Below are positions 1 to 64,000 of a DNA stretch of 64,000 nucleotides, in pieces. Each line of letters starts with the position of its first letter. Position 1 is the first letter of the stretch. Where the stretch lies: assembly GCA_035510535.1 (NCBI GenBank), contig DATKGY010000041.1, positions 29,493 to 93,492 on the forward strand. The letters are read 5' to 3'. The notes beneath the pieces were generated by a model. The model did not search any database. It had not been told where the DNA came from and worked only from the letters and a program-made list of their open reading frames with translations. This DNA is from Patescibacteria group bacterium (GTDB lineage: Bacteria > Patescibacteriota > Microgenomatia > Levybacterales > UBA12049). Position numbers and translations under genes: made by a program.

Positions 1-1430
1 CAAATTTTGCCCAATTTTACCATTTTAATCCTTTGGATTTATTCTTCAGATATTTTTCATTTTTAATCTCTTTAATCCTTGGTTTTTCCTCACTATCTCT
101 TGCGAAATTCCTTAAATGGAAAAAGATTACAGTTCTATTGTTTATTTTTTTAATGTATTTTGTCCAAAGTTTTGATTTTTTTGCCTATTACTTATATAGA
201 ATATTTAATTATTATTATAATTCTGCAGGGATTACCCAGTCCCTTGGAAATGCGCTGGATCCTTCAATAGTAATTTCTGCAAGCTTTATCTTTATCGGAT
301 TCGTTCTGTTATTTTCTAAGGGGAATAAATGGTCATTTCTACTCCCGGTTTTAGTTATTGGCGTTATTCCCCAGATAAAGATTTATGCGGGAATTATTTT
401 TTACTTAGGTTTGGCAGCGGTTGCTTTATGGGAGTTGTGCAGGGAAAGGGATACCCATTATTCAAAAATTTTGATTCTCTCCGGTGTCATTTCTGCTCTA
501 GTATATTTACCGCTAAATTATGGAGCAGGAGGACTCATGTTTGCGCCCCTTGTTATATACAAAAATTTCATAGACAGCGCCTGGATATTTAACAATTGGC
601 ACTGGAATGTTAATTTTCCAATCTACGTTCAAGCGCATAATTATATTCATATAGCCTTTTTTTACGCAGTAGCAATAGCGGTCTTTTTAATAACCAGCTT
701 GGGCATTAGAGTCGTAGTTCTTCTTGGAATAAAAAAGGTCTTTAATAAAAAATTTTACAGTCCCCAAAATATATTTTGGTCGGTAGGGATTAGTGGCTCT
801 TTATTAATCCCCAGTTTTTTTATTCAGTCTATTTCGGAATTTTCTATAATCCAATTTTTTTGGGTTGGGTATATTATCCTGTTAGTGCCGACAGCAGCCA
901 TCTTAGGAGAAAAATTGGAAAAGCGGAATAAAATAATTCTAACAGGAGTTTTCCTATTTCTGATAGTCTTATTCTTACCAGATACACTTAGAATAATAAA
1001 TACGTATTCTGGGAGTCCTGGCCGCATTAGTTCAGATATTGTAAGTAAGGCAAATATCATCAGTAACATTCCTCAAAACGAGGGAGTAATCGTTGCGGAC
1101 AGGTTTATGATAAAAGATAAATACCAAGATGTACTTGCAAGCCCGATCGTGTCAGCTTTAAGCGGTCATGCTATATATTACGAGCATGAACTCACGGAAT
1201 TTCAGGGAATAGATAAGATTACTAATCCTAGAAAGGATAATGTAGATAAAATATACCAAAATATGGTAAATTGTAGTAATCCAATTACGGCCGAGCAAAA
1301 CATCATAAATATTATGAGAAAAACTAATAATAAATATCTTTTAATATTGGAGAAAAATAGTTGTACTTCGAAGTTCAGCAAATTGAAAATAGTAAATGAC
1401 GAGGGGACGTCTGTCTTATACAAAATATAA
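1..1430 (+). CDS. Polytopic membrane protein, probably 5'-partial. The annotated start at 33 is TTG and the frame is open back to the window edge.
   Basis: 465-aa ORF with many hydrophobic helices and a C-terminal soluble segment; no upstream in-frame stop before position 3. Confidence 0.5.
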   Translation, partial: NFAQFYHFNPLDLFFRYFSFLISLILGFSSLSLAKFLKWKKITVLLFIFLMYFVQSFDFFAYYLYRIFNYYYNSAGITQSLGNALDPSIVISASFIFIGFVLLFSKGNKWSFLLPVLVIGVIPQIKIYAGIIFYLGLAAVALWELCRERDTHYSKILILSGVISALVYLPLNYGAGGLMFAPLVIYKNFIDSAWIFNNWHWNVNFPIYVQAHNYIHIAFFYAVAIAVFLITSLGIRVVVLLGIKKVFNKKFYSPQNIFWSVGISGSLLIPSFFIQSISEFSIIQFFWVGYIILLVPTAAILGEKLEKRNKIILTGVFLFLIVLFLPDTLRIINTYSGSPGRISSDIVSKANIISNIPQNEGVIVADRFMIKDKYQDVLASPIVSALSGHAIYYEHELTEFQGIDKITNPRKDNVDKIYQNMVNCSNPITAEQNIINIMRKTNNKYLLILEKNSCTSKFSKLKIVNDEGTSVLYKI

Positions 1431-2132
1431 ATGAAATTATCAATTGTCGTTCCGGTATTTAACGAGGAAAAGACAATACTGCAAATCTTAGAAAGACTGA
1501 AAAAAGCCGATATTTCAGTTCCTTACGAAATCATTGTGGTTGATGATGGTTCAACGGATAGTACAAGAGAAAAGTTAAAAACTGTTAGGAATGTAAAAAT
1601 TATTCTCCATAAAAATAATCAGGGCAAAGGGGCCGCGGTAAAGACGGGTATCAAAAATGCGACGGGCGATTATATTTTAATTCAAGATGCAGATTTGGAA
1701 TACAACCCAGATGAAATAAAAGGTTTGTTAAAGCCAATTCTAGAAAATAAAGCAAAGGTTGTCTATGGAACGAGATTAAACAGGGTGCCGCATCTTAAGA
1801 AGGAAGAGGCGAAACACTTATTTATTATCCACTATTTCGGGAATAGATTCTTAAGTCTTGTGACAAGCGCCCTTTACGGTCAGTGGCTAACTGATATGGA
1901 AACCTGTTATAAGTTATTTCCTAAAAAGGCTGTTTCTTCAATTAGGCTTAACGCAAGGGGATTTGAATTTGAACCGGAAGTAACAGCGAAATTATTAAAA
2001 CAAGGATATAAAATAAAAGAGGTTTCAATAACTACAAATCCTAGAGGGTATGATGAAGGCAAAAAATTGAATACTATCAGAGATGGTTCTATTGCTTTAT
2101 GGTCACTCGTAAAATACAGGTTTACAAATTAA
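1431..2132 (+). CDS. GT2 polyprenol-phosphate sugar synthase (DPM1/GtrB-like).
   Basis: N-terminal LSIVVPVFNEE...VVDDGSTDST; DAD/DxD region 'LIQDADLEY'; size typical of the Dpm1 catalytic domain. Confidence 0.85.
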   Translation: MKLSIVVPVFNEEKTILQILERLKKADISVPYEIIVVDDGSTDSTREKLKTVRNVKIILHKNNQGKGAAVKTGIKNATGDYILIQDADLEYNPDEIKGLLKPILENKAKVVYGTRLNRVPHLKKEEAKHLFIIHYFGNRFLSLVTSALYGQWLTDMETCYKLFPKKAVSSIRLNARGFEFEPEVTAKLLKQGYKIKEVSITTNPRGYDEGKKLNTIRDGSIALWSLVKYRFTN

Positions 2133-3760
2133 TTAGAAGAAACATTTATTTAATTCTGCTTTTAATAATTGGGCTGTTTTTTTTATTTCCGCTTTTTCAT
2201 CCGGGATTTTATCTGTCTCATGATGGTTTTGCTCATGTGGCAAGATACGCGGCTTATTTCAAAAGTTACATGGATGGACAATTTCCGGCCAGATGGGCGG
2301 GGGATTTAAATAGCGGTTACGGTACTCCGATTTTTATTTTTTTCTATCCCTTGCCCGGATTTATCGCTACACTTCTGCATCTGGTAGGATTTCATTTTGA
2401 AACAGTGTTCAAAATAATAATGGGCACGAGTTTTATCTTGGCTCCGATTTGTTTGTTCTGGTGGCTAAGAAGACAAGCAAGCGAAGGAATCGCCTTTGCC
2501 GCCTCGCTTATCTATATGATGCTCCCCTATAGATTTTTAGACGCGTATGTTAGGGGAGATGTGGCAGAAATAGCCAGTTTTGTTTTTATCCCGTTGGTTT
2601 TTCTATATATTGACAAAGCTTTAGAGAAAAAAAGAATAAGAGATTTGCTATTTGGCGGGATTTTTTATGCTTTGTTTATTATGACGCATAATGGAATGGC
2701 TATAATATTTTCTCTGGTTTTTCTAACCTACGGCTTAATTTTTGTCAGAAAACGAAAAGAGTTAATTTATCCTTTAGGAATTTTATTACTTGGAATTTGT
2801 CTGTCCGCTTTTTTTACGCTGCCTTTTATATTTGAAACGAAGTATACGATGGCTAAAGTTATTTTGGGTTCATTGTATACGCAAAATTTCATTACTCCTT
2901 GGAACTTATTTTATTCCCAGTGGGGTTTTAATCCTGAGGTCAACGTAAAGGGAGGACTATCTCCTCAAATAGGCATTATCTATTTTATCGCTCCTTTTGT
3001 AAGTTTAGTTTTTTTACTTATGCATAAAATTAAAGAGCAGAGAAAAACTCTTTTTTGGCTGGCGGTTTTTATTCTATCGGTTTTTGTCACAACTTCCTAT
3101 TCGAAGTTTTTATGGGATCATCTTCCATTATTAAACTTGCTTGGTTATCCTTGGAGATTTACGGCTTTGTCAGGCTTTGCCTCATGTATGTTAATTTTTT
3201 ATTGCTTCCTTTTCCTAAAGAACAATAAAATCATCATATTTCTTATTGTTTTAGTTATCTTTATTTTTTCTCTGCCGTTGGTTACCGTCAACAAATATAT
3301 TCCCAGTAAAAGTGACAGTTTTTATCTTGCTTATCCTGGTACCACTGATTATAGTTTGCGGACCGATACTATTTGGACCGCCGGAGAATTTTCAGTCCAC
3401 TCTAAAAAACAAGTTGAAATTATTGCGGGAAAAGGAACGATTTCTGACCTGACGCGGAAATCCAATCTCCACACGTTTAGCGTAAACGCTATAACTTCCA
3501 TGGGAATTCTTGATAATACGGCTTATTTCCCGGGGTGGAAAGTGACAATCGACGGAGAAAAAACTTCCATCCAATTTCAGGACATGGACCACAGAGGTTT
3601 GATGGAGTTTAATGTACCAAGCGGAAAACACAATGTGAGAGTAGAGTTTAAGGAAACCCTGATAAGACTTTTGTCAGACATTGTAAGCGTGGTATCATTA
3701 GTTTTAGTAGCTGCCGTATTGCTCTTAGGAAATAGGCTAAAAAAATATATCCGGAAATGA
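2099..3760 (+). CDS. GT-C-like polytopic membrane protein, family B paralog 1 (HDGxxH N-terminal loop, C-terminal YFPGW motif).
   Basis: 'SHDGFAHVARY...RWAGDLNSGYG' after TM1; about 12 TM helices; C-terminal 'AYFPGWKVTIDG'; paralogous to the ORFs at 14795 and 19919. Confidence 0.6.
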   Translation: MVTRKIQVYKLIRRNIYLILLLIIGLFFLFPLFHPGFYLSHDGFAHVARYAAYFKSYMDGQFPARWAGDLNSGYGTPIFIFFYPLPGFIATLLHLVGFHFETVFKIIMGTSFILAPICLFWWLRRQASEGIAFAASLIYMMLPYRFLDAYVRGDVAEIASFVFIPLVFLYIDKALEKKRIRDLLFGGIFYALFIMTHNGMAIIFSLVFLTYGLIFVRKRKELIYPLGILLLGICLSAFFTLPFIFETKYTMAKVILGSLYTQNFITPWNLFYSQWGFNPEVNVKGGLSPQIGIIYFIAPFVSLVFLLMHKIKEQRKTLFWLAVFILSVFVTTSYSKFLWDHLPLLNLLGYPWRFTALSGFASCMLIFYCFLFLKNNKIIIFLIVLVIFIFSLPLVTVNKYIPSKSDSFYLAYPGTTDYSLRTDTIWTAGEFSVHSKKQVEIIAGKGTISDLTRKSNLHTFSVNAITSMGILDNTAYFPGWKVTIDGEKTSIQFQDMDHRGLMEFNVPSGKHNVRVEFKETLIRLLSDIVSVVSLVLVAAVLLLGNRLKKYIRK

Positions 3761-5454
3761 AAAAAACATATCTTTTTTTAATTTTAATCTTTGCACTTGG
3801 TCTTTTTCTAAGATTCTATAAATTAGGAGAAGTTCCTGTAGGCCTACACACAGATGAAGCATATTTTGGCTATAATGCTTATTCAATTCTAAAGACGGGC
3901 AGAGAAATAACCGGAAATTTTTTACCTCTAAATCTAAAATCATTTTTATTCAGCCCCGCAGGATACTCGTATGCGTCAATTCCATTCATCGTCATTTTTG
4001 GCTTGAGCGCTTTTTCTACCCGTTTTGCTTCTGCGCTGTTTGGTTCTTTGACGATAATCGTGGCTTTTTTCTTGATTCGTCAACTCTTCAAGGTCTTTAA
4101 GAATAAAGAACAGATTGCTTTAGTCGCCGCTTTCTTTTTGGCAATATCTCCTTGGCATATAAACTTGTCCCGCGTTTCTACAGAAAGTGTGCTGGTGGTA
4201 TTTTTTGTGTCACTTGGTGTCCTGTTCTATCTATTTTGGGAAGAGCGTAACCGGTATTATTTTTTGGCTTTAAGTTTATTGGCTTTTGCAGTTAATATCC
4301 TTATTTATCAGGCCGCCCGTAGTTTCCTGCCTTTATTTTTGCCTTTGCTTTTTCTAGTTTTTACGAAGAGGATATTTGTAAAAAGAAATATTTTCCCCAT
4401 TGCCGGTTTTATCTTGTTAATCATTATTCCGGTACTGCTAATTCTTAAATCTCCTGATTTATCAACCAGAATCAGAACGCTTTCTATATTCCAAAATCCC
4501 CAAACGCAATTGGTGTTAAATGAGCAATTAAGGGAGGATGGGGTAATGGGTTTAAACTCATTTGAAGCAAGACTGTTTAACAATAAGCTGGTAGATTATT
4601 CGCTTACTTTTTCCTCCAATTATTTTAAGCATTTCTCCTACGATTTCTTATTCACTGATAACGGTCTGCCCGAAAGATACAGGGTGCCGGGAATGGGGAT
4701 TTTATATCTTTTTGAATTACCTTTAATTGTCTTAGGGATCTGGTACTTATTCAGGCGAAATCAAAAACTTGGACTATTTATAGTCGGGTGGATATTGCTG
4801 GCGCCCGTAGGCAGCGCTTTAACTTTTGATGATGTCCCAAACCTTCAGCGCACTCTAATCGTGTTCCCGGCGCTATCGGTTTTGACGGCGCTAGGCTTTA
4901 TCAATCTACTGAGTATTCTAAAGGTAAACATCAAGAAGGTGCTAATTTTACGCGCCATAACTATTGGTATAGTTTTAATTATTGTATGCAGTTTTTTCTA
5001 TTATCTGCAGGCTTATTACGTACATCAGATAGTTCACCGGCCGTGGTATAGGCAAGAAGGATATCAAAAATTAGTTGGGGAAATCAATAAATATGCCAGA
5101 AACTACCCAAAAGTAATTATTACCAATGCCCAAGTCAATCCGACAATTTTTCTTCTCTTTTATAATCAATACGATCCGGCTAATATTCAAAAAGTTATTC
5201 AATCAAGCCCAGGAGTGGATTATGGCAACACGTCTTTTGCCAAATACCAAATTACCGGCGAAGAGTGTCCGGTAAGGGAAGAAATTTTAACAGACAAAAA
5301 GACGGGGTTAAGCAGTGCTTTTATCACCGGAGAAAAAAGAGTTTTATATGTTGATGACGGAGTATGTAAATTGCCCAACGGTAAAGTAAGAATATTATCC
5401 CAGATTAGACGGTCGGACAATACCTTAGTTTTTCAGTTAGTTACCTTAAAATAG
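3757..5454 (+). CDS. GT39/PMT-like (ArnT-like) polyprenol-P-sugar-dependent membrane glycosyltransferase, tandem paralog 1.
   Basis: 'LRFYKLGEVPVGLHTDEAYFGYNAYSIL' (loop-1 DE motif); polytopic; C-terminal 'IFLLFYNQYDP'; ATGA overlap with the upstream gene. Confidence 0.75.
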   Translation: MKKTYLFLILIFALGLFLRFYKLGEVPVGLHTDEAYFGYNAYSILKTGREITGNFLPLNLKSFLFSPAGYSYASIPFIVIFGLSAFSTRFASALFGSLTIIVAFFLIRQLFKVFKNKEQIALVAAFFLAISPWHINLSRVSTESVLVVFFVSLGVLFYLFWEERNRYYFLALSLLAFAVNILIYQAARSFLPLFLPLLFLVFTKRIFVKRNIFPIAGFILLIIIPVLLILKSPDLSTRIRTLSIFQNPQTQLVLNEQLREDGVMGLNSFEARLFNNKLVDYSLTFSSNYFKHFSYDFLFTDNGLPERYRVPGMGILYLFELPLIVLGIWYLFRRNQKLGLFIVGWILLAPVGSALTFDDVPNLQRTLIVFPALSVLTALGFINLLSILKVNIKKVLILRAITIGIVLIIVCSFFYYLQAYYVHQIVHRPWYRQEGYQKLVGEINKYARNYPKVIITNAQVNPTIFLLFYNQYDPANIQKVIQSSPGVDYGNTSFAKYQITGEECPVREEILTDKKTGLSSAFITGEKRVLYVDDGVCKLPNGKVRILSQIRRSDNTLVFQLVTLK

Positions 5455-5460
5455 TACGTA

Positions 5461-7143
5461 ATGAAGAAATTATTGAATTGGAAATTAGCATTACTTCTGA
5501 TAATCCTGTTGGCGGTTTTTTTAAGGTTCTACCAGTTGGGAAATATTCCCGCCGGCTTTTTAAACGATGAAGCTAACGCCGGATACGATGCTTATTCAAT
5601 ACTGCTTACCGGTAAAGATCAATGGAATAACTTCCTTCCTATCAATAACTTTATTGGTTTTGGTGATTTTCAGCCTCCAGTGAATCGGTATTCACAACTG
5701 CTTCCTATCAAAATTTTCGGGTCCAATGAGTTTTCCGTTAGGTTTATGTCCGCGTTGGCCGGAGTTTTATCTGTCGCCGCTTTATATTTCCTAGTGAAGA
5801 AATTAATTAATTGGAGGGCGGCTTTTTTCTCGGCTTTGCTTCTCGCAATCATGCCATGGGCAGTTGGATTAAATCGAATAGGGCATGAATCTAATCTGGC
5901 CATTTTATTTTTGATTGCCGCGCTTTTTTTCGGCTTGGTGCCAAAATCCGGCAAAAGTTTATTGATTGCTGTCTTTTTCCTCGCATTGTCGATGTATACC
6001 TATTCCGCTTATATTCTTTACGCGCCTTTAGTTTTGGTTGTGGTTCTAGGCGTAAATTACAAAAAGGGGAAAGGATACGGGTATTTACTAAAACCTTTAA
6101 TATTGCTCTTAATTATCATTTCGCCAATTATATTTCAAAAAAATTCTGCTTCGGTCAGATTTTCTCAAGTAGGTTTAACAACTAATGTCAGTAGCGTCGG
6201 TTTAATCAATAATCTTAATGATCAAAGAGGCCAGTGTTTAGCCGCATCCAATCCTTTTATTTGTAAAATAACCGATAACAAAGCGCTTCTTTTCCCCAGC
6301 GTTTTTGTTAAAAATTACTTATCTCATTTTTCCCCTAACTTTTTATACATCAGCGGTACACCGACGCAATTTTCCATTTTGCCCCAACGGGGCTTAGATT
6401 ATCTGTTCAATTTCCTGCCGTTAATCGCGGGAATTATCTTCTTTCTAAAAAATTATAAGCAGCGTAAATTAAGCGGCGCTTTATTCATATTATTTTTACT
6501 TGCTCCAGTACCCGATTCATTTACCAGCGACGGAAACTATACGCGCTCTTCCATGATGCAGCCGTTTATAGCTTTATTCGGCGGGTTAGGGATATATTAT
6601 TGCCTGGATTTCTTAGGAAGAAAAAAATGGTTAGAATATCTATTCACCACTTTAATTTTTCTGGTTATTTCTTTTGCTCTCATTTCCTTTTTTATAATTT
6701 ATAGCACTTACTTTAAAAATAATTATTCTATATATTCCCAATACGGATACAAAGATTTGGTAAAGAAAATCTCCTCGTGCAAAAATGATTACACTAAAAT
6801 CTATATTTCCAGACACCTAAATGATGCTAAGCAATATATCTATTATCTTTTTTATACGAAATATGATCCCCGAAAATATCAAAGTAAAAAAGACGTCAGT
6901 TATAGTGTAGGAGCAGACGGATGGGTATCTGTAGATAGAGTCGAGAACATATATTTTGTGCAGAATCTGCCCACAGTTTCTACGCAATCTGCGGAAACTA
7001 ATTCTGCGGTCCTTTTTATCTCCAACCCAGTCGATTTCCCCAAATCGCTAAAGCCTGTATTTGTCGTAAAAGATAAATTAGGGAATGTAATATTTGAAGC
7101 AGTGAGATCAACGGATTTGCTAGAATATATAAATAGGGAGTAA
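5461..7143 (+). CDS. GT39/PMT-like membrane glycosyltransferase, tandem paralog 2.
   Basis: 'LRFYQLGNIPAGFLNDEANAGYDAYSIL'; C-terminal 'YIYYLFYTKYDP'. Confidence 0.75.
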   Translation: MKKLLNWKLALLLIILLAVFLRFYQLGNIPAGFLNDEANAGYDAYSILLTGKDQWNNFLPINNFIGFGDFQPPVNRYSQLLPIKIFGSNEFSVRFMSALAGVLSVAALYFLVKKLINWRAAFFSALLLAIMPWAVGLNRIGHESNLAILFLIAALFFGLVPKSGKSLLIAVFFLALSMYTYSAYILYAPLVLVVVLGVNYKKGKGYGYLLKPLILLLIIISPIIFQKNSASVRFSQVGLTTNVSSVGLINNLNDQRGQCLAASNPFICKITDNKALLFPSVFVKNYLSHFSPNFLYISGTPTQFSILPQRGLDYLFNFLPLIAGIIFFLKNYKQRKLSGALFILFLLAPVPDSFTSDGNYTRSSMMQPFIALFGGLGIYYCLDFLGRKKWLEYLFTTLIFLVISFALISFFIIYSTYFKNNYSIYSQYGYKDLVKKISSCKNDYTKIYISRHLNDAKQYIYYLFYTKYDPRKYQSKKDVSYSVGADGWVSVDRVENIYFVQNLPTVSTQSAETNSAVLFISNPVDFPKSLKPVFVVKDKLGNVIFEAVRSTDLLEYINRE

Positions 7144-7165
7144 GAAAAATTGTGACTTAAAGAAA

Positions 7166-8794
7166 ATGTTCAAATTTATTAATTACAAATTACTGTTACT
7201 TTTAGTAGTAATAATCGCGGCATTTTTAAGGTTTTATCAATTGGGAAGCAATCCGCCTTCTTTAACTTGGGATGAGGCGGCTTGGGGATACAATGCTTAT
7301 TCAATCGGTATTGACGGGAAAGACGAATTTGGCCGGCTTTTGCCCCACGATTATCTTGAGTCTTTCGGCGATTTTAAACCACCGATGTATGTGTATCTGG
7401 ATGCTATTCCGGTAAAAGCTCTAGGACTAAATGAGTTTGCCACCAGAGTTCCATCCGCTTTATTTGGAGTTTTAACAGTTTTCTTAACTTATTTTCTGGT
7501 TCAAAGAATCTTCTGGAACTCAAAAGATAAACGGAAATACGCGCTTGCGTCAGCGTTTATCTTGGCAATTTCCCCGTGGCACATTATGTTGTCACGGGCC
7601 GCCTTTGAAGCCAATGTGGCAACTTTTTTCCTCGTCTTAGGAATCTGGGGATTTCTGGCGGCAACGCAGGATAAAAAATGGTACCTTTTAATTTCCGCCG
7701 TTTCTTTTGCTCTGTCAATGTACACTTTTAACACGGCAAGAGTCGTTGCTCCGCTTTTGGTAATTATTCTAGTATTGGCATTCAGAAAAAGATTATGGCA
7801 AATAAAAAAAGAAGTATTAATTGCGTTTATCATTGGGTTAGCGGTTTTCTTGCCTACTTTCCGGTTTCTGCTTACTCCGCAAGCGGCCTTGAGATTTCAA
7901 GAGGTCAATATTTTTTCGGATCCAAGCATCGTCAAAACCGCCAATCAGGAAATTGCCAATGACCAAAACGCATTCTGGTCAAAAATAATCCACAACCGAA
8001 GAGTGTTGTATTCTCTGGATTATGTCAAACACTATTTTGATAATTTAAGTCCCAGTTTCCTTTTTATCAAAGGAGATGGTAATCCTAAATTCTCAATTCA
8101 AAGCGTCGGGCAAATGTATCTTTGGGACATTCCGTTTGTCGTCATCGGAATCTTATTCTTAATCAGGAAAAAAGAGGGGCATTGGTGGTTAGTGCCGTTG
8201 TGGCTTTTAATCGGCATAATTCCTGCCGCAACCGCCGAGCAAACGCCGCATGCTTTGAGAATTGAAGCGAGTTTGCCAACGTTTCAAATAATTAGCGCTT
8301 ACGGTTTAATTATATTTCTATCAATGGTTAAGCGTTTTAGGTACGTAGTAGCGGCTGTTTTAATTGGCTTACTGTTGATAAATCTAGCATATTTTTGTCA
8401 CGATTATTTTGCCCATTATCCATCTGAGTTTTCCGGCGAGTGGCAATATGGCTACAAACAATCAATAGATTACGTGAAATCCGTAGAGAAAAATTATGAT
8501 TACGTCCAAGTTACCAGCGAACTGGGAAGGCCTTATATCTACTATCTTTTTTACACCAAAACGTTGCCATCCGATTACCGGAAAACTGCTGTCATTCAGC
8601 GGGACGCGTTTGGGTTTGTCACGGTTACGGGTTTTGGCAAATATCGATTTCCCGTTAATTATAATTATAGTTTGAGCAAAACAAAAAAAGTGCTTTACGT
8701 TAATACGCCTTATATCTTACCCAAAAACATTAAGATCCTTAAAACATTTTATTTATTAAACGGACAACCGGTTTTGGTTGCATATACGATATGA
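7166..8794 (+). CDS. GT39/PMT-like membrane glycosyltransferase, tandem paralog 3.
   Basis: 'LRFYQLGSNPPSLTWDEAAWGYNAYSIG'; C-terminal 'YIYYLFYTKTLP'. Confidence 0.75.
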   Translation: MFKFINYKLLLLLVVIIAAFLRFYQLGSNPPSLTWDEAAWGYNAYSIGIDGKDEFGRLLPHDYLESFGDFKPPMYVYLDAIPVKALGLNEFATRVPSALFGVLTVFLTYFLVQRIFWNSKDKRKYALASAFILAISPWHIMLSRAAFEANVATFFLVLGIWGFLAATQDKKWYLLISAVSFALSMYTFNTARVVAPLLVIILVLAFRKRLWQIKKEVLIAFIIGLAVFLPTFRFLLTPQAALRFQEVNIFSDPSIVKTANQEIANDQNAFWSKIIHNRRVLYSLDYVKHYFDNLSPSFLFIKGDGNPKFSIQSVGQMYLWDIPFVVIGILFLIRKKEGHWWLVPLWLLIGIIPAATAEQTPHALRIEASLPTFQIISAYGLIIFLSMVKRFRYVVAAVLIGLLLINLAYFCHDYFAHYPSEFSGEWQYGYKQSIDYVKSVEKNYDYVQVTSELGRPYIYYLFYTKTLPSDYRKTAVIQRDAFGFVTVTGFGKYRFPVNYNYSLSKTKKVLYVNTPYILPKNIKILKTFYLLNGQPVLVAYTI

Positions 8795-10458
8795 ATAAGA
8801 AATTAGTTTTAATAATACTGATGGGAATAATAATTTTGGCAGCCGGATTAAGGCTTTGGCAGCTTGGCAATATTCCGCCTTCGCCTGACTGGGACGAGGT
8901 GGCGTTGGGATATGATGCCTATTCGATTAGTCATACGGGGCGTGATGAATTTGGAAAGTTCCTGCCGGTAGTTCTTCGTTCATTTGACGATTACAAACCA
9001 GCTTTATATGCCTATCTTGCGGTTCCGGCGGTGGTAACTTTCGGTTTGAGTGTTTTTGCAGTTAGACTTCCTTCGGCCGTTTCCGGAATAATTTCGGTGA
9101 TTGCCGTTTTCTTTTTAATTCGGGAGCTTTTCCGGAATTATCGGTACAAAGATTGGTTAGCTTTGACTGCAAGTTTCATGCTGGCAATTTCTCCCTGGTC
9201 TTTGCAATTCTCCAGAGTTGGGTTTGAAGCAAATGTCGGGGATTGCCTAAATCTTTTAGCAGCTTTATTTTTCATCAAGGGCATAAACAACAGACGGTGG
9301 TTCTTATTTTTGTCGGCGCTTTTTGCCGGACTGAGTATTTATGTTTATCAAAGCGAAAAAGTCTTTACGCCACTTTTCATTCTTTTGTTGGCCGTAATTT
9401 ATTGGAGGGAATTATTCAAAATCCCTAAAAAATATTTGTTTGCGGTAATAGTTTTTGGTTTAATCATCGTGACGCCGATGCTTACTTATATAGTTACCAA
9501 CCGGGCAGCACTTTTAAGAGTAACGGGGACGAGCATTTTTTCCTACCAGACGGAGCTTTTAAAAACGGATACGCAGAAACTGCAACAGGATAAGAGTAAT
9601 AATGATAAATCGGGTTTGGTTTTGGACAACCGAAGAATTGTCTATACCGTAACCACAGTTTCCGGCTATATTTCACATTTTGACCCGAATTGGTTGTTTA
9701 TCTCAGGGGATATTGATAGACATCACGCGCCGGGAATGGGGATTTTGTATCTTTTCGAGTTGCCGCTGATACTTTTAGGGATATACGCGCTTTTATTTGG
9801 TGAATTTGACAAAAAAACAAAATTAATTATTTTTGGCTGGTTACTGCTTGCTCCGGTTCCTGCCTCCATCACAACCGGAGTCCCGCATGCGGTCAGAACG
9901 CTTAACTTTTTACCGACTTGGCAAATCTTGTCGGCGTTGGGGTTAGTTTCGGGATATTTGCTGCTTTCTAAAATGAGATTCCAAGTATCAAAGGTTAAGC
10001 TGTGGTATCTGCTTGCCCCTGTGTTTCTGGTATTTGCGCTGTTTAATATCAGTTACTATCTTAACCAGTATTTTGTCCAACTTAATTATTACGATTCCGC
10101 TTTTTGGCAATACGGTTACAAACAGGCGGTTGACGAAGTCAAACTTTTGCAAAAAAATTACAAAACAATCCTGATTTCCGATAACGCGCCGTTGGATAAA
10201 TCCTATATGTTTTTCCTGTTCTATCTTCAATATCCGCCACAGCTATATCAGCAAGTTGGTGAGAATAGCTCGGGAAGTTTTGTTTCCCATCATTCTTTCG
10301 GAAAATACACCTTTAGGCCAATTGATTGGAACAAAGATTCAAAACTCAAAGATGCTTTGATAATCGGTAGCCCGAAGGAGATTCCCCAAGGCGTGGGAAC
10401 AATTAAAACAATAAATAATCTAGATGGGACGCCGGCGATAAAAATTGTTGGAACATGA
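8791..10458 (+). CDS. GT39/PMT-like membrane glycosyltransferase, tandem paralog 4.
   Basis: 'LRLWQLGNIPPSPDWDEVALGYDAYSIS'; C-terminal 'YMFFLFYLQYPP'; ATGA overlap upstream. Confidence 0.75.
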   Translation: MNKKLVLIILMGIIILAAGLRLWQLGNIPPSPDWDEVALGYDAYSISHTGRDEFGKFLPVVLRSFDDYKPALYAYLAVPAVVTFGLSVFAVRLPSAVSGIISVIAVFFLIRELFRNYRYKDWLALTASFMLAISPWSLQFSRVGFEANVGDCLNLLAALFFIKGINNRRWFLFLSALFAGLSIYVYQSEKVFTPLFILLLAVIYWRELFKIPKKYLFAVIVFGLIIVTPMLTYIVTNRAALLRVTGTSIFSYQTELLKTDTQKLQQDKSNNDKSGLVLDNRRIVYTVTTVSGYISHFDPNWLFISGDIDRHHAPGMGILYLFELPLILLGIYALLFGEFDKKTKLIIFGWLLLAPVPASITTGVPHAVRTLNFLPTWQILSALGLVSGYLLLSKMRFQVSKVKLWYLLAPVFLVFALFNISYYLNQYFVQLNYYDSAFWQYGYKQAVDEVKLLQKNYKTILISDNAPLDKSYMFFLFYLQYPPQLYQQVGENSSGSFVSHHSFGKYTFRPIDWNKDSKLKDALIIGSPKEIPQGVGTIKTINNLDGTPAIKIVGT

Positions 10459-11990
10459 AGATAAGAATTAAAACTCAAAAATCAAAACTCAAAAATCTTC
10501 TCAGGATATATATCTTTAGTCCTATCTCATACGCTTTGCTTGCAATTATTTTGGTAGGTTCCTTTTTAAGATTGCAGGGAGTTTTTACCAATTCATTTGC
10601 TTTTACCTACGACGTTGGCAGAGATATGTTGGCGCTTTCAAATATTGTCCACTTTCATAGAATTCCTCTCATCGGAGCAACAACCGGATTGCCCGGAATC
10701 TTCTATGGTCCATGGTGGTATTATTTCTTGACCCCGTTTTTTATTCTATTTTCGGGAAATCCCCAAGGGATAGCCTTGACGATGTCATCAATAGGCATTT
10801 TGACTATAGCGATTGGTTTTGTCTTGGGAAAAAGATTGGGAGGAAATCTTTTAGGCTTAATTCTTGCCGCAGTAATTAGTGTTTCTTCCGTAATGGTTTC
10901 CTTGTCCGCTCAAATCTGGAACCCGAATATTTCGCCAATGTTTGTCATGCTAGGGTTATTGGTTCTAGAGAAGCTGCATAAAGAAGTTAAAAAAGACAAG
11001 CCAAAATATTATTTGCTACTTGGACTTCTTTTGGCTTTTGTGATTGACCTTGAAATAGTTTTTGGTCTTTTATTGGCGTTGGGGATTATCTTTTCAGTAT
11101 TAATTATTAATAGAAGCAGAATAAGCTTAAAAGATATTGTTTTTTTTGCTTTTGGCGGATTAATTATTCTTGCCCCAAGAATAATTTTTGAATTAAGACA
11201 CCAGTTTTTAATGACAAAGTCCTTCTTAGGATTGCTTGGGAAAACAGGAGTGCATCAGTCCGGTACGCTTTTGAGTCTTCTTGGTAATCGGTTGGGAGCG
11301 CTCTCGGATCAGTTCAATGGAACAATTGGTGCAAGTAATGAATTCGCCGGTTTGATTATCCTGCTGTTTATAATATTTTCTATAGCAGTCTTTTATAAAA
11401 AATCTGCAGAAGAGATAAAGAATTTGATTAAAACTTCCGTAACCGTAATCTTGATTTTTTTATTGGGAACAGTTTTCTTTAGTCATGATATTTGGCCGCA
11501 TTATTTGGTTGGCCTACCGGTTTTTTACCTTTTACTTTTTGCAATTGCCGTTTATTTATTGGCGAAAAATGTTTCGATAAAATTGGCGGTTTTAATAGCG
11601 CTAATAGTATTTCTTGCTAATCTAAATCCTTATTCTCAAATCCAAAATCTTAGTAAACCTTTGTGGGAAGGGGACGCATCCGTTTACCGTAACCAAGTTG
11701 CCGTTATTGATTATGTCTATAAACAAGCCGCCGGAAAGTCTTTTAAGTATGTTGTTTACACGCCGCCGGTCTATGATTACACCTATCAATATCTTTTTAA
11801 CTGGTATGGCCCTAAAAATTATCATTATTCACCGTCAAGTCAATCACATCTGGCATATTTTATTCTTGAGCCGGATTACCAAGATTCCGCAAGGCTAAGC
11901 AATTGGTTAAAACAGAGGGAAGCAGATGGGCTAATAATCAGGTCGCAAGAAGTAAAGGGCGGAATTATTGTCCAGACAAGAATACATTAA
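10455..11990 (+). CDS. GT-C-like polytopic membrane protein, family C paralog 1 (GRD...GP(W/L)YYY motif).
   Basis: 'TYDVGRDMLALSNIVHFHRIPLIGATTGLPGIFYGPWWYYFL'; C-terminal 'YTYQYLFNWYGPKNY'; paralogous to the ORFs at 13306 and 11994. Confidence 0.55.
   Translation: MKIRIKTQKSKLKNLLRIYIFSPISYALLAIILVGSFLRLQGVFTNSFAFTYDVGRDMLALSNIVHFHRIPLIGATTGLPGIFYGPWWYYFLTPFFILFSGNPQGIALTMSSIGILTIAIGFVLGKRLGGNLLGLILAAVISVSSVMVSLSAQIWNPNISPMFVMLGLLVLEKLHKEVKKDKPKYYLLLGLLLAFVIDLEIVFGLLLALGIIFSVLIINRSRISLKDIVFFAFGGLIILAPRIIFELRHQFLMTKSFLGLLGKTGVHQSGTLLSLLGNRLGALSDQFNGTIGASNEFAGLIILLFIIFSIAVFYKKSAEEIKNLIKTSVTVILIFLLGTVFFSHDIWPHYLVGLPVFYLLLFAIAVYLLAKNVSIKLAVLIALIVFLANLNPYSQIQNLSKPLWEGDASVYRNQVAVIDYVYKQAAGKSFKYVVYTPPVYDYTYQYLFNWYGPKNYHYSPSSQSHLAYFILEPDYQDSARLSNWLKQREADGLIIRSQEVKGGIIVQTRIH
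10470..10497. repeat. 14-nt unit (two heptamers, AAAACTC AAAAATC) x2 at the 5' end of the GT-C gene at 10455.
   Basis: aaaactcaaaaatcaaaactcaaaaatc; encodes KTQKSKLKNL. Confidence 0.8.
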
Positions 11991-11993
11991 TTT

Positions 11994-13295
11994 ATGAAAA
12001 GAACGCAAACATATTGGAAATCACTTTTTAGAAAGAAATATTTACTTTTAGTTTTTGGGATTTTCCTATTTGAATTATTTTTAAGAACTTATAATTTAGG
12101 TTTTAAAGATCCTTTCGGATTTGATCAGGTTGATAATGCCTGGGCTGCTAAAAATATTATCATCAATCATTGGTATCCTTTGGTGGGAATGGTGGCAAAG
12201 ACAGACAGCGGAATTTTTATCGGCCCGGCATACTATTATTTCGCCGCCTTTTTCTATTGGATATATAATTTAAATCCCATTGCTTCCGAAGCGATAGCCG
12301 TTGTCAGTGCAGTTTTTACTTTTTGGACAATATTCTATGTAGTTAAGAAACTATTTTGCGTGGAAATAGCAATTATTGCGCTACTTATTAATACTTTCTG
12401 TTTTAATACGATTCTTTTCGACGGGATACAATGGCCGGTACAATTACTTCCCGCGGTCTCTTTAATAATTTTTTATCTACTTTATAGAGTAATCCTAGGT
12501 GATGTCAAAAAATTAATTCCCTTGGCAATTGCGATCGGGGTTGCTTTAAACTTACATTTTACGGCGATATTTTTTCCAATCATTGTAATACTAACTTTAC
12601 CATTATTCCCCCGGACAAAAGAAACGCTCAAGTACATTTTAATTTCTTTTCCTTGTTTTTTTGTTTGGTTGATTCCCAACTTAGCGTCGTTCTTACTGAA
12701 TAAGACTTCTGCCTCAGCCGGTGGAGGATATCTTACAACTTATTTTTTAGGCTTTCATCTTAGAAGAATGCTGCAGTTAACCGGCGACGCCATAATTCAA
12801 TTTGATCCATACTTGCTTTTGGCTAAGATTAAGCCCCTAAAAGTAATTATCTTACCTGTTTTCATGTTGGTTTATTTATTCAAATCATTTAATTCAGCTG
12901 GAAGGAAATTTGTTTATTTGGTTTTATTATGGTTCTTAATCCCATGGCTGGTATTTACAACTTATGGCGGGGAAATAAGTGATTACTATTTTATTATTAG
13001 CCGATTTGTGGCGCTGATAATACTTTCTTACTTCATTTACTTAGTTTGGAACACTAAAAATATACTCGCGAAACTATTTGTCGTTTTATTTTTGATAATT
13101 TATTGTGCGTACGGATTCATTACCTTTCTTCCCTATAAAGACGAAGGCAGTTTATATAAGCATGAACAAGCGGCAAAACAGGTAGTCGACAGCGGAAGAA
13201 GAATAGAATTCCAAGTGGGTGTACCCGAGTCTTATTTATATTATTATTACATGAGGCAAAAGGGGATAGCGGTATATATATCAAAATATAGATAG
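11994..13295 (+). CDS. GT-C-like polytopic membrane protein, divergent member of family C.
   Basis: 'FDQVDNAWAAKNIIINHWYPLVGMVAKTDSGIFIGPAYYYF' aligns with the GRD...GPxYYY loop of the ORFs at 10455 and 13306. Confidence 0.5.
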   Translation: MKRTQTYWKSLFRKKYLLLVFGIFLFELFLRTYNLGFKDPFGFDQVDNAWAAKNIIINHWYPLVGMVAKTDSGIFIGPAYYYFAAFFYWIYNLNPIASEAIAVVSAVFTFWTIFYVVKKLFCVEIAIIALLINTFCFNTILFDGIQWPVQLLPAVSLIIFYLLYRVILGDVKKLIPLAIAIGVALNLHFTAIFFPIIVILTLPLFPRTKETLKYILISFPCFFVWLIPNLASFLLNKTSASAGGGYLTTYFLGFHLRRMLQLTGDAIIQFDPYLLLAKIKPLKVIILPVFMLVYLFKSFNSAGRKFVYLVLLWFLIPWLVFTTYGGEISDYYFIISRFVALIILSYFIYLVWNTKNILAKLFVVLFLIIYCAYGFITFLPYKDEGSLYKHEQAAKQVVDSGRRIEFQVGVPESYLYYYYMRQKGIAVYISKYR

Positions 13296-13305
13296 AATTT
13301 AACAA

Positions 13306-14805
13306 ATGAAAAAATATCTAGTTGCTTTAAACAATTTTAAGTATCGAAACCCATTATGCTTATGTATTCTTTTTGTCATCGGATTTTTGCTGAGAATTTA
13401 TTTGATTGGCCAGAATTTATTTTTCGGACCGGAGCAGGGAAGAGACATGCTGGTGGTTAAAAGTATTGTCATAGATCATAAACTCGTGCTAATCGGCCCA
13501 ACGACTGCAGTTGAAGGCATTTACCACGGTCCCTTATATTATTACCTTTCCACAATCCCCTTCTTTTTTAGCAAAGGTAATCCCCTTTTTATAGCCTTAT
13601 TTTTTATTTTCCTTAACGCTTTATCCGTATTCTTAGTGTATCTGGTCGGGAAAGAATTGTTTTCCAGAAAAATAGGGTTAATCGCGTCTTTATTTTTTAC
13701 ATTTTCTTTCGGCGCGGTGGTAATGGCGAGATGGTTGTCTCATCCTCCGCTAATTATTCCAGTCTGCTGTTTGTTTTTTCTGTTTTTAGCCAAGTTTATA
13801 AAGGGAAATAATAAATATTTAATTCCAACGGCTATTATTTATGGAGTCGCGACGCAAACGGAATTTTCCAACCTGATAATTTTTACTTTCATTACTTTTT
13901 TTGCGGTGGTTGTTTTTAGGAAAAGATTTCTTGAACAAAAAATAATCAGTTTACTTATTGCGCTTGCTTTGGTGATTTTGCTACCTATATTCAATTTTGT
14001 TCTTTTTGATTTAAGACATAACTTTTTAATTACCAGAAGTCTAATAAAATCTCAGGCGCACAGACCGCAATTTGTAGGTTATTTTTTGCATACCCTAACT
14101 GGCTCAATCTGGCAGTTTATGCAAGTTTTTTCCGATGTGGTTAGTCCGTTGCATTTGTTAGTTGCCGCGGTTATTTTTATCGCCGCCTTTTTTGCGCTGA
14201 TTAAATTAAGAGATAAATATAAAACCGGAACGGCATTGATGTTAATCTGGTTGTTTTCTCCTTTTGTCGCCTTTATTCTTCTTCGCTATAACCCTTTGTA
14301 TCATTATTTTACCGCTTCCATTATTGCAATTATCATCTTGATTGTCGTTCTTGTAGATTATCTCTCATCTCTCAAAAGAGGAGTTGGTTTAATTGCGATA
14401 GGCATATTGGTCGCGTTTAATTTATGGTCACTGCATGCTTATTTGCCTAATAATCTCAATGTATTTTTTCAATCCACTCAGCCCGATTTGAAATATAAAG
14501 ACCAGCAAGCAGTTATACAAAGAATATACAAAGAGGCTAACGGGACACCCTTTTATTATCAGGCTTATACCATTCCTTACTGGATGCAGGATGGGTGGCA
14601 ATATCTTTTCTGGTATTACGGTAAACAGTATGGATATCTTCCCAAGCAAACGAATAAGGGTTTGTTGTTTGTTATAATTCAGGATGACCCAAGCACTAAG
14701 CTTTATCAAACCAATTGGCTTAGGGACACGGTTAGCAAATGGGGAATAGAAGAGAATGAATTTAAATACGGGATATTAACCGTAGAGAAAAGATATGTTC
14801 AATAA
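13306..14805 (+). CDS. GT-C-like polytopic membrane protein, family C paralog.
   Basis: 'FGPEQGRDMLVVKSIVIDHKLVLIGPTTAVEGIYHGPLYYYL'; C-terminal 'WQYLFWYYGKQYGY'. Confidence 0.55.
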   Translation: MKKYLVALNNFKYRNPLCLCILFVIGFLLRIYLIGQNLFFGPEQGRDMLVVKSIVIDHKLVLIGPTTAVEGIYHGPLYYYLSTIPFFFSKGNPLFIALFFIFLNALSVFLVYLVGKELFSRKIGLIASLFFTFSFGAVVMARWLSHPPLIIPVCCLFFLFLAKFIKGNNKYLIPTAIIYGVATQTEFSNLIIFTFITFFAVVVFRKRFLEQKIISLLIALALVILLPIFNFVLFDLRHNFLITRSLIKSQAHRPQFVGYFLHTLTGSIWQFMQVFSDVVSPLHLLVAAVIFIAAFFALIKLRDKYKTGTALMLIWLFSPFVAFILLRYNPLYHYFTASIIAIIILIVVLVDYLSSLKRGVGLIAIGILVAFNLWSLHAYLPNNLNVFFQSTQPDLKYKDQQAVIQRIYKEANGTPFYYQAYTIPYWMQDGWQYLFWYYGKQYGYLPKQTNKGLLFVIIQDDPSTKLYQTNWLRDTVSKWGIEENEFKYGILTVEKRYVQ

Positions 14806-16450
14806 TTTTAAGAAAAAAAATAATTTACTTTTTGTCTTAGTCACGGTTTTTTTATTGCTAGTTCCGATTGTTTCCTTAGCGCATAGCGGTTTGCCGATAA
14901 CGCATGACGGACAGGACCATGTCGCAAGAATCGCCAATTTTTATCAAAATCTTTTGGAAGGTAATTTAATTCCCAGATGGGCTGCCAATCTTAACTGGGG
15001 ATACGGCCACCCGATTTTGGAATTTTTATATCCCCTGCCTTCTTATTTCGCTTCTTTCTTTCATCTGGTTGGTTTTTCTTTGGTTGACGCGACAAAAATT
15101 GTTTATGGTTTGGGGATGGTTTTGTCGTTGTCTTTTATGTTTTTATGGCTTAAGCAATTTTTGGGCAAAGAGCCGGCGCTTCTGGGAGCCTTTTTGTACA
15201 CTTATGCCCCTTATAGATTCGTTGATCTTTATGTTAGAGGAGATATCGGCGAAAATTTGGCTTTTGCTTTTGTACCCCTGATTTTATATTTTATTTTCAA
15301 GCTTTATAAAAAGCCTAAGCTAATATATTCATTGCTGGGTGCTTTGTCTTTAGCGCTTTTGATACTCTCGCATAATGCGATTGCTCTTATAACCGTACCG
15401 TTTATTTTATTTTACGCTATATACCTTATTTGGTTGTCCAAATTCAATAAATCATTAATCATTAATCTTTCATCCTTAATCATTTTCGGTTTTGCCCTGT
15501 CGGCCTTTTTCTGGGCGCCGGCATTGTTAGAGGGTAAATACACACTTCGCAATATCGTTACAAAAGGCACGTATGTAAATAGTTTTGTTAGTTTTAAAGC
15601 TTTGATTTACGGGCCATGGAGCTATGGCGGGAGCGGTGAATTTACTGTTCAATTAGGTATTATTCAATGGCTGGGTTTAATTCTGTCCCCGGTTTTGGCT
15701 ATTCTCTTTTGGTTTAAAAAAGATAAAAGATACCTACTTGTTTTAGCATGTCTTCTGTATACTTTGTTAGCGATATTTTTAATGCTACCGATATCAAATT
15801 TTCTTTGGACAAAAATAATGCTTTTGCAAAACTTCCAATTTCCATGGCGTTTTTTGGCTATTACGGTTCTTTCAACCTCAATATTGGCGGCTTTGCTAAT
15901 TTATAAACTTCCCAAGAAGTTACAGCTTGTCACGGTATTAATTTTAATCGCAGTAGTTTTGTTTATAAGTAAAGATTATCTAAAGGCCAAAGATTATTTG
16001 TATAAACCGGCAGGTTTTTATACAGGAATATATAATGGTACAACCGATACCGGTGAAAGTTCACCTATCTGGTCAGTACGGTTCATGGAGCATGCACCAA
16101 AAGCGCATTTGGAGATGCTTGACGGAAAAGCCACTATTAAGGGAATAAAAAGAACTTCTACGGATCATCTCTATACGGTTAATGTCGCAAAGAGGACTTT
16201 ATTTGAAGAAAACACCCTTTATTTCCCGGGCTGGCAGATAAAAGTCAATAACGTTCCGGTTAGCATTGAATTTCAGGACATGCAATATCGGGGAACGATG
16301 TTATTTATCTTAGATAAAGGAAATTATGTCGTCGAAGCAAAATATTCGGAGACAAAATTACGGTTAATTTGCGACTTAGTATCTTTAATCAGTTTAATAT
16401 CTCTGGCCGGATTATTTGGCTTCGGGTTTGTAAAGACAAAGCTTTCTTAG
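14795..16450 (+). CDS. GT-C-like polytopic membrane protein, family B paralog 2.
   Basis: 'LAHSGLPITHDGQDHVARI...RWAANLNWGYG'; C-terminal 'LYFPGWQIKVNN...FQDM'. Confidence 0.6.
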   Translation: MFNNFKKKNNLLFVLVTVFLLLVPIVSLAHSGLPITHDGQDHVARIANFYQNLLEGNLIPRWAANLNWGYGHPILEFLYPLPSYFASFFHLVGFSLVDATKIVYGLGMVLSLSFMFLWLKQFLGKEPALLGAFLYTYAPYRFVDLYVRGDIGENLAFAFVPLILYFIFKLYKKPKLIYSLLGALSLALLILSHNAIALITVPFILFYAIYLIWLSKFNKSLIINLSSLIIFGFALSAFFWAPALLEGKYTLRNIVTKGTYVNSFVSFKALIYGPWSYGGSGEFTVQLGIIQWLGLILSPVLAILFWFKKDKRYLLVLACLLYTLLAIFLMLPISNFLWTKIMLLQNFQFPWRFLAITVLSTSILAALLIYKLPKKLQLVTVLILIAVVLFISKDYLKAKDYLYKPAGFYTGIYNGTTDTGESSPIWSVRFMEHAPKAHLEMLDGKATIKGIKRTSTDHLYTVNVAKRTLFEENTLYFPGWQIKVNNVPVSIEFQDMQYRGTMLFILDKGNYVVEAKYSETKLRLICDLVSLISLISLAGLFGFGFVKTKLS

Positions 16451-16463
16451 TATCATATTATCT

Positions 16464-17327
16464 ATGAAACAAACACTTTCCGTAGTGCTGGCGACTTACA
16501 ATGAAGGTAAAAACTTAGCTGCATGTCTAGATAGCGTTAAAGGGTTAGCGGATGAAATAATAATCGTTGACGGAACTTCTTCGGATAATACCGTTAAGAT
16601 CGCCAAAGGTTACGGCGCGAAAGTTCTAGTCAAAGATAATCCGCAAATGTTTCACATCAATAAGCAAAAAGCTATAGATATGGCAACGGGTGATTGGATC
16701 TTGCAATTGGATGCGGACGAACGGGTTAGCCCCAAACTCACAGCAGAAATAAAAAAATTTATAAATATGAATGATGCTGAGAGAGAAGAATATCAAAAAA
16801 ATATCCCAAACCGCGAACTATTTGAACGTCATCAGAAATTAATAAAAGAAAGGGATGGTCAGGTCGGTAAGTCAAGCGGGCCATATGTGGCCTTTTTTAT
16901 GCCTAGAGCAAATTACTTCTTAGGAAGATTTCTAAAATCGGGAGGAGTATATCCAGATGGAGTTATAAGACTATTTAAAAAAGGTAAAGCTTATTTACCT
17001 TGTAAAGATGTTCATGAGCAATTAGTGGTCGACGGGAGAGTTGGCTGGATGCAAAATGATCTTCTGCATTATGATTCGCCAACATTTAAAAAGTATATTG
17101 CCAGAAACAGGAGGTATACGGCTTTTATTGCAACTCAGTATAAAGATCAAAAGTTATCTAAAGATCCGATAACTTTCATAAAGTACGTTCTTATCTTACC
17201 TATCCATTGGTTTTTGCTGACATTTTTTAGACACAAAGGGTTTAAGGACTCGTGGCAAGGGTTTGTGTTTTCACTTTTCTCCGCTTTACGATTCCCTATT
17301 TCGTATATAATATATCTAACGTTATGA
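16464..17327 (+). CDS. GT2 glycosyltransferase with a C-terminal membrane anchor.
   Basis: 'LSVVLATYNEGKNL...IIVDGTSSDNT', 'QLDADE'; hydrophobic C-terminus. Confidence 0.8.
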   Translation: MKQTLSVVLATYNEGKNLAACLDSVKGLADEIIIVDGTSSDNTVKIAKGYGAKVLVKDNPQMFHINKQKAIDMATGDWILQLDADERVSPKLTAEIKKFINMNDAEREEYQKNIPNRELFERHQKLIKERDGQVGKSSGPYVAFFMPRANYFLGRFLKSGGVYPDGVIRLFKKGKAYLPCKDVHEQLVVDGRVGWMQNDLLHYDSPTFKKYIARNRRYTAFIATQYKDQKLSKDPITFIKYVLILPIHWFLLTFFRHKGFKDSWQGFVFSLFSALRFPISYIIYLTL

Positions 17328-18289
17328 AGATTTTAGTTACAGGCGGCGCGGGATACATCGGAAGCTTCATGATAAAGCGTCTTTTGGAGCAAGGCGACGA
17401 GGTGGTAGTGGCGGATAGTTTGGAGAGAGGACATAAGGAAGTAGTTGATCAAAGGGCTAAGCTAATGGTTGGTAATTTGCTTGATAAATCTTTCGTACAG
17501 GAGGTTTTCAGGGATAGATTTCACGCGGTTATTCACTTTGCGGGATTTATTTCAATGGGTGAGTCAATGGAGAATCCTTATTTATATTTTCAAAATAACG
17601 TCTTTAGCTCTCTTAACATTTTGGAACAAATGTCGCAAACCGGTGCTAATAATTTTATATTTTCTTCATCCGCGGGCGTTTATGGAAACCCCGAACAAAT
17701 TCCCATTCCGGAAAGTAGCGTAACAGCGCCAACCAATCCATATGGAGAGAGTAAATTAATGGTCGAGAAGCTTATGGGTTGGTATGGAAAAACCAAAAAA
17801 CTTAATACCGTCGCGTTAAGATATTTTAATGCTGCCGGCGCCTCATTAGATGGCTTAATGGGAGAAGAGCACCTGCCGGAGAGCCACATCATTCCCAAGA
17901 TCATAGAAGCTTTATTGGAAAACAAACCCTTTAATCTTTTTGGCAACGATTATAAAACTAAGGATGGGACTTGCGTTAGGGATTATATACATGTTTTAGA
18001 TTTGGTGGAGGCGCATATCTTGGCGATTAATAAAATACGCACGATGCCTGGTAATTATGTCTATAACGTCGGAACCGGAGCGGGCTTTTCGAATAAGGAG
18101 ATTATAGGAATGGTAGAAAAAGTCTCTGGACAGAAAGTAAATATTCAAAACTCCCCAAGGCGTCCCGGCGACGCGGATGAATTAATTGCTGACCCAACAA
18201 AAATAAAATCAGAATTGGGTTTTAGTCCAAAGTATTCCGACCGTGAGACAATTATTAAAACCGCATGGCAATGGCACAGTAAAAAATGA
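17324..18289 (+). CDS. galE: UDP-glucose 4-epimerase (GalE-type extended SDR).
   Basis: 'MKILVTGGAGYIGSF', 'YGESKLMVE' (YxxxK), GalE-like length. Real start is the ATG at 17324 (ATGA overlap), not the ORF-track start at 17252. Confidence 0.8.
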   Translation: MKILVTGGAGYIGSFMIKRLLEQGDEVVVADSLERGHKEVVDQRAKLMVGNLLDKSFVQEVFRDRFHAVIHFAGFISMGESMENPYLYFQNNVFSSLNILEQMSQTGANNFIFSSSAGVYGNPEQIPIPESSVTAPTNPYGESKLMVEKLMGWYGKTKKLNTVALRYFNAAGASLDGLMGEEHLPESHIIPKIIEALLENKPFNLFGNDYKTKDGTCVRDYIHVLDLVEAHILAINKIRTMPGNYVYNVGTGAGFSNKEIIGMVEKVSGQKVNIQNSPRRPGDADELIADPTKIKSELGFSPKYSDRETIIKTAWQWHSKK

Positions 18290-18813
18290 TAAGAAAAGTT
18301 AAACTTTTTACCTTCCTTATATCAATTTTGTTCTTGTCTGCTCTGCCTTCTTATGCTTCATCAACATACGTCTTGCCATATCCTTCGACCATGCCGGGAA
18401 GCATTTTTTATAAAATTCATTTGGTTGAAGAAACAGTTTTAAGGTATTGGTATTTCGGCGACTTTGGGCAATTTACTTATAATCTTAAAGAATCTGATAA
18501 ATATCTCGTTGAAGCAAAAACACTTTTTGAATATAATCAATATCTGCTAGGCTACGAAGCTTTAAAAAAGTCAGACGTATATTTCAGCAAGACGCTTCCT
18601 TATCTTTTAAAGGCTCAGAAACAAGGTAAGGACATTTCGGCAAATCGGGATTTACTTTCTCAGGCTGCCTTAAAACATAAAGAGGTTTTATTGACGGTAA
18701 AGCAAGAAGTTCCGCCGGTTTTTAATTGGACTCCGGAAAAATCAGCTTTAACCGTACTTAATCTTAAAGCGGCGATAGACGCCTCAATAGCAATAAGAGA
18801 TAAATACCTATGA
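18286..18813 (+). CDS. Small secreted protein of unknown function. Signal peptide followed by an S/T/P-rich segment.
   Basis: 'MIRKVKLFTFLISILFLSALPSYA|SSTYVLPYPSTMPGS'; no TM beyond the signal peptide. Confidence 0.5.
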   Translation: MIRKVKLFTFLISILFLSALPSYASSTYVLPYPSTMPGSIFYKIHLVEETVLRYWYFGDFGQFTYNLKESDKYLVEAKTLFEYNQYLLGYEALKKSDVYFSKTLPYLLKAQKQGKDISANRDLLSQAALKHKEVLLTVKQEVPPVFNWTPEKSALTVLNLKAAIDASIAIRDKYL

Positions 18814-19946
18814 AAAAAATGTTTCTTGGAGTTTACTCAATCTTTTTAGTTTGCTTAGCTATTTTTTCCTATGCTTTTGTCGACCCCAATCTTTTATTTT
18901 TAAGAAAACTCTATACCGGTTTATATGCGACTAACCGGCCTTTTGTAACTTTGGCTTTCATTTTTTTAGTCCTTATTTTTTTTGGATTTTATACTTTATT
19001 CTTATATTGGTTTAGGCAAAAAGTTTTCGGAAATAACGAGTTTAAGTTTATCTTAATAAGCACCGTAGTTTTTCTATTTTTAGCATATCCGGCGATGGTT
19101 TCATACGATATTTTCAATTACGTCGCTACGGCAAAAGCACTGTTTTTTTATCATGAAAATCCGTACATCATTATGCCGATACAATTCTTGCACGATCCTC
19201 TACTATTGTTTATGCAGGCAGCCAATAAAACCGCGCTATACGGACCTTTTTGGATATTTTTGACCGGAATTCCATATTTGTCGGGATTTGGAAATTTCGC
19301 AGTAACTCTTTTTGCTTTTAAGCTTTTTAATACTATTTTTTATTTGGCGTCAATAGCTCTTCTCTATAAAATGTCGAAAAATATTTACTATCTTTCATTT
19401 TTCGCCTTCAACCCCCTGGTTATTTTTGAAACTTTGGTAAGTAGTCATAACGATATTGTGATGATGTTTTTTGCCATTCTTACAATTTACTTCCTAAAGA
19501 ATAAAAAACTGATATTGTCAATTATTTTAATTATTCTCTCGATATTAATTAAATATTCAACCGTATTTTTGCTCCCCGTTATTTTATACGCAATGTTTTA
19601 TCAATTAAGGAATAAAAAACTAGAGTGGGAGAAAATTTTTCTCTGGTTTTCAATTTCGATGCTTGTGATCTTTCTCTTGTCACAAATACGCGAAGAGATA
19701 TATCCCTGGTACGCGATTTGGTTTTTGATTTTCCTTCCTTTTATTCGAAATAAATTAATTAAATATATTTACTTAAGCTTTTCTTTCGGACTCTTATTTA
19801 GATATGTGCCATTTATGCTATTAGGAACTTATTTTGGTACTACTCCTCTAATCAAAAATTTTATGACTTTTATTCCGGTGGGAGTAACGATTTTATTTCT
19901 AGCTCTTAAAAAATTTATATGGCAAAAATCTTCAAACCGATTTTAA
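18810..19946 (+). CDS. Polytopic membrane protein, possibly a small GT-C/mannosyltransferase-like protein.
   Basis: About 10 hydrophobic helices; sits inside the GT-C array; no soluble catalytic motif recognised. Confidence 0.4.
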   Translation: MKKMFLGVYSIFLVCLAIFSYAFVDPNLLFLRKLYTGLYATNRPFVTLAFIFLVLIFFGFYTLFLYWFRQKVFGNNEFKFILISTVVFLFLAYPAMVSYDIFNYVATAKALFFYHENPYIIMPIQFLHDPLLLFMQAANKTALYGPFWIFLTGIPYLSGFGNFAVTLFAFKLFNTIFYLASIALLYKMSKNIYYLSFFAFNPLVIFETLVSSHNDIVMMFFAILTIYFLKNKKLILSIILIILSILIKYSTVFLLPVILYAMFYQLRNKKLEWEKIFLWFSISMLVIFLLSQIREEIYPWYAIWFLIFLPFIRNKLIKYIYLSFSFGLLFRYVPFMLLGTYFGTTPLIKNFMTFIPVGVTILFLALKKFIWQKSSNRF

Positions 19947-21565
19947 TAGTTTTAATTTTCGCATTCATTGCAGGCTTTGCGCTTTTGCATTCCGGGCTTC
20001 CTCCAACGCATGACGGGGAATACCATGTCATAAGATTTATAGAATTTGATAGGGCCTTAAGGGGCGGAAATTTATATCCGAGGTGGGCAGCCGATTTAAA
20101 TTACGGCTATGGTATTCCTTTGTTTAATTATGTCTATCCCTTACCGAATTATTTTTCTTCTTTTCTCCATTTTTTCGGAATAAGCTTTATTGACGCGTTT
20201 AAATTAAACATGTTTACCGCAATACTTTTGGCAGGTTTATTTTTCTATCTATGGACAAAGTCATTCTTTAACGAAAAGGGGGCGCTGGTGGGTTCTGTGT
20301 TCTATCTTTTTTCTCCCTATATGTTTGTCGATACTTACATAAGGGGTTCAGTCGGTGAAGTTTGGGCATTGGCACTTTTTCCGGCATTTTTGTGGGCGGT
20401 TATGGAGTTTATCTATAAGGACAAAAAGATATTCTTACCGGTTTCGGTTGTTTTTTTAGCGCTAATAATTTTTTCTCACAATATTTTAGCTTTAATGTTT
20501 TTTTCTTTTGCCTTTTTATATTCATTACTACTCGTTTATTTATCGAAAAACCCCAAAGCCAATTTTATAAAATGCTTATTTCTATTCGGGCTGGGTCTTG
20601 GTTTGTCGGCAATCTTCTGGCTTCCGGCAATTCTTGAAACAAAATACACAGTAGGTCTGCAAATATTTGATTATAAAAGCAACTTTGTTGATCTCTATCA
20701 ATTGATTGCTCCATCATGGGGATCCGGATTCTATGGAGGGGGACTAGCTAATCAAATGTCTGTTCAAATAGGAATCGCAAACCTTCTGGTGATATTCATA
20801 AGCATTGCAGTTTTTATTAATCTTTTTAGAAAAAAGGATTTCAGAGCAAAGCTTTTAGGATTTTTTCTCGCTTCATTATTTATTGTAATATTTTTGATGT
20901 TAAGGATGTCATTGCCAATATGGGAAAACTTTCCTTTGATGAATTATTTCCAGTTTCCATGGAGATTTTTAAGCCTAACAATTCTGTTTTGCTCGTTTTT
21001 GGCAGCAGGAATTTTTTCCGTAGTTAAACAAAAATTGTTCTTCATAGCAATGCTTTTTCTGCCCATCGTTCTTACTCTTGGCTACATACATCCTGCATAT
21101 TATATGGATAGGATGGATAGCTATTATGCGACAAGACCGAATTTTATTGACGGTACCAACAGTATCGGAAATTCCTTTAATACTCTTTGGTTTAATGCAA
21201 AATCAGTGAGAATTACCGCAAAAATAGAAGATAATAAAAATGTAGCTATAAATAAATCGGCTATTAAGCCCTCAAATTATAAATTTGAAATCATAGTTTC
21301 AAAACCATCAATTTTAACTTTAAATACAGCATACTTTCCCGGTTGGGAAGCGAAAATTGACGGTAAAGCAATTCTGCTTCAAAAAAATAGCGAGGGGCTT
21401 ATTGCGTTTTCCGTGCCTGAGGGAAAACATTCTCTGGAAGTTAATTTTGGCGATACTGCAATCAGATTAATTGCAACACTAATTTCGCTAATTTCGTTTG
21501 TGGCTCTAGTTACGCTATTGATAAAAACATGGTATATTAGAAACAAGCATGAAGATAGCAATTGA
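19919..21565 (+). CDS. GT-C-like polytopic membrane protein, family B paralog 3.
   Basis: 'LLHSGLPPTHDGEYHVIRF...RWAADLNYGYG'; C-terminal 'AYFPGWEAKIDG'. Confidence 0.6.
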   Translation: MAKIFKPILIVLIFAFIAGFALLHSGLPPTHDGEYHVIRFIEFDRALRGGNLYPRWAADLNYGYGIPLFNYVYPLPNYFSSFLHFFGISFIDAFKLNMFTAILLAGLFFYLWTKSFFNEKGALVGSVFYLFSPYMFVDTYIRGSVGEVWALALFPAFLWAVMEFIYKDKKIFLPVSVVFLALIIFSHNILALMFFSFAFLYSLLLVYLSKNPKANFIKCLFLFGLGLGLSAIFWLPAILETKYTVGLQIFDYKSNFVDLYQLIAPSWGSGFYGGGLANQMSVQIGIANLLVIFISIAVFINLFRKKDFRAKLLGFFLASLFIVIFLMLRMSLPIWENFPLMNYFQFPWRFLSLTILFCSFLAAGIFSVVKQKLFFIAMLFLPIVLTLGYIHPAYYMDRMDSYYATRPNFIDGTNSIGNSFNTLWFNAKSVRITAKIEDNKNVAINKSAIKPSNYKFEIIVSKPSILTLNTAYFPGWEAKIDGKAILLQKNSEGLIAFSVPEGKHSLEVNFGDTAIRLIATLISLISFVALVTLLIKTWYIRNKHEDSN

Positions 21566-22592
21566 TATTTCGCCGTTTCAAACTGGGCATAGGGTAAGAG
21601 GCGTCGGGTTTTACTTGGAGAATCTTAGAAATACTCTTCTGAAATATTTTCCCGACAACAACTATGTTTTTTTTCAAAGGGGCGAGAAGTTGCCAAAAGA
21701 TGTCCAGATAGTTCATTTTCCTTATTTTGAGCCATTTTTTTTAGCATTACCCATCTACAGAAAGTTTAAAACCGTCGTTACTGTTCATGATTTAACACCA
21801 ATAGTTTTTCCGGAGGCTTTTCCAAGAGGTATAAAAGGGGAAATTAAATGGCAGATGCAGAGATTTGCTTTAAAGCGGGCGGACGCCATCTTAACAGATT
21901 CAAAGTTTTCAAAAAAGGATATTCAGAAATATGTCGGAGTTCGGGAGAATAAAATTCACGTAGTTTATCTCGCCGCTGGTGAACAGTTCAAGCAATTAAA
22001 AACTGGGAATTGGGTCTCAGAAGTTAAGAAGCGATATGATTTGCCAGACAGGTTTTTACTATACGTTGGGGATGTGACGTGGAACAAGAATCTGCCGAGA
22101 TTAATAGACGCTGTCAAAAAGGTTAAAATACCATTAGTAATGGTTGGTAAAAGTTTAGTTTCCGAAGATTACGATAAAAATAATCCTTGGAACGCGGATC
22201 TAAACAGAGTAAATGAGTTGGCCAGTGGAGATAAAAACATCATTAGATTGGGCTTCGTTTCGCAGGAAGAATTAGTACAGCTTTACAATTTAGCAACGGT
22301 TTTTGTGATGTCTTCTCTGTATGAAGGTTTTGGCTTGCCAATTTTGGAAGCGATGGCTTGCGGCTGTCCGGTTATAACCAGTAAAGAGGGTTCAATCCCG
22401 GAAGTGGCCGGAAACTCCGCGTTTTATGTCGACGCTTACGATATGGGAAGTGTAGCGTCAGGAATTAGAAAAGTTTTTGACGATCAAAAATTGCAAGAAG
22501 AATTATCGAAAAAAGGTTTGGAAAGAGTAAAAAGTTTTTCCTGGAAAGAAGTGGCTCGTGAAACCTTAAGTGTCTACGAAAGCATCATCTGA
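21549..22592 (+). CDS. GT4 (GT-B fold) glycosyltransferase.
   Basis: 'EGFGLPILEAMACGCPVITS' E-X7-E region; N-terminal 'MKIAIDISPF'. Confidence 0.85.
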   Translation: MKIAIDISPFQTGHRVRGVGFYLENLRNTLLKYFPDNNYVFFQRGEKLPKDVQIVHFPYFEPFFLALPIYRKFKTVVTVHDLTPIVFPEAFPRGIKGEIKWQMQRFALKRADAILTDSKFSKKDIQKYVGVRENKIHVVYLAAGEQFKQLKTGNWVSEVKKRYDLPDRFLLYVGDVTWNKNLPRLIDAVKKVKIPLVMVGKSLVSEDYDKNNPWNADLNRVNELASGDKNIIRLGFVSQEELVQLYNLATVFVMSSLYEGFGLPILEAMACGCPVITSKEGSIPEVAGNSAFYVDAYDMGSVASGIRKVFDDQKLQEELSKKGLERVKSFSWKEVARETLSVYESII

Positions 22593-23914
22593 TGAAAGAT
22601 CTTTTTTTAAAAACTGGGAAAAAACTGATTAGTCACGAACTGATTAGCGGAAGTTTTTACGTTTTTATTGGAGGAATGATTGCTAATGGTTTTGCATTTC
22701 TTTTGAATCTCTTCTTAGCCAGAAGTCTTTCATATTCAGATTATGCTATTTTTGCCTCGCTATTATCCGTAATTACGCTAGCCTCTATTCCGGCGGGATC
22801 AATTAATACAGTCATTGTAAAATTCGCTACCAATCTTTTTGTAAAAAATGAAAATGATAGGCTAAAAACTCTATACATGTTATTTTTCAAATTCGTTTTG
22901 GGATTGTCTATATTTATTATATTCTTGTTTGCTATATTTTCTGTGCCGCTAATGAATTATCTTCATATGGATAATGTCTGGTATGTAATTATTACAGGAT
23001 TTGTAATCTCATCCTTCTATTTGAGCACATTAAATGGCGCTTTTCTACAAAGTTTACTTAAATTTAAGTTTATATCCCTTTTGAATATCTTAGGGAGCTC
23101 TATAAAATTAATTGTTGGTGTACTTTTAGTATTTTTAGGATATAGAGCCTTTGGAGGGCTAGGCGCTATATTTTCTATGACGTTCGGGATGTTTCTGATA
23201 GCTTACTTACCACTGGTAAAAATTCTTAAACAAAAATCTTCAAACAAAAGCATAGCTTTAAATACCAAGCAAATGCTTACTTACGCTGTCCCTACGTTTA
23301 TTACGGTTCTATTTCTGACCTCTTTTACCTCAATGGACGTAATATTAGTTAAGCATTTTTTTAATTCCCACGATGCTGGATTCTATGCTGGTCTTTCTCT
23401 AATCGGAAAAGTAATTTTCTACTTTACAGCTCCAATACCGATGGTAATGTTTCCCTTGTTGGTCAAGAGGCATGCAACGGGCGTAAATTTTAATAATTTA
23501 TTTTACCTTGCTCTTCTTTTGGTCGTACTTCCTTCAGTTGCTATTACCGCTTTTTATTTTGTTTTCCCAAATTTTGTCATAAATCTTTTTCTAGGAGGAA
23601 GAGAATATCTTTCTGTTGCAAAGTATCTTGGGATATTCGGCGTATATCTGACTGTTTTTAGTTTGGTTAACGTATGTGTCAGTTTTTTCCTCTCATTAAA
23701 TAAAACAAACGTATCAGCGCTAGTTGTTTTTGCGGCAATTACTCAAATAATTCTTATTTACATCTTCCACACCAATTTTTACCAAATAATAGGAGTCTCT
23801 ATGTTGATTTCAGTTTCACTTTTTATAGCATTGCTTTTTATATTCTTTAAAAATTACGGGAACACAAAGCATCTAAAGGAAACTATCACGTTTTTGAATA
23901 CCACAGGAGTTTAG
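22592..23914 (+). CDS. Oligosaccharide flippase (Wzx/MOP superfamily) membrane protein.
   Basis: 440 aa, about 12-14 TM helices; typical polysaccharide-biosynthesis-protein architecture and locus context. Confidence 0.6.
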   Translation: MKDLFLKTGKKLISHELISGSFYVFIGGMIANGFAFLLNLFLARSLSYSDYAIFASLLSVITLASIPAGSINTVIVKFATNLFVKNENDRLKTLYMLFFKFVLGLSIFIIFLFAIFSVPLMNYLHMDNVWYVIITGFVISSFYLSTLNGAFLQSLLKFKFISLLNILGSSIKLIVGVLLVFLGYRAFGGLGAIFSMTFGMFLIAYLPLVKILKQKSSNKSIALNTKQMLTYAVPTFITVLFLTSFTSMDVILVKHFFNSHDAGFYAGLSLIGKVIFYFTAPIPMVMFPLLVKRHATGVNFNNLFYLALLLVVLPSVAITAFYFVFPNFVINLFLGGREYLSVAKYLGIFGVYLTVFSLVNVCVSFFLSLNKTNVSALVVFAAITQIILIYIFHTNFYQIIGVSMLISVSLFIALLFIFFKNYGNTKHLKETITFLNTTGV

Positions 23915-23953
23915 TCTTGTGCTATACTTGTGCATAAGAATTCATAAATTCCA

Positions 23954-24703
23954 ATGGGAAGAGTAAAATTTTTATCACTCATAATCCCTGCTTTTAGACA
24001 AGAAAAAACGATTGCACAAGATTTAAAAAATCTTCAGAAAGCATTGTCGGTTTTACCTCTTAAGTATGAAATTATTGTCGTCGTGGATGGAGGTGGAGAT
24101 GGCACTTTCAGAAACGCGAAGAACGTAAGAGGTAAAGAAATCGTTGTAGTAGGATACGATAGAAATATCGGTAAGGGCTTTGCGATTAAGAATGGAGTAG
24201 AAAAAGCAAAAGGAGATGTAATTGGCTTTATCGATGCAGGCATGGATTTAGACCCAACGGAAATTTCAATAATGTTAGATATTATGAGTTGGAATAAGGC
24301 AGATATAGTTATCGGAAGCAAGCTTCATCCCGAATCAAAAGTTAGTTATCCTTGCTGGAGGAAAATATTATCTTGGGGATATAGAACCCTCACTCATTTA
24401 ATGTTTGGGTTTAGCGTAAGGGATACGCAAGTTGGTCTAAAAATCTTCAAGCGAAAAGTTGCTAAAGATGTGTTTCCTCATATAATCGTAAAGAGATTTG
24501 CTTTTGACGTAGAAGTTTTAGCTGTTGCCCAGAAATTAGGTTACACGAGGATTTACGAGGCGCCTGTAAAGCTTAACTTCAACGGAGCAAATGCTATTAC
24601 TTCCACGAGTTTTTGGAAAGTAATACTCTCCATGCTTTGGGATACCGTTGCTGTGTTTTACAGATTAAAAATTCTTCACTATTATGATAGAATAAAAAAA
24701 TAA
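23954..24703 (+). CDS. GT2 glycosyltransferase (DPM1-like).
   Basis: 'LSLIIPAFRQEKTI...IIVVVDGGGDGT', 'IDAGMD'. Confidence 0.8.
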   Translation: MGRVKFLSLIIPAFRQEKTIAQDLKNLQKALSVLPLKYEIIVVVDGGGDGTFRNAKNVRGKEIVVVGYDRNIGKGFAIKNGVEKAKGDVIGFIDAGMDLDPTEISIMLDIMSWNKADIVIGSKLHPESKVSYPCWRKILSWGYRTLTHLMFGFSVRDTQVGLKIFKRKVAKDVFPHIIVKRFAFDVEVLAVAQKLGYTRIYEAPVKLNFNGANAITSTSFWKVILSMLWDTVAVFYRLKILHYYDRIKK

Positions 24704-24705
24704 TT

Positions 24706-25740
24706 ATGAAAAAAAGCATTCTTATTATAGGTGGGGCAGGTTTTATAGGAATTAATTCCGCTGCTTACTATTTATCGAAAGGTTACGGAGTTATTATTTT
24801 TGACAATTTTTCAAGAAGGGGAAGTAAGAGTAATATAGCGTGGTTTAAGAAGGAGTATGGCATAAGGAGCATAAGAGTTATAAAAGGTGACGTAAGATAT
24901 GATTCAAGTAAACTTCAAAGATTAGTAAAAGGCGTAAATATCGTTCTCCATCTTGCAGCACAAGTAGCAGTAACGACATCAGTAGAAAATCCAAGAGAAG
25001 ATTTCGAAATTAACGCAGGTGGTACTTTCAATGTTCTTGAAGCTTTAAGAAAGTCAGGAAATAATCCGGTTTTAATCTACAGCTCTACGAACAAAGTTTA
25101 TGGAGGCTTAGAAGATCTAAAAATTGTCGAACAAAAAACAAGATATGCTTTTAAAAATTTACCTCTTGGGGTATCGGAAGCCAGAGCTACAGATTTTCAT
25201 TCTCCTTATGGTTGCAGCAAGGGAACAGCAGATCAATACGTAAGAGATTATTCAAGAATTTATGGACTTAATACAATCGTCTTTAGGCAATCCTGCATTT
25301 ATGGTCCACATCAATTCGGCATTGAGGACCAAGGTTGGGTCGCTTGGTTTATTATAGCTCTAACAAAGGGTAAAACAATTTCAATTTATGGCAACGGTAA
25401 ACAAGTACGAGATTTATTGTTCGTAGAAGATTTGGTTAGGGCTTATGATTTGGCGGCAAAAAATATAAAAATTACCAAAGGACAAATCTATAATGTTGGC
25501 GGAGGAGCAAAAAATACAATTTCCATATGGTTTGATTTTAAGCCAATTCTAGAAAAACTTTTTGGAAGAAAAATAGAACCTAAGTTTTCAGATTGGCGTC
25601 CAGGAGACCAGCCAATATATGTATCGGACATAAGAAAGGCTAAGAAAGATTTTGGATGGGAGCCTAAAATTAATGTTGAAACGGGAATAAAAAAACTTCA
25701 TGACTGGGTTTCTTCAAATAAGGAGTTATTCAACGTTTAA
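24706..25740 (+). CDS. Extended-SDR nucleotide-sugar epimerase, resembling CDP-paratose 2-epimerase (tyvelose epimerase).
   Basis: 'ILIIGGAGFIG', 'DNFSRRGS', 'SSTNKVYG', 'DFHSPYGCSKGTADQY', 'DQGWVAWF', 'GNGKQVRD'. These match motifs I recall from the RfbE/tyvelose epimerase family. Confidence 0.6.
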   Translation: MKKSILIIGGAGFIGINSAAYYLSKGYGVIIFDNFSRRGSKSNIAWFKKEYGIRSIRVIKGDVRYDSSKLQRLVKGVNIVLHLAAQVAVTTSVENPREDFEINAGGTFNVLEALRKSGNNPVLIYSSTNKVYGGLEDLKIVEQKTRYAFKNLPLGVSEARATDFHSPYGCSKGTADQYVRDYSRIYGLNTIVFRQSCIYGPHQFGIEDQGWVAWFIIALTKGKTISIYGNGKQVRDLLFVEDLVRAYDLAAKNIKITKGQIYNVGGGAKNTISIWFDFKPILEKLFGRKIEPKFSDWRPGDQPIYVSDIRKAKKDFGWEPKINVETGIKKLHDWVSSNKELFNV

Positions 25741-26849
25741 TGGAAATTCTTATTCTAAATTGGAAAGATGTCAAAAATCCTCAAGTTGGCGGAGCTGAAG
25801 TAATTGCGTTTGAATTTGCCAAACGTCTCGTAAAAGAAGGCCACGAGCTCACATTTTTTTCCAGATCTTTCCCTAATTGCCTAAAAGAAGAAATGATGGA
25901 CGGAGTTAAAATAATAAGGAAAGGAAATAGATTAAGCGTTTACCTGGAAGCTTTTATATATTATAGAAGTCTTAAAAAAAAGCCCGATAGAGTAATCGAC
26001 ATGATTAATACTATATGTTGGCAGACGCCTCTCTATGTGCCAAAAAAAAATAGATTTGCATACGTTAATCAATTAGCAAGAGAAGTTTTTTTCTTTGAAC
26101 TGCCAAAACCAATATCATATGTAGCTTATCTTTTAGAAAAAATCCAATACCTAACTTATAAAAATACTCACTTTTTATGCTATTCAAATAGTACGAGTAA
26201 GGACTTGCAAAAATTGGGGATTAGCGAAAGAAATATAAGCATATTTCCGATGGGACTTGATCATCAAAGATATAAAGCGGGCGGAGCAAAAACAAAATAC
26301 CCTTTATTTATATACGTAGGAAGACTGGTTAAGATGAAAAGGGTAGATTTATGCATAAGAGCCTTTAAGAATGTTTCCAAAAAATATAAACATGCAAAAA
26401 TGGCAATCATAGGAAATGGCTCCGATGAGAAAAGATTACTTGCCATAGAGGAAAAGCTTAAACTGTCTAAAAACGTCACTTTTGTAAATAAGAATAACTT
26501 CTTTCTTAAAAAAAATAGATTAGATGTAAAGATTAAAATGATGCAAAAAGCTTGGTGCCTACTTCTTCCTTCAGTTAAGGAAGGATGGGGAATGGTAGTC
26601 ACGGAAGCTGCTGCTTGTGGAACGCCGTCTATAGTTAGTGACGTAACAGGACTTAGAGATTCGGTAGTAAAGAATAAGACGGGATTAATTCTGTCAAAAG
26701 AACCATCGATAAAGGAACTTTCAGAATCAATGATTAGGATAGTTGAAGACAATAGCTTAAGGGATAAAATATCGAAAGAGGCCGTCTCTTGGGCTAAAAA
26801 ATTTAGCTGGGATAAAAGCTATAAGGAATTCAAAGAAATAATTACTTAA
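25740..26849 (+). CDS. GT4 glycosyltransferase.
   Basis: 'KEGWGMVVTEAAACGTPSIVSD'. Confidence 0.85.
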   Translation: MEILILNWKDVKNPQVGGAEVIAFEFAKRLVKEGHELTFFSRSFPNCLKEEMMDGVKIIRKGNRLSVYLEAFIYYRSLKKKPDRVIDMINTICWQTPLYVPKKNRFAYVNQLAREVFFFELPKPISYVAYLLEKIQYLTYKNTHFLCYSNSTSKDLQKLGISERNISIFPMGLDHQRYKAGGAKTKYPLFIYVGRLVKMKRVDLCIRAFKNVSKKYKHAKMAIIGNGSDEKRLLAIEEKLKLSKNVTFVNKNNFFLKKNRLDVKIKMMQKAWCLLLPSVKEGWGMVVTEAAACGTPSIVSDVTGLRDSVVKNKTGLILSKEPSIKELSESMIRIVEDNSLRDKISKEAVSWAKKFSWDKSYKEFKEIIT

Positions 26850-28178
26850 GTGATAAAAAATAAAAATGCTATTCTTAGTTTCAAATTTGTAAGCTTAGCA
26901 TTCGTGCTTATCCTAGGATTCTATCTAAGGTATGATAATCTTTACACTTGGCCGCGCCTTGGCGCAACATTTGACGAGTACGCGTGGACTTGGCTTGGAA
27001 TAAATTTAATTCAGAATCACGTTCCAATGTCTTGGTCCCGTCATCCACAGTATATTTATCGGCAGTCAATTGTTTATCAAAAAACCCCTTTTGTTATAGT
27101 CAAACCGTATCTTGAGCACCCACCGCTTTTTGGATTAGTAGTTGGTTCATTTGCCTTGATTAGTGGTGCGAAGGACATGTATCACGTTAACTTACAAAAT
27201 ATTCGGGGGTTAGCTCTAATATTAGGGGTTTTAAGTATTTTTATGGTTTATGTTTTGGCGGCGGAGGTCTATGGTTTTAGAATTGGCCTTTTGTCGTCAT
27301 TTTTATATGCAATTACGCCGACAATTGTTGTTGGTTCAAGAATTGTTGAAAACGAAAATTTCTTTATCCCATTTTTTCTGCTGGCATTATTTTTTATGTC
27401 TAAATTTATTAAAACAAAAAATCCCTGGTTTAGAAATATTGCGGCTGTGATTTGCGGACTATTAACTTTGGCGAAAGTCCCGTGGATTGCGGGAGCTTTG
27501 GCAATCGTATTAGTACTTTTCTATCTTAAGAAATATAAAGATTCGCTCAAATTTTTGGCAATTGTCTTGCCCATTTTTCTTATCTATTTTGCATACGGGT
27601 ATTATTGGGATTGGAATATATTCTTAGGACTTTGGGGGTTACAATTACAAAGGTTCGACATTACTTTTAATAGTTTTTTTGCTCTTTTTACTTCCCCTTA
27701 TTTGGTGGATAGGTTTATGGTTGACGGTTGGATATATTTTGGCTGGTTCGCGGTCTTTTTGCTTTTGGTTAAGGACATCAAGAAAAATATTTTCGTTATT
27801 TTACCGTTTTTAGCCTATCTCGCAGTTTTTATTTTCGTAATTCCTAACGAACCTTCTCATGGTTGGTACAGATATCCTTTTTATCCATTTTTGACAATTT
27901 CAACCGCGCTTTTCCTAAAAGAATATTTTAATAAGAATTACTTATTGACCTTTTTATTCTTAATATTTACCGGACTTTCAATGCTTCAGCTCAGCTGGGC
28001 TCAAAGTTTAGGATTTTCTTTTCTTGTTTTCAGATTCTTTTTGATTTTGTTTGGCATATCGGCGCTACCATTATTTATTCCTAAAACCAAAAAGCTTTCA
28101 TACTTTACCTCATACGTTTCTTTAGTTATAATCTTTTTCTTAAGCATGTGGTCAATCAAAAATTATAATGAGCAGTAA
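26850..28178 (+). CDS. Small GT39/PMT-like membrane glycosyltransferase, probably with a GTG start.
   Basis: 'LRYDNLYTWPRLGATFDEYAWTWLGINL' (DE motif); polytopic. Confidence 0.6.
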   Translation: MIKNKNAILSFKFVSLAFVLILGFYLRYDNLYTWPRLGATFDEYAWTWLGINLIQNHVPMSWSRHPQYIYRQSIVYQKTPFVIVKPYLEHPPLFGLVVGSFALISGAKDMYHVNLQNIRGLALILGVLSIFMVYVLAAEVYGFRIGLLSSFLYAITPTIVVGSRIVENENFFIPFFLLALFFMSKFIKTKNPWFRNIAAVICGLLTLAKVPWIAGALAIVLVLFYLKKYKDSLKFLAIVLPIFLIYFAYGYYWDWNIFLGLWGLQLQRFDITFNSFFALFTSPYLVDRFMVDGWIYFGWFAVFLLLVKDIKKNIFVILPFLAYLAVFIFVIPNEPSHGWYRYPFYPFLTISTALFLKEYFNKNYLLTFLFLIFTGLSMLQLSWAQSLGFSFLVFRFFLILFGISALPLFIPKTKKLSYFTSYVSLVIIFFLSMWSIKNYNEQ

Positions 28179-28184
28179 TGAAAT

Positions 28185-28877
28185 ATGAAATTTGATAAAT
28201 ATTATTTAAAGAATAAAACCTTTATAACTTTTACCGATATGAGAATAGGTAAAATTATAAAAATAATTATAGATATTTCTCCAAATAGTATTCTAGACGT
28301 TGGGTGTGGCTCGGGATACTTATTAACTAATTTACATAGCAAACTTTCATCCACCAAACTTTATGGAATAGATATCTATCCCAATAAAAAATTGAATAAG
28401 GAAATCATTTACAAACAAGCTGATATAACAGAAGGATTACCTTTTAAATCTAAAGTTTTCGAATGTGTTGTTCTAGGCGAAGTGATTGAGCACGTTCCCA
28501 ATCCGGATTTTCTATTAAGAGAGATAAATAGAGTTTTAAAAAAAGATGGGATATTAATAATATCTACTCCAAATCTTGTCTCCTGGGCAAATAGAGTATT
28601 AGTTTTATTAGGAGTTCAACCTTTATTTACCGAGACGAGTAACGAAGTAAACTTGGGAAGAAAACTCGCAATATTAGGACAGGGCGCGAAGGTTCAGGGA
28701 CACCTGAAGATTTTTACAAGCGATTCTCTGACGGAAATTCTAGAAAGGGAGAAATTTAAGATTATCAATAAACATGGAGTTACCTTTTTCTTTCCTTTCC
28801 CGATATCGCTATTGGATAAATTTTTTACAAAATTTATTACACTTTCATCTGGTTTACTATATGTTGTTAAAAAATAA
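28185..28877 (+). CDS. Class I SAM-dependent methyltransferase.
   Basis: 'ILDVGCGSGY' motif I; 'VVLGEVIEHV'. Confidence 0.8.
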   Translation: MKFDKYYLKNKTFITFTDMRIGKIIKIIIDISPNSILDVGCGSGYLLTNLHSKLSSTKLYGIDIYPNKKLNKEIIYKQADITEGLPFKSKVFECVVLGEVIEHVPNPDFLLREINRVLKKDGILIISTPNLVSWANRVLVLLGVQPLFTETSNEVNLGRKLAILGQGAKVQGHLKIFTSDSLTEILEREKFKIINKHGVTFFFPFPISLLDKFFTKFITLSSGLLYVVKK

Positions 28878-29715
28878 AAAATCTGCAAAAGTAGAAAATC
28901 TAGTATCTGTTATTATCCCGACAAAAAACTCCGAAAAAGTTTTAAGTAGGTGCTTACAAAGCATCAAAAATCAATCGTACAAAAATATAGAAATTATTAT
29001 TATTGATAATAATTCCATTGATAAAACAAAATTAATTGCCAGCAAATTTACAACTCAGGTTTTTAACAAAGGGCCCGAGCGAAGCGCGCAGAGGAACTTC
29101 GGAGTAAGTAAAGCCAAGGGTGAATACTTGTTGTTTATTGACAGCGATATGGTATTGTCAAGAAATGTTGTTGGAGACTGCGTACTTTTAAGTCAGAAGT
29201 CAGAAGTCAGAAGTCGGAAGCCAGGAGGAATTGTAATTCCTGAAGAATCTTTTGGAGAAGGGTTTTGGGCTAGTTGCAAAGCCCTTGAGAGAAGCTTTTA
29301 TCTTAAAGTGAAGTGGATAGAGGCTCCAAGATTTTTCTCCAAAAGTGTGTTTATGGAGCTCAAGGGTTTTGATGAAAAATTAATCAGTGGTGAAGATTGG
29401 GATTTAGGCCAAAAAGCAAAAGCAAAATACAAAGTTTTAAGAATAAGCAGTTTTATTAAACACGACGAAGGAAATCTCTCTCTTGTGCAATTACTTAAGA
29501 AAAAAATGTATTATGGCAAACAAATTACAAATTATTCTTCGAAAGAAGAAAACAATAAAGATTGGAAGAGACAATCGAGTATAGCTAAGAGATATGAACT
29601 ATTTTTTTCAAATCCTCAAAAATTATTCTCTAATCCCATGATCGGCATCGGAATGTTGTTTATGAAAACTTGCGAATTTGCAGTCGTGGGGCTAGGATAT
29701 CTCTTAAAAGAATGA
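28861..29715 (+). CDS. GT2 glycosyltransferase. The start is probably the internal ATG at 28861.
   Basis: 'VSVIIPTKNSEKVL...IIIIDNNSIDKT', 'IDSDM'; contains the in-frame heptamer repeat at 29191-29222. Confidence 0.75.
   Translation: MLLKNKKSAKVENLVSVIIPTKNSEKVLSRCLQSIKNQSYKNIEIIIIDNNSIDKTKLIASKFTTQVFNKGPERSAQRNFGVSKAKGEYLLFIDSDMVLSRNVVGDCVLLSQKSEVRSRKPGGIVIPEESFGEGFWASCKALERSFYLKVKWIEAPRFFSKSVFMELKGFDEKLISGEDWDLGQKAKAKYKVLRISSFIKHDEGNLSLVQLLKKKMYYGKQITNYSSKEENNKDWKRQSSIAKRYELFFSNPQKLFSNPMIGIGMLFMKTCEFAVVGLGYLLKE
29191..29222. repeat. (AGTCAGA)x3 (+1 degenerate) heptanucleotide tandem repeat inside the GT2 at 28861.
   Basis: agtcagaagtcagaagtcagaagtcggaagcc; encodes SQKSEVRSRKP. Confidence 0.9.
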
Positions 29716-30407
29716 AAAATATTTTAAACGAAAAGCCAAGCGAAAAATTAACAGGCAGATTGGAATTCTCAACAAAATTTGTAGACAACAAAGACATACA
29801 GGGAAAGAAAGTATTAGATATAGGTTGTGGTTTCGGATGGTTTGAATTAAGTACGCTTAAGAAAGGAGTTAAAGAGATAGCTGGTGTTGAAATAAGTGCG
29901 TTAGATTTAAAACCTGCTAAGGAGAATATTAAAGATAAGCGTGCGATATTTAAAATAGGGGGAGCCTTAAAAATTCCTTTTAAGGATAATTATTTTGATG
30001 CTGTAGTAGCGTGGGAAGTGATAGAGCATATTCCAAAAGATACAGAAAACAAAATGTTTAAAGAGGTTAAAAGAGTTTTGAAAAAAAACGGTATATTTTA
30101 TTTATCTACTCCGTATGATTCTTTGCGCTCAAAATATCTGGATCCTGCCTATTGGTTGATAGGACATCGGCATTATTCAAGGGAAAAACTGATTAAGCTG
30201 GGAAAGGGAAATAATTTTAAAATTCGCGAAATACAAATAAAAGGGAGAATTTGGAGTCTAATCAGCTTATTGGATTTGTATATAGCAAAATGGATTTTTC
30301 GAAGACAACCTTTCTTCGAAGAGGAGATATCACGGAAGGTAGATGAAGAATACCGTATGGACGAAAATAGTTTTATGGGAATATTTGTTAAATATGAAAA
30401 AAAATAA
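29712..30407 (+). CDS. Class I SAM-dependent methyltransferase.
   Basis: 'VLDIGCGFGW', 'VVAWEVIEHI'; ATGA overlap with the upstream GT2. Confidence 0.8.
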   Translation: MKNILNEKPSEKLTGRLEFSTKFVDNKDIQGKKVLDIGCGFGWFELSTLKKGVKEIAGVEISALDLKPAKENIKDKRAIFKIGGALKIPFKDNYFDAVVAWEVIEHIPKDTENKMFKEVKRVLKKNGIFYLSTPYDSLRSKYLDPAYWLIGHRHYSREKLIKLGKGNNFKIREIQIKGRIWSLISLLDLYIAKWIFRRQPFFEEEISRKVDEEYRMDENSFMGIFVKYEKK

Positions 30408-31515
30408 ATCCCTTTTTAGATATAAAAATATTTTTCTTCAATCAAGTCTTCAATTTTGCGGAAACATCGAAGAATATTTTGTAAGTCATACAGAAAAATT
30501 AGTTATATTTATTGTTATGCCAAGAGTTAAGAATAAAGGCAATGTCATAAGGCAATACAACTACGGGAAATTGATGGAGGAAAAGCCTTTTAGTCTCTCT
30601 GAGAATATTTTTTTATACTATCTGGGTTGGTATATTCAGTATTTTAAAGTACTTAATAAGTACTATTCAAAAAAGGAACCCTTCTTTGCCATCGTATTTC
30701 ATCCGATATTCTTTTTTGGAATGAGTACTCAAAAACTATGGAGAAGTGTAAATTTTGTTTATTGGGTAGGAGATTATTTCCCGAACACTAGCAAGGTGAT
30801 TATAATGTTTGAAAAGCTTAAAAAATTTTACCATGGCCAAGGGACTTATGCCTGTTACATAAGCGATGCAATTAACGAAATAATGAACGGAAAGATTTTA
30901 GAAAGCGATAATCGTAAGACTGTAATGTGGGGAGTTAAACCCAAGTCAATTACAAGAACTTTTGATAGAAATAATTTTAACATACTATTTGTAGGTTTAA
31001 TAAAAGAGTCTCAGGGGTTGGAGTTTTTTTATGATTTTTTAAAGGAAAATAAAGAATATAAGTTAAAAATAATTGGTGTTTGCGAAAAAAAATTATACAC
31101 AAAATATATGAGTATAATTAAAAGATATGATATTAGCGATCGAGTGTATTTCCCGAATAAATTTTTCTCAGACAAAGAACTAAATGAGATTTCCGAAGAG
31201 TGTCAAATAGGGATAGCACTGTATGATGCTAATAAATCTAGTGTCACATACTATGCGGATCCTGGGAAGGTAAAGGCTTATGCGGAGCTTGGTTTACCGA
31301 TTATTATGTCCAATATTCCAAGCGTAGCTCCTTATATTCGAAAATTTAATGCTGGAGAAATAGTAGACAGAAATGAAATCTCACTTCGTAACGCTCTTAA
31401 AAAGATAAGGGACAATTATCAAAAGTATATAGACGGCGTTAACAAGTTCAATCGGTATTTCTATTTCGAAGATTATTACAAAAGAAGATTTAAATTTTTA
31501 GAAAAAGTGGCGTGA
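30394..31515 (+). CDS. Putative GT-B glycosyltransferase (GT4-like C-terminal domain).
   Basis: C-terminal 'YADPGKVKAYAELGLPIIMSNIPSVAPYI...AGEIVD' resembles the GT4 donor-binding domain; the N-terminal half has no recognisable motif. Confidence 0.45.
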   Translation: MKKNKSLFRYKNIFLQSSLQFCGNIEEYFVSHTEKLVIFIVMPRVKNKGNVIRQYNYGKLMEEKPFSLSENIFLYYLGWYIQYFKVLNKYYSKKEPFFAIVFHPIFFFGMSTQKLWRSVNFVYWVGDYFPNTSKVIIMFEKLKKFYHGQGTYACYISDAINEIMNGKILESDNRKTVMWGVKPKSITRTFDRNNFNILFVGLIKESQGLEFFYDFLKENKEYKLKIIGVCEKKLYTKYMSIIKRYDISDRVYFPNKFFSDKELNEISEECQIGIALYDANKSSVTYYADPGKVKAYAELGLPIIMSNIPSVAPYIRKFNAGEIVDRNEISLRNALKKIRDNYQKYIDGVNKFNRYFYFEDYYKRRFKFLEKVA

Positions 31516-31528
31516 CCCAAGGAGATTT

Positions 31529-31972
31529 TTATTTTTTGTTGCGCTTTGGTCTTCCTGCAGAGCCTGTAGGGTGTATTGTTCGATACTTTTTCATTATGGA
31601 TGGTGATACGCGAAAAGTGTCAGACTCATAATCATTTCCGCCTCTTTTTCCTTCCGAAAAGGTAATAAATTGATTATCTTCAATAATTTCAAGCGCATGT
31701 ACCTCATTTGGACCAGTTGTTACCATTTCGCCTTCGTGAATAACGACGCTTTTTACTTTACTATTGTCCTCGTCAAGTTTTCGATAGTAATACCTAAGAC
31801 TTCCCCTCGTCATATATATGTGCTGAGTAGTATATCTATGATAGTGATCTCCGCGAAACGCACCCTTTTTTGAATTCATCACCGCTACGTGATCAATGCG
31901 ATGATTATAAAATATATCCGAGATATTTCCCCGATTATCCTTGGTTGCAATTTTTATTTTTGTTTTTATCAT
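31529..31972 (-). CDS. Cupin-fold protein, possibly a sugar 3,4-ketoisomerase (FdtA/WxcM-like).
   Basis: 147 aa; His-rich 'FRGDHYHRYTTQHIY'; last gene of the minus-strand GDP-sugar operon. Confidence 0.45.
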   Translation of the reverse strand: MIKTKIKIATKDNRGNISDIFYNHRIDHVAVMNSKKGAFRGDHYHRYTTQHIYMTRGSLRYYYRKLDEDNSKVKSVVIHEGEMVTTGPNEVHALEIIEDNQFITFSEGKRGGNDYESDTFRVSPSIMKKYRTIHPTGSAGRPKRNKK

Positions 31973-33195
31973 AGTAGCTCTTTTTCTCCTGGAACTATAA
32001 ATTCTATTGTATCATTTATTTTCCTTATTTTTTCAGTTAAATATTTACCGATATTCCAAGCGGTTATTAAGGCAACATCGATGTTTTCAGCTTGAAGACT
32101 GGTATCATTCTTGATTGGAATAAGAGATCCGGGGGTATATTTGCCGATTTTGTATTTTGAGGCGTCGGTGACAAATTCGATGACAGTGCTATCGAGTCTA
32201 TAAAAGTTAAGAAGAGTATTGCTTCGTGCCCCGGCTCCGATCGCGGCTATTTTTTTACCCTTTTTCTTGAGTGCATAAACTTTTGCTAAGACATCATTTT
32301 TATCTTTAATTATTTTTGCCATAAAAGCAGCGTATGTTTTTGGATTAAATATCTTTGCATTTTCTTCGGCTTTGATAGATTTTCTGACGAGAGCGGCGTT
32401 GTAGGCAGAAACATTGGGCGTAGAAATAATCCTTAGTGATCCACCATGATAATTTACATTCTCAACGTGAACTATATACAGCCCGTATCTTTTAAGCATG
32501 GTGTCTGCCGAGCGTACGCTAAATGTTGAAATATGTTCATGAAATATCATATCAAATAAATATTTTTCAACTGTATCCTTTAGAGATGGTACTTCAAAAA
32601 TAAAATAGCCATCATTTTTAAGACCTGACTTTATTCCCAACATTGCCTCTTTTAAGTTCTCGATATGATTAACTACATTATTTCCCATGATTATTTTTGC
32701 CATTCCCTTCTTCTTTACGGCAGCTGCGATTGTATCTTTTCCGACGAATCCTTCTATTGAATCAACACCAATTTTCCTTGCTTCACGAATCATGATAGGG
32801 GAAGGGTCAATTCCGGTAACTCTGATTCCTTTCTTCTTAAAATGCGAAAGTAAATGTCCGTCATTTGATCCAAATTCTATAACGTGATCAGTTGATTCCA
32901 CATGTGTATATTTACTTACAGAATCGAAGAATTCAAGCCAATGTTTTTTTGCCGCATCTGAATTAAAGGACGTATAGCTGTAGTTACTTTCGACATATCT
33001 TTCATCTCCCGGTGTAAAATATTCATTTTGTAAGTGCCCGCAATTTTTACATAATAAGCAATTAAGCGGATATGTATTAAGGGGAAGAAGTAATTGTTCT
33101 TTCTTGAGGAATGTATCCGCTAATGGGTGAAAGCCTAATTTAATAACTCTTTTTAAATTTGAGTTATCGCAGACAATGCATTTTTTAGCTAACAT
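31969..33195 (-). CDS. Nucleotide-sugar C-methyltransferase (N-terminal zinc ribbon, class I MTase, C-methyltransferase C-domain).
   Basis: 'CIVCDNSN...CKNCGHLQ' Cys4 ribbon, then 'VIEFGSNDGHLL' SAM motif; architecture of TylC3/NovU-type sugar C-MTases. Confidence 0.7.
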   Translation of the reverse strand: MLAKKCIVCDNSNLKRVIKLGFHPLADTFLKKEQLLLPLNTYPLNCLLCKNCGHLQNEYFTPGDERYVESNYSYTSFNSDAAKKHWLEFFDSVSKYTHVESTDHVIEFGSNDGHLLSHFKKKGIRVTGIDPSPIMIREARKIGVDSIEGFVGKDTIAAAVKKKGMAKIIMGNNVVNHIENLKEAMLGIKSGLKNDGYFIFEVPSLKDTVEKYLFDMIFHEHISTFSVRSADTMLKRYGLYIVHVENVNYHGGSLRIISTPNVSAYNAALVRKSIKAEENAKIFNPKTYAAFMAKIIKDKNDVLAKVYALKKKGKKIAAIGAGARSNTLLNFYRLDSTVIEFVTDASKYKIGKYTPGSLIPIKNDTSLQAENIDVALITAWNIGKYLTEKIRKINDTIEFIVPGEKELL

Positions 33196-33201
33196 AAGTA
33201 A

Positions 33202-33993
33202 TTAAGATATGGGCATTATATGGTTTTTCAAGAAACTTTTCAAATACTCGGAAGATGTTTTCAGAGAATAAATTTTATTTAGTTTTGAGACATCTGTTTC
33301 GTAGGTTTGTGTTTTTCCGTCTTTAGGGAAATTTATTTGCTTCTTTATGTATTGGTTTAATTCCTTAAATAAAACAGTACCAATTCCGCCTACGTTAAAT
33401 ATTTCCCTCGTGATGTTTCTATCAATTAGAAAATAAATAATTTGAGCAAGCTCTTTCGTTGTTATCATTTGGAAAGCAGATTCCTTGGATATAAATAAAT
33501 GTGAGTCATTCAAGATGTCATACACCGGTCCCTTTTTTAAGTTAACTCCGAGCATCATGGGACAGCGTAGGATTATGTAACTTTTTATGAAATTTCTCAC
33601 GATACATTCGCTCAAAAACTTATGGAATCCATAAGGGGCAAGTTTTTCAAAATTTATTGGTTCTTTCTCTGAAGTAAATTTTTCGCTTGTATGATCTTCG
33701 TAAACATCGCTTGACGATATATACATATATGTTTTGCATGGAAAATCCAAAAGAGTCTTGTATACAGAAATTGTGGATGCTTCGAAATCGCCAAGGACAT
33801 TATCGTTTGCCCAAACTTTGTTACTATTTCCATTTGCATTAATAACAACGTCAAATTTTTGGTTTCTATGCTCCTCATAGCTCTCTCGGTCTATTTCGAC
33901 GATTGCTTGAAAATGTGGCTTCAGATATCGGACTAAGTCCGATCCTACCATGCCGTGGCTTCCTATGATTGCTAATCTTTTTGAGTTTTTCAA
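33202..33993 (-). CDS. Short SDR NAD(P)-dependent sugar reductase or epimerase (RmlD/Rmd-like).
   Basis: 'RLAIIGSHGMVGSDL' Rossmann motif; 263 aa. Confidence 0.6.
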   Translation of the reverse strand: MKNSKRLAIIGSHGMVGSDLVRYLKPHFQAIVEIDRESYEEHRNQKFDVVINANGNSNKVWANDNVLGDFEASTISVYKTLLDFPCKTYMYISSSDVYEDHTSEKFTSEKEPINFEKLAPYGFHKFLSECIVRNFIKSYIILRCPMMLGVNLKKGPVYDILNDSHLFISKESAFQMITTKELAQIIYFLIDRNITREIFNVGGIGTVLFKELNQYIKKQINFPKDGKTQTYETDVSKLNKIYSLKTSSEYLKSFLKNHIMPIS

Positions 33994-33999
33994 TTGAAT

Positions 34000-34380
34000 T
34001 TAAAGCAAAATTTTATCTTCGATAAACGGCCCGTTTTTAATTTCTATAATTTCGCTATCTTTTAGTATGTGGACTCCATGTCCTCCATTCATAAATATTA
34101 TAGTTTCACCAGCTGAAAGATATATAGACTTGAAATACTTTTTCTTCGGTGTATAAAAATCAATTTTTATTTTCCCCTTTATGACTACTAAACATTCCTG
34201 AAGTTTTTCCGTAATGCGTCTCTTTGGAACGTGAATGTGTGCCTTTGTGCATTCACCCGATGAGCGCTTGTGTGTTACAAGCTGTAGCGGTTCATTAGGA
34301 TCCGTAAGAGATATTACGCCATTTTTGAGTTTCTTAATTCGGATGGCGATTACAGTATTGTTAGATATTATCTTTTCCAC
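34000..34380 (-). CDS. Small cupin-fold protein, possibly a sugar epimerase/isomerase.
   Basis: 126 aa beta-rich; 'HIHVPKR...GGHGVHIL' His cluster. Confidence 0.4.
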   Translation of the reverse strand: MEKIISNNTVIAIRIKKLKNGVISLTDPNEPLQLVTHKRSSGECTKAHIHVPKRRITEKLQECLVVIKGKIKIDFYTPKKKYFKSIYLSAGETIIFMNGGHGVHILKDSEIIEIKNGPFIEDKILL

Positions 34381-34383
34381 TTT

Positions 34384-35463
34384 TTAATAGAATCGGTGTC
34401 TGGTTACTATTTTATGTCCCAGCCCTGTCTCTTTTTTAACCTGATCGTAATCATGCTTAATCATAATTTCAACTAACTCCTGAAAATTAACTTTTGGTTT
34501 CCATCCCAGAAGTTTTCTCGCCTTAGAAGAGTCACCAAGCAGATAGTCTACCTCAGAAGGACGAAAGTGAACGGGATCTATTCCAATAATTATTTTTCCC
34601 GTTTTTCGATCGATGCCTTTTTCTTTTAAACCTTTTCCCCTCCATTGTAAGTCATAGTCTAGGTGCTTTGCGACGTTCTCAACAAATTCGCGAACGGTGT
34701 GTGTTTGACCGGTTGCCAATACGAAATCATCGGCACTTTTATAATTTAAAATTTTATAAATTCCTTCAACGTAATCTTTGGAGTAACCCCAGTCTCTCTT
34801 GGCATTTAGATTTCCAAGCATTAAAACGTCTTGCAATCCCAGTTTTATACGCGATAATCCCAGCGTCACTTTTCTTGTTACAAATGTAATACCTCGTCTT
34901 GGCGATTCGTGATTAAAGAGGATGCCGTTTGCCGCGAATATATTGTAACTTTTTCGATAGATCCGCGTAGTATGAAACGCAAATACTTTTGACAAAGCGT
35001 ATGGTGATTGTGGATTAAACGGTGTTTTCTCATTTTGGAAGGTTTTTTTCTCCACGTCGCCGAACATCTCGGAAGATCCCGCCTGGTAGAATTTGATAGG
35101 AGCTTTAATTTGACGAATAGCTTCCAAAATGCGTAAAGCGCCCAGTCCCGTAATATCTACGGTATATTCAGGCATGGAAAAGCTTACGCCCACATGACTC
35201 AGAGCGCCAAGATTATAGATTTCATCGGGTTCAGCCTTTTCAATTAGCGCGGCGATGTTGGAGCTATCAGATAAATCTCCATAAGCAGTCTGAAAGTTGG
35301 GGAATTTGGCATTGTTAATTAGATGGTCTATGCGATATGTATTAGGGTAGCTGGTATGCCTTTGCAGACCGAATACTTTATAACCTTTTTCAAGCAGAAG
35401 CTCTGCTAAGTATGAACCGTCTTGTCCGGTAATTCCAGTAATTAATGCTCGCTTCCTTGCCAT
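34384..35463 (-). CDS. gmd: GDP-mannose 4,6-dehydratase.
   Basis: 'ALITGITGQDGSYLAELLLEKGY', 'YALSKVFA' (YxxxK), 'NHESPRRG' - textbook Gmd signatures. Confidence 0.9.
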   Translation of the reverse strand: MARKRALITGITGQDGSYLAELLLEKGYKVFGLQRHTSYPNTYRIDHLINNAKFPNFQTAYGDLSDSSNIAALIEKAEPDEIYNLGALSHVGVSFSMPEYTVDITGLGALRILEAIRQIKAPIKFYQAGSSEMFGDVEKKTFQNEKTPFNPQSPYALSKVFAFHTTRIYRKSYNIFAANGILFNHESPRRGITFVTRKVTLGLSRIKLGLQDVLMLGNLNAKRDWGYSKDYVEGIYKILNYKSADDFVLATGQTHTVREFVENVAKHLDYDLQWRGKGLKEKGIDRKTGKIIIGIDPVHFRPSEVDYLLGDSSKARKLLGWKPKVNFQELVEIMIKHDYDQVKKETGLGHKIVTRHRFY

Positions 35464-35644
35464 TTTGCAAATATAGCACGTTTTTTAAAAAAAAGAAATA
35501 CTTCAGTGATAAATTTAAAAATTTGCAAGAATCATACACAAAAAATTACCGGCAGCCGAAAAGGTTTAATTTTTTTAAAAAATATAGTATTTACGCAATA
35601 AAATGTTATATAATATGCTATTGAATAAATATTTTTAATACTTT

Positions 35645-36436
35645 ATGAATCCTTTACGCCTCATACTTAACATTTTTCCTGAAGGGTATATAAAATCTAT
35701 CATAAAAAATATTTTAAGCTATTCCATTAACGTGATGCCCGGTCCCGTTGACTTGGTTACGGTAAATGGAATAAGCATAAAAATGCACAAGGATAATGTT
35801 TTTAACAATAGGCGTCTTGTAAAGGAAGTGAGCGGTTACAATACATATTATTCTCTACGAAAAGGAGATATTGTCATTGATGCAGGAGCATACACAGGGC
35901 TATATACAGTATATGCGGCCAAAAAAGTGGGCTCAAAAGGAAAAGTCATCGCCTATGAACCGGATCCATACACCATGATGATGCTAAAAAAGAATATCAA
36001 ACTAAACCAGCTTTCCAATGTCACCTTAGTTAGGAAAGGATTATTTGATAAGAATGATTCTGTACCCTTCGATATTCAATCAGTCGGCTCAAATATTGTT
36101 ACCATAAACACAGCATTTCATAATAGAAAAACCATTAATAAGGTCAATGTTGCACCCCTTGACGAAGAAGTTGTTAGGCTTAGGCTTAATACAGTCGACT
36201 TTATAAAAATGGATATTGAAGGAGCGGAAATCGAAGCGATGAAAGGCGCACGTACAACGATTAAAAAAAATAAAAACATTAGCCTTGCGATTGCAAGCTA
36301 CCATGTCGTAAATGGAAGAAAGACATACATATTCTTGGAAAAATTCTTCAAGAAATTAAATATGAATACAAAAACAGAGCTAAATGGACAATTGACAACT
36401 TATTCCAGCTACAAAAAATTGGCCAGGGGGAATTAA
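35645..36436 (+). CDS. FkbM-family methyltransferase.
   Basis: 'VIDAGAYTGLYTV', 'DFIKMDIEGAE'. Confidence 0.75.
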   Translation: MNPLRLILNIFPEGYIKSIIKNILSYSINVMPGPVDLVTVNGISIKMHKDNVFNNRRLVKEVSGYNTYYSLRKGDIVIDAGAYTGLYTVYAAKKVGSKGKVIAYEPDPYTMMMLKKNIKLNQLSNVTLVRKGLFDKNDSVPFDIQSVGSNIVTINTAFHNRKTINKVNVAPLDEEVVRLRLNTVDFIKMDIEGAEIEAMKGARTTIKKNKNISLAIASYHVVNGRKTYIFLEKFFKKLNMNTKTELNGQLTTYSSYKKLARGN

Positions 36437-36588
36437 TAGTCGGGCGTCACCAAGGAATGAAAGAATTAGAGGGAGTATCCACAGAATTTTTAGAAGTATA
36501 AATAACTATTTTAGTTTCTCTTTAATTTATCTTTTGCTGTTGCTTAAGAAATTCGAAGGAAAAATATAAGTTTTTGGAAAATATTTAG

Positions 36589-36616
36589 CCTTGACTAAAC
36601 ACACTAATATGATATA
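36589..36616 (+). promoter_or_regulatory. Sigma70-like promoter (TTGACT-N16-TATACT) upstream of the GT2 at 36647.
   Basis: 'ccTTGACTaaacacactaatatgaTATACTtt' read directly in the sequence. Confidence 0.45.
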
Positions 36617-36646
36617 CTTTATCATCAACATTGCTTTTATTTATCT

Positions 36647-37654
36647 ATGATAAAAAAAAATGAAAAATTTATTTCCCCCGTTTCTATTGTAATAATTCAA
36701 AGAAACTCTTCGTCCACAATTCTCTACGCGCTGGAGGGGATTAGAAAACAAGATTATCCAATAAGAGAAATAATCATAGTCGATAACCATTCAACCGATG
36801 ATTCTTTGAGCAAGATAAAAAACTTTTCCGTAAACAATAAAGCGTTACAGATTAGAATTTTAACGAAAAATTCAGACACAGGAGTTAGTAATAGCTATAA
36901 CATGGGAGTTAAAGTCGCTAAGTCTAATTACGTTATTGTCATGCACGCAGATGGAGTTTTACCTGCGAGAAGAGAGATTAGCATCATGATGAAGCCAGTT
37001 CTTGAGGAAAAAAATGTTTCCGCATGTACGCCATTCATACTGATGCCCAGAAGCGTTTGGAATAAGTATAATTTTTGGGAGAAATGTCTGTTTTGCCCGG
37101 CGCTAAGTAGAGATCAGAGAAGTTTTACCGGTAAATTTAATTACGTCAATAAAAAGTTATTCTTGGAAGCAGGGGGTTTTGATGAAAAAAATTTCAATGC
37201 CGATATAGGAGGGGAAGATGTAGATCTTGCAATTAAATTAAAAAAATTAGGTAAAGTAGTTGAAACCAATGCGAGGGTAATCCATCTTCATTATTTAGGC
37301 CAAAATTATTCAATTATAAATTGGATAAGCAATAGAAAACTGTTTGCCAGATCTTATGGGAAAATAATAAGGATGCATAAATTAAATTTACCCTTAGGTG
37401 CGTTGTTAGTATTGCTGGTTAAGCCATTCTTGGCTTTTTTTTCATTGATTATATTTATTTTCCCTTATAATTTTCTGCCCATTATCGCATTTGCATTAAT
37501 ATACATGAAAGAGATGTATACAACTAAAAAAACACTTACTGATCCCCGTATACTTCTGTTGCCTTTTGTCTCGATAGCGCTTATATATTACGAAACTTTT
37601 TGGATGGTTGAAGAATTTCTTTTACCGGTAAAGAAATGGAAAGGACTTAAGTGA
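36647..37654 (+). CDS. GT2 glycosyltransferase with C-terminal TM helices.
   Basis: 'VSIVIIQRNSSS...IIIVDNHSTDDS'; 'GGEDVD'. Confidence 0.8.
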   Translation: MIKKNEKFISPVSIVIIQRNSSSTILYALEGIRKQDYPIREIIIVDNHSTDDSLSKIKNFSVNNKALQIRILTKNSDTGVSNSYNMGVKVAKSNYVIVMHADGVLPARREISIMMKPVLEEKNVSACTPFILMPRSVWNKYNFWEKCLFCPALSRDQRSFTGKFNYVNKKLFLEAGGFDEKNFNADIGGEDVDLAIKLKKLGKVVETNARVIHLHYLGQNYSIINWISNRKLFARSYGKIIRMHKLNLPLGALLVLLVKPFLAFFSLIIFIFPYNFLPIIAFALIYMKEMYTTKKTLTDPRILLLPFVSIALIYYETFWMVEEFLLPVKKWKGLK

Positions 37655-38427
37655 AAACTGTAATTTTGTGCGGGGGGATAGGATACAGACTTAAAGAGGA
37701 AACAGAATTTAAACCAAAACCAATGGTGCAAATTGGCGGCAAGCCAATACTGTGGCACATTATGAAAATTTATGCCCATTACGGGTTTAATGATTTTATC
37801 ATAGCGTTAGGATACAAAGGTGATTATATAAAGCAATACTTTCTTAATGAAAAAAATATGGTTTATGATTTTAGCCTAAACACTTTAAGCGGTAAAACAA
37901 AAATCATAAGAAATGATACCAAGTCGGAAGATTTTAAGATAACGTTTGTGAATACGGGGGAAGAAACACTGCCAGGAGAAAGAATATTGAGGATAAAAGA
38001 TTATATTCCCAAAAAAGATAAAAATTTCATGGTGACTTATGGTGATGGTCTGTCGGATATTAACATTAAAGCGCTAGTGAAATTTCACAATAGACAAAAT
38101 ACGATAGGGACAATCACAGGAGTTCATCCTAGAAGTAAATACGGCCTTTTAAAATTGGGTGAAAATAATATTGTAGAGAATTTTACGGAAAAACCGATTC
38201 TAAAAGAGAGAACCAACGGAGGATTCATGATCTTCAAACGGGATTTTTTTAGTTATTTAAAACCAGGAGAATTTGAGCATAACGCGCTACAGCGGCTAGT
38301 TAAGAAAAAACAACTCTCGGTGTTTATACATGATGGGTTTTGGCATTCAATGGATACATATCCGGACGTGGATAGTCTAAATAAACTGTGGGGCGAAAAT
38401 CCAGCATGGAAAGTGTGGAAGCGGTGA
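37651..38427 (+). CDS. rfbF: Glucose-1-phosphate cytidylyltransferase, with a GTG start.
   Basis: 'KTVILCGGIGYRLKEETEFKPKPMVQIGGKPILWHIMKIY' is near-identical in pattern to the RfbF N-terminus; 258 aa. Confidence 0.85.
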   Translation: MKTVILCGGIGYRLKEETEFKPKPMVQIGGKPILWHIMKIYAHYGFNDFIIALGYKGDYIKQYFLNEKNMVYDFSLNTLSGKTKIIRNDTKSEDFKITFVNTGEETLPGERILRIKDYIPKKDKNFMVTYGDGLSDINIKALVKFHNRQNTIGTITGVHPRSKYGLLKLGENNIVENFTEKPILKERTNGGFMIFKRDFFSYLKPGEFEHNALQRLVKKKQLSVFIHDGFWHSMDTYPDVDSLNKLWGENPAWKVWKR

Positions 38428-39530
38428 TAGTGCTTAAAAGCGACATAGAAAAAAAAGACATTGCCTATATTCATTCGAAAGCTAAAGAAGAGTTTGAAGT
38501 ATTGGGTGGGAATTCGGTTCTTCTAACAGGAGCAAACGGTTTCTTAGGATTTTATCTCGTTAAATCCATTCTTGCGTGGAACGATAGTAATCCAAACAAA
38601 AAAATAAAACTTTATGCGTTAAGTACCTTTAAAAAGGGCATGCCCAAATGGCTAAAGGAAATAAAAGGTAGAAAAGACTTAGTTGTTCTAAGAAAAGACA
38701 TCGGAGAATACAAACTTCCCTTAGGTATTGCATTTGATTATATAATCCATGGTGCTTCATTCGCGTCTCCGACCTTCTACAGACAAGATCCAATTGGTAC
38801 AATCAATGCCAATATTTTGGGTCTTTACAACGTGTTGAATTATATGGTTCAAAGAAGAAAGAAAAGCAGAGCAGTTTCCGGTTTATTATTCTTCTCGTCC
38901 AGCGAAGTATATGGAGATCCCACTGAAGGAAATATCCCAACCCCCGAAACCTATCGAGGAAATGTGTCATGCACCGGACCAAGAGCATGTTACGATGAGT
39001 CGAAAAGATTTGGGGAAACCCTTTGCATAAATCACGTTAAAGCATACGGTCTCCCAATAAGATCTGCCCGGCCTTGCAATAATTATGGTCCCGGTATGAA
39101 AATTACAGACGGAAGGGTAATTGCTGATTTCTCAAAAGATATTCTGGAGAATGAAGATATTGTCATGTTTTCAGACGGTAGTCCATCTAGAGCCTTTTGC
39201 TATGTTGCCGATGGGATTGTCGGATATTTAAAAGTACTCATAAAAGGAAGGGATGGGGAAGCATACAATATTGGTGTTGCTGGGCCCGAAGTATCAATGC
39301 TTAATTTAGCTAAAAAAATAGTTAAGATTGGGAAAGATAATTTTCATTATTCAGGAAAGATAGTAACTAAGAAGAATAAAGATAATGATTATTTAATAGA
39401 TAACCCTAGCCGCCGCTGTCCAATGATCGATAAGGCAAGGAAGGAATTAGGATATGCTCCGCAAATTTCCATAGACGAAGGTTTAGAAAGAGTATTGCGT
39501 TGGTATCACGATATTTATTACAGAGCTTAA
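38406..39530 (+). CDS. Extended SDR, UDP-glucuronate decarboxylase-like (UXS/ArnA C-terminal type).
   Basis: 'VLLTGANGFLG', catalytic 'YDESKRFGE' (UXS 'YDEGKR'-like), 'FSSSEVYG'. Start could be 38388 or 38406. Confidence 0.55.
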   Translation: MESVEAVIVLKSDIEKKDIAYIHSKAKEEFEVLGGNSVLLTGANGFLGFYLVKSILAWNDSNPNKKIKLYALSTFKKGMPKWLKEIKGRKDLVVLRKDIGEYKLPLGIAFDYIIHGASFASPTFYRQDPIGTINANILGLYNVLNYMVQRRKKSRAVSGLLFFSSSEVYGDPTEGNIPTPETYRGNVSCTGPRACYDESKRFGETLCINHVKAYGLPIRSARPCNNYGPGMKITDGRVIADFSKDILENEDIVMFSDGSPSRAFCYVADGIVGYLKVLIKGRDGEAYNIGVAGPEVSMLNLAKKIVKIGKDNFHYSGKIVTKKNKDNDYLIDNPSRRCPMIDKARKELGYAPQISIDEGLERVLRWYHDIYYRA

Positions 39531-39533
39531 AGT

Positions 39534-40886
39534 ATGAAAATAACCATTGTCGGGACAGGTTACGTGGGGCTAGTAACAGGAGTATCCTTAGCAAGGTTAG
39601 GACACAGAGTGATTTGCATTGGGAGAGACAAGAAAAAAATACTTAGTATCAATAGTGGTAAGTCACCTTTTTTTGAGCCGGGGCTAGACGTGCTGCTTAA
39701 AAAACTTGTGGGAAGAGGTTTAATTATCGCAACGAATAATCTTGAGGAAAGCGTAATGTCTAGCGACTTCACAATTTTAGCAGTCGGTACTCCAACATTG
39801 AAAGACAAAATAGACTTGTCGGAAATAGAAGAAGCATCAAAGCAAGTCGGAAACGCCTTGAAAAGCATTACGAAATATCACGTTGTTACTACGAAATCAA
39901 CGGTTATTCCCGGGACTACAGAATCGATTATTAAGCCTCTGCTTGAAAAATATTCCAATAAAATTGCCGGTAAAGATTTTGGTCTTTGTATGAACCCCGA
40001 ATTCTTAAGAGAAGGAAATGCGGTAGAAGATGCCACGAATCCCGACAGGATTGTAATTGGGCAATATGATAAAAAAAGCGGTCAACAGTTTGCGAAGATT
40101 TACAGCAAAGTTTCTTGCCCCAAAATTTTTACCAACCTAGCGACGGCAGAAATGACTAAGTACGCGAATAATGCGCTACTCGCGACACTTATAAGTTTTT
40201 CAAACGAAATTGCCAGAATATCCGAGGAAACAAAAGGGGTAGATATTCTTGATGTTTGGAAAGGTGTTCATTTAGATTCAAGATTAACTCCGAGGATAAA
40301 TAATAAACTTATTAGACCAGGAATTTTAAACTATATATTCTCCGGTTGCGGATATGGCGGAAGTTGCTTTCCGAAAGATACGAAAGCGTTAGCTGCATAC
40401 GCAAAAGAGATTGGTGTTAAGACAGAGCTCATTAATAGTGTTATAAATATTAATCGTACCCAACCGGCTCGAATGGTTTTGCTCTTAAAGCAAGCCTTAG
40501 GGAGCTTGAAGAATAAAAAAATTGCTGTTTTAGGATTAACATTTAAACCAAACACGAACGATCTAAGAGAGTCTCCGTCCATTTGGGCTATAAAATTACT
40601 ACTTGAAGAAGGGGCGGTAGTTGTTTGTCACGATCCCATAATTAATTCCAGCAGGATGGAATTAGAACATATGAATATTACGCTTACAAAAACAATCGAG
40701 GGAGTACTAAAAAACGCGGATGGAGTACTCCTGATGACTGCCTGGAACGAATATAAAAAACTTACGCCCGGTATCTTCAAAAAACACATGAGAAACGGCA
40801 TTGTTATTGATGGAAGGAGAATATTTAATAAAGCTCTTTTTTTAAATTCCGGGGTCATCTATAAGGCAATAGGTTATAATGGGTAA
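39534..40886 (+). CDS. ugd: UDP-glucose 6-dehydrogenase family nucleotide-sugar dehydrogenase.
   Basis: 'MKITIVGTGYVGLVTG', catalytic 'GCGYGGSCFPKD', 'NPEFLREG'. Confidence 0.85.
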   Translation: MKITIVGTGYVGLVTGVSLARLGHRVICIGRDKKKILSINSGKSPFFEPGLDVLLKKLVGRGLIIATNNLEESVMSSDFTILAVGTPTLKDKIDLSEIEEASKQVGNALKSITKYHVVTTKSTVIPGTTESIIKPLLEKYSNKIAGKDFGLCMNPEFLREGNAVEDATNPDRIVIGQYDKKSGQQFAKIYSKVSCPKIFTNLATAEMTKYANNALLATLISFSNEIARISEETKGVDILDVWKGVHLDSRLTPRINNKLIRPGILNYIFSGCGYGGSCFPKDTKALAAYAKEIGVKTELINSVININRTQPARMVLLLKQALGSLKNKKIAVLGLTFKPNTNDLRESPSIWAIKLLLEEGAVVVCHDPIINSSRMELEHMNITLTKTIEGVLKNADGVLLMTAWNEYKKLTPGIFKKHMRNGIVIDGRRIFNKALFLNSGVIYKAIGYNG

Positions 40887-40943
40887 GTAAAACGTTATAT
40901 AATAAGCTTATCTGGCGGTAAAAGCTTATAAAAGCTGTATATT

Positions 40944-41765
40944 ATGGACTATGAAGAGTTAAAACAACTTAAGCTACGGGTGAAAAAGCATCGAAGAACA
41001 ATTCTCTCAATGATTGTGCCTGTTCGCGCTTCCCACATCGGCTCATCCCTGTCAATAATCGATGTAATATTTTATCTATACTCGAAAGTCTTGCATGTAA
41101 ATCCAAAAAATCCGAACCTTGCTAATCGCGATCGCTTTATTTTAAGTAAAGGTTGGGGAGCGTCAGCGCTGTACTCCGTGCTGGCGGAAAAAGGTTTTTT
41201 CAAAAAATCATTACTTAAAACCTACCTTCATGATGGGAGTAAGCTAAATGGAACTACCACAAGAAACGGCACGCCGGGAATTGAAGCAACGACGGGTTCA
41301 GCGGGACATGGTTTACCTATAGGAGTAGGTATGGCGTTAGCCGGAAAATTGCAAAAAAAATCTTTTCGCGTGTTTGTAGTTTTAGGCGATGGAGAGTGCG
41401 CGGAGGGTTCTGTTTGGGAAGCAGCTTTGCAGGCAGGACAATATAAATTAGACAACCTAATTGTTATTGTTGATTATAATAAATTGCAGGGTTTCGGAAG
41501 AGTAAAGGATATTCTAGATTTTGAGCCTTTTGCTAAAAAATGGGAGGCATTTAAGTGGTCGGTTAAAGAAATCAACGGTCATGATTTTAATGAAATAGCG
41601 AAAGTATTTTCCAGATTACCCTTCGAGGAAAATAAGCCCAGCGTCATAATTGCTAACACCATAAAAGGCAAAGGCGTATCGATTTTTGAAGACAAAGGAG
41701 AATGGCACTACAAAACACCCAACCTAGAGGAAGTGGCTATTGCGCTAAGGGAGCTATCGGAATGA
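40944..41765 (+). CDS. Transketolase, N-terminal (TPP-binding) subunit.
   Basis: 'GHIGSSLS', 'GSAGHGLPIGVGMALA', 'GDGECAEGSVWEA'. Confidence 0.8.
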   Translation: MDYEELKQLKLRVKKHRRTILSMIVPVRASHIGSSLSIIDVIFYLYSKVLHVNPKNPNLANRDRFILSKGWGASALYSVLAEKGFFKKSLLKTYLHDGSKLNGTTTRNGTPGIEATTGSAGHGLPIGVGMALAGKLQKKSFRVFVVLGDGECAEGSVWEAALQAGQYKLDNLIVIVDYNKLQGFGRVKDILDFEPFAKKWEAFKWSVKEINGHDFNEIAKVFSRLPFEENKPSVIIANTIKGKGVSIFEDKGEWHYKTPNLEEVAIALRELSE

Positions 41766-42691
41766 GGACAGCCTTTTTAAACGAAATTACCAATTTGATG
41801 CGTAAGCATAAAGATATAATCGTTATTACGGCGGATATGGGATTTTCCGTATTCGAGGGTTTACAAAAAGAATTCCCCAATCGTTTTATGAATACGGGTA
41901 TTACTGAGCAAAGCTCAATAGGGATTGCTACGGGACTAGCATTATCAGGATATACCGTTTACTTTTATGCCCAAGCGCAATTTGCAACCATGAGATGTTT
42001 TGAACAAGTCAGACTGGATGTTGCATTTCATAATCTTAACGTAAAAATTATAGGCGTTGCGTCGGGATTTAGCACGAATCAATTAGGAGTGAGTCATTAT
42101 GCTATTGAAGATGTCGCGCTTATGAGATTATTACCAAACATGACCGTTCTTACACCTGGGGATCCATATGAATCTAGCGAGTTAACGCGCCTGTCTTATG
42201 AAACAGCAGGACCAGTCTATATAAGGATTAATAAAAGCGGTACGCCACTAGTGCATAATAATAAGAAACCGGCAATAGTCATTGGTAAAGGTCTTAAAAT
42301 TCGTGCTGGGAAAGGTTGCAGTCTTCTTGTGTCGGGTAGTTTGCTGCCTGTTGCTGTTGCAGCGGCCGATATGCTTTCAGAACAAGGTATACAGACATCT
42401 GTTATTTCTTTTCACACAGTTAAGCCTTTAGATAAAGCCTTGATTCTTCAGGAGGCAAGGTTCACGAAAAACATCTTTACTCTTGAGGACCATTTTATTA
42501 CAGGGGGATTTGGTAGCGCAGTCGCAGAAGTTTTAGCGGAAGCAAATAGTACAGCGAGATTTTTACGATTAGGAGTCCCTGATAGATTTACTAGCGTGGT
42601 AGGTTCTCAAGAATATCTTTTAGCAGAAAATGGACTTTCTAAAGAGGAAATAGTAAAAACTATTGTCCAGCATCTGAAGCATAAATTATGA
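41762..42691 (+). CDS. Transketolase, C-terminal (pyrimidine-binding) subunit.
   Basis: 'ITEQSSIGIATGLALSG', 'HYAIEDVALMRLLPNMTVLTPGDP'; ATGA overlap with the N-subunit. Confidence 0.8.
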   Translation: MRTAFLNEITNLMRKHKDIIVITADMGFSVFEGLQKEFPNRFMNTGITEQSSIGIATGLALSGYTVYFYAQAQFATMRCFEQVRLDVAFHNLNVKIIGVASGFSTNQLGVSHYAIEDVALMRLLPNMTVLTPGDPYESSELTRLSYETAGPVYIRINKSGTPLVHNNKKPAIVIGKGLKIRAGKGCSLLVSGSLLPVAVAAADMLSEQGIQTSVISFHTVKPLDKALILQEARFTKNIFTLEDHFITGGFGSAVAEVLAEANSTARFLRLGVPDRFTSVVGSQEYLLAENGLSKEEIVKTIVQHLKHKL

Positions 42692-43233
42692 TTTTTGTAA
42701 AAACTCAAATAGATGGATTATGCGTAGTTGAGTTGGAGCCAAAAAGAGACATGAGAGGATTTAATGCCCGCATTTTTAGTAAAGACCTCTTTAAGGAGCA
42801 ATCACTCGCTTTTTCAATAGTTCAAACGAACCAAGTGTTTTCTTTACGAAAAGGTACTATCCGGGGAATTCATATGCAGAAGAACCCAAAATCAGAAGAT
42901 AAACTTGTTCAATGCATACGAGGATCAATTTTTGATGTTGCAATAGATTTACGCAAAGAATCAAAGACTTATGGGCAAACGTTTAGCAAAATTTTAAGTT
43001 GGACGAACAAAGAAATGGTATTTATTCCAAAAGGAGTTGCGCATGGCTTTCAATCGTTGCAGGATAATAGCGTCATTCAATATTCTGTTTCCCAATACTA
43101 CTCTCCCAAATATGAAACCGGTATCCGTTGGAATGACCCCTTTTTTCACATAGATTGGCCCATTGAAAAAGTTATTGTATCAGAGAAAGATTCCGCATGG
43201 CCAGATTATATTTCATATCAAAAAGGGAAATAG
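42688..43233 (+). CDS. dTDP-4-dehydrorhamnose 3,5-epimerase-like cupin (RmlC family NDP-sugar epimerase).
   Basis: 'KTQIDGLCVVELEPKRDMRGFNARIFSKDLF', 'QTNQVFSLRKGTIRGIHMQ', 'FIPKGVAHGF'. Confidence 0.75.
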   Translation: MIFVKTQIDGLCVVELEPKRDMRGFNARIFSKDLFKEQSLAFSIVQTNQVFSLRKGTIRGIHMQKNPKSEDKLVQCIRGSIFDVAIDLRKESKTYGQTFSKILSWTNKEMVFIPKGVAHGFQSLQDNSVIQYSVSQYYSPKYETGIRWNDPFFHIDWPIEKVIVSEKDSAWPDYISYQKGK

Positions 43234-43264
43234 AATTTCCTAGACAAGCTAAGATTAAGACCAA

Positions 43265-45403
43265 ATGAAAAAAACATTCAAATACATTCTCTCATTGGCT
43301 ATTATTGCACTCTTAACTTACTCAAGATGGTTTTCGTTTAATATTTTCACAAATGGAGACTGGCTCTTTATCTTCTCCAATTCTCTTGCCAAGTCTTCTT
43401 ATATTTATTCATGGTTCTCATTAGCGGATCTTGGTTCGGTCAATATTATTCTTTGGAGATTTATATTTAGCTTGTCGGAAAGTTTTATTGCCAATCTTGG
43501 TTACTCATTAAATGTATCGGAAAAAATTTTATTTTTTTGGCCCACAATTATTTTCGCAAACCTTTTTGGATATTTGTTGTTTAAGAAAATACTTAAATCG
43601 AATATAGCATCTTTTATTGCTACGATAGTTTTTAATTACAATACCTACTATTTAGTAATAGGTAGCGGATTTTTAATCTACGCAGCGACGCCTTGGCTAC
43701 TGCTGTCTCTTTTAATATTTATGAAAGCTTTAGAAGCAGAAAAAAAATATTTATTTGTATTTTCAGGCCTAACTCTTTTCGTAGCGGGTTCATATGATTT
43801 TAGAATTGCATATATGGGGGTGTTACTTTTATTTGCTTATTCCCTGTACCAAATATTTTTTATTGAAAAGCTTAAGCCATCGGTGAAGGCTTTAAAGAAC
43901 TTGTTTCGTTCCTTTATTACATTTCTTATTTTTGGATTATTAAATGTCTACTGGATTCTGCCGATGCTTAAACTCGGTTCTCTAACGAGCAATATAATTC
44001 TTGGCAGAGGGCTTTTTGGTAGCCAGTTTCTAAACGTTTTATATGCCATAACGCTATTTCATCCTTTCTGGACCGGAACAAAATCGGCGTGGTTTACGAT
44101 AGAACCTATTGCGGTTTATTTCTGGTTAATTCCAATCTTTGCTTTTTTGGGGCTTTGGTTAAACAGACAAAATAAATACGTTTTATTTTTTGGAATCATT
44201 GCATTAGTAGGTATATTTTTAACGAAACAGGAAGCCGATCCGTTTCCCGGTATTTATCCATGGCTTTATACGCACTTAATAGGTTTTAACGCTTTTAGGG
44301 AAGCAAGCAAGTTTTATTTTTTAATTGCCTTAGGCTACGCAGTTTTAGTCGGTGGATTTATTTCGTATATATTTGAGAATTTCAAGAATGTGAGAATTTA
44401 TTTTAAATATGCGCTTGTAATATTTATAGCTGGCTTATTTCTGTGGAACATAAAACCTTTTCTGACGGGTGAAATAGGAGGAATTTTTGTCCCCAGAATC
44501 ATTCCCAGCGATTATCTTATTGTTAAAAATTTTGTTTTAAAAGACAAAGAATATTATAGAACTTTTTGGATTCCCAGCATGTCAACGTGGAGCATATACA
44601 CGACAGATCATCCTTTGATAAACATGACGCTTGCTCTTTCGGAATACAGTTATTGGAGCAATTCGTTTAGAAGTACATCAGCTAGTACGTATACTCCTGC
44701 CGAATTAATGACAATGGCGTTAAAACTTAAGAATTCGGGTAATGTATTAGATATCTCTTCCGTGAAGTATGTTTTTGTTCCAACAAGGGACATAGCAAAC
44801 GACGAAGATTTTTTTGTTTTTTATGGAAAATCAAGACAGTATTATATTGATCAGCTAAACAAATTAGTATACCTTAAGAAAATAAATATTGGCACAAAAG
44901 ATGTTGTTGTCTACGAAAATAAAAATTACAAGCCCCATATATATACGACAGTAGAAAAAGAAACTATTTCAAGAAATGTTGGATATAAAACCATAAATTA
45001 TGAGTTTATAAACCCAACGGAATACACGTTTTCAGTTAAAAACGCTTCTTCTCCTTTCTATCTTAATTTTTCCGAAGGCTATAATCCGCAATGGAATTTA
45101 AGGGTAGGAAGTTTTAGCTGGATAGAAGTGTTGGTAAAGGGCAACTATTTTATTGATGATAAGTACCACTTACAAAATGACGCTAATTTAAATTCTTACT
45201 ATATAAATCCTAATACTATTTGTAAAATACAAAGCTGCAAAATAAATAAAGACGGGAGCTATGATATTTCGGGAACTTTATATTTCAAACCTCAAAGCTA
45301 TGCGTATTTAGGTTTAGTCATTAGCGGTGGTGTTTTGATTTCCGTTCTCTGCTTTCTACTCGTTGTTTTCAGCAAAATTCTATATGAAAGAAAAATTAAA
45401 TAA
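43265..45403 (+). CDS. Large (712 aa) polytopic membrane protein of unknown function, possibly GT-C-like, with a large extracytoplasmic C-terminal domain and a terminal TM helix.
   Basis: Hydrophobicity pattern only. Confidence 0.4.
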   Translation: MKKTFKYILSLAIIALLTYSRWFSFNIFTNGDWLFIFSNSLAKSSYIYSWFSLADLGSVNIILWRFIFSLSESFIANLGYSLNVSEKILFFWPTIIFANLFGYLLFKKILKSNIASFIATIVFNYNTYYLVIGSGFLIYAATPWLLLSLLIFMKALEAEKKYLFVFSGLTLFVAGSYDFRIAYMGVLLLFAYSLYQIFFIEKLKPSVKALKNLFRSFITFLIFGLLNVYWILPMLKLGSLTSNIILGRGLFGSQFLNVLYAITLFHPFWTGTKSAWFTIEPIAVYFWLIPIFAFLGLWLNRQNKYVLFFGIIALVGIFLTKQEADPFPGIYPWLYTHLIGFNAFREASKFYFLIALGYAVLVGGFISYIFENFKNVRIYFKYALVIFIAGLFLWNIKPFLTGEIGGIFVPRIIPSDYLIVKNFVLKDKEYYRTFWIPSMSTWSIYTTDHPLINMTLALSEYSYWSNSFRSTSASTYTPAELMTMALKLKNSGNVLDISSVKYVFVPTRDIANDEDFFVFYGKSRQYYIDQLNKLVYLKKINIGTKDVVVYENKNYKPHIYTTVEKETISRNVGYKTINYEFINPTEYTFSVKNASSPFYLNFSEGYNPQWNLRVGSFSWIEVLVKGNYFIDDKYHLQNDANLNSYYINPNTICKIQSCKINKDGSYDISGTLYFKPQSYAYLGLVISGGVLISVLCFLLVVFSKILYERKIK

Positions 45404-46502
45404 ACGACAAGCTTTTTCGTTAAGAAGTAAATACATCAAATTTGTAATAATTCCCTTATTCTTATTATCGATTTGGATTGGACTCACCTCTTTATATATA
45501 CTACGTTTAGATACTGCATTCTCTCTCCTTTCTTATAATTTGCCGGAAACTGTTTTTACACATTTGCCTCAGGGTAAGTTAGAAAAAGGTGGTTTTGTTT
45601 CCGGTGAGTTTAAGGCCAGGGATAATAACCTCGGTATTCTTTCTTTGCGTTTTCAGACTTTTTTTAGACCGGCCTATGATGACGAAGATCTCCTACTGTT
45701 TCAGATTAAGCAAAAAGATTCTAAGGATTGGTATTACGAAACTATTTACCGCGATGGAACTATTTATGACGTTCCCTTTTTCCCATTCGGTTTTCCAATA
45801 ATTGCCGATTCTAAGAATAAAACGTACGAATTCAAATTAACCTCCCTAAGAGGAAACGACAACAACTCTGTAGCTCTAAGCACAAGATGGCAGAGTATCG
45901 CGGCCAAATACAAATTCACTAAAAGTGAACTTCTGCAAAATAAATTGGAACTATTTGACTTCTCAATTAAGAAATTCGCTAATTCTTTAGGAACTATAGA
46001 TGTTTTATTCTCTTCTTTTGTCTACTTACTACCTTTACTTTTCTACCTAATGCTTTTATCTCCGCCAGGAAGATACATAATGAGAAGATATTTAGAAGAG
46101 CCAACAAAATTTATATGGGAGAAATTGTCTAAGTTTGGCGGATTAAAGCCATTAGGCTTTTTGCCTTCTTCTCATGATCCTTCTCAGCAAACTGTAAGTA
46201 TTTCTTTTGATATGATCTTGCTCGGAGCTGCCTTAGCAGATGGACTTTATTTACAGCTCGGCAATGATTTTGTTTATCTTTTGGTTCCTACTCTTTGGGT
46301 TTTAATTCAGGGATACTTTGGGTTTACTAGTAGGAAAACTTTTCTTGTAGGAATTGCTTTATTGTTATTTTCTCCTATTTTTCTACAGTTTAATCTAGGG
46401 CAAATTGCCGAAAAGATGGGAGTATGGGCTTTTTTGTTTTTAGTGGCAGGAACGATCCAGCTGGTGTGGGAAGTTAAGCAGGAAAAAGTTTCCACAAATT
46501 AG
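45384..46502 (+). CDS. Membrane-anchored hypothetical protein.
   Basis: N-terminal TM 'FVIIPLFLLSIWIGLTSLYIL'; central soluble domain; C-terminal TMs. Confidence 0.4.
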   Translation: MKEKLNKRQAFSLRSKYIKFVIIPLFLLSIWIGLTSLYILRLDTAFSLLSYNLPETVFTHLPQGKLEKGGFVSGEFKARDNNLGILSLRFQTFFRPAYDDEDLLLFQIKQKDSKDWYYETIYRDGTIYDVPFFPFGFPIIADSKNKTYEFKLTSLRGNDNNSVALSTRWQSIAAKYKFTKSELLQNKLELFDFSIKKFANSLGTIDVLFSSFVYLLPLLFYLMLLSPPGRYIMRRYLEEPTKFIWEKLSKFGGLKPLGFLPSSHDPSQQTVSISFDMILLGAALADGLYLQLGNDFVYLLVPTLWVLIQGYFGFTSRKTFLVGIALLLFSPIFLQFNLGQIAEKMGVWAFLFLVAGTIQLVWEVKQEKVSTN

Positions 46503-46535
46503 ACTGCAGAGCTAATAAATGATAAAATAAAAACT

Positions 46536-47474
46536 ATGATTTCCGCAGTTGTGCCCGCATTTAACGAGGAAGAAAGTTTTAGTGAGCTTTATGGGGAATT
46601 AACAAAGGTTTTACCTGCGCTCGACAACAACTACGAAATTATATTTATTGACGATGGATCAACGGATAACTCTTTGGATGTTCTTAAAAAAATTGCAGCA
46701 AAAGATAAAAAGGTAAGAATTTTTTCTTTCAGGAAGCATAGAGGTAAGGCAGATGCCTTAATAGCCGGTTTTAGGGTGGCCAAAGGTGATTATATCTTCA
46801 CTATGGATTCAGACTTGGAAGATAAGCCCTCGGAGATGCTAAAGCTCTATAAAAAAATAAAAGAGGGGAATGACGTGGTCGTAGGCTGGAGGAAGAACAG
46901 AAAGCATTCGCTAAGTAGAGTAATTTCTTCAAGATTTTCAAATTTCGTAATAAGTTTATTGTGGGGATTTAAGCTTCATGATCATAATTGTGGCTTAAAG
47001 GTGTTTACAAAAGATGCGGCAAAGTCTCTGCGCCTTTATGGCGGTCTGTATCGATTTATGCTGCTATTGGTTTATCTAAAAGGATTTAAGGTAGCAGAAG
47101 TAGAGATTGTTCACCAAAACAGGAAGTATGGAAAATCGAAATATGGATTTTTTAGGTTATGGAGAGATGTGCCGGATGCGCTAACGATTTTTTTCCTTAC
47201 TAAGTTTGGGGAAAGGCCACTTCATTTTTTTGGATTTATTGGTGGAATAGTTTCCGCAATCGGACTGATTATTCTCACATATTTAGCTGTTCTTCATTTT
47301 CAAGGAGAAAAGATAGGCAACAGGCCACTTCTGACTTATGGGGTACTCTTTGTTGTCGCTGGATTCCAGATTTTATTTACAGGGTTTTTAGCTGATCTTA
47401 TTTTACATATCTCACAAAAGGGCAATCATGAGAATGAAGTACCTGCTGAAATGTTTAAATATAAAACCGAATGA
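46536..47474 (+). CDS. GT2 polyprenol-phosphate glycosyltransferase (GtrB/ArnC-like) with two C-terminal TM helices.
   Basis: 'ISAVVPAFNEEESF...IIFIDDGSTDNS', 'MDSDLED'; C-terminal helices. Confidence 0.85.
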   Translation: MISAVVPAFNEEESFSELYGELTKVLPALDNNYEIIFIDDGSTDNSLDVLKKIAAKDKKVRIFSFRKHRGKADALIAGFRVAKGDYIFTMDSDLEDKPSEMLKLYKKIKEGNDVVVGWRKNRKHSLSRVISSRFSNFVISLLWGFKLHDHNCGLKVFTKDAAKSLRLYGGLYRFMLLLVYLKGFKVAEVEIVHQNRKYGKSKYGFFRLWRDVPDALTIFFLTKFGERPLHFFGFIGGIVSAIGLIILTYLAVLHFQGEKIGNRPLLTYGVLFVVAGFQILFTGFLADLILHISQKGNHENEVPAEMFKYKTE

Positions 47475-48043
47475 AGATAGGCATTGATATTTCTCAATTG
47501 GCGTATCCGGAAACGGGAGTGGCGAATTATTTAGAAAATCTTGTTGAAAATTTAGTTCAAGTAGATTCGGAGAACGAGTATATACTTTTTTACTCCTCGT
47601 TAAGAAAAAATTTTCAATTTTCAATTTTCAATTTTCAATCAAATCCAAATGTTTCAATTAAACAATTTAGGATACCGCCGACGGCTTTAGATATTCTTTG
47701 GAACAAGTTACATATTCTTCCGATAGAAAATTTTATTGGCGAGGTCGATATTTTTATCACTTCCGACTGGACAGAGCCGCCCGCCAAAAAAGCCAAGAAA
47801 GCAACGATTCTTTACGATCTCATGATTTACAAATATCCCGAAGAATCTCACCACCAGACCCAGTTCAATCCTCTTAAAATGATTATCTCTCCGAACGTTG
47901 TTGAAGTTCAAAAGCGAAAATTACAATGGGTAAAGAAAGAGTCGCAAAGAATTTTGTGTATTTCTGAAGCTACAAAAAGAGATGCACAGGAGATTTTGGG
48001 AATTCCTCAAAGCAAGCTAGCGGTAATTTACCCGGGCTTCTAG
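47471..48043 (+). pseudogene. Truncated GT4 glycosyltransferase: N-terminal Rossmann domain only (190 aa), ending where the C-domain should begin.
   Basis: 'MKIGIDISQLAYPETGVANYLENL' is paralogous to the N-termini of the GT4s at 21549, 49062 and 62221. The ORF stops at 'AVIYPGF', with no donor-binding half. Confidence 0.55.
47611..47638. repeat. (TTTTCAA)x4 heptanucleotide tandem repeat inside the GT4 fragment.
   Basis: ttttcaattttcaattttcaattttcaa; encodes NFQFSIFNFQ. Confidence 0.9.
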
Positions 48044-48046
48044 ACA

Positions 48047-48085
48047 TATCTGGAAATATTTGGTAATATCTGGAAGTATATGGAA
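48047..48085. promoter_or_regulatory. Two tandem ~19-nt direct repeats (ATATCTGGAARTATWTGG) overlapping the fic start codon. Candidate operator or insertion junction.
   Basis: atatctggaaatatttggta / atatctggaagtatatggaa read directly. Confidence 0.4.
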
Positions 48086-49057
48086 ATTCCTCTAAAGTAT
48101 GAGTTGACAAAGATAATGGTCGATTTGATCTCCAAAATCGAGGCAAAAAGAGCAATTATTGAAAACACTCCGGTTTCGGAAAGCTTAACAAAAACACTGC
48201 GAAGACAGTCTCTTCTTAAAAGTTCTTTATTTTCCGCCAAAATTGAAGGTAATAAGCTTAATTTAGCAGATTTGAAGCGTGTAGATAAGTTTAACCCTGA
48301 TTACGAGCAAAGAATTGAAGTGGAAAATATTTTAGCGGCGTTATCTTTTGTAAACAGCGCTCCGCATAAAAATATTAGCCTTGATTATATCTTAAATCTG
48401 CACGCAATAGTCATGAAGCGTTTGCGAAGCGATTTGGGAAGAATACGCAATGAGCCGAGCGCAATATTTAATGAATCAGGATTTCCTGTCTATATTCCGC
48501 CTCCGCCATCCGAGCTCGGTGGTTTGCTTGATAGGCTCGTTGCATATCTTAGCGTTAAGACAAATGAAAATGTCTTTATCAAAGCTTCCCTTGCGCATCT
48601 CTCTTTTGAGAAAATCCATCCTTTTATTGACGGTAATGGTAGAGTGGGAAGACTTTTGTTCCACGCAGTCACCATAAAAGAAGATTACCCTTTTAAAGGG
48701 CTGCTTTCAATAGAAGAGTTATTGAATGAAAGAAAAGCCGAATATTATGAATATTTGGATCGAAGCGATGCGACTTCATTTATAGAGTTCATGTTGGAAA
48801 TTATCAATGAACAGCTTGAAAAGGTGCTTGATGAGATTAATAATAAACAGGAAACCTCGGAAGATTTGCTTTTGCCCCGCAGAAAAGAGATATTAGATTT
48901 AATAAGGGATCATCGGGTCATGACGTTAGATGCCGTAAGAAGGCGTTTTTTAAGGGTTTCACCAAGAATGATAAGGTACGATTTGAAAAAACTGGAGGAA
49001 CAAGGGTTTATAATTAAACTTGGAGCTACCAGAGGAGCGATGTATAAGCTAAAATAA
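48080..49057 (+). CDS. fic: Class II Fic (AMPylase-type) protein with a C-terminal winged-helix HTH domain.
   Basis: Fic motif 'HPFIDGNGRVGRLL'; N-terminal inhibitory motif 'SAKIEGN' ((S/T)xxxE(G/N)); C-terminal DeoR-like 'LIRDHRVMTLDAVRRRF...RYDLKKLEEQGFI'. Confidence 0.85.
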   Translation: MEIPLKYELTKIMVDLISKIEAKRAIIENTPVSESLTKTLRRQSLLKSSLFSAKIEGNKLNLADLKRVDKFNPDYEQRIEVENILAALSFVNSAPHKNISLDYILNLHAIVMKRLRSDLGRIRNEPSAIFNESGFPVYIPPPPSELGGLLDRLVAYLSVKTNENVFIKASLAHLSFEKIHPFIDGNGRVGRLLFHAVTIKEDYPFKGLLSIEELLNERKAEYYEYLDRSDATSFIEFMLEIINEQLEKVLDEINNKQETSEDLLLPRRKEILDLIRDHRVMTLDAVRRRFLRVSPRMIRYDLKKLEEQGFIIKLGATRGAMYKLK

Positions 49058-49061
49058 AAAT

Positions 49062-50183
49062 ATGATTATCGGAATTGACGGAAATGAGGCTAATATCGAA
49101 AATAAAGTCGGCATCGGCGAATATGCTTACGAACTTATTTGTCAATTTTATCAGACTGTTTCGGAAAGAAAAGATCTTAAATTCAGAATTTATCTTAAAG
49201 ACAAGCCGCATCTAGACATGCCGGTGCCAACCGAAAATTGGCAGTATCAGATTGTCGGACCGAAAAAATTCTGGACGCAAATCGGTCTTCCCTTAAAACT
49301 TTTTATGGAAACGAAAAAGCCCGATGTATTTTTCAGCCCCAGCCACTACGCGCCCAGGTTTAGCCCTGTTCCAACCGCGATTTCGATTATGGACCTTTCC
49401 TACATTCACTTTCCCGAGCTTTTTACCAAACACGATTTGTATCAGCTTGTAAATTGGACCAAATATTCCGCCAAAAACGCCCGGAAAATATTCACGATTA
49501 GCAATTTCAGCCGGAATGATATAATAAAAACATATAAGAAAAATCTGGAAGACGTAATTACGACATATTTAGGAATCAAAGGAATTGAGAACTTAAGCAT
49601 CAAAACTCAAAATATGAATGATTTAAACAAGAAATTCGGAATTACAAAACCTTACATTTTATTCGTCGGGACGCTCCAGCCCCGAAAAAATATCGTTAAA
49701 TTGATTGAGGCTTTCTCGCTACTTAAAAATAAAGATACCGAGCTGGTAATTGTAGGGAAAAAAGGTTGGTTGTTTGAGGAGATTCTAGCAGCTCCCGAAA
49801 AATTTGGAGTTACAGAAAGAGTTAAATTTTTGGATTTTGTCGAAAACGAAGACTTACCAGGCTTATATAAAAACGCGCTGTGCTTTGTTTTGCCAAGTCT
49901 CTACGAGGGTTTTGGATTACCGGTTCTGGAAGCAATGAAATTTGGCTGCCCGACAGTTATCAGCGATACTTCCAGTCTGCCGGAGGTCGGCGGAGACGCG
50001 GCTTTATATTTTGATCCGCAAAGCGTGGATGACATTGCAAAAAAGCTTGAAACGGTAATCTCTGACGAAAAATTGCGAACCGAAATGATAAAAAAAGGTT
50101 ATAATCAAGCAAGGAAGTTTTCTTGGGAAAAAACAGCCAAAGAAACCTTGAAAGTTTTGGAGGAACTAGGAAATGCAAGATAA
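49062..50183 (+). CDS. GT4 glycosyltransferase.
   Basis: 'EGFGLPVLEAMKFGCPTVISD'; 'ILFVGTLQPRKN'. Confidence 0.85.
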   Translation: MIIGIDGNEANIENKVGIGEYAYELICQFYQTVSERKDLKFRIYLKDKPHLDMPVPTENWQYQIVGPKKFWTQIGLPLKLFMETKKPDVFFSPSHYAPRFSPVPTAISIMDLSYIHFPELFTKHDLYQLVNWTKYSAKNARKIFTISNFSRNDIIKTYKKNLEDVITTYLGIKGIENLSIKTQNMNDLNKKFGITKPYILFVGTLQPRKNIVKLIEAFSLLKNKDTELVIVGKKGWLFEEILAAPEKFGVTERVKFLDFVENEDLPGLYKNALCFVLPSLYEGFGLPVLEAMKFGCPTVISDTSSLPEVGGDAALYFDPQSVDDIAKKLETVISDEKLRTEMIKKGYNQARKFSWEKTAKETLKVLEELGNAR

Positions 50184-50778
50184 AACAGGAAGAGTATTAT
50201 CAACACCGGAAATAATTAGAAAAATTATCATAAGAATAAGAACAATTTTTTGGGAGTTAATTTGCTGGAAGTTGGCAATTACGGGATATATTCCTTCGCA
50301 TTATTTAAGAAGATTTGTTTACCGGTTTTGGGGAATAAAAATCGGTAAGGGTTCAACTATTCACATGGGAGCGCACTTTTATTATCCCCCAAATATCTCA
50401 ATCGGACAGGACTCAATAATCGGCGAAAGGGTAGTTTTGGACGGAAGAGCGAAACTGACGATTGGTAATCACGTTGACATTGCCTCGGAAGTGATGATTT
50501 ATAACGCGCAACATGACGTAAGCGTAGAGCATTTTGCGGCGGTTGAAAATATTTCCCCAGAACCGGTAACGATCGAAGATTATGTTTTTATCGGACCAAG
50601 GGCAATAATTCTTCCCGGCGTCACTATTCACAAAGGTGCAGTGGTTGGAGCGGGTGCGGTGGTTACGAAAGACGTTGAGGAGTTTAAAATTGTCGGCGGT
50701 GTGCCGGCCAAAGAAATCGGCGAAAGGCAAAACAGAAATCCCAACTATAAACTTGGCCGGGCCGCATGGTTTAGGTAA
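50173..50778 (+). CDS. Hexapeptide-repeat (LbH) sugar O-acetyltransferase (WcaF/MAT-like).
   Basis: Repeated [LIV]GxxxxI hexads 'IGERVVLDG...IGNHVDIASEVMIYN...IGPRAIILPGVTIHKGAVVGAGAVV'. Confidence 0.8.
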   Translation: MQDKTGRVLSTPEIIRKIIIRIRTIFWELICWKLAITGYIPSHYLRRFVYRFWGIKIGKGSTIHMGAHFYYPPNISIGQDSIIGERVVLDGRAKLTIGNHVDIASEVMIYNAQHDVSVEHFAAVENISPEPVTIEDYVFIGPRAIILPGVTIHKGAVVGAGAVVTKDVEEFKIVGGVPAKEIGERQNRNPNYKLGRAAWFR

Positions 50779-50795
50779 CTTACAACGATTAGCTT

Positions 50796-51668
50796 ATGGA
50801 TTTGTCGATAATCATTTTGAGCTTTAACACCAAAGATACAACGATTAATTGCCTAAAGTCTATTGTCGACCAGTATCAAAGCGAATTAAAAAATAATCAA
50901 TTTGAAATAGTCCTCGTTGATAATAATTCATCGGACGACACCTTAGAAGCGGTCAGAAAACTTAACGTCCAGAACCTAAAGATAGCCGAAAGCAAAGAAA
51001 ACTTAGGATTTTCCAAGGGCTGTAATTTAGGCGCCAAAAGCTCAAAAGGAGAGTTTCTTTTATTCCTAAACTCGGATACGGAAATTAAAGATCAAGGGTT
51101 TACAAAGATGGTTGATTACCTCCGGAAAAATGAAAAGGTCGGCATTTTGGGCGGGGCGCTTCGTAACGAAGATGGGACCAGCCAACTATCAGTGGGGAAA
51201 TTTTACAATCTGTTTAATCTTTTTATTGCAATGGTTGGGCTAGAAAGACTTGGATTTTTACGGGAAAGCCCACATAAAATTAAGCAAGTAGATTGGGTAA
51301 GCGGGGCCAGCTTAATGATTAGTAAAAAATTATTTGAAAAAATTGGGGGATTTGAAAAAGAGCTGTTTATGTACGCCGAAGATATGGAGCTTTGTTATCG
51401 GGCCAAAAAGAAGGGTTTTCTAACTTATTTTTATCCGGAGGTAACGCTTTTCCATAAAGAAAGGGGCAGCAGCAACCGGACTTTTGCAATACTAAATATC
51501 TATAAAGGGATTTTGTTTTTTTACAAAAAATATAAACCCGATTGGCAGTTTAAAATTGCCAAGCTGATACTTTTCTCAAAAGCATCAGCGCTTGCAAGTT
51601 TAGGTAAAATTATGAATAATAGATACTTAAGGGAAACATATTCGCAAGCCCTAAAAATAAAACTATGA
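50796..51668 (+). CDS. GT2 glycosyltransferase.
   Basis: 'LSIIILSFNTKDTT...IVLVDNNSSDDT', 'NSDTE'; paralog of the GT2 at 58692. Confidence 0.8.
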   Translation: MDLSIIILSFNTKDTTINCLKSIVDQYQSELKNNQFEIVLVDNNSSDDTLEAVRKLNVQNLKIAESKENLGFSKGCNLGAKSSKGEFLLFLNSDTEIKDQGFTKMVDYLRKNEKVGILGGALRNEDGTSQLSVGKFYNLFNLFIAMVGLERLGFLRESPHKIKQVDWVSGASLMISKKLFEKIGGFEKELFMYAEDMELCYRAKKKGFLTYFYPEVTLFHKERGSSNRTFAILNIYKGILFFYKKYKPDWQFKIAKLILFSKASALASLGKIMNNRYLRETYSQALKIKL

Positions 51669-54600
51669 AAAAGATTTTTACGTGGATTTGGGAAAATATT
51701 TTATTCCTTGAAACATTACTGCTGCTTATTTTTATTCCGCTTTATCCTAAACTTCCCCTGATTAATGTTAGAAATACCTGGGTTTATGTCAGGGCGGACG
51801 ATTTCGTAGTTCTTTTTGTCTTATTATCCTGGCTGGTTTTGCTGTTCCGGAAAAAAATATCCCTCAAAACACCTCTGACGATCCCAATACTTATTTTCTG
51901 GATTATCGGCGCGGTGGCGACAACGCACGGAGTGCTATTGATTTTTCCAACCCTGGCTAACGTTTTTCCAAACGTGGCATTTTTAAGTCTCTTGCGTCAT
52001 ATCGAGTACATGAGCTTATTCTTTGTCGCCTACCAGGGGATGAAGGATAAAAGATTATTGCCGGTTGTGATAGGCGTTGTGACTATTACGCTCCTTGGTG
52101 TAATCGGCTACGGTTTTGGGCAAAGATATCTTGAGTTTCCCGCCTTTTTAACAATGAATGAGCAGTTTGCTAAAGGCGCGCCAATAATACTGTCTCAGTT
52201 ATCCAGGATTCCGTCCACTTTTGCGGGGCAATACGATTTGGCCGCATATCTTGTTTTGGTAATTCCGATTTTGGCCAGTCTTTTCTTTGGTTTTAAAAAT
52301 TGGCTAATCAAGCTTTCACTTTTGGCAACATCTGCCTTGGGTTTTGTCCTTTTACTGATGACGGTATCCAGAATATCTTTTTTTGCTCTTTTAGCGGCTC
52401 TTTTTATCATCTTATTCTTCCAGAAGAAGAAAATTATTTTATTTGCGGTACCAATAATAGCGCTTCTGGCAGTTTTAGTTATTAGTTTTCAGCCGACCCT
52501 TTTAAATCGCTTCCAAAGCACAGTTAAGGAGACAGATGTCTTAGTGGATGCCAAGACGGGAGATTCAATCGGCAATCTTCAATATGTTCCGGCAGCATAT
52601 TTTAAAGATAAAATTATCCTGCGGAAAGCAGTTAAAGACAGGGAAGAGCTAATAAACGCCATTACAACGGAAAACGGAACAAACGGAGCATCCTCCTCGG
52701 CAATAATACCTTTTAAACTGCTTCCGCCCGAAGTTCCGCTGGTTTTATCCGCCAACACCTCCACCGGAGAAAATCTTCCTTCAGGCACCGGTTACATTAA
52801 TCTTGCTTTGTCTCCCGTGGTAGAGAAGTTGGACAGCTTTTATTACGAACTTCCGCCCGAAGTTAAAGCGTCTTTTTCCGCCCAGGTGCTGGTGCTTAAC
52901 GGAGATTTTGTCGTTAAGAGGGCGGCCGCGTACGATCTTTCTTTTACGACCCGGTTTCAAGGGGAATGGCCCAACGCTCTTTTGGCTTTTCAGCGCAATA
53001 TCTTAGTTGGTAGCGGTTATGGGTCGGTGAGTTTGGCCGTTGACAATAATTATTTCAGGATGCTAGCCGAAACCGGTCTTTTGGGTTTTATCTCCTTTTT
53101 GATGATATTTTTATCTTTAGGTATCTATATTGGGAAGATATTTCCGGATATTGAATCAAAACTGGCTAAAAGTTTCATTTTGGGTTTCGCCGCAGGCGTT
53201 GTCGGACTGGCTCTTAACGCGACGTTAATAGACGTTTTTGAGGCTTCTAAGGTTGCTTATACCCTATGGCTTTTGTGCGGAGTAGTTTTTGGCGTGTTGG
53301 TTTTATATCAAAAGACCGCCTTTAATCTTTTGACCGAATTAAAAAAAGTCGCTACTTCAGCTTACGCCGTCATTACTTACCTTCTATTTTTCAGTATAGT
53401 TTTGTTTTTCCCATCACTAGGGAACTTTTTTATCGGAGACGATTTCACCTGGTTTCGCTGGGCCGCGGACCATCCCCGCAATAGTTCTCTTATCAGTATT
53501 TTAGCAAGCTATTTTACAGATGCCAACGGATTTTTCTACAGGCCGGGTACCAAAATCTATTTCTTCCTGATGTATTCAAACTTCTGGCTTAATCAGGTTG
53601 TTTATCACGCCGTGTCAATCTGCTTGCATTTTATCGTGGCCGCGCTCTTTTTCCTGCTGGCCAAAAAAGTCCTCAAAAACAATTTACTGGCGGTTTTGGC
53701 GGCTTTTCTTTTCCTACTGATGAGCGGACCCGTAGAGGCAATTTATTGGATTTCCGCGACGGGGTTTTTGTTTACCTCTGTTTTTGCGCTTGCGAGTCTC
53801 TTATTCTTTATTTGGTGGGATGAAAAAAGAAAAGTTATTTATTATCTGGCGTCGTTAGTTTCTTTATCTTTAGGACTTCTTTTCCACGAGATGGGAGTAA
53901 TAATTCCGCTTTTAATTGTCGCCTATGGTTTTAAAGAGGATATGTCGTGGTCTTTCCTGAAAAAGATTGTCAGAAGAGTGGATTATCTCTTGCTGTTTGT
54001 TCCGATTCTAGCTTATCTCTTACTGCGTTTGCTGGCTCACAGTCATTGGACAGGAGGGGATTACAATTATGATTTATTAAAGTTACCCTTCAATTTTGTC
54101 GGCAACGCTTTGGGCTACATTTCTCTTATTTTAGTTGGTCAAGTATCTCTGCCTTTCTACGAAGTAATTAGAAATATTCTAAAGGAAAATATCCTATTAG
54201 CAATAATCTTAACGGTTTTAGGAATTGTGGCTTTAGTTTTTGCCAGTAGAAAACTTCCTAGAATCTTTGAGAAGAAAGAAAGAGGCATCATTGTTTTTGG
54301 ATTCCTGTTTTTCATTATTTCCCTACTGCCGTTTTTGGGTTTGGGTAATATCACCTCAAGATATAGCTATCTGGCGTCTCTTGGTTTAATCCTGATTTTT
54401 GTAGTCGTCATTAAAAAAATATTTGATTATTTGCTAACTAACGGAAAAGAAATTGCTTTTACGGCGATGGCGGTTTTCGTATTGGTTTTTTCTCTTTTCC
54501 ATATTATCCAGTTGCAGCAAGCGTATTTTGACTGGAGCGGTGCGGGCGTGAAAGTGCAAAACTTTTTTGTATCGATAGACGATTTATATAAAGCGTCTTG

Positions 54601-54841
54601 GGGAAATGCTCCGGTTAATTTGCATTTTGTTAACGTACCGATAAAGTACGGTGATGCCTGGGTTTTCCCTGTCGGGCTTAACGACGCTGTTTGGTTTGCT
54701 TTTAAAAATGATCAAACAAAGGTGTCTATTCATAACGATTTGCAATCTACCTTGCAACAAGTTCAATCTTCTCCCACCACTAGCATTTTGCAATTTAACG
54801 ACGATGGCAGTGTTTCGGAAATAAACAACTATCCAAAATAA
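51665..54841 (+). CDS. 1058-aa fusion: an O-antigen ligase/polymerase-like (Wzy_C) polytopic domain followed by a second GT-C-like polytopic domain.
   Basis: Wzy_C signature 'GSGYGSVSLAVDNNYFRMLAETGLLGFISFLMIF' around residues 440-480; more than 20 predicted TM helices; C-terminal half begins 'FIGDDFTWFRWAADHP'. Confidence 0.6.
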   Translation: MKKIFTWIWENILFLETLLLLIFIPLYPKLPLINVRNTWVYVRADDFVVLFVLLSWLVLLFRKKISLKTPLTIPILIFWIIGAVATTHGVLLIFPTLANVFPNVAFLSLLRHIEYMSLFFVAYQGMKDKRLLPVVIGVVTITLLGVIGYGFGQRYLEFPAFLTMNEQFAKGAPIILSQLSRIPSTFAGQYDLAAYLVLVIPILASLFFGFKNWLIKLSLLATSALGFVLLLMTVSRISFFALLAALFIILFFQKKKIILFAVPIIALLAVLVISFQPTLLNRFQSTVKETDVLVDAKTGDSIGNLQYVPAAYFKDKIILRKAVKDREELINAITTENGTNGASSSAIIPFKLLPPEVPLVLSANTSTGENLPSGTGYINLALSPVVEKLDSFYYELPPEVKASFSAQVLVLNGDFVVKRAAAYDLSFTTRFQGEWPNALLAFQRNILVGSGYGSVSLAVDNNYFRMLAETGLLGFISFLMIFLSLGIYIGKIFPDIESKLAKSFILGFAAGVVGLALNATLIDVFEASKVAYTLWLLCGVVFGVLVLYQKTAFNLLTELKKVATSAYAVITYLLFFSIVLFFPSLGNFFIGDDFTWFRWAADHPRNSSLISILASYFTDANGFFYRPGTKIYFFLMYSNFWLNQVVYHAVSICLHFIVAALFFLLAKKVLKNNLLAVLAAFLFLLMSGPVEAIYWISATGFLFTSVFALASLLFFIWWDEKRKVIYYLASLVSLSLGLLFHEMGVIIPLLIVAYGFKEDMSWSFLKKIVRRVDYLLLFVPILAYLLLRLLAHSHWTGGDYNYDLLKLPFNFVGNALGYISLILVGQVSLPFYEVIRNILKENILLAIILTVLGIVALVFASRKLPRIFEKKERGIIVFGFLFFIISLLPFLGLGNITSRYSYLASLGLILIFVVVIKKIFDYLLTNGKEIAFTAMAVFVLVFSLFHIIQLQQAYFDWSGAGVKVQNFFVSIDDLYKASWGNAPVNLHFVNVPIKYGDAWVFPVGLNDAVWFAFKNDQTKVSIHNDLQSTLQQVQSSPTTSILQFNDDGSVSEINNYPK

Positions 54842-54955
54842 GCATAGGGAATGATAAGAACTAGAAAAAGTTCCATGTCCGAGTCCAGCCTTCGGAGTTG
54901 TGTAGCCTCAAATATATAGTGAGTAACATGGTGGGGTAAATGATATAATTGGTTA

Positions 54956-55285
54956 ATGAACTGGAATATTTTATTATTCGAAACACAAAGAGGCGAAAAA
55001 CCAGTTGAGGAGTTTATAATTTCAAAATCTCCGCAGGCTAAAGCAAAAATTGCGCATCTGATTAATCTCCTTGAAATTCATGGAAATATTTTAGGCATGC
55101 CACATAGCAAGCAACTGACGAAAGGTCTATATGAGTTAAGAATTAGAGGTAAAGAAGAAATACGCATTTTATACTGCTTTAAAGAGAAAGATGTTTATTT
55201 GCTTCATGGATTTAAAAAACAAACCCAAAAGACGCCTAGTAAGGAAATAGCTATAGCTTTAAAGCGAATAAGACTATTGACATAA
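54956..55285 (+). CDS. Type II toxin, RelE/ParE superfamily (HigB/Gp49-like).
   Basis: 109 aa; 'LYELRIRGKEEIRILYCFKEKDVYLLHGFKKQTQKTP' is typical of Gp49/HigB-like toxins; followed by an XRE HTH gene. Confidence 0.7.
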   Translation: MNWNILLFETQRGEKPVEEFIISKSPQAKAKIAHLINLLEIHGNILGMPHSKQLTKGLYELRIRGKEEIRILYCFKEKDVYLLHGFKKQTQKTPSKEIAIALKRIRLLT

Positions 55286-55305
55286 TATAACATATATGTT
55301 ATATT
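55284..55305. promoter_or_regulatory. 22-bp perfect palindrome between the toxin and antitoxin genes (candidate operator).
   Basis: aatataacata|tatgttatatt read directly; revcomp-identical. Confidence 0.5.
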
Positions 55306-55311
55306 CATATT

Positions 55312-55584
55312 ATGAAAGACTGGAAGACATTTAAAAAAGAACTATTAAAGGATAAGGAGGTTGCAAAAGAATATAACAAGCTTGCTCCACGTTATGCTAT
55401 CATCTCTCAATTAATTGCTGCGAGACAGAAAGCTGGATTTACTCAAAAGGAACTTGCAAATAAACTAGGTACTAAGCAATCTGCTATTGCTAGACTTGAA
55501 GCTGGTAATACTAATCCATCCATAGGTTTTTTAGAGAAAATAGCCTCAGCCATGAGCACAACTCTTACTATTCAACTTCAATAA
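55312..55584 (+). CDS. XRE-family HTH antitoxin (HigA-like).
   Basis: 'FTQKELANKLGTKQSAIARLEAGNTNPSIGFLEKIA' is a canonical HTH_XRE. Confidence 0.75.
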   Translation: MKDWKTFKKELLKDKEVAKEYNKLAPRYAIISQLIAARQKAGFTQKELANKLGTKQSAIARLEAGNTNPSIGFLEKIASAMSTTLTIQLQ

Positions 55585-55603
55585 AATTAGCAAAACAGGT
55601 TTG

Positions 55604-55609
55604 TATAAT
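55604..55609 (+). promoter_or_regulatory. Perfect TATAAT -10 hexamer, preceded by TG, at the 5' edge of a ~320-nt structured leader.
   Basis: 'ggtttgTATAATc'; no good -35 found. Confidence 0.25.
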
Positions 55610-55933
55610 CTCTTTTAGAGAAAGGTATACTGAAAACGAAGAGCCAGTGAAAACAGGTTTCGGGATAGTATTCGTACTATGCTCACCGTTAGAGCAACTG
55701 GTCTTCAAAGGTAAGTAAAAAGCGATCTATTATGGAGCAGAGATTCCCGTCACTGAGCTGGAGAGCGAAGGGACGGGCGTGAATGCCTGGACAAGCGAAG
55801 TTTGAGTTATAAGAGTACCACGTTAGCGAGCTAAAGCGAATGGACGTGGGTATCCATTATATTATCGTTATGAAGGTTTCTTGCAGAATAGTTGGTGGAA
55901 TTGATAATACCCCGATAATGAACTAAAATAACA

Positions 55934-57379
55934 TTGATGAATAAACTGAAGTTTGGTTTATTGGTTGGTATCCTAATCCTCGGTTTTGCCGTCAGACTTT
56001 ACAAATTTAACAGTCCGATTGCCGACTGGCATAGTTGGCGTCAGGCCGATACGTCTTCTGTCTCGCGTAATTTTGTCAGTACTGGATTTGATCTTTTGCA
56101 TCCGCGGTTTGACGATTTGTCCAATGTCCCTTCGAATAAATACGATAACCCCCAAGGATACAGATTTGTCGAGTTTCCAGTCTATAACGTGATGCAGGCC
56201 GGTCTATTCATAATGTTAGGGCACATAACCATTGAACAATGGGGGAGAATGGTGACCATATTTTGCTCTTTATTTTCAGCAGTATTTTTGTATTTAATAG
56301 TTAAGAAACGGGAAGGTTTTTTAACCGGCTTGCTGGCCGCTTTTTTCTTCGTGTTTTTGCCTTTTAACATTTATTATTCGCGGACGATATTGCCTGATCC
56401 TTTAATGGCGACTTTTATTTTGGGGGCAATTTACTATTTTGATTTATGGCTTACCGCAAAATCAAAACTTCAATTGCTGCTATTTTTTGTTTTGACCTGT
56501 ATTTTTTCCGCGGGCGCGTTTTTAATCAAACCTTTTGCGGGGTTCTTTATGCTGCCGATGCTTTATTTGGCTTTTGAAAAATACGGCTTCAATTTAATCA
56601 AAAAATGGCAATTGTGGCTTTTGGCGATTGTAGCTCTTTTACCTTTTGGAGCGTGGAGATTATGGATGCAGCAATATCCGGCCGGTATTCCGCAAAGCTG
56701 GTGGCTTTTTAACGGTAGTAATATCCGTTTTAAGGGCGCGTTTTTTCAATGGCTATTTGCGCAAAGAATTGGTGAAATGATCTTAGGCTACTGGGGATTG
56801 GTTCTTTTCGGTTTGGGGCTGATTTTTGTCAAAAAGAAGAACTACCTATTTTTCGTCTCCTTTTTGGTAGCATCGCTTCTTTATCTATTCGTGGTTGCTA
56901 CTGGCAACGTTCAGCATGATTATTACCAAATCCCGATTATCCCTTCACTGGCAATATTCTTGGGAATCGGCAGCGCTTTTCTCATTAATCCGGCTAAGGA
57001 AATAATCAGCCGCTACAAAACTGTTCCAATTTTAATTATTGCAGTTTTATTTATGTTTGCTTTTAGCTGGTTCGCGGTGAGAGCCTTCTACGACATTGAT
57101 AATCCGGCAATTATTGTGGCCGGTGCCGCTGTGGACAAGCTGACGCCGAAAAATGCCAAAGTAATCGCCAATTATAACGGGGACACATCGTTTCTCTACC
57201 AAACAAAAAGAAAAGGATGGGCCAGTTTTGAAAAGGGATTACCACAAATGGTTCAGATGGGCGCGGATTATTTAGCGCTTATTAATCCAACTCCCGCCGA
57301 TATCCATTTAGGTACGCTGTATAAAATAATTGCTCAAACACCGCAATACATAATTTTTGACTTAAGACAAAAACCATGA
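55934..57379 (+). CDS. GT-C polytopic membrane glycosyltransferase (ArnT/PMT-like).
   Basis: 'VRLYKFNSPIADWHSWRQADTSSVSRNF' loop 1 after TM1; about 12 TMs; C-terminal 'FLYQTKRKGW'. Confidence 0.55.
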   Translation: MMNKLKFGLLVGILILGFAVRLYKFNSPIADWHSWRQADTSSVSRNFVSTGFDLLHPRFDDLSNVPSNKYDNPQGYRFVEFPVYNVMQAGLFIMLGHITIEQWGRMVTIFCSLFSAVFLYLIVKKREGFLTGLLAAFFFVFLPFNIYYSRTILPDPLMATFILGAIYYFDLWLTAKSKLQLLLFFVLTCIFSAGAFLIKPFAGFFMLPMLYLAFEKYGFNLIKKWQLWLLAIVALLPFGAWRLWMQQYPAGIPQSWWLFNGSNIRFKGAFFQWLFAQRIGEMILGYWGLVLFGLGLIFVKKKNYLFFVSFLVASLLYLFVVATGNVQHDYYQIPIIPSLAIFLGIGSAFLINPAKEIISRYKTVPILIIAVLFMFAFSWFAVRAFYDIDNPAIIVAGAAVDKLTPKNAKVIANYNGDTSFLYQTKRKGWASFEKGLPQMVQMGADYLALINPTPADIHLGTLYKIIAQTPQYIIFDLRQKP

Positions 57380-57380
57380 T

Positions 57381-57497
57381 CCCGTTAAAGACCGATTAAA
57401 CGATATCTAAAATGTTAAGCTTAAAAAATATCGATATAATAAATAACAACAGAAAGGATTTACGCAAGCGTTATGAACGCTCGCTGTCTTTAACGGG
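57381..57497. repeat. 117-bp intergenic element bounded by a perfect 12-bp inverted repeat (CCCGTTAAAGAC ... GTCTTTAACGGG).
   Basis: IR arms at 57381-57392 and 57486-57497, ending exactly at the ATG of the downstream GT4. Confidence 0.6.
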
Positions 57498-58688
57498 ATG
57501 AAAATCTTAATGGTCTCTTCATATCTACCTTTTCCACTTAAATCGGGTGGAGAAATCAGGCTTTACAATTTGATGAAAAACCTGGCCGAAAAACACGAGA
57601 TTACTTTAATTTGCGAAAAAAGGGATTATCAAACTGAAAGCGATGTTGAAGAAGTCAGGAAGATCTGTAAAAAACTCATTACAGTAACACGCAAAAAACA
57701 ATGGAGCACCGCTAATATTCTTAAAACCGGACTATCAATGGACCCATTTCTAATTATCGGTCACACCAGCGAGGAGATGAAGCTGGCGATAAGAGACGAG
57801 CTGGTAAGGGAAAAATACGATTTAATCCACGTTGAAACTTTTTACGTCTATCAAAACCTGCCGAAAGTTTCCATTCCGGTTATTTTAGTTGAGCATAACG
57901 TTGAATATTTGGCTTATCAAAGATATGTCAAGTTGGCCAACCCATTCTTAAAATTATTTTTCTATGTTGACGTAATGAAATTAAGGAAAAAAGAAGAACA
58001 GGCTTGGAGAAAAGTTGATAAGTTGATTGCAGTTTCCAATACGGAGAGAAGACTGATGAAAAGGGCAGACATCACCGTTATTGCAAACGGAGTTGATCTA
58101 AATAATTTTCAGTTCAGAAGTTCCCAAAATCTTCCGGAAGAAAAAAGAATCCTTTTTATCGGAGATTTCAAATGGTTCCAAAATGTTGACGCGGCGGAAA
58201 TAATCTTAAAGCACATTTGGCCAAGAATCAGTCAGAAATTGGCAGAAACCAAAAACCGGGCCGATATTAAGTTATGGATTATCGGCCGTAATATTCCGGA
58301 AAAAATAAAAAGTCTGGCGGCTTCGAAAAATATCATTTTGGAAGAAGACAGTAAGAAGGAAACGGCGGAGATTTTCCGCAAAGCCTATTTACTTTTGGCG
58401 CCGATCAGGGCGGGCGGGGGAACAAGTTATAAGATTTTGGAAGCGATGGCGTCAGGAGTCCCCGTGGTGACGACCAATTTGGGACTGGAGGGATTGGAGG
58501 CGAAAAATAATATTCACGCTTTGGCGTCCGAAAAAGAAGACGAGTTGGCGGAGCTGGCTTTAGTTTTAATTCAAGACCATAGTGTGTACCGAAAATTAAC
58601 ATTGAATGCCCGGAAATTAGTTGAAGAAAAATATGACTGGCGGGTAATTGCTCAAAAGCTAGACGAAGTTTACATGTCCTGTTTTTAA
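57498..58688 (+). CDS. GT4 glycosyltransferase.
   Basis: 'GGGTSYKILEAMASGVPVVTT'. Confidence 0.85.
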   Translation: MKILMVSSYLPFPLKSGGEIRLYNLMKNLAEKHEITLICEKRDYQTESDVEEVRKICKKLITVTRKKQWSTANILKTGLSMDPFLIIGHTSEEMKLAIRDELVREKYDLIHVETFYVYQNLPKVSIPVILVEHNVEYLAYQRYVKLANPFLKLFFYVDVMKLRKKEEQAWRKVDKLIAVSNTERRLMKRADITVIANGVDLNNFQFRSSQNLPEEKRILFIGDFKWFQNVDAAEIILKHIWPRISQKLAETKNRADIKLWIIGRNIPEKIKSLAASKNIILEEDSKKETAEIFRKAYLLLAPIRAGGGTSYKILEAMASGVPVVTTNLGLEGLEAKNNIHALASEKEDELAELALVLIQDHSVYRKLTLNARKLVEEKYDWRVIAQKLDEVYMSCF

Positions 58689-58691
58689 AAT

Positions 58692-59585
58692 ATGGATTTA
58701 TCAATTATTATTGTTTCCTACAATACTAAAGAGTTCTTAAAGGGTTGTATTGAGTCCATTTACAAAACCACCAAAAATCTTAAGTTTGAAATAATCGTGG
58801 TTGACAATGCTTCCACGGACGATTCGGTCCGTGCAATTTCCAATCTCCAATTTCCAATTTCCAATAAAGATTCACTAAAAATTATTCAAAATAGAGAGAA
58901 TTTGGGATTTTCCAAAGCCAATAATTTGGGAGTAAAAAAAGCTCAAGGAAGATATCTTTTGTTCTTAAATCCAGATGTTGAAGTTCACGCAGAAACTTTA
59001 GAGGGAATGGTTAAGTTTATGGACGAACACGAAGATGCGGGTGCGGCGACTTGTAAATTAATAATGCCAAACGGGCAAATTGATGATGCGTCTCACCGCG
59101 GCTTTCCGACTCCCTGGAATTCTTTCTCACATTTTTCAGGCCTTTCAAAAATTCTCGGTAAAACAAAATTATTCGGCGGATATACTTTGGGGTTCAAAGA
59201 TTTTGCCAAAACTCATGAAATAGACGCTTTGGCCGGCGCATTTATGCTGGTGAGAAGAAAAGCGGGGGAACAAGCTGGTTGGTGGGATGAAGATTATTTT
59301 TTCTACGGAGAGGATATAGATTTTTGTTATATGCTAAAACAAAAAGGCTGGAAGATTTATTACATACCGCAGTTCACAGTTTTACATTACAAAGGAGTTT
59401 CTCATGGGCTTAAAAAAGTTTCCAGAAATATTACCACCGCCAGTAAAGAAACCAAACAGCGAACCACCAAAGCGCGCTTTAGAGCAATGCGGCTTTTCTA
59501 CAAAAAACATTATGAACAAAAATATCCGTGGTTCATCACCCGCTTGGTATACTTTGGTATCTTCCTAAAGCAACTTGCTTCTTAG
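58692..59585 (+). CDS. GT2 glycosyltransferase.
   Basis: 'LSIIIVSYNTKEF...IIVVDNASTDDS', 'NPDVE'; contains an in-frame (TTTCCAA)-like x4 repeat at 58837-58864. Confidence 0.8.
   Translation: MDLSIIIVSYNTKEFLKGCIESIYKTTKNLKFEIIVVDNASTDDSVRAISNLQFPISNKDSLKIIQNRENLGFSKANNLGVKKAQGRYLLFLNPDVEVHAETLEGMVKFMDEHEDAGAATCKLIMPNGQIDDASHRGFPTPWNSFSHFSGLSKILGKTKLFGGYTLGFKDFAKTHEIDALAGAFMLVRRKAGEQAGWWDEDYFFYGEDIDFCYMLKQKGWKIYYIPQFTVLHYKGVSHGLKKVSRNITTASKETKQRTTKARFRAMRLFYKKHYEQKYPWFITRLVYFGIFLKQLAS
58837..58864. repeat. (TTTCCAA)-like x4 heptanucleotide tandem repeat inside the GT2 at 58692.
   Basis: tttccaatctccaatttccaatttccaa; encodes ISNLQFPISN; absent from the paralog at 50796. Confidence 0.85.
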
Positions 59586-59657
59586 GTATTATTCCTCCGC
59601 GATTACAACTTGAGCTCAACCCATTCTAAGAAGCTAGGCATTTTTGCATTTTGTCAA

Positions 59658-60620
59658 TTATTTATTCCCTTCAATTGTTTTCGCTAGTTGTGCCGCTATA
59701 AAAGCCCTTCCATCTTTATTCATGTGCTCATTAACATAACTTTCTTCTTTCCAAATAAAATTCTTTGAAGGCAAGGACGTTGATAAATCTAAAACTAGAG
59801 ATTGATGTTGTTTTAATTGGGATACAATTGTATTGGCATTTTCTTTTACCTGAGTTAGAAAACGTTTGCCAAAATATTTTTCACCTGTTTGATAATCAAT
59901 GGGCGTAATATAAAAAATTACTTTGGTTTTAGTATTTCGATACCGATCTGCGATATTAAGCAAATTGTTTAATTTACTATTATCTGCGTTTACGGAAGCC
60001 AGATAATTCATCTGAAACATCAATTTAAATCTTGTATTAAGAGATGCATTTTTTAGTTTATTCTCATAATCTCCTCCACTACCGACTACTGTATTGCCGT
60101 CAAATTCGGTTGAAAGATAATAAATATTTTCATACAACTTATTACCATCGGGAATAGCCAGATTAGTTGTAAAAGTTAGAAAAGGACTAAGCGGGGTATT
60201 GTAAAAATCCAGATATAACATTTCGTCTATAAATTGAGGACCTCCTAAATCCCAACCTATAGAGAATGACCGAAGGTTAATAGGGATAATAATATAGGAA
60301 GGGTAATAATTTTGCTTAACCATGTAATTTGTGTAAGCATCATACATGCCGGCTTGATATCCATCATGACAAACCATGCCTATGCCTTTATTAAGCAAAT
60401 TGCTTAACATTGTTTGAATGGAACGATTGTCCGCTTCATATTTGCTCCACCATGTCGTAGTGCTGTCTCCAAAAAAAATGATGTTTGTTTCATTTTGCTG
60501 ATAGGTTTTTAAACTTTCTACCGCTTGAGGAGGCTGATAGGGAAAATATGATAATACAAATTTTTGCAAAATTAAAATCAAGAAAATAAAAATAGTTAAT
60601 TTAATAACAAAAGTTTTCAT
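59658..60620 (-). CDS. Secreted or membrane-anchored partner protein of the MBOAT (AlgJ/AlgX/DltD-like, possibly SGNH-fold).
   Basis: N-terminal signal anchor; immediately downstream of, and overlapping, the MBOAT gene; 'FFGDSTT' near the N-terminus resembles an SGNH block I (GDS). Confidence 0.45.
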   Translation of the reverse strand: MKTFVIKLTIFIFLILILQKFVLSYFPYQPPQAVESLKTYQQNETNIIFFGDSTTTWWSKYEADNRSIQTMLSNLLNKGIGMVCHDGYQAGMYDAYTNYMVKQNYYPSYIIIPINLRSFSIGWDLGGPQFIDEMLYLDFYNTPLSPFLTFTTNLAIPDGNKLYENIYYLSTEFDGNTVVGSGGDYENKLKNASLNTRFKLMFQMNYLASVNADNSKLNNLLNIADRYRNTKTKVIFYITPIDYQTGEKYFGKRFLTQVKENANTIVSQLKQHQSLVLDLSTSLPSKNFIWKEESYVNEHMNKDGRAFIAAQLAKTIEGNK

Positions 60621-62101
60621 TAAAATTTAAAATAGATAAATGGCACCGGATTTACCGGACTAAAATTCACAATTGCTAAAGCAAGAATTAGATAGATTCC
60701 AAGACGGACAGGAAATGGAAAAGAAGGGTATAATTTCCGCCTCTCCAATAATTGTAATATTTCCATTAACACTACTGCGCCAAAAACAATGCCAATTTGC
60801 GGCAAGGTTAATCCAACGCCGTGATGCTGATCGAATAACATGTAGAATAAATCGTAAGTGTTTTTCTGAAGCGCCAAATTAAATAGACCTAAAAGCCCTG
60901 TGGTTGCATGAGATAAAATATATAACCCGTCGGAAATCGTCGCGGCCCGGAAAAATATCCAGGCGATGCAAACCAATACAAACGTTACCCCTATTTTAAA
61001 AAGGTTAATAAAAAATAACAGTAGCTTACTTGAAATAACTACTTTTAATGGAAGTTTATATTGAGAAACCAAAAGATTTATTACCATATAAAAACCATGA
61101 ATTAATCCCCAAACGACATAAGTCCAATTTGCGCCATGCCATAGGCCCGTTACGAAAAATACAATCAAGATGTTTCGAATATTTATTAATTCCCCTTTCC
61201 TGCTTCCTCCTAACGGGATATAAATGTAGTCCCTAAACCAAGAATACAATGTTATATGCCACCGGCGCCAAAAGTCTCGGATTGACGTTGCCAGATATGG
61301 AGCATTAAAATTTTCAGGAAGATTAAATCCCATTACTCTTGCCGCTCCTATCGCAATGTCGCTATAGCCTGAAAAATCGCAATACACCTGAAACGCAAAA
61401 GCAACTGTTGCTAAAATTAACGGGAAACCGATGTAACTATGAGGACTACCATAAACCTGATTCACCATAATTGCCAGTCTATCTGCAATCACCAGTTTCT
61501 TAAAGAAACCCAAAAGCATTCTCCTTAAGCCCTCAGAGACATTGTTTTCATCAAATTTATGATTGACATAAAATTGCGGAATCAGATGAGCTGCCCTTTC
61601 TATCGGTCCGGCAACCAGTTGCGGATAAAACATGACAAACAAAGCGTATTTTCCCAAATGTTTTTCCGGTTTTTGCTTACGTTTATAAACATCTATTACA
61701 TAGCCTAAGCTTTGAAATGTGTGAAAAGATAAGCCAATTGGCAAAATTAAATTCAGTAGCTGCGGAGAATAATTCCAATGAATAAGACTGGCGAGCTGTT
61801 GAACATTAATTTGGAAAAAATTAGAATATTTAAAAAAGAAAAGAATCCCGATATTTGACAAAATACTTATCAACAGAAGAAACTTTCGTTTTTTCCCTTT
61901 TAGTTTGCTGAGAAAAATACCGGCTGTATAGTCAACGATGATTAAGTAAAAAAGTATAAATATATAGACGGGAATAAAAACCAGATAGAAGATGCAACTT
62001 GCTATTAACAGCACTAACCATTTCCATCTGAATGAAGCTAAATAATATAAAATCGTGACGATGGGAAAGAAGATGAGAAAGGATATTGAATTAAATAACA
62101 T
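60620..62101 (-). CDS. MBOAT-family membrane O-acyltransferase (AlgI/DltB-like).
   Basis: 'FWRRWHITLYSWFRDYIYIPLGGSR' with the invariant His; second His in 'GLWHGANWTYVVWG'. Confidence 0.85.
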   Translation of the reverse strand: MLFNSISFLIFFPIVTILYYLASFRWKWLVLLIASCIFYLVFIPVYIFILFYLIIVDYTAGIFLSKLKGKKRKFLLLISILSNIGILFFFKYSNFFQINVQQLASLIHWNYSPQLLNLILPIGLSFHTFQSLGYVIDVYKRKQKPEKHLGKYALFVMFYPQLVAGPIERAAHLIPQFYVNHKFDENNVSEGLRRMLLGFFKKLVIADRLAIMVNQVYGSPHSYIGFPLILATVAFAFQVYCDFSGYSDIAIGAARVMGFNLPENFNAPYLATSIRDFWRRWHITLYSWFRDYIYIPLGGSRKGELINIRNILIVFFVTGLWHGANWTYVVWGLIHGFYMVINLLVSQYKLPLKVVISSKLLLFFINLFKIGVTFVLVCIAWIFFRAATISDGLYILSHATTGLLGLFNLALQKNTYDLFYMLFDQHHGVGLTLPQIGIVFGAVVLMEILQLLERRKLYPSFPFPVRLGIYLILALAIVNFSPVNPVPFIYFKF

Positions 62102-62220
62102 TAATAAATTCTAATATCCAAATAATAACTTTTTTCTAATTAAAAATAAAGCACTTTTTCAATTGTTTAGGATTGAAGTTGGGATTTGTTAAGCACGTGA
62201 ACATTAGCTATAATCCTAAT

Positions 62221-63324
62221 ATGAGGATTGGAATTGATTGCCGTTTATGGGAACAAACCGGCGTTGGCAGGTACACCAGGAACATTGTCTTAAATCTTCA
62301 GGCAATTGACAAGAAAAATCAGTATGTTTTGTTCGTTAGGCCTGATGATTCAGAAATGATTAAGAAACAAATAGCTAATAGTAAATGGAAGATAGTAAAT
62401 GTGAACATTAAATGGCATTCGGTTGCGGAACAGTTAAGATTCCCCTCGTTAATCAAGCAACAGAAATTGGATTTAATGCACTTTCCTTATTTTTCCGTTC
62501 CTATTTTTTACAATCGGCCTTATGTTGTAACAATTCACGATTTAATTATCAATCATTTTTCAACCGGAAAAGCCTCAACGCTTATTTACCCGGTATACTT
62601 AGCCAAAAGAGAAGCTTATAAATTTATAATTAGGCAAGCGGCCAGAAACGCTAGGAAAATTATTGCTCCATCCAATGCGACTAAACAGGAAATAATGGAC
62701 CATTTAAAAATTAGCGAGAATAAGATTGACGTTATCTGCGAGGCATCAGAGCTTAGTAGCCAACAATCAGCAGTTGGTAGCCAGAAGTATGGAAAATACT
62801 TTCTCTACGTTGGCAATGCCTATCCGCATAAAAACTTAGAGCGGCTAATCCAGGCTTTCAAAAAAATAGTGAATGAACATCAAGATCTAAAATTAATTTT
62901 GGTTGGGCAGAAAGATTATTTTTACCAGCGTCTGGAGAAAGAATATCAGTCGGATAACATAATTTTTTACGGGAAAGCCGGCGATAAAGAGTTGGTCAGT
63001 TTGTATACAAACGCAGTTGCTTTAGTAGCGCCGTCTTTGATGGAGGGGTTTGGATTACCGGTTTTGGAAGCAATGTCTCTAAGATGTTTAGTGGTGGCAT
63101 CGGATATCCCGGCGTTTAGAGAAATAGCCGGAGAAAATGCGCTTTATTTTAATCCTCAGGATCTAGCCGATATTCATGCGAAGTTGAAGAATGTTTTGGA
63201 GAATGGAGAAAAATACAAGGAAGAAAAATTGGAAAAAGCTTTTAACAAATCACAACAATTTTCCTGGAGAAAAGCTGCCGAACAAACCCTTAATATTTAT
63301 GAAAGTTGCGTTGGTATACGATAG
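62221..63324 (+). CDS. GT4 glycosyltransferase (start at internal ATG 62221).
   Basis: 'MRIGIDCRLWEQTGVGRY...'; 'EGFGLPVLEAMSLRCLVVASD'. Confidence 0.8.
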   Translation: MRIGIDCRLWEQTGVGRYTRNIVLNLQAIDKKNQYVLFVRPDDSEMIKKQIANSKWKIVNVNIKWHSVAEQLRFPSLIKQQKLDLMHFPYFSVPIFYNRPYVVTIHDLIINHFSTGKASTLIYPVYLAKREAYKFIIRQAARNARKIIAPSNATKQEIMDHLKISENKIDVICEASELSSQQSAVGSQKYGKYFLYVGNAYPHKNLERLIQAFKKIVNEHQDLKLILVGQKDYFYQRLEKEYQSDNIIFYGKAGDKELVSLYTNAVALVAPSLMEGFGLPVLEAMSLRCLVVASDIPAFREIAGENALYFNPQDLADIHAKLKNVLENGEKYKEEKLEKAFNKSQQFSWRKAAEQTLNIYESCVGIR

Positions 63325-64000
63325 AGTGAACAAATGGGGAGGGGCGGAAAGAGTTTTACTGGCGCTCCACAAAATATTTCCGCAGGCGCCTTTATTCACT
63401 TCGGTCTATAACAAAGAAAAAGCTCCTTGGGCCAAAGTTTTTAAAATCCAGACTTCTTTTTTGCAAAACTTCCCCAAAGCCCAAACTTCGCATGAACTTT
63501 ATGCTTCCTTAATGCCGCTGGCTTTTGAAAGCTTCAATTTTGATGATTACGATCTGGTAATTTCCGTTACCAGCGAAGCGGCCAAAGGAATTGTTACAAA
63601 ACCAAAGACTTTGCATATTTGTTATTGTTTAACCCCGACCAGATATTTATGGAGTGGTTATAATGATTATTTCAAAAGTCCACTATTCAGATTGCTGTCA
63701 AAACCCGCTGTTTCGTATTTAAGAAGTTGGGATAAAATTGCTGCTCAAAGGCCGGATGAATATATAGCGATCTCAACAGAAGTTCAGAAGCGAATCAAGC
63801 GTTATTACAATAGAGAGTCAGAGATTATTTATCCACCTTCAGAAATGGCAAATAGCATCCGTTCGACAGGCTCAGGACAAGAATGGCAAATGGCAAATGG
63901 TGAAGAAAATGGAGATTATTTTTTAGTTGTTTCAAGGCTCACAAATTTTTACAAGAGGGTGGATCTTGCAATTAAAGCTTGTAACGAGCTAGAGTTGCCT
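63299..64000 (+). CDS. GT4 glycosyltransferase, 3'-partial (runs off the window end). It is not in the ORF track because no stop falls inside the window.
   Basis: ATG at 63299, open to 64000: 'MKVALVYDRVNKWGGAERVLLALHKIFPQAPLFTSVYNKE...' is a typical GT4 N-domain; overlaps the upstream GT4 by 26 nt. Confidence 0.65.
   Translation, partial: MKVALVYDRVNKWGGAERVLLALHKIFPQAPLFTSVYNKEKAPWAKVFKIQTSFLQNFPKAQTSHELYASLMPLAFESFNFDDYDLVISVTSEAAKGIVTKPKTLHICYCLTPTRYLWSGYNDYFKSPLFRLLSKPAVSYLRSWDKIAAQRPDEYIAISTEVQKRIKRYYNRESEIIYPPSEMANSIRSTGSGQEWQMANGEENGDYFLVVSRLTNFYKRVDLAIKACNELELP

What the first reader, a model, noticed from the sequence alone, without database searches (positions are those of the whole stretch)
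31529..35463. Minus-strand GDP-mannose 4,6-dehydratase operon with a zinc-ribbon sugar C-methyltransferase: a candidate GDP-linked branched-chain 6-deoxyhexose pathway
Five overlapping genes on the minus strand, in transcription order: gmd (a clear GDP-mannose 4,6-dehydratase), a 126-aa cupin, a short SDR reductase, a 408-aa protein, and a second His-rich cupin (FdtA/WxcM-like). The 408-aa protein has an N-terminal Cys4 ribbon ('CIVCDNSN...CKNCGHLQ'), a class-I SAM motif and a C-terminal C-methyltransferase-type domain. That is the architecture of TylC3/NovU-type NDP-hexose C-methyltransferases. C-methyl branched sugars are classically TDP-linked. Starting from a GDP-4-keto-6-deoxymannose intermediate would yield a GDP-6-deoxy-C-methyl-hexose (evalose-like), which is rare. 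The two cupins could provide the 3,5- or 3,4-epimerase/isomerase steps.
Basis: partly seen in the sequence, partly recalled or inferred. Interest (0 to 1): 0.65.

Follow-up and report, generated by a model that had tools for sequence, protein, structure and literature searches.

The report
Candidate GDP-linked C-methyl deoxysugar operon
A tightly packed five-gene operon in an uncultured Patescibacteria genome most likely turns GDP-mannose into a methyl-branched 6-deoxy sugar for a surface glycan; the chemistry is of a known kind, but the methyltransferase belongs to a previously undescribed clade that always travels with its own small cupin partner and, unlike its relatives, with a GDP-mannose dehydratase.

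Summary
Five co-directional minus-strand genes lie at 31529-35463:
- a bona fide GDP-mannose 4,6-dehydratase (above the TIGR01472 equivalog cutoff; 50% identical to E. coli Gmd);
- a 126-aa cupin with no Pfam family;
- a 263-aa RmlD-like short SDR;
- a 408-aa TylC3/TcaB9/MtmC-type sugar C-methyltransferase (MT) with all three Pfam domains (E=6e-58 to solved MtmC);
- a 147-aa cupin of the CapF C-terminal type (PF14667, not FdtA).

Only one gene pair truly overlaps.

New findings:
- The MT sits in a distinct clade (bootstrap 100/100).
- The PF14667 cupin follows the MT in 9/9 clade neighbourhoods scored with the same script. Two further contigs show the same arrangement.
- A real Gmd is nearby in 6/9 of those neighbourhoods, against 0/83 for other family members (Fisher p=1e-7). 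Most of the others sit beside an RfbF-like cytidylyltransferase.

This supports GDP-4-keto-6-deoxymannose as the substrate. That is still inferred, because an RfbF-like/SDR pair 4.5 kb away is an alternative source. The methylated carbon and the final stereochemistry are unresolved.

A GDP route to a C-methyl sugar was already proposed in silico for Coxiella virenose, so this is a new variant of a known kind. Interest is moderate.

The parts
34384..35463 (-). [quoted passage not shown]
   Evidence: TIGR01472 464.7 bits (cutoff 415) and PF16363 437.6 bits. It is 50% identical over its full length to E. coli Gmd, including the GILFNHESPRRG motif.
34000..34380 (-). cupin A (126 aa): small cupin with no Pfam family; putative epimerase or isomerase acting on the 4-keto intermediate
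   Evidence: No Pfam hit. WbuC-cupin TIGR04366 scores 27 bits, below its cutoff of 42. The family has about 142 members, the few that carry a name being CPR. H48, H50, Q61 and E62 are invariant. The AF2 model (pLDDT 86.9) is an all-beta, cupin-type model. Foldseek finds only weak matches (E>=0.04), among them QdtA, FdtA, WlaRB and WbcA. It follows gmd in L087, L090 and L092, and a 126-aa ORF with no Pfam hit follows the Gmd-like gene on the P0048 contig.
33202..33993 (-). short extended-SDR (263 aa): putative NDP-4-keto-sugar 4-ketoreductase, RmlD-like
   Evidence: PF01370 49 bits. Homologues often hit PF04321, the RmlD substrate-binding domain. S93, Y121 and K125 are invariant. The AF2 model has pLDDT 92. 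The best size-normalised Foldseek matches are RmlD (1vl0: TMq 0.78, TMt 0.74), and GDP-4-keto-6-deoxymannose reductase 2pk3 is also hit.
31969..33195 (-). NDP-hexose C-methyltransferase (408 aa) of the TylC3/TcaB9/MtmC family, in a new clade ('clade A')
   Evidence: PF08421, PF13489 and PF08484 all score above threshold. PDB matches: MtmC E=6e-58, TcaB9 1.7e-46, KijD1 1.3e-40. The Zn cysteines C6, C9, C49 and C52 are conserved, as are the equivalents of TcaB9 Y76, H181, E224 and H225. The Y222 equivalent is Phe. Clade bootstrap is 100/100.
31529..31972 (-). cupin B (147 aa): stand-alone CapF-C-terminal-type cupin, constant partner of the clade-A MT
   Evidence: PF14667 37.5 bits (cutoff 28.7). 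H43, H45 and H92 are invariant. Profile against PDB: Cap5F cupin 1e-4, QdtA 1.3e-4, archaeal RmlC-like 1.6e-4, FdtA 4e-3. It lies immediately downstream of the MT in the 9 clade-A neighbourhoods scored and also in L096 and on the P0048 contig. It overlaps the MT stop codon by 4 bp.
35464..35644 (.). 181-bp AT-rich divergent intergenic region between gmd and the FkbM-type methyltransferase gene; presumed promoter region for both directions
   Evidence: Sequence read. Promoter-like hexamers are found here, but at no more than chance frequency for the region as a whole.
35645..36436 (+). FkbM-family methyltransferase (263 aa), divergently transcribed; possible O-methyltransferase for the sugar or glycan (association only)
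   Evidence: PF05050 60.6 bits and TIGR01444 97.4 bits. PF05050 genes also lie near the cassette in L090 and L096.

Best explanation
This is a five-gene operon that makes a GDP-activated, C-methyl-branched 6-deoxyhexose from GDP-mannose, for use by the surrounding glycan-assembly island of a Patescibacteria (CPR) bacterium.

Proposed steps:
(1) Gmd converts GDP-D-mannose to GDP-4-keto-6-deoxy-D-mannose. The enzyme identity is shown by homology; the reaction is inferred from the family.
(2) The zinc-ribbon, SAM-dependent methyltransferase deprotonates a carbon next to the 4-keto group and transfers a methyl group to it. C3 is most likely, by analogy with its nearest solved relatives MtmC, TcaB9 and KijD1. 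The family and the active-site residues are shown; the substrate nucleotide and the position methylated are inferred.
(3) One or both small cupins re-set the stereochemistry of the 4-keto intermediate. This would be C5 and/or C3 epimerisation, in the manner of the Zn-dependent cupin domain of CapF. This step is inferred.
(4) The RmlD-like short SDR reduces C4 with NAD(P)H to give the final GDP-6-deoxy-C-methyl-hexose. This step is inferred.

The MT plus cupin B form a constant two-gene module. The finishing enzyme varies between relatives (this SDR, Fcl-like reductases, or a DegT aminotransferase).
For: - Gene identities.
- Tight co-directional packing, with gaps of 3, 6 and 6 bp and a 4-bp overlap.
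- The same five-gene order recurs in L092 and, by gene sizes and Pfam content, on the P0048 contig. In L087 gmd, cupin A, MT and cupin B are contiguous, with a distantly sSDR-like 266-aa SDR (26% identity) on the opposite strand.
- Matching longest-contig lengths across the hit lists of MT, cupin A and SDR suggest that about 25-30 further contigs carry all three. This is a proxy, not a direct test.
- The MT clade has 100/100 bootstrap support. It is separate from the TDP-type branch (TcaB9, MtmC, Streptomyces) and from the large RfbF/RmlC-associated clade.
- A bona fide Gmd lies within 6 kb in 6 of 9 clade-A neighbourhoods against 0 of 83 other family members (Fisher p=1.2e-7).
- L088 and L093 add two Fcl-like (GDP-fucose-synthase family) genes. 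L090 adds a GT10 fucosyltransferase-family gene. Apart from the window's own contigs, no clade-A neighbourhood scored has an RfbF-like gene within 6 kb.
- The catalytic equivalents of TcaB9 Y76, H181, E224 and H225 and the Zn cysteines are conserved.
- There are 32 clade-specific positions. They include polar replacements flanking the catalytic Tyr72 (S73, T75, N78) and His177 (N176), and 17 in the C-terminal part (residues 246-408), which includes the PF08484 domain. This fits a changed substrate.
- The CapF cupin domain is an experimentally shown Zn-dependent epimerase acting on a 4-keto-6-deoxy nucleotide sugar before SDR reduction (PMC5393024).
- Precedent for the logic: the proposed GDP-virenose route in Coxiella (PMC3539893, PMC3204966).
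Against: - No enzyme of this clade has been assayed, and no C-methyltransferase has been shown to use a GDP-sugar. As of the 2026 review the Coxiella route is still a model.
- Three of nine clade-A neighbourhoods (L089, L094, L095) have no Gmd within 6-7 kb, so the MT-cupin B module is not strictly tied to Gmd.
- The window also carries an RfbF-like nucleotidyltransferase and a 380-aa SDR 4.5 kb away on the other strand. Relatives of that SDR flank the MT in a different clade. An RfbF-like/SDR/RmlC/RmlD-like cluster also lies 4-6 kb from the cassette in L096 and on the P0048 contig.
- No ManB or ManC is present in the window, so GDP-mannose must be supplied from elsewhere.
- The Tyr222 equivalent, invariant in 85/85 outgroup MTs, is Phe here. 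The consequence is unknown.
- The cupin reactions are unassigned. Cupin B is equally distant from epimerases and 3,4-ketoisomerases, and cupin A has no significant structural match.
Confidence: 0.62

Rival explanations
1. There are two pathways in one operon. The MT-cupin B module methylates a different nucleotide sugar (CDP- or other NDP-4-keto-6-deoxyglucose), made by the nearby RfbF-like nucleotidyltransferase (37651-38427) and the 380-aa SDR (38388-39530). Gmd, cupin A and the short SDR separately make an unbranched GDP-6-deoxyhexose (for example of the GDP-rhamnose or 6-deoxytalose type).
For: - MT-cupin B is a mobile module that occurs without Gmd in L089, L094 and L095.
- Most of the family sits with RfbF-like genes (43/83).
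- A separate group of loci has cupin B, MT and an SDR 37-41% identical to the window's 380-aa SDR. Its monophyly is weakly supported (27/100 bootstrap).
- The window, L096 and the P0048 contig all have an RfbF-like cluster within 4-6 kb.
- Gmd plus a reductase is sufficient on its own for a GDP-6-deoxyhexose.
Against: - In the window, L087, L092 and the P0048 contig the MT is embedded in the Gmd operon, not the RfbF-like one, which is on the other strand.
- L088, L090 and L093 have Gmd (plus Fcl-like genes or a GT10 gene) and no RfbF-like gene within 6 kb.
- Clade A is phylogenetically separate from the RfbF-associated clade, with 100/100 support.
- Cupin A would be left without a clear role.
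Confidence: 0.2
2. The operon is GDP-linked as proposed, but the chemistry differs from C3 methylation. Either the MT is a C5-methyltransferase (NovU-like), or cupin B is a 3,4-ketoisomerase (FdtA/QdtA-like) that makes a 3-keto sugar. In the second case methylation would occur at C2 or C4 and the SDR would reduce C3.
For: - The cupin B profile matches the QdtA and FdtA ketoisomerases about as well as it matches the CapF epimerase cupin (1.3e-4 and 4e-3 against 1e-4).
- The constant MT-cupin B pairing, which the solved TDP-type enzymes' loci lack, suggests that the cupin prepares or processes the MT substrate.
- Clade-specific changes surround the catalytic residues, and the otherwise invariant Tyr is lost.
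- From general knowledge, the family contains C5-methyltransferases such as NovU.
Against: - All three nearest solved relatives are C3-methyltransferases.
- Pfam places cupin B in PF14667, the epimerase cupin of CapF, and not in FdtA.
- No characterised C5-MT sequence could be fetched, so the phylogenetic test was not possible.
Confidence: 0.13
3. The 408-aa protein is not a sugar methyltransferase; it methylates a lipid, a small molecule or a protein.
For: The generic class-I SAM domain also gives weak NCBIfam hits to UbiG, BioC and Tam.
Against: It shows full-length, three-domain homology to solved NDP-sugar C-methyltransferases (E=6e-58). All catalytic and Zn residues but one are conserved. 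In nearly every locus examined it sits among nucleotide-sugar genes.
Confidence: 0.02

Closest known systems
Late steps of TDP-L-mycarose and related pathways (TylC3 C3-methyltransferase, TylK 5-epimerase, TylC2 4-ketoreductase), and the solved enzymes MtmC (4rv9), TcaB9 (3ndi) and KijD1 (5t64)
   Same: The methyltransferase family and three-domain architecture are the same, with the Zn ribbon and catalytic His/Glu/Tyr residues conserved. The overall logic is also the same: 4,6-dehydratase, then C-methylation alpha to the 4-keto group, then epimerisation, then 4-ketoreduction. The pathway order is from general knowledge.
   Different: - The window's MT is only about 29-30% identical to these enzymes and falls in a separate clade.
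- The dehydratase here is Gmd (GDP-mannose), not RmlB (TDP-glucose).
- The epimerase candidates are small non-RmlC cupins (PF14667 and a family with no Pfam model), not PF00908.
- The reductase is a truncated 263-aa SDR.
- The Tyr222 equivalent is Phe.
Proposed GDP-virenose pathway of Coxiella burnetii (Gmd CBU0689, TylCIII-like CBU0691, GMER-like CBU0688)
   Same: Both pair a Gmd with a TylC3-family C-methyltransferase and a reductase in one glycan locus, implying a GDP-linked 6-deoxy-3-C-methyl-hexose (PMC3539893, PMC3204966).
   Different: - The Coxiella model uses a bifunctional Fcl/GMER-type epimerase-reductase. Here two stand-alone cupins plus an RmlD-like short SDR take that place.
- CBU0691 is reported as 42-44% identical to TylCIII, EryBIII and AviG1, whereas this MT is about 30% identical to its nearest solved relatives.
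- In neither system has the C-methylation of a GDP-sugar been demonstrated.
CapF / WbjC (UDP-L-FucNAc pathway): bifunctional SDR plus C-terminal Zn cupin
   Same: Cupin B belongs to the Pfam family of the CapF C-terminal cupin and keeps the HxH...H site. In CapF the cupin epimerises a 4-keto-6-deoxy nucleotide sugar and the SDR domain then reduces it (PMC5393024). That is the same division of labour proposed here for cupin B and the short SDR.
   Different: Here the cupin and the SDR are separate genes with the methyltransferase between them. The substrate nucleotide is presumably GDP rather than UDP. Similarity is weak (Cap5F E=0.36 with the single sequence, 1e-4 with the profile).
C-methyltransferase loci with an RfbF-like cytidylyltransferase, a dehydratase-like SDR and RmlC (the majority genomic context of the family; CDP-vinelose of Azotobacter is a possible product type, from memory)
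   Same: The same MT family, also located in glycan loci of environmental bacteria.
   Different: These sit in a different clade. They are associated with RfbF-like and RmlC genes, never with Gmd (0/83), and rarely with the PF14667 cupin (5/83).

Membership tests
NDP-hexose C-methyltransferase (TylC3/TcaB9/MtmC; Pfam Methyltransf_13 + class-I SAM domain + Methyltransf_14) | N-terminal Cys4 zinc-binding domain (PF08421) | tested here: met
   55.5 bits against a cutoff of 31.3. C6, C9, C49 and C52 are conserved in 100/100 or 99/100 aligned family members.
NDP-hexose C-methyltransferase (TylC3/TcaB9/MtmC; Pfam Methyltransf_13 + class-I SAM domain + Methyltransf_14) | Central class-I SAM-binding domain with a glycine-rich motif | tested here: met
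   PF13489 70.1 bits. The EFGSNDG motif is invariant in the clade.
NDP-hexose C-methyltransferase (TylC3/TcaB9/MtmC; Pfam Methyltransf_13 + class-I SAM domain + Methyltransf_14) | C-terminal C-methyltransferase domain (PF08484) | tested here: met
   123.9 bits against a cutoff of 23.5, covering profile positions 2-157 of 160.
NDP-hexose C-methyltransferase (TylC3/TcaB9/MtmC; Pfam Methyltransf_13 + class-I SAM domain + Methyltransf_14) | Active-site residues equivalent to TcaB9 Tyr76, His181, Tyr222, Glu224 and His225 (residue list recalled from Bruender & Holden 2012, not re-read) | tested here: inconclusive
   Y72, H177, E220 and H221 are conserved. The Tyr222 equivalent is Phe218, although it is Tyr in 85/85 outgroup sequences.
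NDP-hexose C-methyltransferase (TylC3/TcaB9/MtmC; Pfam Methyltransf_13 + class-I SAM domain + Methyltransf_14) | SAM-dependent C-methylation of an NDP-4-keto-6-deoxyhexose | not testable with these tools
   This needs an enzyme assay.
GDP-mannose 4,6-dehydratase (Gmd, TIGR01472) | Score above the equivalog cutoff and full-length similarity to a characterised Gmd | tested here: met
   464.7 bits against a cutoff of 415. The dTDP-glucose dehydratase model scores only 109.9 bits against a cutoff of 365. It is 50% identical to E. coli Gmd over 359 residues.
CapF/WbjC C-terminal cupin (PF14667) | Pfam score above the gathering threshold, with the His metal site conserved | tested here: met
   37.5 bits against 28.7. 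H43 and H45 align with the CapF HxH motif. H43, H45 and H92 are invariant in 15 homologues.
CapF/WbjC C-terminal cupin (PF14667) | Fusion to an N-terminal SDR reductase domain | tested here: not met
   Cupin B is a stand-alone 147-aa protein. The SDR is a separate gene two positions upstream.
FdtA/QdtA/WxcM 3,4-ketoisomerase (PF05523) | Pfam membership | tested here: not met
   Neither cupin hits PF05523 at E<=0.01. There are only weak profile-level matches of cupin B to QdtA (1.3e-4) and FdtA (4e-3), and non-significant Foldseek matches of cupin A.
RmlC-type 3,5-epimerase (PF00908 / TIGR01221) | Pfam or TIGRFAM membership | tested here: not met
   Neither cupin gives a hit. The window's true RmlC homologue is a different gene at 42688-43233.
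RmlD-type NDP-4-ketosugar reductase | PF04321 or TIGR01214 above cutoff; Ser-Tyr-Lys triad; RmlD-like fold | tested here: inconclusive
   PF04321 scores 19.2 bits (cutoff 27) and TIGR01214 17.2 bits (cutoff 224). However, many homologues carry PF04321, S93, Y121 and K125 are invariant, and the best size-normalised fold matches are RmlD (TMq 0.78, TMt 0.74).
WbuC-family cupin (TIGR04366) | Score above the family cutoff | tested here: not met
   Cupin A scores 27 bits against a cutoff of 42.
Coxiella-type GDP-virenose cluster | Orthology of the MT to CBU0691 and of the reductase to the GMER CBU0688 | not tested
The short SDR resembles Fcl only in its N-terminal GxxGMVGS motif.

The most novel reading that the evidence does not exclude
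The clade-A methyltransferase and its constant PF14667 cupin partner form a dedicated two-component GDP-sugar branching module, common in CPR bacteria, that would be the first GDP-specific sugar C-methyltransferase system. Together with a cupin family that has no Pfam model and a truncated reductase, it would make a branched 6-deoxyhexose not yet described in any glycan. This would imply that C-methyl sugars are widespread in the surface glycans of uncultured ultrasmall bacteria, and that the nucleotide used by this enzyme family (TDP, CDP or GDP) can be predicted from the clade.
Probability: 0.4. Interest if true: 0.6.

Novelty: new variant of a known kind. Interest (0 to 1): 0.45.

Why it matters
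Branched-chain deoxysugars are known mainly from actinomycete antibiotics (TDP-linked) and from a few pathogen O-antigens.
- **A GDP-sugar C-methyltransferase has never been demonstrated.** The only proposed case, Coxiella virenose, involves a select-agent pathogen that is hard to work with. This operon and its many close relatives offer a compact five-gene, non-pathogen system in which that reaction could be tested directly.
- **The family may sort by nucleotide.** The survey suggests that the C-methyltransferase family splits into clades that track the nucleotide-sugar context: TDP-type, RfbF-like (CDP-type) and Gmd (GDP-type). The CDP-type context is the most common in genomes. This would improve annotation of glycan loci.
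- **A partner cupin is new.** A constant cupin partner is not a feature of the characterised enzymes.
- **It adds to CPR surface chemistry.** The operon sits in a very large glycosylation island, which adds to the picture of unusual surface glycans in Patescibacteria.

Tried and rejected
- **Genome-contig scan.** It served as a background set but did not retrieve close relatives or Coxiella. No second scan was allowed, so CBU0691, NovU, TylC3 and AviG1 could not be placed in the tree.
- **Literature on nucleotide-binding residues of TcaB9, KijD1 and MtmC.** The TcaB9 paper is not held and the keyword searches were unproductive. GDP versus TDP could therefore not be tested at residue level. Only clade-specific positions were listed.
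- **Short SDR against E. coli Fcl and RmlD by BLASTP.** Only the Rossmann-motif region aligned, so the idea that it is a truncated Fcl/GMER was dropped.
- **Cupin A sequence against the PDB.** Neither the single sequence nor the profile gave a meaningful hit.
- **Promoter and terminator scans.** Hits were at chance level. Operon status rests on spacing and conserved synteny.
- **Rfam scan of the window.** No hits, so no riboswitch or other RNA element is involved.
- **Search for ManB/ManC.** None is present in the window.
- **Search for the small GT2 that follows cupin B in relatives.** The window has only distant matches (25-32% identity) elsewhere.

Full report
**1. Observation**

- 34384-35463 (359 aa)
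- 34000-34380 (126 aa)
- 33202-33993 (263 aa)
- 31969-33195 (408 aa)
- 31529-31972 (147 aa)

The junctions are gaps of 3, 6 and 6 bp and one 4-bp ATGA overlap. The genes are therefore tightly packed and co-directional, but not all "overlapping". A 181-bp AT-rich region separates gmd from a divergently transcribed FkbM-type methyltransferase gene. Consensus promoter and terminator scans are at chance level. No Rfam family is present in the window.

The identical MT protein is called on 12 metagenome contigs, and the longer ones shown carry the same operon. The 100%-identical MT is labelled "Patescibacteria group bacterium" by NCBI. A cupin A homologue at 73% identity comes from a Candidatus Levybacteria MAG. 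G+C content is about 35%.

**2. Gene identities**

Gmd. The first gene scores 464.7 bits on TIGR01472 (equivalog cutoff 415), against 109.9 bits on the dTDP-glucose dehydratase model. It is 50% identical to E. coli Gmd over its whole length. It is a genuine GDP-mannose 4,6-dehydratase.

Methyltransferase. The 408-aa protein hits Methyltransf_13 (zinc ribbon), Methyltransf_23 (SAM domain) and Methyltransf_14 (C-terminal domain), all above threshold. It aligns end to end with solved sugar 3-C-methyltransferases: MtmC 4rv9 (E=6e-58), TcaB9 (1.7e-46) and KijD1 (1.3e-40). The four zinc cysteines are conserved, as are the equivalents of TcaB9 Tyr76, His181, Glu224 and His225. The Tyr222 equivalent is Phe218. 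The list of TcaB9 residues is from my memory of Bruender & Holden 2012; the paper could not be opened.

Short SDR. The 263-aa protein is an extended-SDR nucleotide-sugar enzyme.
- PF01370 scores 49 bits.
- Its homologues frequently carry the RmlD substrate-binding domain.
- Ser93, Tyr121 and Lys125 are invariant.
- A confident AF2 model (pLDDT 92) best matches RmlD 4-ketoreductases when normalised for size (1vl0: TMq 0.78, TMt 0.74). GDP-4-keto-6-deoxymannose reductase 2pk3 is among the top hits.

Cupin B (147 aa). It belongs to PF14667, the C-terminal cupin of CapF/WbjC (37.5 bits against a cutoff of 28.7). It does not hit FdtA or RmlC in Pfam. At profile level it is about equally distant from the Cap5F cupin (1e-4), QdtA (1.3e-4), archaeal RmlC-like proteins (1.6e-4) and FdtA (4e-3). 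His43, His45 and His92 are invariant. They correspond to the CapF HxH...H site, where a Zn2+ ion is required for epimerising a 4-keto-6-deoxy nucleotide sugar before the SDR domain reduces it (PMC5393024).

Cupin A (126 aa). It has no Pfam family and only a sub-threshold WbuC-cupin hit (27 bits against 42). It belongs to a small family of about 142 proteins; the few that carry a name are CPR. His48, His50, Gln61 and Glu62 are invariant. Its AF2 model (pLDDT 86.9) is an all-beta, cupin-type model. Foldseek finds nothing significant in the PDB; the weak list includes the QdtA, FdtA and WlaRB ketoisomerases and the WbcA epimerase.

**3. Context in the window**

The whole 64-kb window is a glycan-assembly island. 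It holds about a dozen tandem GT-C-type membrane proteins (PMT_2, PTPS_related, YfhO), many GT2 and GT4 genes, a flippase, several methyltransferases and an acetyltransferase. No ManB or ManC is present.

Downstream of the divergent FkbM gene lies a second nucleotide-sugar gene set:
- an RfbF-like nucleotidyltransferase (TIGR02623 267 bits, just below the cutoff of 300);
- a 380-aa SDR;
- a UDP-glucose dehydrogenase;
- a split transketolase;
- a true RmlC.

This matters because it could in principle supply a different NDP-4-keto-6-deoxyhexose to the methyltransferase.

**4. Comparative evidence**

I examined gene neighbourhoods of ten MT homologues spanning 49-68% identity. I also examined 80 loci of distant family members (30-36% identity) from GTDB genomes. 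ORFs were classified by BLASTP against window proteins and against E. coli RmlA-D, Gmd, Fcl and ManC.

(a) Cupin B lies immediately downstream of the MT in all nine distinct close-clade neighbourhoods scored (the window plus eight homologue loci, L087-L090 and L092-L095). The same arrangement is seen in L096 and on the contig carrying P0048, which were examined later. Five of these eleven loci have the same 4-bp overlap. Among 83 other family members only five have a cupin B-like gene, and in those it lies upstream of the MT.

(b) A real Gmd (45-78% identical to the window or E. coli enzyme) lies within 6 kb in six of the nine neighbourhoods, and in none of the 83 others (Fisher p=1.2e-7).
- L088 and L093 also have two Fcl-like genes.
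- L090 has a GT10 (fucosyltransferase family) gene.
- L092 reproduces the five-gene order, and the contig carrying P0048 does so by gene sizes and Pfam content (no DNA was available for it).
- In L087 gmd, cupin A, MT and cupin B are contiguous. The only sSDR-like gene there is a 266-aa SDR on the opposite strand, 26% identical to the window's.

(c) Of the 83 others, 43 sit beside an RfbF-like gene (usually with RmlC), 14 sit beside a different nucleotidyltransferase (actinobacteria), and only 3 sit beside RmlA.

(d) A neighbour-joining tree places the window's MT in a clade with 100/100 bootstrap support. That clade is separate from the TcaB9/MtmC/Streptomyces branch (76/100) and from the large RfbF-associated group.

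(e) Identical longest-contig lengths recur across the hit lists for MT, cupin A and the SDR. This suggests that about 25-30 more contigs carry all three genes. It is a proxy, not a direct test.

(f) The clade has 32 diagnostic positions.
- Polar replacements flank catalytic Tyr72 (S73, T75, N78) and His177 (N176).
- Seventeen positions lie in the C-terminal part (residues 246-408), which includes the PF08484 domain.
- The Tyr222 equivalent is Tyr in 85/85 outgroup sequences, but Phe in the window and in 76 of the 110 close homologues in which the motif could be matched. Among the clade-A members whose context was examined, the Phe form occurs only where cupin A and Gmd are present (L090 has both but keeps Tyr).

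**5. Most likely mechanism**

(1) Gmd makes GDP-4-keto-6-deoxy-D-mannose.
(2) The methyltransferase forms the enolate next to the 4-keto group and methylates it. C3 is most likely, by analogy with its nearest solved relatives.
(3) One or both cupins adjust stereochemistry at C5 and/or C3.
(4) The RmlD-like SDR reduces C4.

The product would be a GDP-6-deoxy-C-methyl-hexose that feeds the island's glycosyltransferases.

What is shown: the family memberships, the conserved catalytic residues, the operon structure and the clade-specific Gmd linkage. What is inferred: the nucleotide carried by the MT substrate, the methylated carbon, the cupin reactions and the product configuration.

In relatives, the finishing enzyme is replaced by Fcl-like reductases or by a DegT aminotransferase (L088, L093-L095). 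This fits MT plus cupin B acting as a core module that hands a methylated keto-sugar to variable tailoring steps.

**6. Rivals**

- **A different nucleotide sugar.** The MT-cupin B module might use the product of the neighbouring RfbF-like/SDR pair, while Gmd, cupin A and the SDR make an unbranched GDP-6-deoxyhexose. In favour: the module occurs without Gmd in three neighbourhoods, RfbF-like clusters recur 4-6 kb away (window, L096, P0048 contig), and a second group of loci pairs cupin B and MT with an SDR related to the window's 380-aa SDR. Against: the MT is embedded in the Gmd operon, other clade members lack any RfbF-like gene, and the clades are separate. I give this about 0.2.
- **Different regiochemistry.** This would be C5 methylation, or ketoisomerase-dependent C2/C4 methylation. 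It cannot be excluded, because cupin B is equidistant from epimerases and ketoisomerases and no characterised C5-methyltransferase could be fetched. I give it about 0.13.
- **A non-sugar substrate.** Effectively excluded.

**7. Comparison with what is known**

The chemistry parallels the late mycarose-type pathway (TylC3, TylK, TylC2). It also parallels the in-silico GDP-virenose route of Coxiella burnetii, which combines Gmd CBU0689, the TylCIII-like CBU0691 and the GMER CBU0688 (PMC3539893). Of that route only the steps up to Gmd were characterised (PMC3204966). A 2026 review still lists the locus only as "synthesis of virenose" (PMC13552124).

Natural 3-C-methyl sugars of the manno series exist. 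D-evalose occurs in orthosomycins, and 3-C-methyl-D-mannose occurs in an atypical H. pylori O-antigen (PMC12961483).

This system differs in four ways:
- a distinct MT clade;
- a constant stand-alone PF14667 cupin partner;
- a second cupin with no Pfam family;
- a truncated RmlD-like reductase.

It is therefore a new variant of a known kind, not a new kind of system.

**8. Verdict**

Its claim of rarity needs tempering. The GDP idea has a published precedent, and genomes show that the family is not predominantly TDP-linked.

Interest is moderate (0.45). This is a good, compact candidate for the first biochemical demonstration of a GDP-sugar C-methyltransferase, and for a clade-to-nucleotide rule in this family. 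It does not overturn anything.

Noticed in passing
window 37651-43233 (+): This is a second nucleotide-sugar gene set: an RfbF-like nucleotidyltransferase (just below the equivalog cutoff), a 380-aa SDR, a UDP-glucose dehydrogenase, a split transketolase (40944-41765 and 41702-42691) and a true RmlC. A ThDP-dependent transketolase among NDP-4-keto-sugar genes hints at a two-carbon-branched sugar, so the island may encode two different branched-sugar routes. An RfbF-like/SDR/RmlC/RmlD-like cluster also lies 4-6 kb from the cassette in L096 and on the P0048 contig.
   Followed up: partly
window 2099-16450, 19919-21565 and 26850-28178 (+): There are about a dozen tandem ORFs of 430-565 aa. The five scanned gave PMT_2, PTPS_related or YfhO (GT-C-type membrane glycosyltransferase) hits in four cases and no hit in one. 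This is an unusually large array, consistent with polyprenol-phosphate-sugar-dependent surface glycosylation in a CPR bacterium.
   Followed up: partly
loci L007-L086 (background set from genome contigs): Of 83 Methyltransf_14-family C-methyltransferases sampled from GTDB genomes, 43 sit beside an RfbF-like glucose-1-phosphate cytidylyltransferase (usually with RmlC). Fourteen sit beside another nucleotidyltransferase, only 3 beside RmlA and none beside Gmd. The CDP-type context therefore appears to dominate in genomes, unlike the TDP-centred literature.
   Followed up: partly
L008, L038, L046, L065, L077, L083: A second arrangement exists in which a cupin B-like gene lies upstream of the MT. 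In five of the six loci the MT also has an adjacent SDR 37-48% identical to the window's 380-aa SDR (38388-39530), downstream in four. It occurs in Sungbacteria, Rickettsiales and other Alphaproteobacteria, and in one unclassified MAG (L077). L083 also carries a ManC. Tree support for this group is weak (27/100).
   Followed up: partly
window 32542-32544 (codon for Phe218 of the MT): The residue equivalent to TcaB9 Tyr222 is Tyr in 85/85 outgroup methyltransferases. It is Phe in the window's enzyme and in 76 of the 110 close homologues in which the motif could be matched. Among the clade-A members whose context was examined, Phe occurs only where cupin A and Gmd are present (L090 has both but keeps Tyr). 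The functional meaning is unknown.
   Followed up: partly
window 35645-36436 (+); L090 1794-2543; L096 2473-3327: An FkbM-family methyltransferase (PF05050) is transcribed divergently from gmd, and FkbM-family genes recur near the cassette in two other loci. It is a candidate O-methyltransferase for the sugar or glycan.
   Followed up: no
L089 4691-6001; L088 12109 to the locus end: Some relatives carry a second, divergent C-methyltransferase paralogue (about 28% identity in L089) next to or near the clade-A MT. This suggests doubly methylated sugars or two branched sugars.
   Followed up: no
L088, L092, L093, L094, L095, L096 and the P0048 contig (downstream of cupin B): A small GT2 of about 220 aa (the size of polyprenol-phosphate sugar synthases) follows cupin B in most relatives. 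The window lacks it at that position and has only distant GT2 matches (25-32% identity), at 1431-2132 and at 46536-47474 (ArnC-like).
   Followed up: partly
window 43265-45403, 45363-46502, 51665-54841 and 55934-57379 (+): Four large ORFs (712, 379, 1058 and 481 aa) inside the glycan island have no NCBIfam hit. The first two also have no Pfam hit; the other two were not scanned against Pfam. A Fic-domain protein lies at 48080-49057.
   Followed up: no

Follow-up and report, generated by a model that had tools for sequence, protein, structure and literature searches.

Organization of the locus

The window, i.e., the whole 64-kb stretch of DNA that was analyzed, holds a Levybacteria sugar-coat gene cluster in which a gene for a Fic protein with a winged-helix domain (wHTH) lies between a short and a complete glycosyltransferase gene, referred to below as GT4N and GT4full, respectively. 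The genes and features concerned are the following (all genes and motifs on the + strand):

46536..47474, +, GT2, polyprenol-phosphate-sugar-synthase-like (PF00535, E 1e-32)
47471..48043, +, GT4N, conserved stand-alone GT4 N-terminal (Rossmann) domain protein, 190 aa (PF13439)
47950..49110 (approximate boundaries), tract exchanged by recombination between the lineages of the window and of L007 (nucleotide identity, dS)
48041..48069, +, promoter-like site, TAGACA (48041-48046), 17 nt, TG-extended -10 TAATAT (48064-48069)
48050..48089, +, array of four 10-nt units in the register nnGGnAAnAT (CTGGAAATAT, TTGGTAATAT, CTGGAAGTAT, ATGGAAATTC), putative wHTH operator
48080..49057, +, fic, class II Fic (Fido) protein with a C-terminal DeoR-like winged helix, 325 aa
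48233..48253, +, inhibitory motif SAKIEGN, (S/T)xxxE(G/N), residues 52-58, in the same chain and N-terminal to the Fic core
48617..48652, +, Fic active-site motif HPFIDGNGRVGR, HxFx(D/E)GNGRxxR, residues 180-191, read from sequence
48875..49051, +, wHTH domain, residues 266-324 (PF08220, AF2 model)
48962-49000, +, predicted recognition helix, residues 295-307 (AF2 model)
49062..50183, +, GT4full, complete GT4, 373 aa (PF00534, E 7e-41)
50173..50778, +, hexapeptide-repeat acyltransferase, next conserved member of the cluster (PF00132)

The GT2 stop and the GT4N start overlap by 4 nt (ATGA), the ATG of fic (48080) follows the GT4N stop after a 36-nt spacer, the distance given in an earlier sequence-only reading of this DNA, and GT4full starts 4 nt past the fic stop. 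The cluster order is GT2, GT4N, GT4, acetyltransferase, GT2, and a membrane protein of ~1050 aa. In related loci (designated by L and a number), a GT2 relative is found upstream of GT4N in many cases and directly adjacent in some, GT4full is the immediate downstream neighbour of GT4N in the majority of 75 genome loci, and the acyltransferase is syntenic in nearly all, the distant L177 and L179 included.

A conserved N-terminal domain of a GT4 glycosyltransferase

The 190-aa GT4N ends in AVIYPGF, followed by a TAG stop, and has PF13439 as its sole Pfam match (E 3.4e-8, residues 16-189), which bears out the half-GT4 ORF described by the sequence-only reading. PDB fold matches of its AF2 model (pLDDT 85, pTM 0.81) were GT-B/GT4 enzymes, with query-normalised TM scores of ~0.5-0.57. 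The N-terminal Rossmann-like fold and the Pfam signature are shared with the retaining GT4 glycosyltransferases MshA (3c48), BshA (6n1x), WbnH (4xyw), and PglA (8dqd), but the entire C-terminal domain of these enzymes, with the nucleotide-sugar site and EX7E, is missing. Alignment with full-length GT4s, which had been proposed as a check, places the end of GT4N exactly at the N/C domain boundary, and the Glycos_transf_1/EX7E C-terminal domain is likewise absent in 80/80 of the best related loci. As it lacks this domain, GT4N cannot, judged by its predicted domain content, catalyze a GT4 reaction self-sufficiently. The loop motifs of full-length relatives are largely kept (IDISQ...TGV, SDWTEPP, KYPE), while an invariant Tyr replaces the conserved His of their HDL motif. 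Paralogy to other GT4s of the window, which had been called clear, was recovered by phmmer for the genes at 21549 (E 3e-7) and 62173/62221 (E 6e-8), whereas this wording was too strong for the adjacent GT4 at 49062 (19% identity, no phmmer match).

Homologues of GT4N form more than 120 clusters (64-80% identity), every one of 177-198 aa, and their alignment has 43 invariant columns. Relatives are encoded in 420 candidate stretches from species-representative genomes; among the best 80 of these, counted as species-level loci, the ORF is 172-202 aa long and ends in ...YPGx in all 80. The dN/dS of GT4N was 0.06-0.14 in nine genome pairs, with neighbouring genes alike, so the gene is conserved and under purifying selection. 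With this selection, a fixed end and a wide distribution, GT4N qualifies neither as a pseudogene nor as a recent truncation. Its nearest longer relatives are GT4s of 360-386 aa, and full-length GT4 orthologues fill the GT4N slot in L177, L179, and L172, where they precede orthologues of GT4full and of the acetyltransferase. Such full-length genes were found at the slot only in far more distant genomes (41-46% identity), which implies that the C-half was lost long ago and independently of fic. On the evidence of these comparisons, GT4N is an old, conserved stand-alone protein and no fresh truncation; it would descend from a complete GT4 that lost its C-terminal nucleotide-sugar-binding half in the ancestor of a large Levybacteria clade, and the remaining N-domain would have been retained since then as a functional protein of its own.

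A perfect heptanucleotide repeat within GT4N, (AATTTTC) x 4.4, reported by TRF at 47609..47639 (+ strand), stands apart from the fic story; the loop that it encodes was modelled at low confidence, and an identical 28-nt repeat is found at the same codon position of GT4N in at least nine other species-level loci. A 12-nt palindrome inside the gene was the sole inverted repeat reported by the repeat search.

In Alg14/Alg13 and in bacterial split GT-B pairs, the GT-B N-domain is a separate polypeptide, as it is in GT4N. If GT4N were half of a split glycosyltransferase of this type, pairing with a separate C-domain-only protein, its clean and conserved domain end and its retained loop motifs would be accounted for, but no C-domain-only GT4 ORF was found in the 64-kb window, none turned up among the genes called in the related loci that were inspected, the conserved partner gene encodes a complete GT4 of about 370 aa, the protein is GT4-like and not like GT1/GT28 (MurG, Alg14), and the substitution of the HDL His also speaks against it; we regard this explanation as quite unlikely. 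Judging by synteny and gene spacing, we propose that GT4N most likely assists the full GT4 next to it as a non-catalytic partner, e.g., as a subunit that binds the acceptor or serves as an adaptor.

The junction between GT4N and GT4full

In 75 species-level loci that have both genes, the GT4N-GT4full junction carries no insert (56 loci), fic (4 loci), or other inserts (15 loci), the genes met in the slot of other genomes being Bro-N, Avd-like, NYN, and unclassified ones. The distance from the GT4N stop to the GT4full start was -7 to +4 nt in 31 loci, often a 4-nt overlap, and the two genes are probably translationally coupled in the usual arrangement. The expectation that fic is an accessory gene, missing at this junction in some related genomes, proved correct. 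Several relatives carry it at the same position, and the fic-bearing loci are scattered across the tree of the flanking genes. Remnants of fic or of the array were found in none of the fic-less junctions. The slot is thus syntenic and variable in content, and it may be described as a recurrent site for accessory genes.

These data bear on the main proposal of the sequence-only reading, namely that the C-half of a duplicated GT4 gene was deleted when a Fic cassette entered that gene by insertion or recombination, leaving a non-functional 190-aa fragment. The end of the ORF at a GT-B domain boundary, the position of fic directly after it, and the many relatives without fic at that junction would all fit such an event. 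However, the short gene recurs, ending alike, in all of the 80 best loci, most junctions have no insert and no remnants of one, GT4N is under strong purifying selection, and a full-length gene of the ancestral type occupies the slot only in distant genomes. A stand-alone GT4N family is conserved, with fic at the same position in several relatives, which is the arrangement that the reading itself had set against its proposal. We give this explanation almost no credence; fic as the cause of the GT4 truncation is refuted by GT4N conservation, the fic-less junctions, and dN/dS. Rather, fic and GT4N appear to be two independent features that lie side by side.

The fic gene was exchanged between lineages by recombination. 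Nucleotide identity between the window and L007 is 86-95% in the tract that runs from the 3' end of GT4N through the array and fic into GT4full, of which it takes in the first ~50 nt, with the exception of two intervals at 0.79-0.81 near 48890-49035, vs. ~60-80% in the flanks; dS is 0.39 for fic and 1.5-1.7 for GT4N, GT4full, and the acetyltransferase. The ends of the tract fall inside the flanking genes, away from the repeats. No transposase or integrase was found beside fic in the window, and none consistently in relatives; terminal repeats at both ends of the gene were not observed either, the array being present on one side only, and fic does not qualify as a mobile element with its own recombinase. 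No conserved gene was found among the neighbours of 57 Fic relatives. Taken as a solitary accessory gene, fic would travel between related genomes via homologous recombination through the conserved flanking genes and would carry its own control region along.

The Fic protein

Pfam searches assigned the product of fic to PF02661 (Fic, E 1e-20) and to PF08220 (HTH_DeoR, E 7e-7, residues 267-313). In 34 homologues, the active-site residues H180, P181, F182, D184, G185, N186, G187, R188, G190, and R191 are invariant, and so are S52, A53, I55, E56, G57, and N58 of the inhibitory motif, in which S52-AKI-E56-G57 lies within a predicted helix (34-55) of the AF2 model (pLDDT 89). The inhibitory motif is intramolecular, and a separate small antitoxin gene of class I (FicT/FicA-like) was not found. 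DSSP on the model gave three helices (266-278, 283-289, 295-307) and a beta-hairpin wing (311-314/321-324) for the wHTH domain, with R299 (codon AGG, 48974-48976) mid-way along the predicted recognition helix. PDB sequence matches were 4rgl, FICD, and SoFic; Foldseek gave a probability of 1.00 to the Fic structures 7cb8, 4rgl, 7xux, 3eqx, and FICD, and its top matches were full-length Fic-wHTH proteins (7cb8, 4rgl, CccR 7xux, SoFic, CbFic2). By its invariant motifs, Pfam matches, and model, the protein is a class II, autoinhibited Fic protein with a C-terminal winged helix, as the sequence-only reading had recognized, and a predicted AMP-transferase with a presumed AMPylation target.

Three proteins of this architecture offer a comparison. 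CccR of Yersinia pseudotuberculosis, a T6SS-secreted effector, uses its HTH to repress the promoter of its own gene (PMC9755527); its operator, a pair of inverted 10-bp boxes near -35 and -10 with 26 bp between them, is bound by a back-to-back dimer (PMC9755527). The SoFic dimer of Shewanella oneidensis binds the 100-bp stretch that precedes the start codon of its own gene (bioRxiv 10.64898/2026.07.09.737422), and CbFic2 of Coxiella burnetii binds DNA via its HTH, which stimulates its activity (PMC10628234); no defined operator sequence is reported for either (bioRxiv 10.64898/2026.07.09.737422; PMC10628234). Like the Fic protein of the window, CccR (7xux) is of class II, with an N-terminal inhibitory motif (SARIEG vs. 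SAKIEG), a canonical Fic motif, and a C-terminal HTH, and the Foldseek alignment covers the whole model, although sequence identity is ~22% and there is no sign of secretion for the protein studied here. SoFic (3eqx/3zec) and CbFic2 (8cil) have the same domain order (N-terminal helix, inhibitory helix, Fic core, wHTH) and align structurally over the full length at identities below 25%. The NCBIfam SoFic equivalog score was 52 vs. a cutoff of 550, and the targets of SoFic and CbFic2 (EF-Tu, histone H3) are not transferable to this protein.

A 10-nt array upstream of fic

The tandem direct repeats that had been noted at the junction, the second one over the fic ATG, were located at 48046-48063 and 48066-48083 (~18 nt each) and are better seen as an array with a 10-nt period (4.2 copies, 48046-48087, TRF). 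In the register of the four units listed above, the last unit coincides with the opening 10 nt of fic. Judged against the window by itself, the array stands out only slightly (three overlapping matches vs. 0.41 expected, with three reached in 2/100 shuffles), and its significance comes from the comparative data. Conservation of the array in front of fic extends to L007, L015, L030, L048, L092, L093, and L095, and holds even where the Fic proteins are a mere 60-68% identical. Arrays of three to six head-to-tail units precede nearly every relative of the Fic protein, in unrelated contexts; in 69 non-redundant loci, self-identity at lag 10 was 0.555, vs. 0.20-0.30 for the remaining lags and 0.27 within the gene. 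A fic gene follows every one of the 49 strict arrays found in 1.3 Mb, so that the two are linked, and four distantly related Fic-wHTH genes on plasmids lacked the array. An arrangement like that of the CccR operator, with inverted 10-bp boxes ~26 bp apart, was not found; the units in this family are direct and contiguous.

The units also covary with the encoded protein. With units selected on AAnA(T/C), which leaves unit positions 1-5 and 8 free to inform, R at residue 299 went with GG at unit positions 3-4 in 41/42 loci and H with T at position 3 in 14/15, and the pairings between residue 299 and position 3 are R-G, H-T, and S-A. Counted on neighbour-joining trees without support values, independent switches occurred in L134 (R to H with G to T), in L159 (H to R with T to G), and in L107 and L155 (S with A). 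A base of the array unit and a residue of the recognition helix therefore change together.

The sequence-only reading had left two meanings for the repeats, an operator for autoregulation by the HTH or target-site remnants. The latter would make them scars of insertion (target-site duplications, or remnants of attachment or recombination sites) with no regulatory function, in agreement with their position at the upstream boundary of a variably present gene that is exchanged between lineages. But scars would hardly be repeated head to tail three to six times, at a strict 10-nt period and on a single side of the gene, follow fic into dozens of unrelated contexts in a fixed phase to the start codon, be absent from fic-less junctions, and covary with a DNA-reading residue of the encoded protein; moreover, the window has no matching copy downstream of fic, the repeats are not linked to any recombinase or transposase, and the recombination tract ends elsewhere. 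This makes scars very improbable. The comparative evidence strongly supports the predicted operator, and the linkage of the array to fic together with the covariation with residue 299 makes the array most likely the autoregulatory operator, still putative, of the Fic wHTH.

The array and the proposed control of fic

The promoter-like site in front of fic scores 9/12 matches with the TG present, and its extended -10 ends 10 nt before the ATG, so that the predicted leader is very short. The last array unit in relatives includes TAATAT, TAAGAT, TAAAAT, or TAACAT, and in 25/59 loci exactly 6 nt separate its end from the start codon; in the clade of the window, the array abuts the ATG in place of the 6-nt gap seen elsewhere, and the promoter geometry is less clear-cut. 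Since no terminator-like site was found on the + strand around fic, the gene may also be transcribed from the upstream operon, and GGAAG could alternatively serve as a ribosome-binding site for such read-through transcripts.

It is conceivable that the array is a promoter or translation-initiation element alone, made of reiterated -10-like, UP-like, or Shine-Dalgarno-like (GGA) sequences and without binding by the Fic wHTH, as its last unit resembles an extended -10 (TGnTAAnAT), its distance to the ATG is fixed, and the region is AT-rich. A general signal for polymerase or ribosome should, however, not be confined to one family, and covariation with the recognition helix of the protein encoded downstream would be unexpected; neither an RNA structure (z = -0.47) nor an Rfam match was found. 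We therefore consider this reading unlikely.

As the operator of the Fic wHTH, the array would hold several wHTH domains, lined up head to tail along the same face of the DNA, with residue 299 of the recognition helix reading unit position 3 (Arg-G in the window). The array, whose units overlap the extended -10 and the start codon, would be the control region of fic, and binding would repress the gene's own near-leaderless promoter. Indirect support for binding to its own promoter and for repression comes from the presence of arrays exclusively upstream of fic, the overlap with the -10, and the covariation. Such negative autoregulation would resemble that of CccR (experimental) and SoFic (suggested), with a different operator architecture, and is by analogy most likely a new variant of this known type of control.

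OmpR/PhoB-type winged-helix regulators bind tandem direct repeats one helical turn apart. The Fic protein resembles them in the expected head-to-tail arrangement of winged helices on ~10-bp direct repeats that overlap a promoter, but it has no receiver domain and no sequence kinship with them, its DNA-binding domain is fused to an enzyme, and its 10-mer units follow one another without gaps, up to six in an array.

Biological significance

Taken as a whole, the explanation that we consider fairly probable is that the locus combines an old half-GT4, GT4N, with an accessory fic gene that is moved by recombination and putatively represses itself. A more far-reaching reading appears rather unlikely to us: the array would be more than an operator, and the Fic-wHTH protein would polymerize on it head to tail, as a switch between AMPylation and deAMPylation (compare CbFic2 on DNA), and, since fic lies 4 nt upstream of the full GT4 in Levybacteria, the same assembly would gate the downstream surface-glycan genes. 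If true, a stress-sensing AMPylase would be linked to cell-envelope glycosylation. In this reading, GT4N would also belong to the neighbouring GT4 as a non-catalytic subunit of a novel type, a "half-glycosyltransferase", and the conserved in-frame heptanucleotide repeat might switch it on and off.

For genome scanning, the locus illustrates that a seeming truncating insertion can be two unrelated old features that are adjacent by chance, and for annotation, that short GT4 ORFs like GT4N should not be counted as pseudogenes. A lone GT-B N-domain is kept under purifying selection in many uncultivated Levybacteria-type genomes, normally beside a complete GT4, and the role of this unusual "half enzyme" must be non-catalytic or trans-acting. 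Enzymes of the Fic family fused to a wHTH are widespread, yet DNA binding has been studied experimentally for three only (CccR, SoFic, and CbFic2), with a defined operator sequence for just one, CccR. The Fic subfamily described here, from Patescibacteria-type genomes and metagenomes, offers a simple predicted operator of tandem nnGGnAAnAT units and a predicted recognition rule of one residue to one base (R-G, H-T, S-A), and the conserved promoter geometry at fic suggests leaderless transcription.

Gene content around the fic gene

The fic gene lies in a long glycan-biosynthesis cluster on the + strand (~36% GC in this region), between an ORF encoding only the N-domain of a GT4 glycosyltransferase (GT4N) and a complete GT4 (GT4full). 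Identical and related proteins bear names that assign the region to the Patescibacteria, near Candidatus Levybacteria.

Features around fic in the window
46536-47474, + strand: GT2 (PF00535, Pfam)
47471-48043, + strand: GT4N, 190 aa, with PF13439 (GT4 N-domain family) as the sole Pfam match
Between GT4N and fic: spacer of 36 nt
48080-49057, + strand: fic, encoding a Fic + HTH_DeoR protein of 325 aa (Pfam)
49062-50183, + strand: GT4full, a complete GT4 (Pfam), beginning 4 nt past fic

Downstream of GT4full follow, in order, a hexapeptide acyltransferase, a second GT2 and a 1058-aa membrane protein. The GT4 N-half ORF, the class II Fic with a winged HTH domain (Fic-wHTH) and the junction repeats described in the sequence-only reading are real features, and the Fic was classified correctly, as judged by ORFs, Pfam and the invariant motifs; the Fic motifs were invariant among 34 homologues. 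There was no compositional break at fic, where the GC content (0.36-0.39) is that of the neighbours, and no tRNA genes were found in the window as candidate integration targets. Two other observations concern the surroundings: the next gene after the 1058-aa membrane protein, at ~54950-55290, encodes a 109-aa protein of the Gp49 family (PF05973, HigB-like; gene calls on the identical contig L001, 12877 onward), and nine + strand ORFs of 433-565 aa, which may be paralogous membrane or glycan-related proteins, run end to end and uninterrupted over 2099-16450.

A conserved stand-alone half-glycosyltransferase

More than 120 clusters of GT4N homologues at 64-80% identity emerged from a search of 5.8 billion proteins; all are 177-198 aa long, align with 43 invariant columns and share the C-terminal end ...YPGx. 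Among species-representative genomes, relatives of GT4N are encoded in 420 candidate stretches, and in all 80 loci that were fetched the ORF measures 172-202 aa with an identical end point. Its dN/dS (0.06-0.14 in nine genome pairs) was indistinguishable from that of neighbouring full-length genes, and the AF2 model is confident (pLDDT 85, pTM 0.81). Given this conserved length and end, low dN/dS and confident model, GT4N is neither a pseudogene nor a recent remnant, but an old, conserved stand-alone protein. The proposal that a Fic cassette had inserted into, or recombined with, a duplicated GT4 gene and deleted its C-half was therefore wrong: the short N-domain-only protein is a conserved family, and the loss of the C-half is older. 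The PDB matches of the model in a single Foldseek search were GT-B enzymes, including the GT4 members MshA, BshA, WbnH and PglA, and are generic; no NCBIfam name matched GT4N.

When 1.84 billion representative proteins were searched with a profile, the nearest relatives beyond the ~190-aa family were GT4s of 360-386 aa, to whose residues 1-190 GT4N aligns (E about 1e-55). The contigs of two such full-length relatives (L177/L178 and L179) keep the same gene order, i.e., the full-length GT4, immediately after it the GT4full orthologue, and then the acetyltransferase orthologue, with identities of 41-46% for the N-half against GT4N, 40-42% for the GT4full orthologue and 57-62% for the acetyltransferase; on the short contig L172, the start of a GT4full-like gene directly follows a full-length GT4N relative. 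From the same order in such distant contigs it follows that GT4N lost its C-half in place; the loss happened in the ancestry of a large clade and well before the present fic came in. The His of the HDL motif of the full-length relatives is replaced by an invariant Tyr in the GT4N family; among the GT4s of the window the motif reads HDL in the paralogues at 21549 and 62173, MDL in GT4full and YDL in GT4N. No C-domain-only GT4 ORF, as a possible partner of GT4N, was found within the 64-kb window.

Some peculiarities of the GT4N family were also recorded. In the representative protein P0273 (386 aa), the C-terminal part of a GT2 (residues ~40-120) is combined with a GT4N-like domain (residues 184-358); the protein represents a fusion between GT4N and its upstream GT2, or else a read-through that was miscalled. 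Within GT4N, a perfect heptanucleotide repeat, (AATTTTC) x 4.4, lies at 47609-47639 and encodes a low-confidence loop (NFQFSIFNFQS). At least nine other species-level orthologues (L017, L019, L023, L032, L034, L035, L040, L043, L080) carry an identical 28 nt of it at the corresponding codons, even though synonymous sites have reached saturation between much closer genomes. One copy more or less would shift the frame of GT4N, and the repeat is possibly a phase-variation switch or a nucleotide-level element. The 177-aa forms of GT4N were considered as variants of this repeat and rejected, as their 13-aa deletion lies elsewhere in the protein.

The GT4N-GT4full junction as a variable slot

The window proteins were located by tblastn in 80 species-level loci, 75 of which have both GT4N and GT4full. 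The two genes have no insert between them in 56 of the 75, another insert in 15, and fic in four, with further fic-bearing junctions in metagenome contigs (L092, L093, L095, L096); the arrangement that the sequence-only reading named as its own refutation, a conserved stand-alone GT4 N-domain protein with fic at the same position, occurs in these genomes. Other occupants were Bro-N, 23S-rRNA-IVP/Avd-like and NYN nuclease genes, an oppositely oriented PMT_2 gene and unknown ORFs of 519-624 aa. Among 80 scored entries (a few of them duplicate entries for the same locus), the distance from the GT4N stop to the GT4full start was -7 to +4 nt in 31, a spacing typical of translationally coupled partners. 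From the conserved adjacency and this coupling, we infer that GT4N is a non-catalytic partner of the adjacent GT4.

The fic-bearing loci are scattered across the tree of the flanking genes. Between the window and the fic-bearing locus L007, dS is 0.39 for fic versus 1.5-1.7 for GT4N, GT4full and the acetyltransferase, and nucleotide identity rises from ~60-80% to 86-95% between ~47950 and ~49110 (two windows dip to 0.79-0.81), i.e., from the last ~90 nt of GT4N through the first ~50 nt of GT4full. This pattern is the hallmark of homologous recombination via the conserved flanking genes. Neither a recombinase nor a tRNA nor terminal repeats accompany fic, and the fic-less junctions held no remnants of the array or of fic as a sign of its loss. 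Other relatives of the window Fic lie elsewhere in glycan clusters (L094, L101) or in unrelated contexts, where no conserved neighbour (antitoxin, target or recombinase) was found; neighbours include Ddl, PEMT-like, GIY-YIG and IS200-like genes.

As separate observations, four metagenome loci that are otherwise unrelated have small stand-alone GIY-YIG proteins (~82-106 aa) beside their Fic-wHTH gene (L102 5049-5318; L105 2452-2718; L125 4354-4674; L141 5090-5338), and the 23S-rRNA-IVP/Avd-like genes of the slot have their own short tandem repeats upstream, with a period of ~8 nt and the core (G)AGTAT, e.g., agtattcagtattgagtatggagtatgcagtatcgagtatg in L087 (L036 5574-5610; L026 5578-5967; L066, L067 and L087, first ~60 nt past the GT4N stop). 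In the window, GT4N and fic share a reading frame, separated by a TAG stop and 12 sense codons (48041-48082). Read-through of the TAG, fusing the two, was dropped: the shared frame is absent from L030 and L048, two of the compared loci, and is therefore probably a coincidence.

A 10-nt array exclusive to fic

The two '19-nt' direct repeats at the junction proved to be one array with a period of 10 nt, CTGGAAATAT, TTGGTAATAT, CTGGAAGTAT, ATGGAAATTC, at 48050-48089 (TRF span 48046-48087, 4.2 copies; register nnGGnAAnAT). Within the window alone the array is only mildly unusual, and it is the comparison across loci that is decisive. The array is kept ahead of fic in genomes with a Fic of just 60-68% identity. 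In 69 non-redundant loci, comprising relatives down to 33% identity in mostly unrelated contexts, the 70 nt that precede the start codon were compared with themselves: mean self-identity was 0.555 at lag 10, against 0.20-0.30 at lags 5-9 and 11-15 and 0.27 inside the gene. Strict arrays (at least three units), searched on both strands of 1.3 Mb of fetched DNA, lay directly upstream of a fic gene in 49 of 49 cases, two of these being reverse-strand readings of the same arrays; no further arrays were found elsewhere in the window or in fic-less junctions.

The array also keeps its phase with the gene. Among 59 loci from beyond the clade of the window, 25 have a last unit that stops exactly 6 nt short of the start codon, and in 39 the array-to-start distance equals 6 modulo 10; the array usually closes with the hexamer TAATAT, TAAGAT, TAAAAT or TAACAT, which follows a TG. 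Standard sigma-70 promoter geometry, applied to the position of this hexamer, would place the transcription start at or beside the ATG and give a leaderless mRNA in these loci. The promoter-like site of the window, TAGACA-17-TG-TAATAT, ends 10 nt before the fic ATG. A 20-nt super-period, as for dimer-sized sites, was unsupported family-wide (variable positions 0.46 identical in adjacent units, 0.48 in alternate ones), and an RNA-level explanation of the junction was rejected (folding z = -0.47), the sole Rfam match there being a chance scaRNA on the other strand (E 0.83). Because fic ends immediately before GT4full and no terminator-like site was found on the + strand around fic, it may be speculated that the fic promoter, and any roadblock by Fic, influence the downstream glycan genes.

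Covariation of the array with the Fic winged-helix domain

A single residue of the C-terminal domain, number 299 in the window and part of the motif R-M-I-R299-Y-D-L, shows covariation with the third base of the unit (N3 in the register nnN3N4N5AAnAT).

Residue 299 of Fic and base at unit position 3
Arg: G (GG at 3-4); 41/42 loci; 96% G over 161 units
His: T; 14/15 loci; 88% T and 2% G over 52 units
Ser: A or G; 2 loci scored (L107, L155); AGCAA units by eye in L167
Ala: T; 2 loci

With relatedness judged on the Fic core alone, leaving out the wHTH, residue and base were found to have switched more than once. Locus L134 has His and TGCAA units among nearest relatives that are all Arg-type; L159 has Arg with units xxGCTAA and xxGACAA, position 3 having changed and position 4 not, and its nearest relatives are His-type; L107 and L155 have Ser and AGCAA units, with Arg-type nearest relatives. 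Arg-guanine is the commonest base read-out in protein-DNA complexes. The conservation, exclusivity and phase of the array, taken together with the residue-base covariation, make it most plausibly the binding site of the Fic protein encoded after it, at which Fic-wHTH would bind DNA and act as a repressor. Of the two explanations offered by the sequence-only reading, an HTH operator for autoregulation thus gains support from sequence comparison, while target-site remnants are rejected.

Comparison with known Fic systems

Fic-wHTH proteins of known structure (M. marinum 7cb8, 4rgl, CccR 7xux, SoFic 3eqx/3zec and CbFic2 8cil) match the Fic model over its whole length, in agreement with the PDB sequence matches. 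CccR represses its own promoter via a pair of inverted 10-bp boxes that lie 26 bp apart (PMC9755527), the SoFic dimer AMPylates EF-Tu and binds the 100 bp that precede its own start codon (bioRxiv 10.64898/2026.07.09.737422), and the HTH of CbFic2 binds DNA, which stimulates CbFic2 activity (PMC10628234); autoregulation by Fic-wHTH is therefore an already known kind of system. Unlike these, the predicted operator described here consists of contiguous direct 10-bp units in 3-6 copies, combined with a putatively leaderless promoter and a probable residue-base rule, in a different host group. The array is missing from four distant plasmid-borne Fic-wHTH genes (28-32% identity) and is therefore a trait of this Fic subfamily; the phage records searched gave only partial or distant matches. 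One distant homologue, on an Azotobacter salinestris plasmid (L174, NZ_CP045301.1, 18025-19002), sits between type I restriction S and R genes and overlaps the end of S.

Winged-helix regulators of the OmpR/PhoB type recognise tandem direct repeats spaced by one helical turn, and site recognition here would be alike, without a relationship between the two. The locus holds a probable new variant of known Fic-wHTH autoregulation, together with an unexpectedly conserved half-glycosyltransferase.
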